64,000 nt of DNA from Klebsormidium nitens (taxonomy: Eukaryota; Plantae; Klebsormidiophyceae): the NCBI GenBank assembly GCA_000708835.1, contig DF236956.1, positions 248,001 to 312,000 of the forward strand, in the 5' to 3' direction. A program made the position numbers and the translations under genes. How positions within the stretch are numbered: position 1 is the first letter of the stretch; the number at the start of each line of letters is the position of its first letter. Under the pieces are notes generated by a model, which did not search any database, was not told where the DNA came from, and was given only the letters and a program-made list of their open reading frames with translations. Shown here in pieces: positions 1-64,000 of this stretch.

Positions 1-293
1 AAATCTCTTTGTCTTCCCAACTTTGCAAGAATGATCAACTTACCACCATGTACTCTAGCTGCGCAAAAAGATGGCAGTGAGAGAGCCATATGGTGGACAA
101 CGGAGGGACTTGAAGCAGAAGCGAATCCAAAAGATGCAAGGCAATCTGAGTCTCTCAATACTTCGATACCCCTGAATCAATTGTGGACCCTTGTGCTAAT
201 TCTGGCTCCACATAGTTCGTCAAAAGCACTTGGGTTCTGTCAAGCTCAAATCTTTGCCATTTTCTTTCAACCGTCACTCTGCTTGAATCTCAC

Positions 294-1573
294 CCACAAA
301 GGCCTTCTTGAAGATCAGCTGGTCGTGCAGGATGGGCCCTAGCGGAGGGGGACAAAGCGCCCATATAAAGTAGTTCCCGTCAAACTTATCCATAGCGTCC
401 AGCCAAAAGTCGACCTTTGTTCTGTCAACCGACGAGCCACCGAGGGGTGCGTTATCGTGGTTGTCTGCCCACCTGGAGACGGGTTAGCAAAACCCTGTTT
501 TTGGACCCAAACCTGCATTTGCAGTCCGGAGTAAGCCCGACCCTAAATTGAACCAATTGGGCTGACTTGGTAAGGGTACTGGATGGGTGTCTGCCAATTC
601 TTTTTTTTGGACAGCTAATAAATGAAGTAAGCTTAAGTCAAAGAGCTTAGTAAGAGCTGCAAAGATCGGAGGGGCTTGGTATGCATTTGTCCAACCTACT
701 TCACAACGAATCCAGGGACTACCAAATGCATAGTCGAAGGTGTATCTCCTGTGTGAGGAACATGGTCTTTGCCCAAACCTGACAATATGATCATAGATGC
801 AATCCCAAATTCAGAACTCTTCATAGCTTCGGTACAAGGTCAGTTCCACTTTCGCAAACGATAATGTAAATCCCTCTTTTCTCTGCTCTTCCAGACAGAA
901 TTCCACAGTCACCCATTCTGCTCCTGTCAACCGCCAAGACATTGTTAGAGAGCATGGTGCTAGGCTCACTTCATAATCTCCAGAGACTCCGTAAGGATAG
1001 TCCCATTGGGGAGGGCAAGAGCAGGTACAGTGCCCTTAGGGTTCACTTTCTGCACGTAACTGCGCTGCAGGTTTTCACACAGGAAGGTGTGAACGAGCTC
1101 CAAGTCGTACTCGATACCCTTCTCCTCCATCAGAACTCGTGCCTGTAAGAAGAAAGCAACAAGTATTGGTTGAGCACGTTGCGACAAGCAACTCTGCGAT
1201 GCAGATCCAAGAGTTTCTTGATCAACGTTGTTGCGCTGACAGAGATCTGAAGCAGAAGAAAAGAAAAGGGCAAAATTGCAGATTCCAGAGCTTGTCTAGC
1301 CATCACGAGGCGTGCGGCCCGCCTATCACAAGCCTTGAGGTAAAAGCCCAATGCCTGCAGAAAGAGAATATTATGTCGTTTTCTGGCGCTTTGTGGTACA
1401 GTATGATCATCCCATAAGCTGCAAAACAGAACAATGTGAGACATCTGGATTTGAGAGCAGATCATTTCCTGGAATTAAATAAAAGTGGGTTCTGGCCTTC
1501 TCACCTTCATTGTGGCATATGATGGAGGAAAGAAGTACAGGAGGGGCTTGGTTAGCGCCATGGAAGCAGCCAT
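294..1573 (-). CDS. Glutathione S-transferase-like protein (GST N-terminal domain), 3' end unresolved or beyond the window
   Basis: Exons 1573-1505 (MAASMALTKPLLYFFPPSYATMK), 1142-970 (ARVLMEEKGIEYDL...VNPKGTVPALALPNGTILTESLEIMK) and 472-294 (WADNHDNAPLGG...DFWLDAMDKFDGNYF...). All junctions are GT-AG and phase-compatible. The NPKGTVP and ES motifs match the GST-N fold. Confidence 0.8.
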
Positions 1574-2128
1574 GGACAATTGAAGCGGCACTGCGCACCG
1601 CTGGTGAGCTCGCTTTAATTTGCTGAATGCTGAAGGTCGTTCTTGTGACTACAAATGACAAGTTGGCCCACTTGATACCAAGCAAGAAGCTCAGAAGCAC
1701 CCTGGTGTGCAGATTGAGGCATAAGCTACTTAGCTACAAGTTGCCCGATGTATGCGGGAAATTATGACAATGTCAGGTATGGATTGCATCTTGCAGTCTT
1801 CACCATTGCAGGACCAGCTTCACCAGCTGCTCTCAGCTTGAAAAGAATGCGAGGCAAATCCTGAGCCCGTTGACTTTTGAGATGTTGCCGCTTTCGATCA
1901 TGCAGCTTCGAACAATATTTACCAGCTAAATAAACAGCTCAGTTGCAAGCTTGCAGCTGCTTGAGATTGAATTTACGTTCCGGGTACAGGGATCCCTTAG
2001 CTGCCGCCGTCTTTGCGTCGTCCTTATCGACGGCCCCTAGACGTCCAGAGTGCCACGTGAACACAAATCTAGCCGTCGATTGTGGCATGGCGGCAGCGCG
2101 GCCATGGTCGCGGCGGGCCAGAAGCCCG

Positions 2129-2152
2129 GCGCGGCCGCCCGGGCGGCCGCGC
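2129..2152. other. Perfect 24-bp GC-only palindrome upstream of the GST-like gene
   Basis: GCGCGGCCGCCCGGGCGGCCGCGC equals its own reverse complement. Confidence 0.85.
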
Positions 2153-3394
2153 GGGCCTGCTGTCGGACGGTCGCACACCAGCCGCCGCGGACGGTCGCGG
2201 CCCCGCGTGCGACCGTACGGCCTGAGTCAGGCGGCCCGGGATCGTGACCGTGACGGCTCTGCAGTGTTTACGCTTGCGAGCGCCCGTTCAAAAATCTAGG
2301 AGAAAATTTCGCGGAAGGAAACCTTGTCCAAGACCGAAATGCCCAACAGCATGAACATTTTGAATTTAGAAGTGCCCATTGGAAGTGCCTTTGACACGCT
2401 CATAATGATCACTACGATACGATGGGTCCAAATATCCAAATATCTCAATCATTAACAGCCCAAGTGATTAACGATGATCTTGACGAGGTTGACGAGTCCA
2501 GACCAGCAAGCTTGAAAAGCGAATTTCAGGAGCTCGGGCGAGGATCGAAGGGTTCCGCACTCAAAATCCAGAGCTTAAGGGGCCGGCCGGATGGTTCAAC
2601 AGGAGGAATAGTGGAGAAAAACGCAGGGGGTGCAGGGGGGAAAGGCAAACGCTCAAAAGCGATTTCCCACTAGCTAGAAGCGGCGGAGTTGATTCGCCGA
2701 AAGATGCTAGAGAGCACGCGCGGGCAGAAGGGCGGGACATTTCGACGTACTTGAATTCATGGCGGCCCGCAAATGGCCCGCAAACAAGCCGGGGCCCGCA
2801 AACAAGCCGGAAAATTGGGAATGACGGTCGCGCTTGACCTACTGTGCAGATTCAATAAAGGCGATTGACCTCACACGTTCGTTCGCCTGGTGAGCACTGA
2901 CTTAAACAGTCATTTCTTAGAGCATCTCGTCATTGCCAGTCCTGTACAATCCATTTCTTGTCCGAGCAGTTCAAGCCCGACAACCTTCTGTTGTAAAAAA
3001 TCTTACGATTGTTTGATAAGTTGTTCCATTCGTGGCACTTCAACTGTGGCCTACTAAAAGATTAATTGTAAGAACACATTGCGGTAACAAGAGTTTGGAC
3101 CCGAGGCACAATAGGCGGCGCAATCGCTGCGTCCGCTTATAATTAGAAAGTGTTCCGGAGCAAATTGCTTACGGACTACACAGCGCGGAGCCCAACTGGC
3201 ACGCTCTTCAAGTTCGTTCCTGACAGTATGGAGCAAGGGAGACTGGCATAAGGTGAAACTTCTTACAGTGGGGGGTCGAGTGTCCCTGACCAGCGGCACG
3301 TGCATTTCAGCGGGATGAAAGGGATGAAGCAGACTGAAACTGAAAGAGCGGGGAGGTGCCCTTTTGTTATATAAGAGCGAAACTATCAGCTCCA

Positions 3395-3428
3395 CAGTCC
3401 GCAGTCCGCAGTCCGCAGTCCGCAGTCC
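3395..3428. repeat. 7-bp microsatellite (CAGTCCG)x~5
   Basis: Read directly: cagtccg cagtccg cagtccg cagtccg cagtcc. Confidence 0.95.
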
Positions 3429-5349
3429 AATCATTTATGGCATTTGGTTCTTCTCTTCTGAACTTTGCCCCTACTCCTTCAAGTCGATTGCAAATGATAG
3501 GCAGTCGGCTAAGTCTGAAAATCTGGATCGACTGCCCGTTGAATGCTCCTTGCTACGGCACTCAGGCGCCCCTGAATCGGCCGCAACGGGGCGATTCTAC
3601 GGGCGCACGCGCGTTGCAAAGATTGACCGCGCCGCTCATGCGCTAAATTAAGGTATCGCTGCAAAGTTGAAATTAGTGGGCCAATCTTCGGATCATCATG
3701 GAAATTTTGAAAGGGGTGAATCAATGGACTTGTATGACGGGGTATTGAACGGACCAAAGACGGGTTACATTAGCTGAAACCAAGAGTACGAACTCCCGAA
3801 GAGCTAGACTTTCTCAGAAAAAAAATACAAAAATGACGCGAAGTAATCGGGCACGTTCCTGATGTTCAATTGACAGCTTATCGCAAACGTGCCAGAAAAC
3901 TTGTGTGCATTGGCCAGTCAAGACAGCCTATGTAGGCCGAACTCAATACGAGGACGTCGTGGCACGACTTGAAAAAGGAGGTTCTCAAAGACGTCAACCA
4001 ATGTACAATTGAGCGGGAATGTAGAGCTTGATTTGTGGCGTCAGCTGAGTCACAACGTCTGACTTTGGCGATATGGCCATGGCCAGAAAGTTTCTTCGTA
4101 GCCACATTGGGATCAAGATCAAGTCATCGCAGGCAGTAGAACAGAAATTGGGCTCGCGAAGCGTCTCTGCGAGAATCCAGCGTTACCCCGCACGAAACGA
4201 GTCGCATCCGACCAGTCAGATACAAAACCAGGATCTTGATCAAGCTGGCGGAGGACAACAGGCGAGAAGTTCGAGTCTTGTGAAATACTGCCCAAAAGTG
4301 GAGGAGTCACAAGGTTCGTGTTCCTGGCGTCAGATTGCCACCATCAATGTCCTTGCTGGCCATTAGGCCACACGAGACATTTTCATGGCCATTATAATAT
4401 GCAAAAACAACCGGGATGATCTTGATGTGAGGGCTCAATTGCAACCCTGTAGAGGAAACTTTTTTGCACCAATTAAATTGCCTATTACTAAGCTAGCGAA
4501 TACAGCTTGCGCCCCAATGCGGGATGCAGTGACTTCCAACTTGAGCTTTAAGGAGCATAACTCAAGAGAAGTCGGGGCTGAATATGCCTGCAGGGTCGAC
4601 AAAGCCTCTGCAAGAAAATGCAACGGAGTTTATATATCCAAACGAGAGACCTTGATCCGTACAGACCCGGCGTGTACGGGAGTACTGTACTTGAATTCCA
4701 TCGCATATAGGGCGTGCAAGTCATTGGGGTGGAGACTATATACGGATGACTTTGCATAAGCGGTGGCCTCAGAAAAGAGAGATTGCCCGCCTGTGGCGCA
4801 AAATCAGAACGGCCAGGTCATAGGTCGACGTCGGCCACAGTTTCAAATCAGCGATTCGAGGCCAAGCTCACTGGGCCGCATGATCAGCAGGGTTTCTGAC
4901 GACGCTTCTTGCCACTTATCTACATTTCCTCTCAAACCCACTTCTTCGAACACACAAAGAAAGGCAGCCGCAAGCCGCAAGGGCAAGAGGAAAGACATTC
5001 TGCCCGAGGTTTCAAGCAGATGACGAGCTCGGATTTCACGAGATCAAAGTTGTCATGCCACGACGTCATGTTATTGCTTGCCTGCTTATGCCAGCGTTGA
5101 ACGAAGGAACTTAGAAACGCATGGGAGCTGAATATAAGTTCTAACTGACAAAGAGAGAGCGCACACGACAGGAAGATCAAATTTCAAAAAACGTTCCGGC
5201 TTAAAGATCCGGAATGAAGCCTCTGAAGCAAGCCTTGAGAATGGAGGTGCGTGGCTTCAACCCGCAGCGCAGCGCATCACCGGGAAAAACCGTTGTCGAA
5301 CCAAGAGTACTGTATCTGACTTGCAAGCTGTAGTGCTCTTGGGCGGTTA

Positions 5350-8300
5350 AATATGTAACGTGGGCGGGTAACGGTGGCATCGGCGGAAGCCGTAAGGAGA
5401 CTATGGGGCCCAGAAAGCCCCGACGGGATTGCCTTCGTCACCACCACGACATGACAATTCAACACGCTAGAAAGGTGCCTGAACTGCAAGATGTAACTTT
5501 GTATTTTGCGATTAAAGTGAGCAGACGGGCGAGAACCGGTTGGCATCAGAAGGAATCTCGAAGCAACTCGCGGGACAGCCCAGAGAACAGGTGTCAGAGC
5601 CACGGTTTGACGACTTCACCCAGACTCTGCCCGCCTGACATGCAAGCCTGGCAATGGTTTTCATTCTGGCGGTACAAATCAGCAGACAGTTGTGTTTGGG
5701 CAAATCAGGTGGCTTCGGAAGACCTCGATAACGAAGTGTGGGCGCCGATATGCCCAAACGGAAGAGTCGTCACAGCCGCTGAGCCACTGGGCCGAACTTG
5801 GACGGCTCTCCGTACAGAAAAGTATTCTGTAGAAGCAGGTTGGATTCTGGCCTTTAATACCAGCACAAGAACGGAGTACCAGGGGCAGTTGACGTCCTAA
5901 GATACACGTGGGCGCGGAAAGACTCAGACGGAAAAGTCGTCATAACCACAATCTGACAATTCTACTAAACAAGAATGCCTGCATTAGGTGGTAAATGGAG
6001 TAGTACGACTCCGGAACAACAGCACAGCTCTTCGCAGGTCACTGTGGCGTCGGAAGAATAACGCTTAGCAACTACTACGGATGGGCGAGGAAGCCAACAC
6101 GCCTCTTGACTTACCGAAACGTTCCCGTACGTTGGCGGTACAGCCACAATATAACGACTCTGCTTACAGATGGCCTGCTTGAGTCGGAAGCTTGTGCTTG
6201 ATCTGGCGGTCTACTCACCAGCGCAGTTGTGTCTGGACGGATCACAGTGGCATCGGAGGAGTCTTATTACAGCGTTGCGTGGGCGCGAGAAATGCCCAGA
6301 CGAAATGACGTCAGTGCCACAGAGTTTCGATGACTCCACTGACAAGATGGCTTGACTGGAGCGCAAAGTGTAGTGATAACTGGTCTGGAAGCTACACCGA
6401 AGTCGAGCAGGCAAAGGTGGCGTCAAAAAAACCTTCGTCCGAACAGGTGAGGGTGGCTTTGAAAGGCTCCTTGGAAACTTACGAGAACGCAAAAAGCCCA
6501 TGATAAACCGTCTCAGCCACGGTCCCGACTCGTGACTCTGCTTATAGAAAGGCTTTCTCGAAACGCAAGCTGTAGTAACGACTGTGGCCGTTGAACTTAC
6601 ACCAGGACAAGGGCAGGTGAGGGTGGCTTCAGAGAAGCTAGTAGGACAACTTTGGGTGCGAAAGGCCCCAGAGTAGTCTCGTCGCAGCCACAATTTCCTG
6701 ACGAATCAACTTACCGAGTCGGAATAGTTCTCACAGCCACGATCAAACGACTCTACTTACAAGTAGGCTTCTCTGACGGGCAAGCTGTGGTCTTGAATGT
6801 GGCGGTTACACACACCAGCACACTGTAGGCTTACGTGACGGCGCGGCGTCCACAGACCTCTCAGGACTTCTCTAGGCTCGGATTCGAACCAAACGGGGAA
6901 GTCGTCAGAGCCACCAGAATTGTACGGCTCTATCTGAAGAGAGGCTTGCCTAAAGCGCAAGATCTTTGGCAGCCGTGAAAACTAGAACAAGGCAGGTAAG
7001 GTGCAATTGAAGACCGACTTCTAGAAGCCGACTGGGAGCAGAAGGCCCAGCGGAACTGAGCCAGACAATTCTCAAAGACACCGCACTTTCTCGACTCTAC
7101 TTACAAAGGGCTTGCCTGACGTGCACCCTTTAGCAACGATTCTGCAGGTGGATTTACCAGAGGTGAATATCTGGACAGAACGTCATAGTAGCGTCAGCAG
7201 ACCTCTCTGGAAGGTTAAACTTGGGCACGGACATGCCCAGAAAGGAACGTCGTCACAACCACCGAAATTTAACGACTCTACTTATTTCACATGGTCCGCT
7301 TGGATTGAAGTGTGTATGAATGACTTGATTAGGCGAGTCCTCACAGATGACGTGTCAAAGCCGGGTATGGTGGCGTGTCGGAGAACGTTTCCACAAAAGC
7401 TGACATGGGCGCTGAAAAGCCCACATAGAAAGTCGTCATAGCCACTGCAGCTTGATACTCTTGATGACAAAGGCTTGCCTGAGGTGCATATGCTTAGCTG
7501 TAGTAATGATTATGGCGCGGCTGACCAGGTCACAGTGGCCTCGGAGTCGGACTCCTGCGACTCGGATGAGCGCGGAAAGCTCACGGAACAATCGTCACAG
7601 CCACGTCACTCTGAAGACCAGTCTACTTACACAGAGCCCTTGCCTGAGGTGCAAGATGTTGGCGGCTACACCAAAGTCCGAAGATAAGTGTGGCGTCAGA
7701 AGCTCTTGTGGAAAAGGGCTATGGACGAGAAAAGCCCAGGCCCATGTCGTCTAGGAGAAAGTGCGGCAATCTCGCTTACAAGAAGGCCGGCTAATCAGAT
7801 GCAAGCTATAGTGATGACACGGGTGGTTTAAGAGCACGCGGCTTTGGGCATAACCCGGTGGTGTACGAAGTCTTTACAGCTATCCCCATAGACGTCCCAT
7901 AGACGTCTGGGTCGCATAGAGCTGTCGAGAGGGAAAAGTCGCAACTGCCATAACCTGGACGACTTTACGTACAAGAAGGCCTCGCGATTGTTGAGGTGCA
8001 TAATTGTCGTACTTACTGATGTGGCAAGAAAGTACAATTGTCTGGTAAGAACCGGTGGCGTCGGAAGTCTCTCGCACACCAAAGGTTCTGAGCGCAGCTT
8101 AGAACGGCCCAGACAGAATAGTCGTCACAACGACACTCTTTCCAAAAACCACAATTGGATTTAACTCCAAGGTTAAAGCAGCAAAGAATGCCATTTCCTC
8201 AGAGCTCTTGCAAGCGCGTTCCGGAACGTGGCGCGCCCCTGGACCATTGTGCTGCGCGCGCGCGCGCGCGCGAGCCATGATTGCGGGGAGCTCAAAGGGG

Positions 8301-11300
8301 AGCTCAAAGCCCATCAGCTGTTGTAGAGTCCTTTCAAGTTTTTGGAATGAAATAGCGTCAGTTGCTCCATGCTTGCGGTCCGATCTCTGGTCGAAGAATC
8401 CAAAGATAGACAGTTGCAACTCGTGATGACTCTCCGTTCTCTAATCAGGCTCACTAAGCAATTTGACTCTGGATACAATGGGCTGACCGATGTTCGGGGG
8501 AAAGAAACCTAGGAGAGCTCCAAGTACCAACATTCAGTGGTAACTGAGAAATTGCTGAAACAATCCAACCTCATGATCCCCAAAAAAGGCAGATCAAACA
8601 GACGTGAATCCACAAAAAGGAAGAGAGGAGAACCAATCCGCCGGACGTCCAAACCGTAAACAGCTTTCCTTTTGGCACGTACAATTACTTCCTGGCTGAG
8701 AGCGGATGAATAGATAACAATCATTCGCCTCCTGTTGTTCACAAAAAGGAGAAGAGAACGTAGGCAGGACGCTACAAAGCTAGTTTCTTTTTCGACGACC
8801 GAAAGACCTGGTAATTTCTTGACGTGACTTCTATAGTGGGTCCGACGCAGACCACTGTTGGCTTTGGGACCAGCTGGGCCCAGTTCTCATAGCCACAGTA
8901 TGATTCGTTCTGCACTCGAAGGCATTGGACGCGTCGACGCGCCCACCTAAGCTTTTCGACGTCAGCGTTTTGAACATCTTGGGATTGAATGGCTAGCTTC
9001 TGGGAGCGCTGCCGGCGAGGATATCAATTGGAATTGAATTATTGCTCTTTCTTTTGGCGGTAAGAACACTTACAAGTGCAGGTAAGGGTGGCATCAGAAG
9101 CCGGTACTCTGACATACATTGGGCGCGGAAAGCCCCGACTGAAACTGCAACCTTCACCTCCGGGATGACGATTCAACTCGCAAGAAAGCCCGCCTGGGGT
9201 GCATCGTGCTGCGATCGTGTAATCTTGGCGTTTAAAGTGAGCCATCGGGCAGATACCGGATGGCATCAGAAGGAAATTTAGGACCAGGGGCATGGGCTCA
9301 GTAAGGACCTGAAAGAATGGTCGTCACCGCCACGAACCGACGAATCTACTTGCAAGGAATTAAAGCTTGCCTGAGCCCAGGTGCAAGCGGTCGTCGGTTG
9401 CTCTAGCGGCTATACACGAGCGCACTTGTGTTTGGATGATGACGGTGGCGTCGGACAGCTTTTCAAGCGACCGCCAGACGTGGGCGCGAAAGCGCCCAAA
9501 CGGGGAAATCATCACGGCCACCGAGGTTAGACGACTCTTTTCAGAAACGAGCTTGCCTGAAGCGCAAAATCTTTCACATCATCGATTGGCAGGTAACGGT
9601 GAAGTCTGACTTACGACAGCAACGCCAAACAGGAGCGGAAGGGCCAGCGGAACAGTCTTCTGAGCCACCGCACTTTGACGGCTCTACTTACCAAACCTCT
9701 TGATTGACGTGCAAACTGTAGCAACAACCCTGGCGGAAGTAGAACAGCTCAGCATCTGGGCACGACGCCCAAGGTAGCGTTAGCGGACCTCTTTGAGAGG
9801 AAGAAAGGGCGGGTGAATGCCCAGACAGAAAAATCGTCACAGCCCCCGAAGTTTGACGACTCTACTTTGTGCAACAATGCAAATCAACGCTTGATGGATC
9901 TCGGAGGTGCAGGGTATAAGGATAACTCAATCAGGTACTGACGAAATACCAGCAACATGTGAAGCGGGGTACGGCCGTGGCGTTGGAAAACTTTGCCGCC
10001 CACCTGGACATGAGCGCTGAAAGGCCCACACGGAACAGACGTCATAGCCACACTTAATCTGGAACTCTGCTTACTAGAATTTGTTCGCGTGGGGTGAAAG
10101 CCGTAGTATCGATTTTGGTGGATAAACAACGGCATGCATGGAACGCATCGCTGGCGCCGATCTGACGTTGCAGAGAAGAACCTGCGTGAAGAATCCGAGA
10201 GCGAGGAGTCTAATTTGTAACAATCACGACTCTTCGTACATGAAGGCTTGCATGAAATTCAAGCTGGAGAATATGATGATTCGGCGGCTAAACAACAGCA
10301 ATCTTGGTCAAGTAACGATGGCGTCGGGAGGCAATAGAAGACACACTGCGGGCTTGGAAAAGCTCAAATGTCACATTCCGAAGTTCGTCACAGCTGACAC
10401 TCAAACGTCGATTGGTCACAGCTCACACTCAGACGTCGACTGTACTTACTAAAGTGCTTGACTGGTGAGGTGCAAATTGTACGATGATGTTGCCGGCTAC
10501 AAAAGATTGGGACAGCTGAAAACGGTGGCGTCGGAACGCTTTTTGGAAAAGCATGAGAGCATGGAAAAGCGCGGACAAAAGTCGTCTCATCTGCGTACAG
10601 GTTGAGGACTTCTTTGACAGAAGGCTTGCGAGGGGTGCAACTTGCAAGCCGCCCTTATGACTTGTACAGCTACACCAAAGTGGCGTCGGCAGAAATCTGC
10701 GAGTGGGTTGTGCGGTGGAAAGCCCAGACCAAACAGTCTTCACAGCCTCATTCTGCCAGTCCTAGTTACAAGAACCAGATATTGCATCGGAAAAGTTCAG
10801 TTACACATCGGCGCGGGAAAGCCCAGAAGGAAGTGTCTGATCACAGCAGAAACGTGACGTCTCAAAATCTATCGGAAGGCTTGCGTGATTTATAAGGCCG
10901 ACCGACTTTGGCGGACGTCCAGCACAGTGTCTAGGCCGGTCATTCTGTGTGGCATCAGACAAACTTGAACGGCTGAGGAGAACAATGGGCGCTAAAACGC
11001 TCACACGGAACAGTCGTCAAAGCCACCGCTCGATGACACTACTTAAACGTTGAAGGCTCGCCTGAGGTTCATTACGTATAGCCATACATATGCATAGCGG
11101 AAGAAATGACTTCGACGGCTAAACAACCGCTTCTGACACAATATAAGTGGCATCGGCAGGTGGTAATGGCATCTTTAGGCTATTGGGCCCGGAACGGCCC
11201 AGATGGAACAGTCGTCACAGCCACACTCGAACACTCTGACGACCGCAGTTAATAAGTAGAAAAAAGGCTGAGGTGCAAGTTGCAACGACGAATTTGGCAA

Positions 11301-13350
11301 AATTCGAGCACAACATCTGGGCGGCCGGTTTACTTTGGCGTCGAATAAATTTCCAGGCAAGATGGACATGGCGCGAGAAAGTCCACACCAGGGATAGTCG
11401 TTATAGCCACAACTTGACGACACCGCTACCAGAAGCCTTGCCTGAGGTGGGAGCTTTTGACTTCCGCGTATACTGGCGGCTACACACCAGCATCCGGAAC
11501 ATGACGGTGGCTTCAGAAGACCTTTTCAAAGACGCAAAGGTGCAACACATACCACACGCAAAAGTCGTCACGGCCACTCTGGCGGCTCTCCTATTACAGG
11601 TTTGCCAGATCCCTGAGATCTAAGCTGTAGTGATTTTTGGGCGTCTACTATCAGCACGGGGCACGTAACGGTGCTGCAATGAAAGTTTCCGGACACGGCA
11701 CGGAAAGCCCAAACGAGCTCGTCTAAGCCAAAGCTGACGTCCGACTCTTTTGACGAGAAGGCTCGCCGTCATTGCACACTGCAATGATGAATCTAGAGGC
11801 TACAGTGACGATGAGCAGGTAAACGTGGCGTCAGAACAATACCTTGAGGTCGACTGGGCGCAACAGTGCCCACGCGGAACAGGCATCGCAGCCACATGCG
11901 ACTCCATTTTCAAGAGCGCTGGGCTTAGGCCGTGCTTGTAGTCGACTCAAGCCGTTGAACGCCAGCATAATCTCGTGATGGTCACAGTGGCGTGGGAGGA
12001 AGCCCAACACTCAGCCGGGACGGTCATGCGCGCAGAAGGCGGCCTACTCGAAACAGTCGTCACAGCCACAGTTGAGCAATAGGATGACTTGACTGATAGG
12101 ACAAAAACATCTAGGACGCAGCTTGCTTGATGTGAAGCTAGAGTGATGAGATTATGATACTTATGATGAATAATTAACCAAAGCCGGGAAGGTAAGGGTG
12201 GTGTCGGAAGCAAAAACGAGGGGGCGAGAAACTCACACCAGACTCGTTTCAGCCATTGGTTGACTACCAGTTTAGGCTTGCTGACGCACAATTAGCTGTC
12301 GGAAACCAATGGGCGCTTCAGTTCGAACCAGGACAGGGACAGGTGGCTTCGGAGACACAGAATAGATCTCTGGCGCAGAAAGCCCCATTCGTATATCGTC
12401 ATAGCCACACAGTTTCCATACAAAATTGTTGGCACTTCGGTGTTGGCGGAAATTTCAGTTGCTTGCGACATCGAGAAATCTTGCTTGCGGGTCTCATGAG
12501 GTCGGAGTCCCCGCCAATGCCAAGAGCGCTGGGAAAAACGCTAGGTACGGTGCCCGCCTTCTCATCAGGCTGCTTCGTCACACACAGGTAGAAATGGCTT
12601 TTCCAGGGGGTCGGGGAGAGGCCAGGCACAGCCCGAAGAGGGCCACTCCCCGGGGTCCTCCCCTGACTCGGAGGACTCCGGGGATTTCGACAGCTCCCCG
12701 GGTTGTCCGTGGACCCCGGGGACTCAAGTCCGGGGACAGGTCCGGGGAGCGAAGCCGGGAAATGGCAAGGTACTGAGGCCGGGGAACGTTCCCCGGCTTC
12801 TTGGAGCGAGGTGACAGAACACTTAAGAAAGATGGTGTGAACACACGCCGTTCCATCCGTTCCAGAACATGCAAGTGACATGCAAGCAATCATTGTTATT
12901 GATGCACACAATTCTCCGGAAAAATCAGGGGGCGGCGTTGGAAGACATCGATCATCCAAAGCCATCTAGGAGCGAAATGCGCACACGAAGAATCGTCACA
13001 GATACCGGAGTGGGACGACTCTACTTGAAAGAAGTCTTGCCTGAGCAGCAAGATTTTCCGGCGGTCACACATGAGCACAAAGGCAGGTAGCGGTGGCATC
13101 GGAGGACGTCCTAACCACAACTTTACGTGGGCAGGAAAAGGCCCAAACGGAGCGCTCGTCACAGCCACGGCTTGAGTACTCGGACTCTACTCCCAACCTC
13201 ATTCGACTCTGGCGGAGACAGCTCGATCAAGCTTAATGGTTGGAAACGGCGAAACTGTGCCGTCAGAAAACCGACTATTTAAGAGATCAATGGGTGCTGG
13301 AAAGCGCTCAAGGAACAGTCGTCACGGGCACAGAGAGATCCAGAAAGCAG
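5350..13350. repeat. Highly diverged ~170-bp tandem repeat array, ~40 units, interrupted at ~8150-9050 and ~12500-12880
   Basis: Recurrent ordered motifs GGCAGGTRASGGTGGCRTCRGAAG - N15-20 - TGGGCGCGGAAAGCCCA - AACGGAACA - GTCGTCACAGCCAC - TTGACGACTCTACTTACAAG - AAGGCTTGCCTGAGGTGCAAG. GTCGTCA-like anchors lie at approximately 5766, 5936, 6307, 6508, 6901, 7249, 7432, 7591, 8121, 9320, 9508, 9834, 10038, 10384, 10581, 11013, 11211, 11397, 11564, 11718, 12056, 12396, 12992, 13155 and 13318. Consensus was derived by eye. Confidence 0.85.
12500..12880. other. GC-rich insertion interrupting the array, with many CCGGGG motifs and a perfect 20-bp palindrome (12778-12797)
   Basis: The array period is broken between anchors 12396 and 12992. 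GCCGGGGAACGTTCCCCGGC is self-complementary. Boundaries are approximate and no TSD was identified. Confidence 0.5.
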
Positions 13351-16300
13351 GGAATGCAGGGAATTCATTGAAAAGGCCGAAAATTCGAAAAGTGGCGATC
13401 CCTTTGTTTAAGGGATTGAGGAGAGAGCACCGTGAAACAGCCAAGTGCTCCTTAACTTACGTGGCGTTGGGGCGCGACCAAAGATGGCCTCTAAAGGCAG
13501 AAATAAATGTCGCCCTCGCAAGAGGTGAAACCTGATAATCACCGGAGCGACCAGCTGACACGGCACAATGCGTCAACTTAAGGAGAATGAAACAATCAAT
13601 CAATGGCGTCGGTTTCTTTCAAGCACCAGCCCATGAAGCTTGCGCGGCCTCAACGGCACGCCACGCATCGGAAACATCTTGTAGCGCGCAATCGCTGGGC
13701 ATTCAGCTATTCTGAGGAGCGTTTTATAGGTGAATTACATCCGATTCGGCACCGGTCAACAATAGCGAGGCTCGAGGAGGGCGAAAATTTCTTTATTAAA
13801 TGCGCACACTTCTAGAGAAGTGGACCATGGGAGTTCTCCGCTTTACTTTTTGCCCTATCCCCAAGTGCACCATAACCAAGACCTAGTAGCCTCGGAAGAA
13901 CATGGAAAATGCAATGATGGCAATTCAAGATCGCCAGAAAATCGAGCAGTTCGTCACGGCTAGAGAGCAACTTCCTGCCTCAGCGACCAATTTTGAATTA
14001 CAAAGTATGTGGTGGCCCATCGCTTGCAGCAGTAGGACAGACGCCTTTCATTCTGACACGCACATGCTTGTGAAGGATCAATTGGGTCTTACTGTTGCAC
14101 GCTGTCACAAGTACCAGCTGAAGGCTGCAGAAAGGCCAGGCCGGAGGCGTTGTAATCGACGCAGCCTGCACGATGCTTCAAAACGAAGCCTGCCAGGCTC
14201 GCCAGTTGCCTGAACGAACGAGTCAGCTGTTTTGGATGTGTGAAAGTACGAATACGAAATCTGCTTCTAAAATCAGGCCCTTCGCAAGTAATTAATGGTT
14301 CGAACCCACAGGTGGGCAGGGGCCACAAGTTTACAGCCGTACGTACATCCGTTCCATGTTTTCCGAGCGTAGCTTATTGCAGCGGAGACGGCTTCTCGAG
14401 AGTCAGCGGTATTCTGTGGAATGCATATTTAGTTACCGGCCATCGCAAGAGCAGCTGTCAGATCGCTATTGGTATTGGTGTCAGCGCTGCCAACACTTTG
14501 AAAGACTTGAGTGATCGCGTAACACGTTTTCCTGAAAGACGTGTTATGAAGCGACGCACTGTGGAGAACAAAAGGCCCCTAAACGAAGGTTTCGAGTCAA
14601 AGGTGCAATCCAGCAGCGGGAAAGCGACAGATTGGCATCAAGTTGACGGGGCATCTTCTCCAGTGAGCAGTCAAAAGAGCTCCTTAAGATCGTACACTCA
14701 TTGCCAGTCGTATCATCAGCATTCCAGTTGTGCTTTATGCTTCTGGCTCAGAATCAGAGGTCGACCAGAGTTGTTTCTTTTTTCCTACTTTCTCCGCAAC
14801 TAGCTAGCGCCTCCTTCGAAATCCCGAGCACCAAATGATGCAAGAACTGACAGATCATGGTTCCGGACCCACTGAAAGTGTGAAGCCGACCCAAGTAGCT
14901 TTGAAATCAATCAGTTCACTGCTGCTCGCATTTGACGGATGCCTAGACTTTGAAGCACCGAGCTCAAAAGAAGTCTTGGATTACAGCGACATATGCTTGG
15001 AACGTTTTGTTGAAAGAAGACGCTCCTAAATATCCTAAAACATGTTTCAATTGCCGTTCAGAGGTCAACTTTTGCGGGGCCCAGACGGTCCGTTTACCGT
15101 CGGACTTTAAATAGACGCGCAGCGAGGACAATACGTCGAAAGTGAAAGCTTCTGATGGAGGCGAGGCCCATAATCAATTTGCGTTATGTGGGCGACAAGG
15201 AGCAGCACGTCTACGAGAACTTGCCACCTCCCAGAGACGGGCAGTACAGCGGCCGAGTAGAACCGCACAACAGTCTCTTAATCTGTTGCAAAGCTAATCG
15301 ACAAGCGAGTTTTAGCAGGCCTTGTGAATTGGTGGCGTGGGGTTTCCTTGCAGATTGCGCATCTGGCGCCCAAAGGTGCCACAAAAATTCAATCGTCACT
15401 GCCACACGTCTCTCAGGGGCAAGGCAAGTTCATCCCTACTAGTGCGACGGGTTTCGAAAACAGTGTAAGAGCATTGAGAGGGCAATTCCAAGTGGACTGG
15501 ATGAGTGATAACGAGCAGTCAAAGATGCAGCGAGCCGCGAGACTCTTGCAACCAAAGGCTGTTCGCTTAGCATTTGCTACGTTTTCAGACCGATCAAATC
15601 CCAGGTTTGCTTCGACAGCCCGACAAGACGCAGTTTGAACGAATATCCTTTCCGCTGCATCGAAAGAGCTACGAAAACGCCAGCTCGCGACGGAAAGGTT
15701 TGGAAGGCTGCACTTCGGACGAAGCTTAACATGCAAAGATTCTCCAGGCCTTGCCATTCGGCAAAAGCATTTGGGTCGATTACAACCAGGGCCGGATCTC
15801 AAGAGATCTCTGCAAAAAGGACCTCGGCCAAAGGACATGCCATGTGCCACGCAAGAACAATACTAAGAAATCCGTTGCAGCATCGGACCTTCAACTTCCT
15901 GGCCCCTGGAACGGAGAAAGTCCCAAGGATTCCGTCGTCCTTGCTGAATATGAAAGCGATCGTATTATCAAAACTTCCGATCACTTCCAGATAGAAGCCT
16001 CTCGTAAAACTGTGATACAGCGGCATATATATATGACACAGTGCTCTGACATGTTCTCAGCGGGCCCTTTCATCCTCGCCAGCAACTCCAAAACACATCC
16101 TCACACAACCCAGAAGTTTGCTTCGCTGTTCGTGCCACGAGTCACGCAGACCTGGATGTTTCTAGCGCCGTGTTTTCAGAGTGGGGGGTCAGAATAGTCG
16201 TTGAATAGGGTCGGCGGACAGAAGCGCAAGAGCTCAGATTTACAATAGTGGTGTGATCCCTAGAGGCATACAACATACGAAGGTGACTTAATGCAGTCGA

Positions 16301-17790
16301 AAGACCGATGGGGCAGAAGCAGGCCGACCGTTCAGCGTTGACAGAGACAGCGCTCAAGCCTCGCATCTGACGACGAAACTTCCGACGTACAAAAAGGGGG
16401 TTGCCTATTGAGAAGCACTTTGAGTACTGGAAAGCCGCGCGGCTGTTGGATGGGGGCAAGGGGAAAAAGTGGTCCCAAATGTACGTGGGCAAGGTCAAAA
16501 TGTCAACGCAACACGCTAGGACACGTTGCTGGGCGGAAGATTTGGAGTCAAGCTGCGACTTTTGTGGCTACGGCTGACGGACCGTATCTCGCAGCGCCGG
16601 CTGCAGAGCGACAAAAGCCGAGTGCGCTCTGCGAAACAGGTCGAAACAGGAGCGCTTTGCAAAACATCTCAGATCGATCACTTCCTTCAAACTTGCCGGG
16701 GGCGCGATTCTCGTAGTGAGGAGTTGTCAAAAGGACTGAAGTGAGCCAAAGAAGGAACGCTTTGCGTAGACTAGGTGAACTTTCACTTAAGGCTCACTGA
16801 GGGACCTGCGATGAAGTCCGGCCAGTCCTTCTCATTGGGACTCTTCATTTAGACGTCGCAGCCTGAGGACACGTCTGTGCCAGCGGCTTTCTGAGTCGGA
16901 AACACACGACGACAATCGCGCCCTGCACGGAGTTCTCTGAAACGCGACGATAATGTGCATAATCTTTTGTAGGCAATGTAGATGTAGACACCCACGCCCT
17001 CTTGGGATCACACTTTCTTTTTTAAACAATTGTTAGCATGATCAAGGACGTACGACTCGGTGAAGACAAAGCCTCGTGATGTAAATCCGGTCAGACAAAC
17101 CTTTTAAATGGGTACTCCCTACCGTCTGGAATCAATCCTTGAAGCGGTCACTGGCGTCAAATGATGACATACGTCTCTTGCCAGCGGACCAGGCAATTTG
17201 AAGTAGTCACAGGCACTGAGCGCTAGCAGCACTTTAACCCATGCAAATGGTGGAAAGGAAAGAAACCAGTGAACGTCCGTCCGTCCGTCGCACAAACATG
17301 GCGAGCTAACAGGTCCGAGGCTTTTCTAACAGGCAAGATTTTTGGCATTCGTACGCGGGATTGACATTTAAGCTGGACTCATCGGAAACGTTTGTCGCGA
17401 TGCCCAATTCCGTGCCCCCGAAAACGGGGAAAAAGTGTTGAGCGGGTGAAAGTGAAGCTGCTGCAGCACGATTGACGAACAAGAGGATTGTCTTGAAGGG
17501 TCGATCGTCCAAAGCCACTGAAAAATGGTCCAAGTGCGAGAGAGGTGGCGTCCGACCTAATATTCCTTCACGATATATCATTGGTACGGGCGAGATCAAG
17601 CGGTAGTCACAGCCAGTACTCGACTTGTCCGTTCAAACAGACCCGGCGCTCCCGCCAAACACTTGGTGTTGACTCTCAGCAAATCAGACTCTCGAAAGGT
17701 GCAAATGAATCATAAGATGCTGGCAAAAGGAAGGCGACGAGAGCGGGCAAGAAGGCTTGCCGGACTCAAAGCAGCTCTAAATCCGTCCGC

Positions 17791-17920
17791 AAACACAAAA
17801 CACAAAACACAAAACACAAAACACAAAACACAAAACACAAAACACAAAACACAAAACACAAAACACAAAACACAAAACACAAAACACAAAACACAAAACA
17901 CAAAACACAAAACACAAAAC
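17791..17920. repeat. 7-bp microsatellite (AAAACAC)x~18
   Basis: Perfect tandem run read directly. It generates the spurious low-complexity ORFs at 17663-18002. Confidence 0.97.
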
Positions 17921-18879
17921 GGTAAGGCGTCGAGACCGTCAGGGAGCTCTTGATTGGGAGTTTGGAGCGAGTCATGGCACAAACGGGGTCGTCACTGTCC
18001 AAGTTTCAAATTTCGCAATTACAAAAGCCTGAGCGCAACTTCATACGTCGAAGTTTGCGTCAGCAGAATTACAGTGGTGCTCGCTCGACAGAGTACATCA
18101 GGAAAGCTCGATAACCAGCAGACGAGAAATTTACTTATATGCAATCCAGGAGTTTTGGGTAAAAGACTTGCGAAGAGCGCTTGTCTAAGCAACCGCTCAA
18201 GAATCCAGACAGCGCGTCGCTTAGTCAATCGAGGCATCAGAGCATATGCTGCCAGCCTCCTCTTCACTTGATTGGTCCAACAGCGCCACGACGCGATTCA
18301 AAGCCCGAGAATCTCTGCGCCTGAAACGCCTCAACTTCCAGGACTGCCCAGTTGGAACGCTCGCACATCGAGACGAGCAAATAGCGAACCGGACATGAAG
18401 GCTCCTTCGTCTCGATGATAACTTGACATTCATCTGAAGATATGGCGATATAATTGCGTAAGCTTGTTCTTTGCAAGCATGCCCGCCACGTAGTCGAGAA
18501 CATACGTACGAAGTCCCGAAGGTACAGCGGATTCAAAATCGAAGCAGCCAAGCTCATCAGGCAACCAGAGCGGGACGGCACAAATCGCAGCTCTGAGCTT
18601 GAAGGCAAACCGTACAGATCAAAAGTGGAACATGATCCGACAACGTATGGCTTACTCTACTTACACACTAGCTTGCGGTTGAACTTAATGACAAAGAGCA
18701 TCCTGGTCGACTATGCCCTCTGTCATCTGCGCCACGGCGGTAGTTCCTAAAAAGGGGAATGTCTCGGACATCAAAGGGTGCGCTCCACCTCAATAACCAC
18801 TTGTTACTCCACTCTAACCTTACCCAGACGACCTTAAACTAGACCACTTCCACTCGATTCAAATACCGATGCCAGCTCA

Positions 18880-19081
18880 AGCTACGAGCCTCCTCCGCAT
18901 CGTAGCCATTCCCAAGAGCCGGGTCGACCAATTTTAGGATTCTCCCCCCCTAACCCATATCCGTCGCCACTTTGAGGGGCCGCTCCACCCCTTCGCTCTC
19001 GAGCTGGTGTACCAATGGGTGCCCGCTGGTTAGCTCCAACGAAAGCACACCAAATATATACAGATCACATCACATCTCAGT
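18880..19081 (-). pseudogene. Decayed receptor-like kinase C-lobe fragment (subdomains IX-X)
   Basis: The minus-strand frame starting at 19081 reads TEM*CDLYIFGVLSLELTSGHPLVHQLESEGVERPLKVATDMG*GGRILKLVDPALGNGYDAEEARSL. This matches the RLK/Pelle motifs TEKCDVYSFGVLLLELITG and LVDPxLxxxYDxEEA, with two in-frame stops. Confidence 0.75.
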
Positions 19082-21080
19082 ACCCTAAGATGGCCACAGC
19101 TAGGAGAGAAGCAGCTCCAGCAGCAACCGCACCAACAATAGGTCCAACTGGAGGGGGTGGTGACGTTGAAGAAGGAGGGGATGGTGACCATGAAGAAGGT
19201 GGGACAGCTCCACATAATGAGCTGTAACCACAATTGTTGCAGACCAACTCCAGGTTTCCAGGACTGAAACTACTGCGGTAGAAGCGGCAGAAACTTGGAG
19301 GTATTGGCCCGGAGAGGTTGTTGCCGGAGATCTTGAGTTCGGTAAGGCTGGTCAAATTGTTGAGCTCCGGGGGGATAGGCCCAAAGAAGTTGTTGTGGGA
19401 GAGGTCCAAGGAGGTGAGTTTGGTCAGGCTGCCGATTTCGGGGGGAATGGGCCCAGAGAGGTTGTTGTGGGAGAGGTCCAAGGAGGTGAGGTTGGTCAGG
19501 CTGCCGATTTCGGGGGGAATGGGCCCAGAGAGGTTGTTGTGGGAGNNNNNNNNNNNNNNNNNNNNNNNNNNNNNNNNNNNNNNNNNNNNNNNNNNNNNNN
19601 NNNNNNNNNNNNNNNNNNNNNNNNNNNNNNNNNNNNNNNNNNNNNNNNNNNNNNNNNNNNNNNNNNNNNNNNNNNNNNNNNNNNNNNNNNNNNNNNNNNN
19701 NNNNNNNNNNNNNNNNNNNNNNNNNNNNNNNNNNNNNNNNNNNNNNNNNNNNNNNNNNNNNNNNNNNNNNNNNNNNNNNNNNNNNNNNNNNNNNNNNNNN
19801 NNNNNNNNNNNNNNNNNNNNNNNNNNNNNNNNNNNNNNNNNNNNNNNNNNNNNNNNNNNNNNNNNNNNNNNNNNNNNNNNNNNNNNNNNNNNNNNNNNNN
19901 NNNNNNNNNNNNNNNNNNNNNNNNNNNNNNNNNNNNNNNNNNNNNNNNNNNNNNNNNNNNNNNNNNNNNNNNNNNNNNNNNNNNNNNNNNNNNNNNNNNN
20001 NNNNNNNNNNNNNNNNNNNNNNNNNNNNNNNNNNNNNNNNNNNNNNNNNNNNNNNNNNNNNNNNNNNNNNNNNNNNNNNNNNNNNNNNNNNNNNNNNNNN
20101 NNNNNNNNNNNNNNNNNNNNNNNNNNNNNNNNNNNNNNNNNNNNNNNNNNNNNNNNNNNNNNNNNNNNNNNNNNNNNCGGGGGGATGGGCCCGGAGAGGT
20201 CGTTGTGGCCGAGGGACAAGTCGGTGAGGTTTGTAAGGCTGCCGAGCTCTGGGGGGATGGGCCCGGAGAGGTCGTTGCGGTGGAGGTACAAGTCGGCGAG
20301 GTTGATAAGGCTGCCAAGCTCTGGGGGGATGGGCCTGGAGAGCTTGTTGCCGGAGAGGTACAAGCCGGCGAGGTTGATCAGGCTGCCGAGCTCCGGAGGG
20401 ATGGGACCGGAGAAGTTGTTGGAACGGAGGTCCACGTAAGTGAGGTTGGTCAGGCTGCCAAGCTCCGGGGGGATGGGCCCGGAGACATTGGTGTATATGA
20501 TGGAAAAGCCGGGGAGATTGGTCAGGCTGCCGAGCTCCGGGGGGACGGGCCCGGAGAGGTCGTTGAAGGAGATGTCCAAGTCGGCGAGGTTGGTCAGGCT
20601 GCCGAGCTCCGGGGGGATGGGCCCGGAGAGGCCGCTGGAGGCGAGGTGCAAGCCAGTGAGGTTGGTCAGGCTGCCGAGCTCCCGGGGGATGGGCCCGGAG
20701 AGGCGGTTGTAGGTGAGGTCCAAGTCACGGAGGTTGGTCAGGCTGCCGAGCTCCGGGGGGATGGGCCCGGAGAGCTTGTTGTTGGAGAGGTCCAAGTAAA
20801 TCAGGTTGGTCAGGCTGCCAAGCTCCGGGGGGATGGGCCCGGAAAGGTTGTTATAGGCAAGGACCAAGCTGTAGTCGAGGTTGATCAGGCTGCCGAGCTC
20901 GGGTGGGATGGGACCTGACAATCCCTTAAATGATAATGAAATACTACTTTGATTCTCAAGGGGGCCCTCGACCAGACTGCCAATCTGCTCAATAGTGGAC
21001 GCATGAACACCACTCTTGAGCCCGCACTCATACAAGATCACCAGGATTAGCATCCTCACAAACAGGTTTGGTGCATCCAT
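19077..21080 (-). CDS. LRR receptor-like protein: signal peptide, 24-aa plant-specific LRRs, Ser/Pro stalk, TM helix, no intact kinase
   Basis: Hydrophobic N-terminus, 11 LRRs (xxLxLxxNxLSGPIPPELGSLTNL) before the gap and 4 after it, a SFSPGNLELVC cap-like motif, a PPS-rich stalk and the TM segment IVGAVAAGAASLLAVAILGY followed by a stop. Frame continuity across the N-gap is unverified. Confidence 0.85.
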   Translation of the reverse strand: MDAPNLFVRMLILVILYECGLKSGVHASTIEQIGSLVEGPLENQSSISLSFKGLSGPIPPELGSLINLDYSLVLAYNNLSGPIPPELGSLTNLIYLDLSNNKLSGPIPPELGSLTNLRDLDLTYNRLSGPIPRELGSLTNLTGLHLASSGLSGPIPPELGSLTNLADLDISFNDLSGPVPPELGSLTNLPGFSIIYTNVSGPIPPELGSLTNLTYVDLRSNNFSGPIPPELGSLINLAGLYLSGNKLSRPIPPELGSLINLADLYLHRNDLSGPIPPELGSLTNLTDLSLGHNDLSGPIPPXXXXXXXXXXXXXXXXXXXXXXXXXXXXXXXXXXXXXXXXXXXXXXXXXXXXXXXXXXXXXXXXXXXXXXXXXXXXXXXXXXXXXXXXXXXXXXXXXXXXXXXXXXXXXXXXXXXXXXXXXXXXXXXXXXXXXXXXXXXXXXXXXXXXXXXXXXXXXXXXXXXXXXXXXXXXXXXXXXXXXXXXXXXXXXXXXXXXXXXXXXXXXXXXXXXSHNNLSGPIPPEIGSLTNLTSLDLSHNNLSGPIPPEIGSLTKLTSLDLSHNNFFGPIPPELNNLTSLTELKISGNNLSGPIPPSFCRFYRSSFSPGNLELVCNNCGYSSLCGAVPPSSWSPSPPSSTSPPPPVGPIVGAVAAGAASLLAVAILGY
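19546..20177. other. Assembly gap (632 N) inside the LRR array
   Basis: Run of N flanked on both sides by 72-bp LRR repeats. The true repeat number is unknown. Confidence 0.99.
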
Positions 21081-22056
21081 AGCGAACTGCTCATGTGCCT
21101 TCCAGTAATCAGGGTGTCAACCTGCGAAAAGAAGACACTGCCAGTCAAGTGGGGTTGCTTGGCTTTCAAGAGTTGGAAGGATAATTCTGCAGACGGTCTC
21201 TTTCTGGAAGGCGTTCCGTAGGTTTCTAATTTGGCTAATGTAGAACATCGATGGATACCTCAGCCCGATAGCCTGCACATATTACAATGTCAAGCTAGAC
21301 TCTGGCACCATACCACCCTAAAAAGATTGAATCGCGCAAAGGATCCTCCTCTCTGCCCTAAGCTTCCGGCTCCTTCTTTTGCTCACTGCGCCTCTTCAAC
21401 ACAAGTGCTCAGCATGGAAAGCATCGCAATATCAACCAATGCAGGCAACATGCAATAGCAACCCGGACTTCCGAGCTGACAGTATAAACGGCAAAATGTA
21501 AAGAGTCACCTTTGTGGTTCCTGCACCAACCAACTTCAGTGCAGTCCTGCGCTGTTGCCTGTGATTGCAGAGGGGCACGACCAGCTCGTGCACCAATGCC
21601 CATAAAGCAGCCACACGCGGAGCATTCAAACGATAGAGCTGGCACAACTCTAATCAAGGTCAGCCCTAGTGCCTCAGTTCCACGTCTGCTGTTCTAGTAC
21701 CCCGTTCCAAAGCAGTTTACAAGTTCCTGGAACCGGCGAGGGTGTAGGCTCTCGGTGCGTTCCATTCCGGACATGACCTTTCTACCACTGCCAGGTAATG
21801 CGGAATCCCTCTCCAACAGTGGCAATCGGATATTGAACTGCGCGGTCTCGAACAACCGTCTTTCTCGGAAATGTCGGTCAAGAGACCGCAAGCAAAGATT
21901 GCCACGTTTCAATCATTTATAATAATCATTACAAGCCTCTGCGCAATAGTTTTTTGACTCCAGGTGGCAGGCGGGGGTTCTGTGATGTGACGTGTCCGTC
22001 TGTGTAGAAACAAGTCGGGATGTTGACATGACGACATGGTCCACATGCTATGTTGC

Positions 22057-22098
22057 AAAGGTCAAAGCCTAAAGGTCAAAGGTCAAAGGTCAAAGGTC
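22057..22098. repeat. 7-bp microsatellite (AAAGGTC)x6 with one AAAGCCT variant
   Basis: Read directly. Confidence 0.9.
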
Positions 22099-23509
22099 CC
22101 CTCCCAATGCTTTTGCACGATCTTGTGACTTCCTGCGTCACATATTTTGATGGTCACTTTTGATCAAGTGTGACTTTTGCGGTGGTAGCTCTGCTGGGCA
22201 AAGCTTGTGGGAGTCCGACTCCCACAAGCTTTGACGGTCGCAGAATACTTTTCTGCTTTTCTCGGGACTTAGCCAAAGTAGAGCTTAGGTTTGCAACTTA
22301 TCAACTTACTACAAACAACAGAAGGAAAGAACTCAAACCCTCCCCGGACTCAAACGAGACTCAAACTAACTATCATAACTACAGTGTAGTCAGTTAGCAA
22401 GACCTTTCATTGAATTGGATGCCGCTTTGAGGACATCGTCCATTTCTGCTTCTTGGCATGTGGATTATTCATGATTCTCATGGTATTTTATAATCACCAT
22501 GCCATTTATCGGAGTGCTATTTCGTATTGAAGCATGAAAGACGGAACAAATGTCCGACTTGTTCTTCAGAGAGACAGACAAGATTTTTCTTGCTATCTTG
22601 GGGACCGCAGGTGGTGAGAATGCTTCCGGCTCTGCCATTCGTATCATTGATATCATAGCCTTCGGCACATCAATCTATTCAATATATTACAAGTTGCCAA
22701 GAGGGCATGGACGCAAAACTGTCTCACTCGCCCCGTGATTGCGAGTGGAAAGGAGCAAACATGTGTAGGATGGCTTGTCATGTATATGTCTGCTCTTTTC
22801 CGGTAAGTTAGCCAATTCATGATATTCCGTTACAGTCCTCAACGCGTGGCTAGCGCTCGTGTTTGTCGCCAGCGCGTGCCAGCGTGTGCAGAGAGTGTGC
22901 CGCCGTGATCAAACCTGCTGTAGACTCATATTTATTCCCCCCCAAAAAAGTCACGGTACGTCTAGCAAAAACACCGCGTTGGACCCCCGCTGGACATCCC
23001 AAAATTTGCTCGCCATCAGCTAGGCCAAAATGAGCCAGGGGCCGAAGAGCTGCCGGGAGTTCAGGAGTTAGCGTGGTTCTTAAAAAAGGAGCGGTGCTGG
23101 AATCAAAGCATCTCGCACCGTACGGGAAAAGAGATGCAAGCCTGAAACTCGAGCCGGAGACGCAGCGCGCCTCAAGTACTGCAACCTGGAGATGAAAAAG
23201 AGAGGAAAAAGACAGGACCCATCGAACGGATAAACCGGCCATATAACATGCTTCTTGGAAAAGGCATGCATCCTTTGAAGGATGGGATCTGACTCGGAAC
23301 ACGAAACGTGAGACCTCAAAGCGTGTTGAAGCGCTCACAACGTCTGGTATCGATGCCCCACCAAACGTCGCCGGCATGTTAAATCACTACTTAGCTAAGT
23401 AGGGAAGCATAACGAACTCAGATTAAGGTGGAAAGGTGAAAGCGGACAAGCGACGACACCTGAAGATCGCTCAACGCAACGGACCTGACAAAGACAGGCA
23501 CAACAGCGG

Positions 23510-23550
23510 TTTTAGGGTTTTAGGGTTTTAGGGTTTTGGGTTTTTGGGTT
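23510..23550 (+). repeat. Interstitial telomere-like repeat (TTTTAGGG)x3 plus two degenerate units
   Basis: TTTTAGGG TTTTAGGG TTTTAGGG TTTTGGG TTTTTGGG. TTTTAGGG is the known telomere motif of Chlamydomonas and Klebsormidium. Confidence 0.85.
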
Positions 23551-24159
23551 GCGGATGTGCGGGGTACACTTTTGAGCTAGAACGTGGTGGGTTGAAAGGC
23601 TGGCGAAAGCAGCTTTCATGAGCGACATGGGGCACCAAGCGGACGCCCAAACACGTCTGGTATCAGATCCACTATGTATACATCTGAAACAACCAAGGTC
23701 TCAACCAAGGTCTCAGGAGCGGCTCCCACAGTCAAGGGTCGATCAGATAAATTGGCTTTACCGAACCTGGTAATCGTTTCAAGATGTTTTCAGCATCCAT
23801 GCGATTGATAGAATGCCCAACAGGACTCTTGAATTACTCTTTGAGCATCCGGTGTGAGTAACCCAGCTCCCAACGAGGCCTGACAGTAAATCAAGCATGT
23901 TACATGATCACAAGAAACTTCAAACTCAACGGTTTCAAGTTACTACCATGTTGTAGCGGCCTGCGCGGTCGCTTCGGCATAAGCACAAACCCACGAGCTT
24001 TACAGCGTCGGTAGTCCATCAACTTAAAGAGAAGCAACATACACACAAGTGGGTGGGGCTACGCGCTAGCGGCATCGTCCTGACGGTAGAAATTACGTTC
24101 GTGGGTATGATCGAAGGAAGATATTGACAGCGCATGTGAAGCAGCGTATGCACTGGCAT

Positions 24160-27100
24160 CGGAGAAGAAAAGAAGGTACTGCAAATGGCTCAAAGAAGAC
24201 CAGCCGTACAGTCGTCACTGCCACGGTTTACTGCCTGTGAGAGGGCAACCCACCATACAGCGCGTCTTCGAGTCTTCAAACGGCGGCCTCCAAGCCTCCG
24301 CACCAGACTGTTGCAGGTATCGCATAATAGATATAAAGGTACAGATCGAACCAGGAATTTACATCATCAAACGTCATTGGGGTAGATGCTATTGTGAAGT
24401 TGAACAAGAATTAGAAGCAAAGTCTTCCAGAACAACGTGCGGTCAAGGAGCAAGCAACCTTGAGCAATGAGGTGTGAGACAGCAGGCCGGCCACATGAAT
24501 GGAGCCCGCCAAGAAGACCGAATCCTATAAGTTGGCGGAGTCTGCGTAAACGTCGGAAAAGAAGGACTGGCTCAGGGCTTGGAGACACTATCCGGAAAAC
24601 ATGTCCTCTCAGTATAGCTCCAAAACCTGCCGCCGAGCTCCTCTTCCGGACGTCCTTGGAAGACGGGTGCAAAGAGTACATTCTGTCGACGACGAGGTTG
24701 GGCTTTACTCAGCAAACGATTTCCATCAGGAACTTCGGAAACACTCAATACTTTTCAAGAGGCTTAAGAATGCAGGCGAAGTCCTTCTCGAGCCGGGGTC
24801 CTGAAAGAAGGCTGGGGCGGACGGGCTGTCGTCAGTACCCCGGGACTGACGACAATCTCATCGAACTGGCACAACGGTCCTTGGCAGGACCACCGGGGTA
24901 TTCTTTCAACCGCGGCGACTCGAAAGTCCAAGGGCAGATTTGGTGTGTCGCCGAAGTTGAGCGTTCACGACCCACTAGCTTTGGTATGCGCTGCGTATAA
25001 ACAGCGGCGTCATAACGTGGCAGAAGACCAAAGAGCTACACAAAAGACCCAGACAGACCATACCGTAAATGAATGGATCCACAGAGTTGTTGGCAAAAGT
25101 TTTCCGCGGATGGCGTCTGAAGTAGACACGGTTTGGCCAGAATACAACCATGCACGCTTTCCTCATAGCCACAGTCGCAGTTTGGCCTAGAAACATGAAT
25201 GGGTGCACTAGAAGAGGAATGTTATCGCGCACTTTTGAGCTCTCAGATGGAAAAACTAGGTCTGCGGGGTTTGAAGACAGGCAGAGAGCCTTGAGTCCGG
25301 GGCGAACCATACACGACTCAGAGATTGGGAGCGAGTGGTGCCGAGCCCGCATTGCATTTCTCCGCACTGAAACGAGCAGATCGGACGGGTGACAGAGAAT
25401 CTACTTCAGTCAGTAATGGTACTCTTATGGGCTCATTTGTTCCCAAGAACTCGAACGCCTCCACACGACTGAAATACACAACGGGTAGCATCCGAAGACC
25501 CAAGGCAAGCAACTGGCCAGACTGGTAGGTGACCAAGGAGTCGTCACAGACACCGTTGGTCTCGTTCGCTATACTGAAACATGTCAGAAAACTTTCAAAA
25601 GCTGCAACACCTGTAAACTGCACGCAAGAAAAATGAAGAAACAACCATCAAGAGCCACAAGCAGGGTATGTCAAAGTCAGAATATGGAGCATTGACGGTG
25701 ACAGAACCAATGTTATTACCAGCCGGAAAGAAATGCAGATTTGACACTGCAGGCAAAAAAGCCGGGGCTGAAAACTGGAAGTTGCAGTCTGGACGTAAGA
25801 TACAGAGAAGCCTAATTGGTTGAAACGCGGCTGAACAATATGCTAGACCCTATCGACCTTGGTCTCTGGTAGACGAAATACAGGTGAATACAGGTGGCGT
25901 CCGAAGTGCGACGAAAAAGGAACATGGCCGTAAGGCCAGGCTATCGTCATAGCCACAGTCGACTTCTGACCCAGACAAACTGAGCACAGGAAGGAAGATC
26001 TTCAAAGAACATTCCCAACGTTCCAAATGAGCAAATCAAATGCTGCGGGGTTTGACGGACAAAGAAGGAGCTCCGCTTCAGAGCCCAATCCAGAACGTCT
26101 TCACGACTAGAAACCTGGCTGATGCAACGCCCGCAGAGAGAGTACGCAGACGGACCAATCCGAGCGCGCGAAATCAACAGAGTTACTATGGTTAACCACG
26201 GTAGTCCTTCAGACTCAAAACCGAGAAGTTCGCGCACTGCCCGCACGAGATCTAAGATCAGAACGGATGCTATTTGGAATTTATACAAGCAAAACGCTGG
26301 CCCTAAAGGTGACCAGGCAGTCGTCACAGCCACCGCTGGAATGGTCGTAATTAAGGGAGTGTGTTTCGACGTGAACAGCAAAACTTATTTGGCGCACACC
26401 GAGCTTTAATGTTGCACCAGAGATTGCGGAAAGAGGAATGCCAAGAAATCGACCAGCGAAAGCCGCCCACGATCTTACAAGCAGGGGGTTTGAATTCAGG
26501 ATGATCAGGACACTTGATGGTGTTGGAACCATGGAACAAACCAATCGGAAGAGATGCGCGTTTGACAGTGCAACCAACAAGGCAAGGGCCTACAAGTTGG
26601 ATCAACCGCATTCTGGACCGTGAGACACAAACAAGCCGAGAAAGTTGGAAGACGGCGGGATAACAGGCTATTTCGTATCGACCCTGATGCTGGGGGAAAT
26701 CTGCTGACTAAAAGACGTGAAACATACTCGCCCACGATACCTAGTACGTCCGGATGTTCCGCGGGATCCAGAATCCTCTCTCGAACTAAAGCAGCGAAAT
26801 ATATGAGAGGTGGAAGCAAAATCGTTGAGCGTTGTCACTTTGGTGCTCGCTCTCCCCAACAGACCAGTTCGTGAGGCTTAACCGTGTGATGCGGAACAAG
26901 ACAAACCTCCTTAAGAGTAGGGCTTGTTGAAATGTGCCAGAGTGGGGCCTCCTGGAGCGTGGCTGCGTGCGATGCCCGGGCGGAGCACAAGCAGGTTGTT
27001 GTGATTGAGTCGGTGCTGAAGTTCAGGCTCCGGACATTAGCAGCAAAAATGTGAAATCCTGGGGCCCATCTGAAGATGGAAAGGTGGCAAAACCAACCTT

Positions 27101-29590
27101 TCATTAGCGACACGTGGCGGTCAAGCAACCCCGGACAAGAATGCGGTCGGGCGTCAGAACCGCGATGAAAGTCTTCCTGAGTCAACCGGGAACCTCAGTA
27201 GTGGTTAATCATGGCCCTCGTTCATCTAACGAGGTGATTGTCTCCCATTACGTGTAGCAGATCGAAGCTACGAGTAAACATGCAATTGTAAGTGAGCCTG
27301 ACAGGAAAAGTAGGACCCTTTCAAGGTGTTCTTGAAAACGCGGTGTGCTTCGCTGACAAGGTCGTGCAGAAACCGACTATGCTTGCAGAGCGACGACTGA
27401 ACATGGCGGTTTGCGCGCCGCTTCGGCAAGAGCAGGTAGTCACAGGCCCCTCGTAGCAATGAATTATAATCCTGCAACAAGTTTCCAAGCAAGACAAGCA
27501 AGTCCTGATTGGGCCACGAAGCGGCATCTTCCTGAGGGGAGACATTTACGCATTTATGACGGAACAAAGATTCTCTATGACGATCAAATGAAACTGAGCA
27601 ACCGTTTTTGGCGCACCGTATGTGGCATCGGAAATGTCGGCGGTGTACCAATGGCCCGAAATGAGACCAACCCAAGCAGTCATCACAGCCACTGGCAACT
27701 ACTTACGATTGGTCTGCTCACCAACAGCGAGCGGCGTAAACCTCTACGGCCTCACTAGGCTTTCTCGAGCACTGCACACGAAATGCGGAGGCACCTGAAG
27801 CTAGCCAGCCAGATCCCCGCATTCGAAGACCAGCACATCAGACAAACAATGCTTTGTACCAGAAAGTTGACCTCAAGCTGGATACACCCACGTTTAAAAC
27901 AACGAGGGCTCGAGGAGCGAGCAAGCTGAGTGGCTTGTGAGACAGGACGGCCCAATCAATAGAGGCCATGCAAGGTGGACTGGAATTTGAAAGGCGATAT
28001 GGTTTTTCGTTCAAAAGAAGAAGTTGGCTCGGGATGAGGAGGTACGATTTCAAAGTGGGCGCGCTAGAAGCATTTTCATAAGTGCAGCTTGATCCTCCTT
28101 CGGGGTTCCTGAAAGGCGGTATGGTTCCTAAAGTTGTCGTACTGAGATTGGGCTTGACGTACAAAGGCCGACGGGAAGACGCCCACTTTCGACAAGTTGA
28201 GGACGTTAGCATCCAATAAGGACACAGCCGGCACGGTGTCAGTGTGGCCCTTGAGGTGGCCAAGCACTCATCACAGCCACCGTTGGGTTGATAGACTTAG
28301 TAGCCATGTCTCCACCCCCGATATCAAGCGTTACACGCAAGAGGATTGAAAGGCCCTAATACTTGGAAACCCTCTTAAAAGCTTGCAAAATGAGAAACTG
28401 CAGAGGAAAAGCAACCAGCCAAACCCGCCACAGTTGCACGCAAAAGACTTTCTGAGCAAGGATATGGAGCAGTAACGGAGGTGAATATGGAGCAGTAACG
28501 GAGGTGAATATGGAGCAGTAACGGAGGTGGAGCACGGGAGGCACACCAACAGAATTCCCAAGTCCAAAATTCAAGAGAAATGCAGGGCAGCGTGTCAGCG
28601 GGATGAGTCACTCCAACCCAGACGAAGACCACGAAGCCCCAGGAAAACGGAAGAAAGCGGAAGGACGTGCTCCACCGTAGAGGGCTTGATTATGAGCGAC
28701 TGATTCCAACAAAATTATCGGTGACTTGAAAGCATACGTCGCTCAAACAATTGCGTTACACGTCGTTCCAAGGGTGGCTGAATAACGAGATTCTAGCTCA
28801 ACCTCAGAACACAAAAGGACTCGGCAATGAAAGCGACGACTTCGGACTCGCCGAACAATGGCAACAGGCCAGACGAACAGAGACGGAGACAGAGACAGGC
28901 ATGACCCATTAGCAGCTTGAAGATGCAATCGTGGTACAATCGGAAAAAACCAAGCCTCCAGCGAAACGATTGTCATGTGCAACATAGACTACCAAGCAAA
29001 CGCCTAAGAACGACTGGCATCAGAACTAGTGCCCGTGCCCTGAATCAAGCAACGTCTCAGGAGCGGCTCCTCGTAGCCCACAATTGAGCGTCATTCGATC
29101 GATTTCATTGTAACGTCATCCTTCCTGCGAGCTACTGAAAGCAATGCTCGACAGGACAGGAAGTCCGCCAGGGCTCGTTTTGATTTGAGGTGCTCTTTCG
29201 ATATTTGGTATGAGCCCTAGCTCCTGACGAGGCCCTGACCAACGGACCACGAACCAAATGTACCTCCAGAACCATACAATCAGTCTAGGGCTTCAGTCAC
29301 ATGCTTTCCTAAGCAACTAGTGCAGCGCGGTCGCATGAGAAGAAGCACGAACAGTAAAACACCATTTAAGAAGCAAGATACACAAGTCTGGATCGGGCCC
29401 AGAGCAGCACCAGTTTTCCAGTGACGGAAAATCCTCGAAGGTCTTGAAACTCCTCTTGGCTACTCATTGGAAATCAGCAGCGGATGTGGCGCAGCACTGT
29501 TGTGGCGTCAGATAACAATCCGGCACTGTTCATGGCCCAAGAGGAGGCCAGAGAGTCCTCACAGCCACGTTGACTTACTAGTCCGGTTAA
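24160..29590. repeat. Second, widely spaced subfamily of the array core motif
   Basis: GTGGCRTCRGA...TGGCC..G(G/A)CCA...GTCRTCACAGCCAC cores at approximately 24211, 25540, 25943, 26320, 27679, 28267 and 29555. Flanking motifs are shared between copies, for example TGTGAGACAG at 24473/27936 and GGCACCTGAAGCTWGCCAGCCA at 27790/29692. Confidence 0.7.
28462..28529. repeat. 23-bp minisatellite x3 (ATATGGAGCAGTAACGGAGGTGA)
   Basis: Units start at 28462, 28485 and 28508. Confidence 0.95.
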
Positions 29591-32117
29591 GGAGATTTCC
29601 TACCAGTAGCGGGATGCTCGGACGCAGCCTTTGAGTTCTTGGCTGTTGCAATTGCTGGACCACCAGACTTGTCGTACTTGGATTTGCTATTGGCACCTGA
29701 AGCTTGCCAGCCAACATAAGAAACTGTCGCAAAAGAGAAGCACTCGGTAACTTGTGAAGTGGAGACAATCTTGGTTCACAAGCAAATTGAGGCTGTTCGA
29801 TACAATAAGTTCAATGATACGATTCGAGGAGGGCTCAGGAAGCACGCAATCTGAATAACTTGGAAAGTCAAAATTGGGCGCAGCCTGGCAGAGCACCGAG
29901 ATGAATCTAGTCCAGCAAAGCGGCAGGAACTTGAGTCAGGAAGATCTGCAATTTCCATTGAACAGGCATTGGCTCAGAATCTGTATCTAGACCGCTTTCT
30001 AAAGCCTGCGTTCTTAGAAAATTTTAAGCATTGCCGCCATGCTCCTGCTTCACGTTCTTGAACGGCGATGCAATCAACGGAAAAGTTACTCAAGCAAGAT
30101 CTGGTCTAACGAAGAGACATTCCAAAACGACTAAAACACGAGCTTTCTCTATCGCTTATGGACGCACAAGAAACATACGCGTACTTTTCACGGGGGTTTC
30201 CTGCCAAGAGACACAAGACGTGAGGGCAGAATCCGACGACCTCTTCACCAGAGTCTGGCTGCACTGGTCGCCTCACAGGACCACCGGCTTGACGAATCAA
30301 GCGCGGCCTGGAGGTCAAATGGGATCACTAAGCAGAACACGAGACACAAGGAGCCAAAAGAGCTGAAAGACCGCGCATAACTTGTGCTGACTGGAAAGGC
30401 CCTAGGTTTCTGCGCGGATAGTATGACTTGAAAGAAACGTTTTAAAAACGAAAGGCACCAAGAAATTGCAGATGAGGGACCCTGCTTCTTTGTTTAGCAG
30501 ACCCCTGGCTTTTAGCCCAACAGATTCTAGCGATAATCGACGGTTTGAACGGGGAGCATCGGCAACAAAACTTTATCTGGACAAGATTAGCCCAGGCAAT
30601 GCGTCACAGCCCTAGCATACGGCTTGGGAGTGAGACAAAGAGGCTCACAGAGGTGGCTATCGGATCCACAGCAATCAAGGACGCCGAGATTTGCTGAACA
30701 GGCAGAAGCCGGAAAAGGTGACTCTGAAGAAAGATAAGCGCGCTCAATACAATCCTAGCAAGGCGCGGGCCGGCAAGCTGGCCCCGGGAGAGCACCTCGA
30801 GCATAGCAGTTTTTTATGACATGCCATGGAGCAAACTTTTCCAAAGAGCAGAGCGATACGACAAGCAGGCGTACAAACCACAAGAAATGATCGAGGAGAG
30901 AATCTTATGGATGTGGGCAAGGGCATCGTGCTTCCTGAGCTCTTCAACAGGGCCTATTAGATAGTCATGATCGGATTGTTTCCCCGAAATCTTTTCAAAC
31001 TGAGTGGGGCGCAAGACCAGAACTATTCAGCGTGTCTGTTTTTGAGCAATTCTTTTGGAGCCGCTCCTAAATCTGCTGCTCTCACTAAAGATAACAGATC
31101 CGAAAACTTTCAAAGCGTGTGCTGCGAGCCAGCCGCCTCTTTCTGAAATAAGATGTCAAAATCAGGACAGGGAGAAACCAAGAATGGCAATCAAAAGGCC
31201 ATTGGTAGAAATGTACGAGAGACTGCAGCCGGGTAGACTTGGTAGCAGCAAGCGCAATCCTCGTAAAGCCCACACACAAATGGGATCCTGCATTCTGGGG
31301 TCCACAAAAGAGAACACCAAGATAGTCAACAGTATTCCTCAAATCGAAGCTGCTTAAGGACCAAAAGTGGCTCAGGACGACCTTCCGAAGGAAGAAGAGT
31401 GGTTGCTTCCAATGCATCCCTTGGGCGTCATAGCCATCCAAGAGCACAACTCTGCATAACTGAAAAGGCAGTATTTCTCTAAGAAGAAAAACGGCAAGAA
31501 GAGCAAATCACCGCTGGCGCTCAAAACTTCAACAAAGTGCAAAGGGCCGAACTGAAGGATAGAGCCGAGAGCAGCAACTCTTGAGAAGGAAGCACTTGAT
31601 AGGGACACGCTAATCTGTGCTGCTCGTGAGAAAGATCACTTGATTGAAACACAGTATACAAACATGCGGCCCAAGGAAGGTTAAGCAGCTGGTCTAGTCT
31701 CCCATAACTCGGAAGCGAGACACCTTGAAGGCATAACAGACCATCATACAGGAAGAAGGTGCCAGCACGCCTTGGACAGTATCAAAGCTGGCGTGAAGAA
31801 GCGGTGGGCCATTATTTGCGAGCGCCCCCAGACGTGTCTCATCCTTCCAAGTTGAGGAGTATACCCAAAATCTGCTTCATATGTGGACCAGCTCAAGCGA
31901 ATCACGCCCACACTCATACAGAGTCAGGTTCAGAGTGGGCATGGCAATCAAGTACAGTCTGTTTCCCTGATACACAAAATGGTTGTGAGTTCCAGAGGCG
32001 ACAATGTTCAATCTATACATCCTGGACTGTGGGATATATTGCTGTACCCAACTACAGCACAATCCCGACTTCTATTTCAAACCTCAGAAACGCTCCCATT
32101 CAATCTTCTGTCACTTG

Positions 32118-33148
32118 TCAACTCGCCTCCGCCTTTGGCTTTGTCTTCGGTTCCCGGTATGCCTCCTTCCAGGACACCTGCTCGCTTGTGTCCGCAGAAA
32201 CTTTCCAGTCATGCTTTGCTAGGCCCCGAATCTGCTCCTCTGCCGGGCCCGGGTGAAACGGGGAAGAGTACCAGAGGCCCCATGCTGACCCTGATCGTCC
32301 ATCCTGTGAAATGAGTGGGGAAAACAGTTCATCAAATTTTCTGCGGTACCACCCTCTAGTGATTACGAGAAGACAAGAGAAGCCTTTGTGCAAGGAAAAC
32401 CACACCACCAACATCTCTAAGGAATTCCAAAAGGGATGTGGTTGAAAAAACAGACGGTGTTATAAAGAGTAACGCATGGTGGTGGTATGTACAGCGCAGG
32501 CTGATTCAGGAAGTCTCACAAAAGAATCTGTGCCTTCAACGACGACTGCCAATTCAATTAGAGGCCTCAGAAGTTGTCACTGAGCAGAGTTGCTCATCTT
32601 GACTGGCTAATGCAAACAAGCGCTTCCTGATTTGGAAGGCAAGTTAGCAGCAGTCCCAGCAGTCCCATTGCTGCATGATTCTCCAATTGACATTCCCTGT
32701 CATTAAACCTTCTGAGACTAAAAGGCGCGCCACGCGCGGCGCGGGGCTTGAAAATCTGGTCTTCAACGGGTTCGCAACAACGCCTCAAACCCTTTCCGGA
32801 ACAGCGTAAACAGATGAATGGCATTTTCCAGACCATCAGGAATGGCAATGTTAGCACTCTCAAAATCATTCCATCCTCAAAAAACTTCTCCTATGCCTTG
32901 TTGATTACTCAAGCGATTCCACTCACATGCGACTTCACCCTGACTTTTGTAACTTCGTAATACTCTGTCTCGCTCCAGGGTTTCCGCCGCAGCTTCGACC
33001 CCACCCCCCAGTTCGGCAGATCTGCGACCACCTCAAAAAAGTTCTTGCCCCGACGCTTTGCTGAGCTTGTCAGCCCCCCAGCAGCTGCAGCTTCCGTCTT
33101 TGCAGCAACCTCCGCAGCTAGAATCAAGCACCGCTGGAAAGCGCTCAT
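32118..33148 (-). CDS. MRPS34: Mitochondrial small-subunit ribosomal protein mS34 (2 exons, ~135 aa)
   Basis: Exon 33148-32927 (...KNFFEVVADLPNWGVGSKLRRKPWSETEYYEVTKVRVKSH) joins exon 32303-32118 (DGRSGSAWGLW...) across a phase-0 GT-AG intron. It matches the plant mS34 pattern LPNWGxG...W...YEITK...DGxHGxAWG, recognised from memory. Confidence 0.85.
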
Positions 33149-34379
33149 TCTGCTGATTTGCTGCTCTCTTGTTGACTTGCTTTTTGCCTTCAGATAAAAC
33201 GGTTGCTCTGTCCCTTCTTCGCCTCGACTCAGCTTGAAGGACGATTCATGTGGCCGCCTTCATCATCATGCAAGGAATGTGCCAGGAAGGAAACTTTTTC
33301 AAAGCTTCCAGAGTGCCTACACTGTTTTTTTTGGCGCGCAGCCGCGCGCGCAAGTATCCATTTGGACCTTGGGCCGGCGGACCGGCCGACCAACTTGCGG
33401 CGCGTTGTCAGAAACCCTTCCAAACCCGTTTGGGATCATGCCGCGCGGCCGCAACTGGCGGCCCAACAAATGGTCGCGACGGCAAGCTGCCGGATAGGTT
33501 CCGACTGCAATCCCTTATATTAGCTTGTCACCGTGACGCAGTCCTCTGCGACACTGGAAGCCCATGTGCGGATTCTTGGTGAGTCAGTGAATTTAGGAAT
33601 CATTTCCGCAGCCGCGCAGTCGTCACCTGCCCGTTCGTCCTCACATCGGACGGCATGCGTGACACTGCAGGGACGTTCCTCGAAACGAGCCTCCGCATTT
33701 TCCCTCCTGCCTCAAAGAGGAATTTTGTCGTTTTGTGCTTTCGGGAACGCGACCGAGCTCGTCCCCCGCTCGTCCCGGACTGGGAATTCACTGTATTCAT
33801 GCAGGGAACCCCCTCATTCGACGACGAATTGACATTGCAGTGTAAATTGACGATGCTTTCAAAGGTGACAATCGAAGATCCGGTCTGAGTTGGTATGGTA
33901 CTGGTCACGAAACAGAAGGAATCTCGCGGCGGGAGTGTGTCACAATAGACAGGTGGCCGTCACGCCAAGTCACAATCCCCTCGTGCGCGAGTCAGATACC
34001 TAGCAGGCTTGTATCAAACGGAAGGTCTCAGGAAGGGAGCGCTTCCTCTCTGAGCGGGCGCCGTATTGATTCGAGTAGACAATCTAAGGAACTGTGTGCT
34101 TTGTCACCATAATTGGACAATGACAGATTAGCATTCATTCAGGATAGATTGCGCTTCATTGTGCAGCATGCACTCAAATGTGAGCAGAGAGATTGGCAGC
34201 TGACAGAGCCTTAGAAGCGCTGCAATCTGATGGCGCTTCGAGTGGAGAGCGGTCTTTCTGACGGGACAGTCGACAGGGACAGCTGTGTTGACAGGATGGA
34301 CTTTGATGAAGGCACGCCCTATCCCAGGAGATAGACCAGAACAGTGAAGGAGCAAAGGCTGACGTTGATTGACGCAAAG

Positions 34380-37300
34380 ATGGCAGGGCAGACTCAGGCA
34401 AAGAAGGTCTGCGCGAAAAGACCAGCTTCAGAGGTGGATGCAGGCTCGCAGAAGAAAGCGAGGAAAGCAGGGAAGAGCGCAGAGACAGACACAGCGTCTG
34501 AGAAGGCGTCAATTTGCAGCACAGCCAGCACTGCCAACAAAGAGAGGCCAAGCAGCCCGCAGAAGATTTCTAAGACAGACACAGGCGTGTCAGAGGACCC
34601 CTTCACTAAGAGGCGTGTTGGAAGGCAGTTTGAGGGAGTGATGAAAGGGTGCAGAGCACTGCTGACCCAGATCATGATTCACAAGGTGAGAATGTGGTTT
34701 CTTCCCCAGGGAAGGAGCCTGCTTTTGTTCAGACAATTCTGTCCTACATGGGGTGCATACTACGCCATTCTGAATAGAAACTGGGGAATTGTCGTCATTT
34801 GGACCACTTTAAGCAGCCAGCTGTACATGGCCAATTGTGTTTGGAAGATATGAGTAGTGTTGGCAGCGTCAATTGGATGGTGGTGTGTAAGGATGCCATC
34901 TCTCCCTCTTCAAAACCTTATGCTGAAATGACCATATTTTGAAAATGAGCAGGTGCCTGCATTCCTTGATGAGAATGCTGTCCAACTTACCAGAAGTGTT
35001 TCAGTTCAAGGTTAAAGGCAGATTTATGGGTGTTTTGACATTCCTGAAATTGGTTGGTGGTGGTATTGATATGCTACAGTACATCCCACTATTCCAACAC
35101 CACCTGGGAGTCATGACAGCTGTGCTTTGCTGCACTACAAGGATATGAGAAGTGGGTTGCCAAGCATCTCATGAAGAACCTCTAAATCCAAATTTTGGGT
35201 AACAGCTGTCTTTACACCAGTTTTTTTAAAAGAAGTGACTCCATACCAGGTGTCAGTGTACAAAGACTCCACCTTGCCAAACACACAAGGAAGACTTAGC
35301 GCAAAGTACCAGATCTTGAAAGGCTATTGCAGGTTTGAATATGAAATTCTGGGGAAGATGTTGCCTGACTCATACTGTAGTTTCACCCCTCCACCAAATC
35401 CTTAATGAAAAGAACATGTGGTGCGATTGACACCTGATGACAGCTGTAGCTTCCCTTTCTGGACTATGGACTCATACTGACGAGGAGAATTTTTGGAAGC
35501 CTCTGGGTATCTTTGTGTGTCTTAATTCGCTCATTACTTTCTGCTTGAAGTACTGCCACTGCTTTCCTTCTTTGCTATGAGTGCGTGTCTGGCTGGAAAA
35601 TTCCCACGCAGCAAGTGTCGACTTCCATGTACCTTTCACTAGTGCGTGAAACTTAAGAGAAGTCATTAGAGTCAATTGTCGGGGCAAAATCTAAGAACGT
35701 CCATCCTTATTTCTCTGTTTGTCTTCTTTCCCTCTGAAGTGCCACGTGTTAAGCTCCACTTCGGTGACAGGGGAACAATCAAGGTACTCCCCCAGATCTT
35801 GGATCGCCAAACACCAGACCGAATTTAATCAGTGATGGAGAAGCACTGCAATCAATTCCCTGTTGATTTCGACTTCCTTTGGCTGGCTGCCTGCTCATTT
35901 CCAGCGTCGGCCCTCATTCCAAGGTCCCCTCCGTCTTCCTAATCCTGCACTTCTTTCTCAACTCTTGGTCAGCTTGTCTGACATGAGCTCCCCTTCTGAT
36001 GTCAGCCGCGTCAATCTTCCTCTGCTGACGTCAGCCGCTTCCTTTCCTTCTCTGCATGGTCTGCCAGCTGACTTCTCTGTTGGAGGAACGCGTCAAACCT
36101 GGTTATCTGGATATCGCGGGGTTCAATACCTCTTCTTACCTCTTTCAATCCTCGCAGCTACGACTTTCTTCTGAAGTCAAATATCTCCTCTTCAGCTCCA
36201 TATTCTGATTCAAGCCTTCTGCTGACGTCAATCGTTGTTCTCCCCGTTCCTCCCAGCTCTTGAAAGCGTTGTCAAAGAGGCCTCCCAGCCACCCTTGATT
36301 CATCTGATAAAACCCAACCTCGAAGAAGCAAACTCTTCTTCAACCTTTTTCCTTCCTTGCAACCCTCTCTGCTGACGTCATCCCCTTCCTCCCCGCACAG
36401 TGGGCGCACCCCTTCAAGGCGCCCGTCGACGCGGCCGCCCTGGGCCTGCCCGACTACCACGACGTCATCAAGCACCCGATGGACCTCGGCACGATCCGCG
36501 GCCGCCTCGAGGCGCTCGCGTACGGCGCCGACTGGCGCGCGTTCGCGGCCGACATGCGCCGCGTGTTCGACAACGCGATGGCGTACAACCGCGACGGCTC
36601 CGACATCTTCTTCATGGCCGAGTCCGTCAAGGCGCAGTTCAACTTCAAGCTCGCCAAGCTGCTCGAGTCGTCGGGGCTCCCACCCGAGGCGGGCGCCGAG
36701 GCGAACGGCGCCATGAAGCCCGCCCGGAACGTCAGCCGGGTGCCCAAGGTCGGGAACAGCGGCCCTAAGATCGTTGGCAAGGCGCCGCGCTCGCGGCCGG
36801 GGCTGGAGTTTAAGCCTGGCAGGGGGGCGTATGCCGTGCCTTGCAGCCCCCCCGAAGCGGGGAAGAAGGGAGCGAAGAGCCCCGGGGGGAAGAAAAGCCC
36901 CGCGAGAAAGAAGGGGGGGGCCAAAGGCGCACGGAAACGGGCGGGTGTGAGGCGGGTGAGGGGGGGCAAGAAAGACGAGAGTGAGAGCGAGTCTGAGAGC
37001 GAGAGCGAGTCTGACGACGAGAACGAGAGCGAGGTTGAGAACGAGTATGAGAGCGAGGTTGAGAACGAGAACGAGAGCGAGGGCGAAAGTGAGAGCGAGG
37101 ACGAGAGCGAGATGGAGGAAGAACGAACCGGGTTTACCACTGAAGAGTCTGAGGAGGAGGACGAGAGGTGGGAGAGACAGCGGGTTGCCCTCGCCGCGGC
37201 GGCTCGCAGTTTTGCGGCGCCCGACAGGAGGAAGGGTTTGGACGCGATGACGCTCGCGCGGCTGCTCGGCCGCGCGGCCGCCCCCGCTCGCGCGTATACC

Positions 37301-38658
37301 TTACAGCAGCGCTGCCAGCTGGCACTGGAGATCAGGAATCTCCCAGAGATGGCGCTGAAGGGAATGCTGGATTCGCTCGCGGACTTCATCCCCGCAGTGA
37401 ACGACGGCGGGGTGGAGGTCGAACTTGACGTCATGCAAATGCACGATGACCTCATCGGCCGGATGTGGGACTACATCGACGAGTACCGCGCGCGCGCCGC
37501 GCGCGGGCAGCAGACAAGCGCGAAGCTCCTTGAAAGGTGGGCGAATGCTTTTGAACTTGCTCGATACGTTGCAGGCTGTCACTTTCTTTGTGTGCCCTAA
37601 CTTTTGGCCAAAGTTCCCCACTCTCTATTGAATTCGGGAAATTAGCGAAGTCTTCGGTTCCTCTTTGCCTCTTATACGTAGTGGTCAGAGAGATGGGCTC
37701 GTCAGCATCACCCTTGCAAAGCCGCATGTGGGCTGCTTAGCGGTTTGGCAAGGTACAAGAACGCCAGAAACTGTAAAGAGGGACTCACTCTTTGTGGTTT
37801 CGAAGCAAGACTCTTTCTGCAATCAACTTCGTGCTACTAGGTGAAAGCTTTAAGTCTTCATTCACTGAGTGGTTAAACAATTTTGGGTTGAATGGCTCGT
37901 CCCACATGCACACCAACCTCTGACAGTTCAAAGACACCGCTAGCCAAATTGGTGCTTGCTCTTTCTTACGACACTGCTTGAGCTCGAACGTTTCCACAAG
38001 GAAGTTCAGGGGAAAGACAAGGTTACATTGAGGGTAAAAAAATACCAGTGATAAATATTGTCGCCATCATTCTCCTTTTGGTATTCCTCAATGCATCGAA
38101 ATACTAGTGAAATTTCAACATGCAAGAAACGAGTTTCTTATAAGTGTGTGATTCTCGTGCAGATGGGCCGAAGCAGACGACTTCGAGCTGGGTTCCGCGT
38201 CCGACTCCGACGAGTCCTGCCGGTGCCTGGACCTGAGCCCCGAAATCGAGGCCATGTGGGAGAACTTCGACGAGACCTTTGACGTCAAGCCGCCGCCGGC
38301 GGCGGCGCTGCCCGCGAGCGCGTCACCCGAACCCCTCCAGTTCACCCTGAACATGATCGCCGCGCGGCCGCCGCCCCTCCAAATCCTGGACCCCAAAACG
38401 CTCGCGCTCACGGGGCCGAAAAGCCCCTTCCTGGGGCAGAAGCACAGCCAGGAGAATGAGACCTGGCATAGTTTTGCTCTCCAGTCCCCCTCCGAGATGG
38501 GCGACGAAGACGCGGGCGGCCGCGAAGCGGCCGACGCGCCCGACGCGGGCGGCCGCGAAGCGGCCGACGCGCCCGACGCGGCCGCGTCGGTTGAAGACCC
38601 CGACGCGGGGATGGAGTATTTGGACCTGAACGCCAGCCACGGCTGCGTCGCGCAGTAG
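34380..38658 (+). CDS. BET/GTE-family bromodomain plus extra-terminal (ET) domain protein (3 exons, ~645 aa)
   Basis: Exons 34380-34685, 36401-37536 and 38163-38658, all GT-AG and phase-compatible. Bromodomain: HK|WAHPFKAPVD...LPDYHDVIKHPMDLGTI...VFDNAMAYN. ET-like segment: LALEIRNLP...EVELDVMQMHDDLIGRMWDYI. Confidence 0.9.
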
Positions 38659-41455
38659 CCTGCAAGGGGCGCGCAGCGCGCGACACGTGGCGTAGAAAGA
38701 TAGGTTGCGAGGAGATCAGAGCGGAAGCTTCCGGCTAGTCATGTATCCAGTGTCTAGAAAGGTGCGAATCATGTAGAAAGGTGCGAATCAAAGTGTAACA
38801 AATCGAAAGCACGCGTTTTGCGGGAGGGGGAAGCGGTGGAGAAGAAGGGCGGCAGAGTGCGGTGGAAGATGTTTTCATTATTGAGTCTGAACTGTAAACT
38901 GAAGATCACCAGTTGATCTCATCGGACCGTCTCGGGCAGCGTAGTAGCTTATGAGAGTGGCTTCATCAGGGGAGAAAGTAGTGTTGCGAGAGAATGTGTG
39001 TGACGGATACAGCGGTACGGTACCGGATGAGTTTGTAGGACTGGAGCCAACTGTAAAGTTGTAACATGGTAGCAGGATGAGTAAAGAGAGGAGCTTCGGC
39101 AAGTCTTTTGTTCGCGTTTATGGCCCTAGGTTTTAGTTTTATGATCAACAGTGCAAGAGATCTCCGTTTCACCCGCATCTTTGCAAGCGTCCTCGAATTG
39201 TGCATCCATGTGCCATACTTTTCTTTGATGCAAGGTTCTGTTTTACGGGGATCTTTGACCGGCTTCTCAAAAACACATCAAAATCCTGGATAAAAGACCC
39301 TCTATTTACTGCGCTTTTGCTACGTCGCATTTCTTTGGTCCTTTCGTCATGCGAAGCCTTCAGAAGTGGAGACTCTCGAATGGAGAGTTGATCGTATGCG
39401 CAGGATATGTGGCAATCATGCCGGACGTCTTTTTAGACGGTCCCGTTTGCCCAAAAGATAAGTACCCCGGTACTTCAGACACGCCTAGGATTCCGCCTGG
39501 GGTTCAAGAGAGGCCGTCTCTGGACAATCCATGTGCAGCATCCCCGTTTAGTAGGAGACAGCCAATATCTGGGAATCATTTCATATCCTGGCCTGCAAAG
39601 GGCTGTCTATCGATGCAATCTCAAAACAACAGCTGACCTACTTTCTCGACGGCTGTACGCTTCGCGATCTTAGATTGTTCTATTCAAAACAAAGTAGACG
39701 TTGGAACCATGTCATTCTCAGGCCTATTCTTCAACTCTATGAGTGCAGTTAGCATCGAATCTGATAACTCACATTTCACTTTTTTTGATAGACTTCAACT
39801 TTTCAACTCTGAACAAGATGGATACGGCCCATTCTGCGAACGTGTATCTGCTCTCAAGCGCTGTTACATGTATAAAGCGAATCATTATCTGGGAAAAGTC
39901 GGTCAATACAGTGGTAATATTGTGCAAACTCCATGATTGAGATGATGGCCAGACATCATGATTGCGACTGGCGTACAGATTGCTTCTACACAGTAGCTAG
40001 TCACATCATCGTAACCTCACAAATCCCAGACTATAAGAGTCGAGTAGTCTGGAAATCATGCATGACTTGCTGAAAGCCTTGCGAATAGCTATCCATGCAC
40101 GTTAGACGCACATGCAGTAGTAATAGTACGCTATTATGCAGATGTGACAGGATTCTCTAAATGGTGGAAATTTGCTTCCGATTGGTCCCGTGAATCGCGC
40201 ACCTCGAAGATCATTGATTGGTACGCAAATGCGACAGTCTGATGTCAGCATTAGAGCCGGTAGCACTGCTGAGTTACACTGACAGGCTTGAAACGTCGTT
40301 GTCTTAAGGCCGCTCCAAGAGGGAAAATTTTAAGACATCTCTCAGACTGTTTGCCCTTTCGAAGAGCTTGCAAGCAGACTCGAGATGGGACATTTTCGGG
40401 ACCTCAATGAAGAGCCAAAGACCAGTCGAGCGCTCCCTCTTTGAACATGCGGATCAGATTGGCTTGCTGTGCAGCGTCTCAGAGAAAGCACAAGATGCTA
40501 AAGAACAGTTGAAAGACAAAGGTGGGGATTGAGATGCGCCATGCATGGAAACTGGAAAGCAGAACGCATGAAAAGAACTGCTGTGTTTCGAAAGATTTGT
40601 GACAAACCTTCGAGGAATCAAGCTGCAAGCACCGTCTGATAACTTTACTATAGAGACTAAGGCATCTGTTTGAGCGGCAATTCTGTTTCATTTTATCGTT
40701 TATCTGGACACTGTACTCACACGATGAGAAGCTTTGATATCCTTGAATGATAGATAGGTGCTCTTGTACGCGGAATGACAGGGTTGAGATGTGAAAATCT
40801 GGTCGCAAACAAGTTTTGAAGATCGGCCATAGGATTGAGGGTCCTGATATGCAGCAGCAGAGACACACAGAGAGACTAGGACCAGAAAACCTTTGATCTC
40901 TCTTCCACACGTGGGACTCCCATTACAGCTTTCATATTTATGATTTTGAAGTAGCTGGTTCAGGCAATCTTGTCATGAGCATGGGTAATGCATCCAGCCA
41001 GACTGGATGGTCATATCACGTCTTTCCACCTGGTAACCAGCGAGATATATCAAGCAGTGCAGAAGGTTTTAGCTCTCTCAGCAAGATTCAAGGATCAAAC
41101 GGGCCGGTGAGCGCGTGAACGTGTTATCCCCCTCGTTATTCTCTTCTGAACTCAGATCCATGGAACCAGAATTCTCTGAATCCTCTAATCTTTGGCTCAT
41201 CAAGCATCCTCAATCCATGCAAGAAGGAAAAGTGCTCTGTATTCATGGGAGTCCAATTATACCCTACCTGCTACTCCTTCTGCTTGTATCCTTGCTGGTC
41301 TTTCTGGAAACCTTTACCTTTAGTGGTTTTTTGGATCAAAAACAACCAAAGACAACCATGCGGCTGCAGAATAGATCGCAGATTCTATCTTGGAAAGCAA
41401 GGTGGTTCCCTGAATGAAAAAGCTTTCTCTCATGCACCATTTTTGTGTCCAACAG

Positions 41456-44400
41456 GTCGAGAAAGGGGCAGTCTGTTGCCCTTTCTCCTTACGAGATCGA
41501 AAGTGCACAATCTGGTCTCTAGGACGGACACATTCGATTCGATCGAGTTACACGCCGCTGGTTGCTGCTCCAGGAGGTCCGGTCATCCGATCGGCTTTCG
41601 CTCAGAATGTAAGAGCAGAGTACACTTGCTGTCCTCGTGCAATTCTCGTCCTCGAGACTACTCGAAGATCGCTTGTGTAGTCGCTAGAAACTTGAAATGG
41701 ATTTAACGCCTTTGGTCGCAATCGTCTGATTGATGGATATGCTAATCTCATATGAGACTGAAGGCTACCTACTTGAGTTACTAGCAGAGATCTCCAAGGC
41801 CTTCTGGTCTACGCTGATATGATGCTTCGCGAGCTTTTCCTGATGCATTAAGCAATCCATGTCCTTGCAGTGGGTTGATCACTTGCTGGACAGCCCAATC
41901 GGATACAGGTGAGAATCCTTTCTTTTCTTAGAACTCGTGTAGCCTTTCTTTTCAGATGAGCGAAAAACTGGACTTCACTAGACCTTCTTGGCTTTCCGTT
42001 AGCTCTTTCCTTTACGTTCTCTAGCAGTAAACCTATTCAATTAGGCATCTACGCTTCTCAGGAATCAATGTTGAGTACCGGTCTCGTTCCATGTATGAAC
42101 GCCTCTATGGTGCTGTCCAGCTTCGATCCGCTTCAGAAAAGCTTCATTAAAAATGGCCACATCTTTAGCAAGTTTCTGAGGGATGATCCATCAGGTTTTG
42201 AGAAGCCTTAAAGGCGCTGTCCCTCCCTTCCCAGTTGAGGTTGCCTTTCCGAGTCACAAAGAGACTCCTCGCGCGCGTCTCTTCGTGTCCAATCGGAAGT
42301 TTCTCAGACTCTCCGGCAGCAGAACACAGAGGCCGACTTTCATAGTCTTCAAATAATTTCCTTTCAGCTAAGACAGAGAGCCAGAATGATGCATATGCAA
42401 ACGTCTCAGAAGCTGCCCCTTGATTGCAGATGCACCATAATCCACAAGAATGCCATCTACCACATGGAGGTCCAGGAGAGCCCCACCGGGGTGCCTCTCT
42501 TTGCGCTGCAGCCGGCCAACACAACCGAGCGCTTCCTCGGCACCACACCAACGTCTCCCTGGGCCCTGCTGGCATTACGGCGCGGCGAGTTGGAGGTCAT
42601 GAATGGACCGCACGTGAGTTGACCAACTCAGAACCCAAGGAATGAGAGAATCCCTCCTCTGCTGATTCTAATAAGGCACTTGATCAGCTGTTCCTTTCAG
42701 ATTTCAGGCATTCAGTGGTTTCCTTCCCAATATTCCCAGCCTGGACCCACTCATTGGATTACGTAGCGAAGTCTATAAGGACGCTTGAGCCGTGTTCGTG
42801 AAAGCTGCTAGAAGGTACCTAAACCTGCAGGGTTAGCAACGAAAAGTGTCTTGTGTTGGCTCTCTCGGTTTCAAATCAGAGTCAAGCCTCTCTACGCTGC
42901 ATGATCCGCTCGCTCAGTCGCCTTTCATTCGCACCATCGCCTTTGAAAACAGAGTATATCAACGAGAATACCTTTCCGAGTTGCTCATGATTAGCGACGA
43001 GAGGAAGAAAATGCCACAAAAGTAGGGGACATCAGAAACTCTTAAGTGTCTCTAATCCCAACCGACGTTTGTATCATGACGTTTTCTCCTTGCTCTTTGT
43101 GACGAGCAGACGGCAAAAACATCCTCAAGAAAATAATCGAAATTTTCGCCCGTGTACAGGCTTTTGGCTTCACGCACCCCCTGATTGCATCGCTCATTCT
43201 CGCGCGCCGTGCCGCGCCGCGGCATCTTCCAAGCCATTCTGCCTCTCAGACCCCGTCTGAGCTCATGACCTTTCCGCCTGAAGCGCCGGATTCCGCTGCC
43301 TGCCAAACTTCCAGCGGAAGCCCCGCTGACTTTGGCGCCTTCAGCTACGACTCCCGCGAGGACCTGCCCATCAGAGAGTGGAAGGGAAAGGGCGGAAAAC
43401 GGGACCGGACGGAAGGCCTCTCGGATGAAAGCGAGGAGAAAGACACCCCGTTCGGGCAGCTGATTCGCGCGGCAGAGTTTCTGACGAACGAGGAGAAACG
43501 GTCTTCCAGCGAACCTACGGAGAGAGTGACCGCAACGGAAACAAAGCCTGGCAAGCGGAAAGCGAGAGCTGAACCGAGGGCTGAACCGGAACGGAAAGCG
43601 GAAAGGCGGCGTGACAAGAAGAAGCGCCTGTCGGATCTTGGTGACGCAGGAAAGGGGAGCGGTTCTGCGGGCCATAGCGCCGATTGCGGGGGAGAACCGA
43701 ATCCCGAGACCCACGTGGCAGAAGGTGAGATTCCGGTTGCGGGGTTTCTGGAGCGGCGGAACGAGGGGAAGCGGAAAGTGAAGCTAAGCAAGCGGGGCGA
43801 GGAAATGGCGCAACAGCTGCGGAGCCCGAAGCGCGCGCGCCGGTCGCCGGAAACCGGGGGGAGCGGAAACTCCTCCGAAACAGGTCGTGCGGCGATTCCT
43901 GGTGCTTTGCAGACGGAGTTTGCTTCTCTGAACCGAAAGGAGCGGAACCGCTTGAAGGAAGCAGCGGAAGAGCAGAAGGCAGACCCCAAAGGTGACGCAG
44001 CGGACGATTGTGAGCGGAACCCCAGCGGAAAGCGGAAGACAAGGAATGGCGGGTTCACCCGCAGGAGGGATTCGGGCCTGGTGGGCGTTTTGGAAGCGGG
44101 CGCAAAAGGAGTGCCAGACGAAGAAACGCTGGGGGGGAAGAAGCAAATTCGGGGCTATTTGAAGCGGTTTTTGCCGGGCGGGGATGACAGCAGCTCTGCG
44201 AGAGAGACCGCACTTGTTTGCAAAGTGCAGAGACCGGTCAAAGACGTTTCAAAACACGCGGCGAAAAAGGAGGCGGGAAGCGTATTCCCGGGCCTCGAAA
44301 GTCCCCGGAAGCTGCATCTCGACGTCGTGAACGGTGAGATCAGCGCGGTCGAGTGGGATGCAAAAGGGAACCCCAAACGGGAGAATGGTTCAATGACGAA

Positions 44401-44941
44401 GGGATGGGAGATGCAGAAAGGAGGGTTATCTGGAGAAGAGGCAGAGGGTTTGTTCGGATCTTCAAGAGGAAACGGATCACCTGAGGGCTGTTTTCTGGAG
44501 GAGGATGAAGCAGAAGAAGCTGTTCAGAGAGATGAGATGGAGTTTCACACGCCGGCCGGATCGGGAGCTTCGGACCAGCACGGGATGCGACCGGTGCCGC
44601 TGGGAGAGTCTGACTTTCCGGCTTCTTCAGCGGCGGAAGCGGACGGCGAGGGGCCTTTTCAGAGCATCAGAAGAGTCGCGGAAGAGTTTCGGAGACGCAC
44701 TGAGCGGCCGGCTTTTGGGAGCGTGGAGAGGGGACGGGACAGCCCGGTTCGAGGTACCGACGAGGTGATTGCACCGGTGCTAGGTGCCCAGGTGTCGACC
44801 CTCGCACTTCCCATCTTTCCGGTTCCGCCGGACGGAGTCCTGACGAGTTGGACGGAACAGCACTTGGCGCTGCTGCGGCTGAGAGGCGGCAGTCGCTGGG
44901 CTCTGAAGGTGCGCGCGCTGGGTTGGTGTCTCCGGTGGTAA
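41456..44941 (+). CDS. FYRN/FYRC (FYR) domain protein with a long charged low-complexity tail, 5' exons unresolved
   Basis: Exons 41456-41608 (TIWSLG...), 41871-41908 (WVDHLLDSPIGYR), 42430-42613 (CTII...YHMEV...PLF...FLGTTPTSPW...NGPH) and 43160-44941 (AFGFTHPLIASLI...). They splice in frame via GT-AG and rebuild the FYRN SLG/PIGY and FYRC PTxxW/G..FGF..P.I..LI motifs. An alternative donor at 44908/44909 is possible. Confidence 0.7.
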
Positions 44942-46497
44942 ACGAGAAGCGTCCGAAGCTGATGAGTATGAAGCAGGCCACCATTCTGGACGGGAAAAAG
45001 AGCTAAGAAGGAGACAGGTGCTGAATGAAGAGAGACAATACGTGACCGGTCAGAGTTTTTAACGGACAGGACTCGGGTAACGATGCCGGTAGCGTCTTGG
45101 CAAGTCATGTACTGGTATCAGAAGGTAATGTTGTAAGAGTATGCAAGTCTTTATCACTGTTTTTCAGAAGGTGGCAAGAATCATCTCAAGTGTCACGGGG
45201 TATTAAGAGGGCCGAGTCTTTCGACACGTTCAATCAACATGCTCAATACATGGAGCAGTACCATTATTGCACGCTTTGCAGTTGTATAAACCGTCACATT
45301 TGTCATCTGTCAGTCACGCTCCTGCACATGTAGTATCAGATGAGCAACTTCAAAAGCTGAATTGGCCTGAGCGTATTACAAGTCACGGGCAATGGACATG
45401 ACAATCAAGCCGGGAAGCTGTAAAAAGCTGAATCGATTTTTTTGTGTTACCCGCTCAATACTTTAATACTGTCAATGTGTACCTGACTGAAGTAGCTAGA
45501 TGAAGTCCGGGCGGCAGGCTTATTCTTCGACCTGTCGATAAGTTTTTGGGCGAGCTAAAAGCTGTGCGTGCCTAGGTACGCGGAACTAGGTTTCTGACCC
45601 ATTTGACCTTCTTTACTATCACGGACTATACATCGTGCCGAGTGGCTTTATACGGCAGGAGAATCTGAACAACATGCAAGCTCTCATATAAGCGCTTCAA
45701 TATATATATAAGCGCCACATAGTATGATTGACAAGAATCGATCATAATTGGCGCACTCAGTATGAAACGCGCATGCTCATGGAAGATTCAATCGTCTGCA
45801 ACTGATCGGCTCTCATCGCCGCCTATCATAGTATCATTCAGCTCGTGGATGCAGCGGAAGGCCATGCATGGCCGGCCACATGGCCGTATTGCAAAAGTCT
45901 CGTACATATATGTACGGCTTATCATGACGTATCATTACGTATATCACGGCGTACACATGGGCGGCAGCTACGGTGCATGATTAAGCGCATTTGTTACTAG
46001 TATCAGGTTAGCCACCACTGCACATCTCAAAACAGGCCGGACTCGAACGGCTCGACGTGGGCGCGACTGATCCGCAACGAGTGCCACCACCCTCAGTATA
46101 TAGCCTTGCGTTATGTTGTATCCTATGCAATGTCGGTGTGCAACAGAAATACATGCTGGTGGGGAACCAGATTAGCTGAGGCCCCTATGTCACCGGTTTC
46201 ACCAACCAATTTGCATGCAGTTAGGCTCGTTGCAAACGTTGGTTACGTCGCATTTTCCACAAATGAAATATGCCTTGCGGCGGCAGCTCATTCATCAGTC
46301 AATACTGAAGAACCTTTCCGCAAGTTTGGGAAGTAAACGCCGGCAAGTGCGGCGTGACAATGCGCAGTGCAACCCATTACGGTGGCGAAAATGCGTGCCA
46401 AATACCTCGCACAAGACTATAAGAAGACGGAACGACGACCTGTATCGATGATGGAGCCTCCCGCTGTCTACTTCCTCTCTTGATGATATGGTCAGCT

Positions 46498-49400
46498 CTA
46501 CCGTTTATAGAACCGGGCTAGTGCGGACGATCTTAGCATGTCGGCGTCCGAATCCTCAACCGCACTCTCCTGCTTCCGCTTCAGCTGCTTGCTGGCAAGA
46601 TCAGCAGAGACCTGCGAACAGGGTAGAACTGTGTCAGAGTGGGGTCGTGTCAGAGTGAATCTGCTTTGGACAGGTAATGAAAGCACGAAAGTGCAAAGCG
46701 GTGGAGAGGATCGGCAGACGGGAAACGGTAGGGGTTTTTGTTTCGTCCTGGGTTTTCTACGGCAAAGACGCGGCAATTGGATTTTGCAGTCCGGTCTCCT
46801 TCGACCAATCCCGTAATTAAACATCCAAGGACTCAAGTACACATCCCCCGCGCTTTCTTTTCAGGCGGGACTAAGGCACTCACCGTCGCTTTCTTGTTGT
46901 CGATGATGTTCAGCTGCTTCTTCCGGTGCTTCTTCGTGGGCTTGCTCTTCCCCTGCGGAATCGATGACAAATCACCGGTCAGAAACACAAATCTGGGCGA
47001 CTATATTGAGACCGGACATCCCGCGCTGGTTCTATTTGCGCTTAAGTGAAAGGAACTGGGTACGAGGAGACATAGAACCCGTAGTTCCACTGAAGGGACA
47101 GTCAGAAGTGGTGGTGTGGGAGTACAGAATGCGCAAACATTGAAGGGACACTCAGCGATGGTAGTGGGAGAGAACGAAATGCGCAAACATTGAAGGGACA
47201 CTCAGCGGTGGTGGTGAGAAAGAACAAGATGCGCGGACACATCCCAGAGGCCTCACCTTGGCCTTATTCTTGAGCGCAGCCTCCTTGCCGGCCTGCAGTG
47301 CCGCCTTCCGGTTGGCTTCCGCCTCCGCCGCAGCTTGCGCTTTCTGCAAACGGAATGCCCGGTTGAGCTTTTCTGACACATCCAAACTCCCACTTCCGAG
47401 CCTTCCAACATTCGCGCTTTGCCAACTTAGACCACCAGAAATAGACCGTTCCCAGCAGGGCACTTCTAGTATCAAGCTTTTCTCGGCGCTTTTGTGCTGC
47501 CATGAAAGGGCGCACACAGCTGGGACGTGACAGATAGCGAATCACACGAAGGGAATTTCACACAGACTTTCCGATTCCGACCACAAAGCTGTAAGCCCAA
47601 CGTTCTTCCTGCTGCGTAGCCAATCGTTCTAACCCCTAGAATCTCAAAAATGGTCAACAGAAGGGGACCCAAAGATGCTGAGTGGCCGCTTCCGCAATCC
47701 CTCACCGAACGGGATCAGCCGGTCTGAAATCGATCTCACACTTTTCCAGGCTTTGTAGATTCCCAAATCAAGATAGACACGAGCTTCGCTTCAGACTTCG
47801 GGCATACCCGCAACTTTTTGGACGCCTTCCACTGTTTACTAGTTTCCACTACTCTATATCATATTCCAGGTCCTACTTCGGGTCAACGATACGGAATAAG
47901 TAAAGCCCGGGACTAAGATAAGTAAAGCCCGGGACTAACCTGCAGCTCTTTCGGCGCTTTCCGCACCCCCCCGATCCAGTACGGGTCCAGCGTGATCGTC
48001 TCCGGCTGCAGCTTGTCAAGCAGCAGATGCACCTCCGCCTCCCTCCGCTGCTTCTTGGTTTCGTACGGGTTAGCGACGAAACTATCGAAGTTAGGATTAC
48101 CCGCGCCGGGCACGATGATCGAGGAAAAGCCCCCCGAGTGCCCGAGCGCCAGTGCGTCTTCGAAGGGGCAGAATGCCACGTCAGCGATCGCGGAGTTGTC
48201 GAAGAGTCGGTGCGTGAGGTAGGGGGACTTGGCCTTAGTTTTGAGGGCGTCCTGAAGAAAGGCGAAAGTGTCTTACAGTTCTCAGTTCCTGGCGCGGTAG
48301 GCAGACTTATACACACGCAGAAGAAGTTGATGCCAGAAGACAATCGTTTCGCGGACAAGTCTTTTCAAACCATGATCGAGACTGCGGAATGCAAATCCAC
48401 CAAAGTAAGGCGCCGTGGTCTAGACAAATCCAGGCACAAAAAGACCGACGTCAGAATAGGCGGGAGATAATCTTCCTTTCTTACTAGACGCAATCACAAT
48501 ACTGAAATTGCGTGAAGATCAAACAGATAACTTCTCTACTCCTTTCTACTCGACATCGCAGCTAAAAAGGTCGACGCTGTAACTGCACAATCTCTAGCTG
48601 CAGTGCAAAGATCGAAAATAGCACCAAGTCGAGCATACGGGTAAAACGCGCATAGGACTGGCCAGCCAAATTTCGACGACAAGATCGATGAAAGATTCAA
48701 AGGCACGACGCCAAGAAGTCTATACTTTAGTCTTGGAGCGGAGTTTACGGTGAGATGTTCAGACAGGTTTATTCAGAAACGAAGCTAACCTCCAGAATTT
48801 TAACCGCGCCGCCATGGATCACGAGGAGCCAACTCGGCGAACGTCTCCGTCAATCGAGAAAAGCTTGAAGTTTGACCTCCGGGTTAGCCGGGTTAGCCGG
48901 GACGTTTGAAAAACCTGGCAACTTTTAAGCAGGAAGGTTAAGCTAACCTGCCAGACTTGGACCGTGCTGCCGTGGGCGACTGTGAGCAGGCCGCGCTGGC
49001 TGACGTCGAGCGCCTGCGCGGGCTGGGGGGAGAAGTAGGCGTGCACCGGCTGGAACTTTCGGACGTCCCAAACCTTGACCTGCGGACACCAGAGTGCGGA
49101 CATCAATCAGGTCGGTTCTCATCATTCAACGGGAAATGACTCTGGTCGCGAGCTTATGAAAAACAAAGAGGCAAGGGTGCAGCTTTGAAATAACCCTAGT
49201 AGAAGACGAGGAAAGAGGATAAGAGCGAAAGGAACCGAGATCGCCATGAAAACGGAACGCAGGACATACTTCTAGTTTCTGTGTTGGACGGGGAAATCCG
49301 ACCAACAGCCAATCCTGTTGACAGTGATATATCCGGCTCCGACCGCCTGAATTTCCACTTGAGCTGACAGCTGAACCGTCGCATTCCACACGCGCCCCCT

Positions 49401-52400
49401 TCGCAGTAATGATGGCGTTGCTTGAAGTATCCTTCATAACGTTTGAGGACGGGTAGACGAATCGAGGACGGGTTAACGACGGCTTCGGGTTTAGAGACCA
49501 GCGGCCGAAGGCAGGGATATGAGAAGCGTTGATTGCAGGCAAGGCCCCGCTCACCTGACCGTCGATGCCGCCCGTGACCATGTGCCGCCCCTCGACGTCG
49601 AACGCGAGCGCCGTGACAGGGCCTCGGTGGCACAGCAGCGACACCAGCGGCGTGCTCATGTTTGGGCTCCAAAAGCTGACCTGTGGGATGAGATTAGGAA
49701 GCTGTGTTACGCTTCGGGTTGAGCTACTTTTCAGGGTTCAAAAGTTTGTGGAGGCAGGTGCTGAAGTCTCGGCCTCCTGAAAGCTGCACTGCTGAACGGA
49801 AATTTTGACGTAGTAAGGTCACTTGAACAAAGAACTCGAACCAGAATGCCAAACCGCGAGGTGCCGTGGAAATGCAGCTTTCGGTCAGTGAGTCGTAAAA
49901 CGCAAAGATTCACGCATGGATTGAAAACGAACCCGACGGCTCAAAGAACGTAAGCAAAAACGATCCTTGACAAGCTTGTCTTTCCGGAAACGTACTACAA
50001 TTGCAGTGCGCTGTCGTTTGAACCATCTCACAACCGCAGGAGGCCGTTTGTTGGGGCCTGGATACAATGTTATCTTGATAAGCCGCCAAAACTCATAGCC
50101 CGCTCGTCTTGAAAGGCCCCGACGTCCCCCTCCACCCAAACATCAGACAATAGCGAACGGAAAAGCAAAGAAAAGGGCGCCAAAAGCTGCGCTCTTTGCT
50201 GTCCCGTTACTTCGCACCAGCCCAACTGCGGCATTGTCCGGATAAACGCCTAGTAGTCCGCACCACCCCAGCTTCGTCTTGTGCATCGATCGAGCGCACA
50301 GGAGACTTGTTCGTAAGGAGAACGGACGAACTAAATAGTCGCTGAAGCAAACTCTCTCTGTCCCATTACTGTGCCCCAGCCCGACTGCGGCGTTGTACGG
50401 GTTCACTCCCAGCGCACCGCACCGCCGAGCTTTGACTTGTGTTGCGCCAGTATTAATCTAGGAAATTAAAAAGTAAAGACGGAATGCAAACAAACCTCGA
50501 AAAGCTGGGAACCCTCACCGTCCCATTACTGTGCCCCAGCCCCACTGCGGCGTTGTACGGATTTACGCCCAGCACCCCGCACCGCCCCAGCTTCGTCTTG
50601 TGCTGTGAGACGATCGCACCCGTACTCGTATCCTGATACCGCAACACGCCGTACTTTCCGACGCTGGCTAGGAGGAAGTGGTGATGGAGAAAGCCGAGTT
50701 TGAGGACGTCGGTGTGCTCCTGAACGAACGGGCAGACTGGGTTGAGATGGGGTTTAGATGTTGAGGATTTGGGTTTTCGAGAAGCCTGGTTTTCCACATA
50801 TTTGGGTTTTCGAGAAGCCTGGTTTTCCACATATTTGGGTTAGTGAGTGATGGTGGAGGAAGCCCATTTTGAGGACGTCGGCGTGCTCACAAGCGACACT
50901 GGGGCGACGTTGTCTGCTTTGCGACGCGATGGGCTATTTTCTCGGTATTTCGACGGTAGGGGCTGACTCGTCTTGATTCCGAACGCCCGAAACGATACCT
51001 TCTTAGGGAGCCCACTTGAGAGGATTCAACGAGAGGATTGTGAAAAACCTCCGCAATCGAGTTTAAGCAGCCTGGTTCGACTCCGCTCAGATTCGATTCA
51101 GGATATTCTCGGTCCTCGCAATGGCTTGCCTCGGCGAATGTAAGGTCCGCAAATCTCGTCACACTTGCTCCTCGCTCTCTTCCTCGTTGGAAGCTCGCTC
51201 TACTCGCTCCAAAGCAACGACTGGCAGTCAAACGTCAAGCGCATGCCGCTTTGCAGTTTCGTCAGCCAGCCTTCAATTGAGCCTTCATCTGTTCTCCCAT
51301 GACCGACCAAAAGTTGACTTCAATTGACGCAAAAACCTCTGGCGATCCGCAGATTGAGCTTGATCTGCAAATACCAACACCCCGGCACAGATTCTTCACT
51401 ACAATTCATAAGTTTCCCTCTGGTGTAGCTTTAGAAAGAAACGTTGATAACGGGTGTCACAAGACGTTTACCTTGAGGCAGTGCACTTCGATGCCCCGTT
51501 TGTCGTATACGTACACGTACTTCTTCTGCGCCGCCGCAAAGAAGCTCTCATTGTGCAGAAACTGCACGTCCCGCGTCGTCTCCTTGACCTGCAGCTCCGT
51601 CACCAGCTGCGCCCTCGCCCAATCCATGATCGCCAGGTGTCCCTTTCGGCCGCCCACCAGGAGGTGCCGCCCGCTGCGCGTGTAGTCTAACGAGTACGGG
51701 CCCAAATCTGCGGGAACGAAGATCCTAATTGGACTCCAATAATCTGAGAATGTCAAGAATTTGAGGCTTTGTGGGTGAAACCAATCTATCATCGCCAGGT
51801 GTCCTTTTCGGCCACCCACCAGAAGGACACACTGCGGTTGTAGTATAAGGAGTACAGGCCGAAACCTGTGGCAAACAGGAATTTGAAGTTTTGAGATTTG
51901 AGGTTTCTGTGTCTTGAGCTTGTCGGAAGGGGGCCAATCCACGATCGACAGGTGTCAGAATCAGATATCAGCAGCGGAGCCATGTTTGGTGGGTGTTTCA
52001 GTGAATAGGGGTCCAAGCACGAGAGTTTCAAACGGGTAAAACGAGTCAACGAAAGGTGTGCCGCCAATACAATGAACTCCGAGCTTTAACTTAAGAGCGA
52101 AAGGTGAGTGCGACCACTTTGTGGAGAGACACAGAATCTCGGATACGAGGACCCATACTTGAACGCAAGCAAGGTCCGGAGACTCCAAGAGCAGCTGTCA
52201 CCAAGAACAGCTTTCACTAAGACAAGCACCCCAGAAAGACGTGACTTTAGCCTGTAATCAGCGTCAGTGTGGCTATGAAGCACACGTTAATCCTAGGCTG
52301 AGTTTAACGAATCTTTCACGCCTGCCCACCTGGCAATCGAAGATCGAAGATCTTTCTCTGGCTGGTTAGATCTAGGTGCGGCAGAATTGCTTCCTGCCGG

Positions 52401-54166
52401 TAGTTCTGGGTGCGCTCCACGCCCTCCGCCTCCAGGAAACCCGCTTCCGCTGGCAGCAGCCACTGGAAACCACAAAAAACTGCATATGAGCACAACTTGG
52501 CAATGCAAGCGACGCCCAAACCAAACGAAGAATCTCCTCAAAAGTCACAGACTTTTATATATTTTTGAAACGACAGCAGCAGCCACTGAGGAAAACCACA
52601 ACAGGAAGCAGATGTGAGGAACAGCTTTCGATCGAGCGTAATAGACGGCTGAACCAATTCTTGATTCTCTGCAACCAAGTTGAAAAAACCAAAATGAGGA
52701 TTCCTGCATTCAGATTGGAACTTCTTCTGTAAATCTTTGAAACGAAGGCAACCGCCACTGCGAATCACACCGACTGAGAATCCTGGGGCAAGCGTCATAT
52801 GGGGGCAAAGCAAGGAGGCTTTGATTTCTGTACCTCAATCGGACTCGTTATGCGATAGCTTAGGACGAAGACGCAAGCATTGAAAAAGTACTTAGAATTG
52901 TCGCAAAGGACCGAGGCATTCTTGAGAGGAGCCTCCTTGACTGGCTGAGGAGGTGCCGGACGATAGCTATAGTCCTTGGCAGCGTCCCCCTTGAGCGAGG
53001 GATATCTTTGCAACATGAACTTCAGAGGGGCCCAGATTTCAAACAGTGCAATCCTCTATCTGTCCTCCAACTTCTGACACGAGAACTCACACCAGGCATA
53101 GTATCGACCGCCGTACCTCAGAGTCACCTCACCAGTTTATACTTATGCTCGTACTCTCAGATATGACGGAATAGAGTAGCAACATGTTACAAACCGTTGG
53201 ATCATAATTCCTTGGAGAGCCAACAATGTTCCAACTTCCTTCTAAGAAATCAACTCCCGAGGACATCGTCTCCATACCTGTTCCACTTTCGCGGCGCTCG
53301 TCGCAGCCTCGCCATAAAGCTTCTCTGTCGCTCGAAGCTGGCCTTTGAGCTTCTTGTCTTGGATGCCCTGCATCAATAGAGCCAAAAATTTAGACCACAG
53401 CAAAAGAGTCAGCCACATTGTGAGGACGATATTTTTTAGTCAGGTATACGTACCACACCCAAGTGCCTTGACTGCATTCCATAGACGTCTCTTGGCTGCT
53501 ACATGAGAACTGTGGGGCTGCGCATGGCCTGGGCTTGATTGCACAGTATGTTTCCATATATGTCGCAGTTTTGAGGTGGCTTAGAACGGCTTTGATCGTT
53601 GGTGGCATATGCGAGAAAATAGAGAGGGCACAATGTCCAGCACCCCGGTTCGACGAAAGTGAGGGCGTTCTGGGGTGGAGCACACTGGTCGCAGATATCA
53701 ATGTGCAGGGCAAAAGCGTACATGAGGAGGAAATATCCAAGCTGCGTCATTGAAACTTGTTGTTGTCATTGCAAGATTGGCAATTCACACAAAGCTTGAT
53801 AATGGTGGTGGAAAGTATCCAAAATAGCGAACATATACTACATGAAACGAACACTTTTCTTTCCGCCTCGAAGCCTCACTTCCCAGTAGCACCACCTTCT
53901 CAAGAAACCTCCCGCACAAAGCACCATGCAGCACACAATCACAAACCTACGATCCACAATTCTCGCAGCTTTTGCAAACCCCTCACCTTCAACTTGGTTT
54001 GTGGGCCCCTGTTATACTTGACCGCCTTCTTTCTGGTGTCCTTCTGCTGCTGCTTTTCAATCACCGCCTGCGCCTCTTCCAAGGACGGCTTCGGTGTGTC
54101 AGCGCTTCCATCTGACTTCCTCGCCTTCTTTCTGGGAGGAGGGCCTTCGACCCCTGTCGCCGCCAT
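46498..54166 (-). CDS. WDR46: WD repeat-containing protein 46 / Utp7 / BING4 (SSU processome), 11 exons, ~559 aa
   Basis: Exons 54166-53987, 53367-53278, 52462-52330, 51707-51472, 50719-50519, 49680-49555, 49079-48948, 48251-47940, 47343-47257, 46952-46884 and 46611-46498, all GT-AG and in phase. Motifs LGPYSLDYTRSGRHLLVGGRKGH and the BING4-CT segment SIIVPGAGNPNFDSFVANPYETKKQRREAEVHLLLDKLQPETI. Confidence 0.95.
50200..50444 (-). pseudogene. Two decayed intronic copies of the 3' half of WDR46 exon 5
   Basis: 50360-50444 and 50200-50284 match 50520-50605 (first 40 nt of the nearer copy are 39/40 identical). Both lack the GT donor, and the nearer copy has a 1-nt deletion. Confidence 0.9.
51781..52020 (-). 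pseudogene. Two decayed intronic copies of the 5' part of WDR46 exon 4
   Basis: LLVGGRKGHLAMIDW is encoded at ~51781-51830. Matching anchors are CCAATC at 51619/51781/51934 and GAGTAC(G/A)GGCC at 51692/51850, with a weaker copy at 52003. Confidence 0.8.
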
Positions 54167-54372
54167 TGCACAAAATTGGAGTTCAATGGAGTGCTTAGCC
54201 TTCTGTGAGGCGGCTAGCAAGACGCCAGAAAAAGGCCCTTGGCAGACGTCCACGCAATGCTGAGCCGCTCAGCAACTTTCTACGACAGGGCCACGGTCCT
54301 GTGCAACCTGCGTCACCGTGCACATATTTAGTATTACTTGTCCATGATGATGAAGGTATACGGCAATGGTTG

Positions 54373-54383
54373 AAACCCTAAAA
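54373..54383. promoter_or_regulatory. Telo-box-like motif (AAACCCTAAAA) in the 423-bp gap between the divergent WDR46 and RAP-domain start codons
   Basis: The motif is read directly. Telo-boxes are established in promoters of plant ribosome-biogenesis genes. Function here is inferred. Confidence 0.45.
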
Positions 54384-54589
54384 TAGAAACCGTTACCATG
54401 CACTCACGTTCAATGCTGAGCACAAGTCTGAAAAGCGCAGAACGAAAGCTGGGACTTCCATGGAAACCTTCAAAAGCGTTGGGAGTTGGGAGTTGGGTCC
54501 TCGAGATTGTAGAATGGGAAAGTGCTATGGCGGCTTTTCTTGTCTGAAGCCAGCAGGCCATTCAGGAGTTTACTAGCGGGCATTTTATC

Positions 54590-57500
54590 ATGGCAAGCGC
54601 AGGGATCTGCAGGACTCCGGCTGGCCGAACCTCCTGCTTCTGCGGTTGGGAGAATTCCACTTACACCAGCAGGCTTGCAGCACAACCTGCTAGTGGCGGG
54701 GTCGTTGTGTCGGGTTTCCTAACAAGAGTGCCCGCCTCTTTCCGACGGAGCGGCCTTTTGAGTTCTGGCTGCCTCGGGCCTTTGAAAAGGTTGCAGAAGC
54801 GTTGCGATGCTCTTGAGCGGTTCAACAATGTGAGGGCTGGGGCCAAGAAGAAGGCGGCTTCGAAATTGGTCGCTTCCGCCAAGAAGGGCAGTGCAAAGGG
54901 GACAGCTGTTTTAGAGGTAGAAAAGGAGGAGGCCGCACCGCAACTAGAGAAGGCGGAAAGTGCGGAGGAGGACGACTTGGGAGACGGCTTCGAGAACGAA
55001 GAAGAGGCAAAGGCGTTTGCCGCCCAGTTCGCCGACTTCTTTGAAGAAGACGACTCTGAAGAAGATGACAACGAAAACGAAGAGGGTGGTAACGAGTATG
55101 AGGAGGAAGAGGATGGGCCGGTTGAAATCGATTGGGAGTACGGGTCCGACCTGGGGTCGAAGCTGGGGGAGGTGTTTGACCCCATCGATCTTGGGATTGG
55201 AAAGGAGTGGCCCAAGCCGTGGGCTGAAGTTCCCGAGACGTACAATTGGTCAACCCGCACTGCGGCGCGCAGGGAGGAGTCGGCCAAACTGCACCGCATC
55301 GACATGTCGTATCTAAATGCGGACGTGAGTGCCTGTGGGCTTGCTGTTAGGGTTCTGGGTTTTGATTCCTGGTTTCGGCATAGTTCTGTTGTGATATCAA
55401 GTCCCTTCGAAACAAGTCATTTTACAGTTTTGTCTGCAGGGTTTTAGCGCACTACTAACCGGGTGGTAAACTGCCCTAGAGAAGTTGTGGTGTAGAGCTG
55501 TTGGGCGAGGGGTGGGGGTGTGGGGAAACAACGGGATGCCAAGGGTTGTATTCGCTGAAAGTGTTGTGTTGAGGTCCGATTGAGAGGTGGTGGCAGTGAT
55601 GGCCTTTTGCAATCTGCGCAAAGAACGCACCATATTAAGGTTACTCATTTGGACATTCAACGATCAGACCAGTGGCATTCTTCTCCATCAACATAAAGGC
55701 TAGTCGATCTTAGACCAATCTATCACTGTCAGACCCACATTGAGCTCCTCTTGTGAGGCATCTCAGAGTATGTAGCGTCTCACGGTTCAGTTCTTGGAAT
55801 TTGCGAACGATGGGTCCGAGAGGGTTCTACACCACCATTGCATCAAATGATTCTGCTGGTATAATATGCGTAGGCGTTTTTCTCAACCAAGTCGATGAGA
55901 GACACTCCGTTCAATACCCATGCGAAAAGTTGACGTCGGCAAAGTTTTATTCCAATGATGCGTTCGCCAGTATGGCGCTAAGCAGCCCACTGAATTCGGC
56001 AGCCTGCATGTACAGGAGGAGCGGAAGGAGCGGCTGAAGCAGAAGCGCAAACTGCGAGAGAAGGGCCTTCTACGGACACGGTGGGATAACGAGAAGGAGG
56101 TCTTCAATGACAACGAGTTGCTCAGCGTGAGTCTCGGTTGCGCAGAGCTCTTACTCTGACCACTTGAGGGAGCTGCTGCATTTGCGTAGTGCCAGATCCA
56201 AGTGGGAGAGAAAGCGGGTCGGGCAAGCGAATGGTTTGGCTGTCCGCGCAATGTCTGGTACCGAAATTGCAATCCAGATAACAATCAGGCTTTGTCCATC
56301 GAAGTGATTGCGCGTCCTCATCTTAACGGTTGTTCGCAGCACGTGACTGAAACAAAGCGTTTCTATAAGCCTAGATTGGCGGGCAGGTTGCCCCTGGCTG
56401 TAGGGACCCATTGACAGCATCTCCTACTCGATTACCTCGATCCCAGCGCTTGGACATTCAAACAGAAATCTCAACCCGTTTTCTCATCCAGGTTAACGGT
56501 CGAATCATTCGTGGCCCCGAGGACGCATGGGCGGCTTGGATGGCGGACCGTGGGCGTGACGACATCCTCGGCGAGACGGACTGGAAGGCGCTCGGGATCG
56601 AGAAGCCGCGTCCCGTGACGTTCGCGGAGAAGCTCGGGAAGGTGACGAGGGCCGAGGCGCAGCGGCGGCGGAAGAAGGCTCGCGTAGACCCGAACCAGGA
56701 GGAGTACCTGCACAAGAGGATACTGGATGCCAAGGTTGGTTTCTACTACAGGAGGAACCACGCTTTTCTAGGTGCAAAAGGCTTGACGATCCCAGGGTTG
56801 AAGATTTTTGTGACTAGATGCGGTCTGCGGGTAGGAGAATGTTGATTAGGAAACCAGAGACGCAGGGTTTTGCAAGTTCAATAGCATGATCGTGTCCTGT
56901 CGATGAAGGTCGTCAAACCTTTCTTGCATCAAAACTATTCGACAAGCATGGTCAATCGACGAGTCGAGAGTTCGTCAACGTGCCAGTGCGGTAAGTAAAT
57001 AGGCTTCAAAGATTTCTGCTGTTTCTTGCGGCACGTTCTACCATTGAGCCAACCTCAGCAAAATCGGACAAGGTCCTCAAAAGAAGGGGTGCAACTTTGG
57101 ACGATGCTTCACCTTTTGCTCTAATTACGTTGACTTCAACGGAGTCTGCAAACCAGTATCCAATTTTCCCGGTACATGATTCGCCGTCACCCTCTCCTCA
57201 AACCACGCCTCGTTTGCGGCAGACTATGGACGAGGTTTTGGAAGCCATGGAGGCCGCCTTCGACGAGGCGGGCATCAGCTACTCGGGTCAGGTGGAACGT
57301 GACTGGGCCCCCATGGGCGCTCTTTCTTCGGTCAACATCGCAATGGCGGTGCACAGAGTTGGGCGGTTCGCATTCCGGGAGGGGCTGTCGAGGAAAGACA
57401 AAATGTCGCTATTGCGACAAGCGCCCGTGCAACGGCTGTTGCGGATGGCGTACGAGGTGCTCGGCAGGTGGGTTAAGAGGGGTTCGCCGAAACTCGTTTT

Positions 57501-60500
57501 TTAAAAATCAGAGTCGGCAATGAAGCAAAGAAAGGAAAGCCAGAACCTGCGCTTGCTCATCGGAAGTTCCGAACTCTTCCAACAGAAAAGGCTTTAAAGA
57601 GTTGCGCGAGCAGGGGACTGAGGACCTGCGCAACAGGACGCGCAAGCCAAAGCCAACCAACAGAGTATTCACCCTGCAACTCCGAAGCCCGCACCTCGAA
57701 ACCTCCTACCCTCTCTCTTTGATTCACTTCTGGATACTGGACATCAGCTTCTTCTTTCCAGGAGGCACCTCTGCTTTCAAAACCTTCGAGAGCCACGGAC
57801 ACAGTACCTCCTCTCGATTCGCCCCAGGTCCGGTACTCAGGGCGTCTTGGACATGGCCTGGGGCCAATGGTTCACTGACACACTCCTCAATCCGAAGATT
57901 GAGGCCACTCGGTTCTCGGCCAGAGCCACTTCTGCAGTGCAAAATTCTCATGACTTATCATTCTTCTCTTGTTTCCGCTTAGGTGCGACCCCCAAGGAGT
58001 GGCCAACATGGCTTGGGGCCTCAGCCGGCTGGCCGGCGCGGGCCTTCTTCCTTCCGACTACCTCGACGAAGTTGCGAAGCAGGCCATCCGGAGACTGCGC
58101 AAAGCACGCCCGCAGCACCTGGCGAACTTGGCGGGCGCATTCGCGAGCCTGAATCATGCGGCGCCGCTGCTGATGGACGGCGTTTTGGTGCATGCATGCG
58201 CGAGGGGGGTTGCGGCGTTCAGGTGGGGAGTGTTTCTACGCAGAGGTTCTGCTTCCCGTGGACCCTCGGTATTTGACAATGTTTCGCGTATACTGCGCCC
58301 GTTTAGAGTCTCTTTCTCTTCTCGGCAATCCTTCTCTTTTAACACTGCGCAGTACTTTTTTGTTTACGGGGTCTCGGACGTTCCTTGAACGCCTTTCCGG
58401 ATCCTGTTGGGAACGCCTACACGTCATACCTCACACTGCGCTTAAACCCCCGTTACACCGTGTCCTTCTGGTAGCCTGAATGTCCGCTCTGCAGCTGCTC
58501 GTTCAGAAGTCCAATCACCCCATCTTCCGTGCTATTTGCACTCTTTGCTGCGTGTGACGGGGCCATGCTGTCATGCCCAGTACCGGTGGGCTGCGCAAGC
58601 CTGACGACATTCTCCTTAGGAACATATATCATTTTTTCGTTCAGGGTCTGAGTCACATCCTCGCCCTCTTTCTCCTTAACAGGCCCCAGGAGGTCGCCCA
58701 GATTGTGTGGTCGTGCGCGGTGCTCAACCACTCACCCACCAAGTTCCTCGACGAGATCGACGCCTGGGTCGCGGAGCAGACCGCCAAGTTCGAGGCTGAG
58801 AAACTAGAGTCGCAGCAAACGACCGGCGCCCTCCGCGGGTCGCTCCCTTGGCGGGAGTACGAGGACGAGCCGTCGTCTACAAATCCTGAAACCCTCGACT
58901 CTAGTTCCAAGTCCTTAGAAACTGGTGAAATCGAGAACGGAAGCGGTAGGGAGGATAAGCCCTCGTTCTTGGAGGCCCGCGCGAGTGTTAGTCAGGGCGC
59001 TTCGGACAGTTCGCAAAGCGAGAAGCTCCGGACGTCCGACGAGACGGTATCCACCTCTAGCGGGAAGTCCGCCCTGCACGCGCTCTCGGCGCAAGTCGAC
59101 GAGTTGGCCGGGAAGGTGAACGAGCTCGCGGCGTCGCTGCGGCCTTCGGACGGCCCGACTTTGGCGTCCGAAAGCGGATCCGGGGCGTTCGATAGCTTAT
59201 CTGGACAGTCCGAAAGCGGATCTGGGGCGTCCGAAAGCGAATCTGGAGCGTCCGAGGCCTCCACGAGCGCGCGCCCGTCCTTTACCCAATTCTTCGGCCT
59301 CGGCGCCGGCAACCCGTTCGCCGAGTACGGGGCCCTCCACGTGGCAAACCTGGCGTGGGCATATGCCGTGCTGGGAGAGACCCGGCGCCCGGCGTTTGCG
59401 CGGATTTGGGAGGAGGTCGAGCGGAAGCGCTCGGTCGCGTTCGATGAGAAGATGATGTCACAGCTGTGGCAGGTGCACTTGACACTGAAGCTGGAGGAGC
59501 AAGACCTGGTAGGGAGGCCCGCCTTTATCTGCGTTCTTGTTCCTCGATTTCAGTTGTAATCCTATCTGGTTATCCCCTTGACACGATTTTGAGACTCTCA
59601 GAGGACGGGTCCGAAGGGCAGGTTTCTTTGAAGCTTTACCTACATCTCCGTCTGAGGACAGTCTTGGAGTGTGGGAATTGTAGAAGCTGGTGCATACCGA
59701 GCGATCCAGCCTTGAACTGCGCATTCTTGACTGATTGTAGGTTTGGGGCAAGGTCACGACTAGTACGCATATTGTTTGTCATGCGAGCGTTCATGTTAAA
59801 AGATTTACTTGCAATGGATAAGAGCGAGACCAGAAGAAACGATGACGAGGATTGAATGCCTATCGACTCCTGTGCATCCAAAGGTGCGGATAAATGGAGA
59901 AATGCAGAACGAGAAAGACATTATAAAGTGAGAGATATGGCCTCGTGCAGAACCTGGATTTGGAGCCAGCGCTGCTGAAGCAGAAGGCGGAGCAGGTGTG
60001 GAACGCGGAGAAGGACGGCGAAAAGACGGTGTCCACCTACCAGGTACGCTCGTTTTGGAGTTGTATCTTGTTACCGATCACCGTTTGCTGACGTTGTTAT
60101 GTACAAGTTCCTACGGGACATTCCGTAGGCACCAACTGAGACAGAAGGGTAGCGATCATAGGTCCCCCATACAAGACCCTTTGTTTTCGAAGCACTTCTT
60201 TGCGGGCACTTTGAAAGGTCTGAAGCTTCCGATCCCGCCGATTGTTTTCCCGTCTATGGTACTCCACTGATTATCATCACCGCTTCTCGTCACTGGTCGT
60301 ATAATGTCACCACATGGATCCAAGGAAGGACTTCTGCCGCTTTATCCCTTACAACTTATAAACCTAACTCTTCACTTTGTCCCCTGTATTCGCTGTCTGG
60401 ACAAATAACGACACATCTTCTGTCGCCTCTTCTAGTTGGAACTGGAGCGCGCTCTGAGCGACATGGGCAAGCAGTTCTCGGCGGAGTACACCGACGCCGA

Positions 60501-61545
60501 GTACTCCATCGACGTGGCCATTCCGGCGGAACGGATTGCGTTCGAGGTCGACGGGCCCAGCCATTTCGCGCGCAACACCGGCACGCCGCTCGGGGCGACG
60601 CTGCTGAAACGGCGCCATCTGGCGGCCAGCGGTTGGACGGTGCTGCCCATCAACTTCAACTACGTGAGTGATGACGTGGGCTTTGCATGGCGGGTCTTGT
60701 CCTTTCCGGGCTGCGGGGGTGAAGGGAGCAGAGGGCGAGCGGAATTGGATAAGAGTTTTCGCGTGCTTGACCTGCTTTTGTCTCGTGGTTGAACGGTGCT
60801 GTCCATTGATGTCAATCATGTGAGTCTTACAGCGAGCCTTGAAGGAACCCGCGACTGCCCTTTTTTTCCGGCCTTGCGCCCCACGACTGAAGGAGATCAG
60901 AACGAGCGGGAAATTGGCCTTAGAGTCCTTCTCGTTTGTGCTATCGCTTCTCTTTCCTGTCTAGATGACGAGGTGGCTGTTGCTGCGCATCAAGTCAACC
61001 AGGTTTTTCAAACTGCTGTCGTTGGTTGTGTGCGTCCTTTCTGCGTTCTTGACATTGCCGCGGGCTGAGTAATGAAGCAAAGCATGGTTTCTTATGTTTG
61101 CTTTTCCGTCTGTTTACCATTGAACCGTGTGCGCTCATGAAGCTTCCTCAGTGGGTTTCAGAGGCACGTTAATTCGAGAGCCTCCTCTCATACTCTTTAG
61201 TCGGGCGCTATTCTGATACGGGGTTCTGGTTTTCTCACCAGATTGATCTCGAGCCGCGTCCGGTGCTCGTTGCATTACGGTATTTCTGATGTCGATCCGC
61301 TCTTTAGCCAATGTTGCCGATGACAGGGTGCTTCAAAGTGATCGACATGAAACCAGCTCGACGGCCAGTTGTATTCTCGAATTGACTCTTTTGATTTCCA
61401 CATCTTCAATTTGTGACACGCCTCTTTATCTGCGTTGCAGTGGGACACTTTAAAGGGGGAGAAGGAGCAGCAAGGTTACCTCAAGCAACTGCTGCGAACC
61501 GCAAAGGACAAGGAACGGGCGAACGACTTTGTTGTCAAGCGGTGA
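54590..61545 (+). CDS. RAP-domain, FASTK/OPR-like helical-repeat RNA-binding protein, probably organelle-targeted (9 exons, ~940 aa)
   Basis: Exons 54590-55324, 56016-56126, 56492-56734, 57223-57467, 57983-58222, 58683-59508, 59951-60043, 60436-60663 and 61441-61545, all GT-AG and phase-compatible. Repeats PQGVANMAW, PQHLANLA and PQEVAQIVW. RAP domain: EVDGPSHF...LKRRHL...GW.V..I..Y|WDTL. The N-terminus is Ser/Arg/Ala-rich and transit-peptide-like. Confidence 0.88.
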
Positions 61546-64000
61546 TCACCGGGCTTCGCAGGTTCCCTCTCGTGTTGTTAAAGTTGTCCTCAGGAAGTTC
61601 GTCGCAGGAACGACCGTTGTGGAAATCATACATGATGTTGCTAAGCATATGAAAGTTGGTGCGGTTCTCGATTCAGGGTGTGCTTTGCAGTCTTCCTTTG
61701 CAGAGCATCACGTAGCCGTTTGAGCATACTGCCCCGATACTGCCATCGTGATATTCTATGGGTGGCAAACTACAAGCACCGTGTCATGTTCTATGCATAC
61801 GGCTTCTGGACAAAGTACCTCTCAGAGGCCGGAATGATTGGCGGCGGGTGCCCGACTTGTGCCCAGGATGTAAGCCAAGGGTGAACTACAGCTAGCCTGC
61901 ACCCGATATATAGGCATATTTTAGTAAAATGCACTGTGACATATGCACGTGCATGTGCAAGCTTGCTTGCGGTCGCTTTATTTTGAGCCTGTTAGTAGAT
62001 GATGCCGTAATAGTTTTGCTTTACCGCGCGGATGTCATGCATTTGATTCAACGAAGCAGGACAATTGCAGCGCGTCCTTGCGCTCGATCGAATTGCGGAT
62101 CAAACTGGATTGATTGGACCCGGCCCCCTTGACTTCACTGGAGGGAGATAATGCGCTACTAGCGAGCCGCCTGCAGCTGTGGAAGCATGCATTGATTTTC
62201 AGCTAGTGTATACAGTAATTGCAACAAGCTAGCGGACTCGTGATCTGCGCAAGGCAGGCATGCCACATATAGAACATCAACGCTTTAAAGCGTACGTAAA
62301 CAATTGTCACTTGCCCGCACGGCACCATGATCGGGCCTCTCGAGGTGGTGGCCCCAAGCTTGCTTTGGACTGCACGGACTGCAGTCGGACTAGACGCGTC
62401 CTTGTCCACTAAGATCACGTAATTTGAGATGCTTTGCTGAAGGTTTGCTCTCACTTTTGAACATGGAAAGATTGTCAAGCTTCGGGTAGTCAAGTCTAGA
62501 TATGCATCCTGCAAAGACTACCAACGTGACGCCCAGTCAAAACATTTCGGAAGACAGACTTGACCGGTCGAAGCGCGGCTTCAACTAGTGCTTTGACCCA
62601 AACGACCGTAACAACATCAGCTGTCTTCTACGGGCAACCGCATTCAGCGTATTGCCTAAAAAGGTAAGATTGGCATCTTCTATACGTGCAAAAGCAGCTA
62701 TAGCCGTGTTAACTTAGTGTTTTTTGAGCAGCCTCTGAGCTTCACAAAGGAAGCGGCTTAGATGCGGCCCACCGATTCCAAATAGCCCCTCCTTTAAAGG
62801 TTTTTTTCAGAAAGACAGATGAGACGAGAATCTTCAGATGCTCAAAAGCCAGCTGTAGATACGATAATGCTGTCAAACCAGAGTACACAGGATGCGTGAA
62901 TTGTCGGAGCCACCATAGGATGCTTGCATTCGAGTCGAAGTAATATTTGACATGCTACACTCCAGCTCTCCGGTATTTCCGAAGCCTGCTTAGACAATTG
63001 ACCTAAGCTAAGTCACTATTGGGTCAACGCTTTGCTGCTTTAGCCGCATAGTGCCTTTACTCACTCTCGTCGGAGGATCTTGGCGGCTTCAGTTAGCCGT
63101 TACCTCATGCTGGAGAATGTGTTTGCTTGATTCCGATCTCCAGTCTCCGCAGCGCCTCAAGCCTCTTCTCCGTTCTCGAACGCGTCCTGGCTGCAACCAC
63201 ATTGAGAGAAGATGCAACCCCTTTTGACATTCTCAGACTGTGTGTCCATCAAATTGGCCAGCTTCATTGTGCCTTGAGTCAATGGTGCAGCCAATGATGC
63301 AACGACACAATTTATTATCACGAGATTGGCCGGGAGTATTCTTCTGGTTCTGTCTCTGCTACATGTCCCTCTATGAAAGTTCTTCTTTCAAAGCAGGATA
63401 CTCAAGCTCAAGAGCACCCACAGGGACAGCGAAGTGCGTTAAGAGCCACTTGGAAAAGGAGTAGAAAGCTTTCTCGAAGTCATTTTACAGCGAGTGCCTT
63501 GCCTCTTACCTGATTACAAGACCTTCACTAATGACAAGTCGACATCGGGGTCGACCTGAGGAAGAGCAAGAGCAGCATCGATTTTGACGGGGCTTCAATC
63601 AGCGGTCTTAAGCCTGAAGGCATTATGCGGAGTCAATGGCTAGATGCTCTACTTAAACACCGCACTGCCATAGTCACGGATTCTTCCAGAAGCAGCCCAG
63701 AGAAATTTTTCGCATGCCACGTCAGTAAACTGCAGAACTTTGAACGATGGCTTCTACCGTTGGTAGCTTTTTACAAGATGTTGGGTGAAGATTGGAATGC
63801 AGACTGCGCAAACAGAAGACTTATCGAAGCATCCCCTTCACAAATCTCACCGGCTTCCATTAATCAACCACTTCTATGCCTTGTTCGCAAGATCCGCAAT
63901 GGTCGCGCAGACCCTGCGTGCAAGGTCGCGTGCTACCTCCATGTCTAAAGCTTAGCTCAGGTCGAGCTGATTCCCTCTTGGCGCTCCTGATCAAGTGTTC

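Follow-up and report, generated by a model that had tools for sequence, protein, structure and literature searches.

By analyzing a stretch of 64,000 nt from the Klebsormidium nitens genome (contig DF236956.1, positions 248,001 to 312,000; hereafter the window), we found ~55 modules of ~70 nt, all on the same strand and all downstream of the gene for the mitochondrial ribosomal protein mS34. At a probability of roughly 0.6, we read these as a cluster of box C/D-like (kink-turn) orphan RNA genes specific to this lineage, in which case the array at 5.4-13.3 kb would have arisen by tandem duplication of a single module together with its flank and would since have partly decayed. The observations behind this reading are the sequence design, the one-strand polarity, the position downstream of mS34, the retention in a second Klebsormidium and the lack of an rRNA match.

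Extent and surroundings of the cluster

The ~170-bp array described in the original prediction is real. It holds ~40 units between 5366 and 13332 on the minus strand, each made up of a ~73-nt box C/D-like module and a ~95-nt spacer. According to an iterated profile search all units are co-oriented, with a period mostly of 145-220 bp, and a fuzzy two-motif search identified 43 cores on one strand and none on the other (0-1 in shuffled sequence). The units are strongly diverged, with a mean pairwise identity of 47%, and block duplications are visible among them. Two non-array inserts were found, one splitting the array at 8140-9075 and another at 12410-12930.

Approximately 16 further modules, all on the minus strand, are dispersed from 4 to 31 kb. 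The last one downstream is situated at 4035-4105, four more diverged ones (13886, 15332, 17151 and 17545) lie within 13886-17616, and eleven belonging to recurring subtypes, with counterparts in the other Klebsormidium, lie within 24153-31437 (24153, 25110, 25485, 25894, 26267, 27622, 28206, 29010, 29502, 30553 and 31367). The two-exon mS34 gene (KFL_000070360, GAQ78067.1; 32118-33148, minus strand) is upstream of all modules and is the candidate host gene. A covariance model gave 46 matches in the window, 46/46 of them on the minus strand and none past 31.5 kb. A leucine-rich-repeat gene with an assembly gap (19077-21080, minus strand) occupies a module-free stretch, and the cluster as a whole is flanked by mS34 and a glutathione transferase gene. 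Its minus strand is U-rich, resembling the introns of local minus-strand genes. The original prediction missed an unpaired GA/GA kink-turn motif and a spacer hairpin, as well as the occurrence of the core well beyond 5350-13350.

Module architecture on the minus strand

Read on the minus strand, the module is by its sequence a kink-turn-closed, box C/D-like design, with the order stem GUGGC, box C-like RUGAYGA, small hairpin, variable stretch of ~22 nt, box D-like CYGA and stem GCCAC. In one intact example (11147-11224, as all its parts on the minus strand), the closing stem is formed by GUGGC (11220-11224) and GCCAC (11147-11151), the box C-like motif is GUGACGA (11212-11218) and the box D-like motif is CCGA (11153-11156). 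The inner hairpin UGGGC/GCCCA (11184-11201) is the first dyad of the original prediction, and for the variable stretch that immediately precedes box D (11158-11183; median ~22 nt across units) no rRNA complement was found. The snoRNA boxes C (RUGAUGA) and D (CUGA), which lie close to the 5' and 3' ends, respectively, and form tandem G.A pairs, are thus present as variants. The 5-bp closing stem is paired in 90% of cells.

Of all bases, the unpaired GA/GA of this minus-strand kink-turn is preserved best. Among 38 array modules, position G1b is kept in 34, A2b in 35, G2n in 28 and A1n in 36, with both GA intact in 26, and among 24 dispersed and other-species modules a purine is found at L2 in 24, U at L3 in 22 and the two GA in 23 and 21, respectively. 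Certain features depart from canonical snoRNAs: an extra single base sits between box D and the closing stem, and the 3b.3n pair of the 38 array modules is C.C in 20 and C.U in 9, with the canonical U.U in only 3. Internal C'/D' boxes could not be recognized, a conserved hairpin occupying their place. When modules were simply folded together with their flanks, the closing stem had a mean probability near 0.1, and the fold would therefore depend on protein.

The spacers of the tandem array, and only these, carry an "anti-box C" stretch, GUCGUCA (e.g. 11237-11243, minus strand), which is the second arm of the predicted GTCGTCA/TGACGAC dyad. They also contain a hairpin, CUUGC/GCAAG (e.g. 7639-7655, minus strand), without covariation. 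A splice-donor-like GUAAGU ~20 nt upstream of the module (e.g. 7625-7630, minus strand) belongs to the array consensus and is 70% kept, equal to its neighbors. GURAG was found upstream of 8/38, 2/16 and 3/10 modules, against a background of 3.5%.

Conservation, decay and the proposed plus-strand fold

Identity to the consensus is 88% for module ends and 71% for spacer blocks, a gap somewhat inflated by anchoring the alignment on module motifs. In another Klebsormidium, at least 11 modules were found downstream of its mS34, with 11/11 covariance-model matches on the mS34 sense strand. Outside the two mS34 exons, nearly all pieces alignable between the species are modules, while most of the intervening DNA is unalignable. 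Since the modules are kept in this related alga, the units probably matter. Both lines of evidence support what had been proposed in general terms, i.e. a structured RNA cassette or polycistronic ncRNA under selection. A third, more distant relative gave no significant model match in the only 1.6 kb of downstream sequence.

The array itself appears partly decayed, and in a reading that we consider unlikely, only the dispersed modules are functional, one of them having been amplified into a dense, satellite-like 170-bp array that is now dead. Its stems break without compensating changes, half of its modules are damaged (the full signature is intact in 19/38), the box D CpG decays in both directions (10 TG, 5 CA), and block duplications occur. 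Furthermore, no comparable dense array was found in the 14 kb downstream of mS34 in the other species, at which point the mS34 contig ends; its glutathione transferase contigs extend only 860 nt upstream, which places a dense-array orthologue outside their reach. Against this, divergence at module ends is ~2.4 times lower than in the best spacer blocks, which would not be expected under uniform neutral decay.

The specific fold proposed, a plus-strand array of three dyads with covariation and pseudoknot topology, fails testing, and the module design reads on the minus strand. All nine quoted dyads are present at their stated coordinates, and the array consensus does show the three dyads, an 8-bp anti-box C helix among them. 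No helix among the array units, however, exceeded shuffled pairing or showed covariation over shuffles. The inner hairpin's next pair, said to covary, is Watson-Crick in 7/37 units compared with 5.4 after shuffling (p 0.25; 6/35 in a second count), so that the examples quoted were selected ones. In the dispersed modules the fourth pair of this hairpin is C-G or U.G, in the array G-C, which speaks for the box C/D-like reading. The GTCGTCA/TGACGAC dyad stood as part of the array consensus and fell as a covarying helix, with 164 Watson-Crick cells compared with 167 after shuffling and a 6-base perfect complement in only 3/38 units and 0/16 dispersed modules. The pseudoknot helix, put forward as a conserved core, survives in 3/38 units, and the anti-box C helix does not occur in the dispersed modules and hardly occurs in the other species. 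The G-T mismatches said to favor the plus strand are balanced or lean to the minus strand inside the array, and in the dispersed modules wobble pairs favor the minus strand (G.U to A.C 24 to 7; copies not independent). With no Rfam or phage match, a strict strand polarity and best-kept box D bases that lack a partner in such a fold, being part of the unpaired minus-strand GA/GA, the plus-strand pseudoknot, ribozyme, attC-like or dimeric-protein dyad readings are largely refuted and very improbable.

Other identities were also rejected. No Rfam family reached its gathering score, ribozymes included (a snoR113 match at E 7 is at chance level), and tRNAs, bacterial promoters and terminators were not found above chance. 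An integron attC array is contradicted by ~95-nt spacers without coding signal and by the lack of recombinase or phage matches, and TIGR-Tas by the lack of a Pfam match to a Nop-domain Tas among 19 reading frames scanned. A decayed protein-coding repeat does not agree with unit and segment lengths spread across all three frames; neither a coding nor a plus-strand intron-exon repeat is indicated, as there is no frame signal, a donor GT in ~14/38 units and no Pfam match (spliced gene models were searched one exon at a time). Nor did a viral or phage origin find support: the strict core pattern was absent from viral contigs and metagenomes, and looser patterns gave single scattered matches, including four metagenome loci at chance level by the model. 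Two rRNA patterns had no match in viral contigs.

Possible transcripts and targets, and known systems

If the cluster consists of orphan box C/D-like RNA genes, a long minus-strand transcript would cross it, by mS34 read-through or from a nearby promoter. In each module, the two boxes would then fold into a kink-turn bound by 15.5K/Snu13, and the bound protein would block exonucleases, so that ~70-nt RNAs or longer, capped pieces remain. Contigs from four probable RNA runs showed no expression, no spliced joints and no long transcript over the cluster, a weak negative, since coverage was almost nil (two low-depth contigs, mainly over the non-array inserts).

The modules may instead never be excised, acting as cis-acting kink-turn protein-binding sites, i.e. 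retention, termination or stability signals, in a long mS34 3' extension. We hold this to be unlikely, even though in two species every module follows mS34 on the same strand, no small RNA was seen and no target was found. A C at 3b, reported to permit metal-ion folding without protein (PMC4382518), also counts in its favor. On the other hand, the modules are self-contained, closed by a stem and uniform in size, and they begin with box C and end with box D, which is how a processed RNA looks; no long transcript was seen either.

Using land-plant-like and other eukaryotic rRNAs as stand-ins for that of Klebsormidium, 0/64 modules reached 12 pairs of rRNA complement and 8 reached 10, at or below the shuffled rate; the 10-21-nt antisense element to rRNA that box C/D snoRNAs carry ahead of box D or D' was thus not found. 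Self-targeting of the variable stretches within the window did not exceed shuffles. Given the drift of the sequence ahead of box D, protein binding (scaffold, decoy or end protection) is a more likely mode of action for the modules than guidance of rRNA methylation. A bolder idea, to which we attach little credence, is that Klebsormidium runs a eukaryotic multi-guide array: kink-turn-closed RNAs would be cleaved from long transcripts and, through their ~22-nt stretch, bring a ribonucleoprotein of C/D type or of a new type to non-ribosomal targets (mRNA, transposon or virus), with amplification of the 170-bp unit and subsequent fast change of the stretch creating new guides. In favor of this idea, the stretch occupies the position of C/D guides, varies little in length and, among the 22-nt windows of the unit, shows the lowest conservation (0.38 SD above shuffles, compared with 0.58-0.96 for spacer windows). 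It nevertheless retains weak common ancestry, is poorly kept between counterparts of the two species and has no match in rRNA or the window, and a Pfam scan of reading frames found no effector gene nearby.

Several known systems resemble the modules in part. SECIS elements likewise have a quartet-like core (UGAN/NGAN) and follow a coding gene, whereas the Klebsormidium modules lack a long helix II and an apical AA loop and occur in many copies, and mS34 is not known as a selenoprotein gene. Mammalian SNORD116/SNORD115-type units are kilobases long, and tigRNA motifs are box C/D-like. Tandem orphan C/D arrays within long host transcripts are known (PMC8162545), and the cluster resembles those of the SNORD116/SNORD115 type in that a protein-coding gene is followed by dozens of C/D-type units of one orientation, without an rRNA target and grown by tandem duplication of unit plus flank; it differs in its 170-bp units, non-canonical boxes and diverged rather than homogeneous interiors. 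Polycistronic precursors are the norm for plant snoRNAs (PMC5122169), and the box C/D clusters of plants share the terminal stem, the placement of boxes C and D close to the 5' and 3' ends, respectively, and one-strand clustering. They comprise several distinct guides, whereas the Klebsormidium modules form one paralogous family without a conserved antisense element, recognizable C'/D' or an Rfam match. The 15.5K-bound k-turn/K-loop RNAs of mammalian introns (bioRxiv 10.64898/2026.08.03.742641) are likewise compact and orphan with terminal C/D motifs, but are intron-scattered and mostly without a closing stem, while the modules have a conserved 5-bp stem, an inner hairpin, a family cluster and binding that is only predicted. 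TIGR arrays (PMC12045711) are also tandem, with variable stretches between conserved motifs; they are prokaryotic or phage-borne and defined by an adjacent Tas, whereas no Tas was found here and each unit has one variable stretch.

In the literature, we found no large arrays of orphan C/D-like units reported from streptophyte algae. Conserved modules at wide spacing stand here beside a dense array expanded in tandem from one module and its flank, and in this way the locus shows how such arrays may arise. An altered-box family, kept between species without a conserved guide, would give a simple organism for asking what orphan snoRNA arrays do.

Extent and surroundings of the module cluster

By employing an iterated profile, we confirmed the array as about 40 units at 5366-13332, with a mean identity of 47% and a period of mostly 145-220 bp, interrupted by two foreign inserts (8140-9075 and 12410-12930). 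About 16 further cores lie beyond this dense array, spanning 4035 to 31437. Polarity was strict, with 43 cores on one strand and none on the other, and shuffles gave about zero. The U-rich strand of the cluster is the minus strand, as in the introns of the minus-strand genes of the window.

The modules, in the array and dispersed, are situated downstream of the gene for mitochondrial ribosomal protein S34 (mS34; KFL_000070360 / GAQ78067.1, scaffold DF236956.1, 32118-33148, minus strand), whose downstream 10 kb carries no gene annotation. Also on the minus strand are a glutathione transferase exon (966-1145) and a leucine-rich-repeat gene (19077-21080), which contains near-identical repeats of 72 bp and an assembly gap of 632 bases. 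The region around the latter (17.7-23.6 kb) is devoid of modules, so the gene may have been inserted into the cluster. At either end of the cluster (2090-2260 and 33370-33560) is a GC-rich patch containing GGCCC sites; the two look more like promoters of the flanking genes than terminal repeats. Other repeats are a perfect run of 18.6 copies of a 7-base unit (17791-17920), a short telomere-like TTTTAGGG run (23508-23550, with similar pieces at 48879-48901 and 50772-50841) and, in a minus-strand WD-repeat gene, an exon-like stretch in three diverged copies at steps of about 160 bp (50200-50605).

A box C/D-like design on the minus strand

Read on the minus strand, the core comprises, in this order, GUGGC-U-RUGAYGA, a short linker, a hairpin of 5 bp, a variable stretch of about 22 bases, U-CYGA, a single base and GCCAC. 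Judged by sequence, this arrangement is that of a box C/D RNA, in which a terminal stem closes boxes C and D, and these form a kink-turn (PMC5122169). The box C/D reading explains the best-kept unpaired bases of 38 array modules, i.e. G1b (34/38), A2b (35/38) and A1n (36/38), whereas the plus-strand structures of the original prediction give them no partner. All dyads quoted for those structures are present where they were placed. Their "covarying next pair" was Watson-Crick in 7 of 37 units versus 5.4 by shuffling, and wobble pairs within the array had no plus-strand preference. With those bases left partnerless and no helix exceeding shuffled pairing, a plus-strand fold is very improbable. 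Rfam held no match to the modules.

A covariance model trained on 40 modules gave 46 matches in the window, all on the minus strand, and none among the host genes that occupy the 32 kb past mS34; most of the 46 are training sequences, and what is informative is thus the strand polarity and the lack of matches among the host genes. A second subtype missed by the model, with a GGGC stem and an RCGAUGA-like box in which C replaces the bulged U, was seen in both species, at 29010-29081 and about 23650-23735 (minus) and at 3719, 6217 and 7852 of a sequence from the second Klebsormidium (L029).

In sequence, the modules depart from canonical guide snoRNAs. Beside the G.A pairs they have C.C or C.U where U.U would be expected, and box D is followed by one extra base. 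With C at that position a kink-turn reportedly folds in metal ions alone, which the box C/D kink-turn does not (PMC4382518). Before box D, no module had 12 pairs with rRNA and 10-pair matches occurred at the chance rate, the rRNA stand-ins being contaminant land-plant-like and other eukaryotic sequences. Eukaryotic rDNA contamination, much of it land-plant-like, was found in at least 80 bacterial genome records (L039-L118).

Conservation and decay

In another Klebsormidium sample (SRR23617307), a contig with the mS34 orthologue and 14 kb downstream had 11 covariance-model matches on the mS34 sense strand, five in the training set and six not. Besides exons, nearly all pieces alignable between the species coincide with modules. 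Subtypes occur in similar order and different number, a pattern of birth and death through duplicated blocks. Across 24 dispersed modules of both species, C-G or U.G forms the fourth hairpin pair in place of the array's G-C, and minus-strand G.U exceeds A.C by 24 to 7, for which the nominal p of 0.003 is too small as modules share ancestry. Between counterpart modules, stem, hairpin and the two boxes are retained, and the stretch before box D has been lost; that the modules guide non-ribosomal targets seems quite improbable. In a more distant relative (L037, 9533-9600), a box C-like motif follows a short stem some 900 nt past the stop of mS34, without a significant covariance-model match.

Each array unit has an additional spacer, about 95 nt long, that contains a CUUGC/GCAAG hairpin, GUAAGU resembling a splice donor, and the stretch GUCGUCA. 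The donor-like motif suggests that the founder unit could have been a mini-exon plus intron, like mammalian arrays; its GU is kept no better than neighboring bases. One module subtype is preceded by GUAAG and some 40 nt that are kept between species (27692-27733, minus; L029 7379-7460 and 5690-5723) and look like the array spacer; this subtype may be the founder. The GUCGUCA stretch is complementary to box C and constitutes the predicted GTCGTCA/TGACGAC dyad, which exists as quoted and excludes the kink-turn when paired. Six perfect pairs of it are kept in only 3/38 units and 0/16 dispersed modules, so this helix is most likely a founder-unit feature, or possibly a folding switch. Module ends have 88% identity to consensus versus 71% for the best spacer blocks, a gap that points to selection during part of the array's history but is inflated by anchoring on the ends. 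The full signature survives in 19/38 array modules only. It is unlikely, if conceivable, that the dispersed modules alone are live and the array is a dead tandem expansion.

Expression and proposed role

The array was clearly present in none of the listed runs. Four probable RNA runs gave two contigs against 7400-13399 (8779-9044 and 12370-12606, depth 2-3), mainly over the foreign inserts, one per insert, and without joints. This negative is weak, since such contigs would miss 70-nt RNAs. That the modules act as uncut cis-elements we consider a minor possibility.

No literature on such arrays in Klebsormidium was found in titles or abstracts. Starting from the observed sequence design, polarity and conservation of the modules, and borrowing transcription, binding and processing from snoRNA biology, we favor (probability about 0.6) a long minus-strand transcript carrying the modules, each kink-turn of which would be bound by 15.5K/Snu13 and thereby shielded from exonucleases. 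The modules would work like a known orphan C/D snoRNA array (PMC8162545), yet they fail two defining tests of guide snoRNAs; the orphan RNAs left over would act via protein binding, not rRNA methylation.
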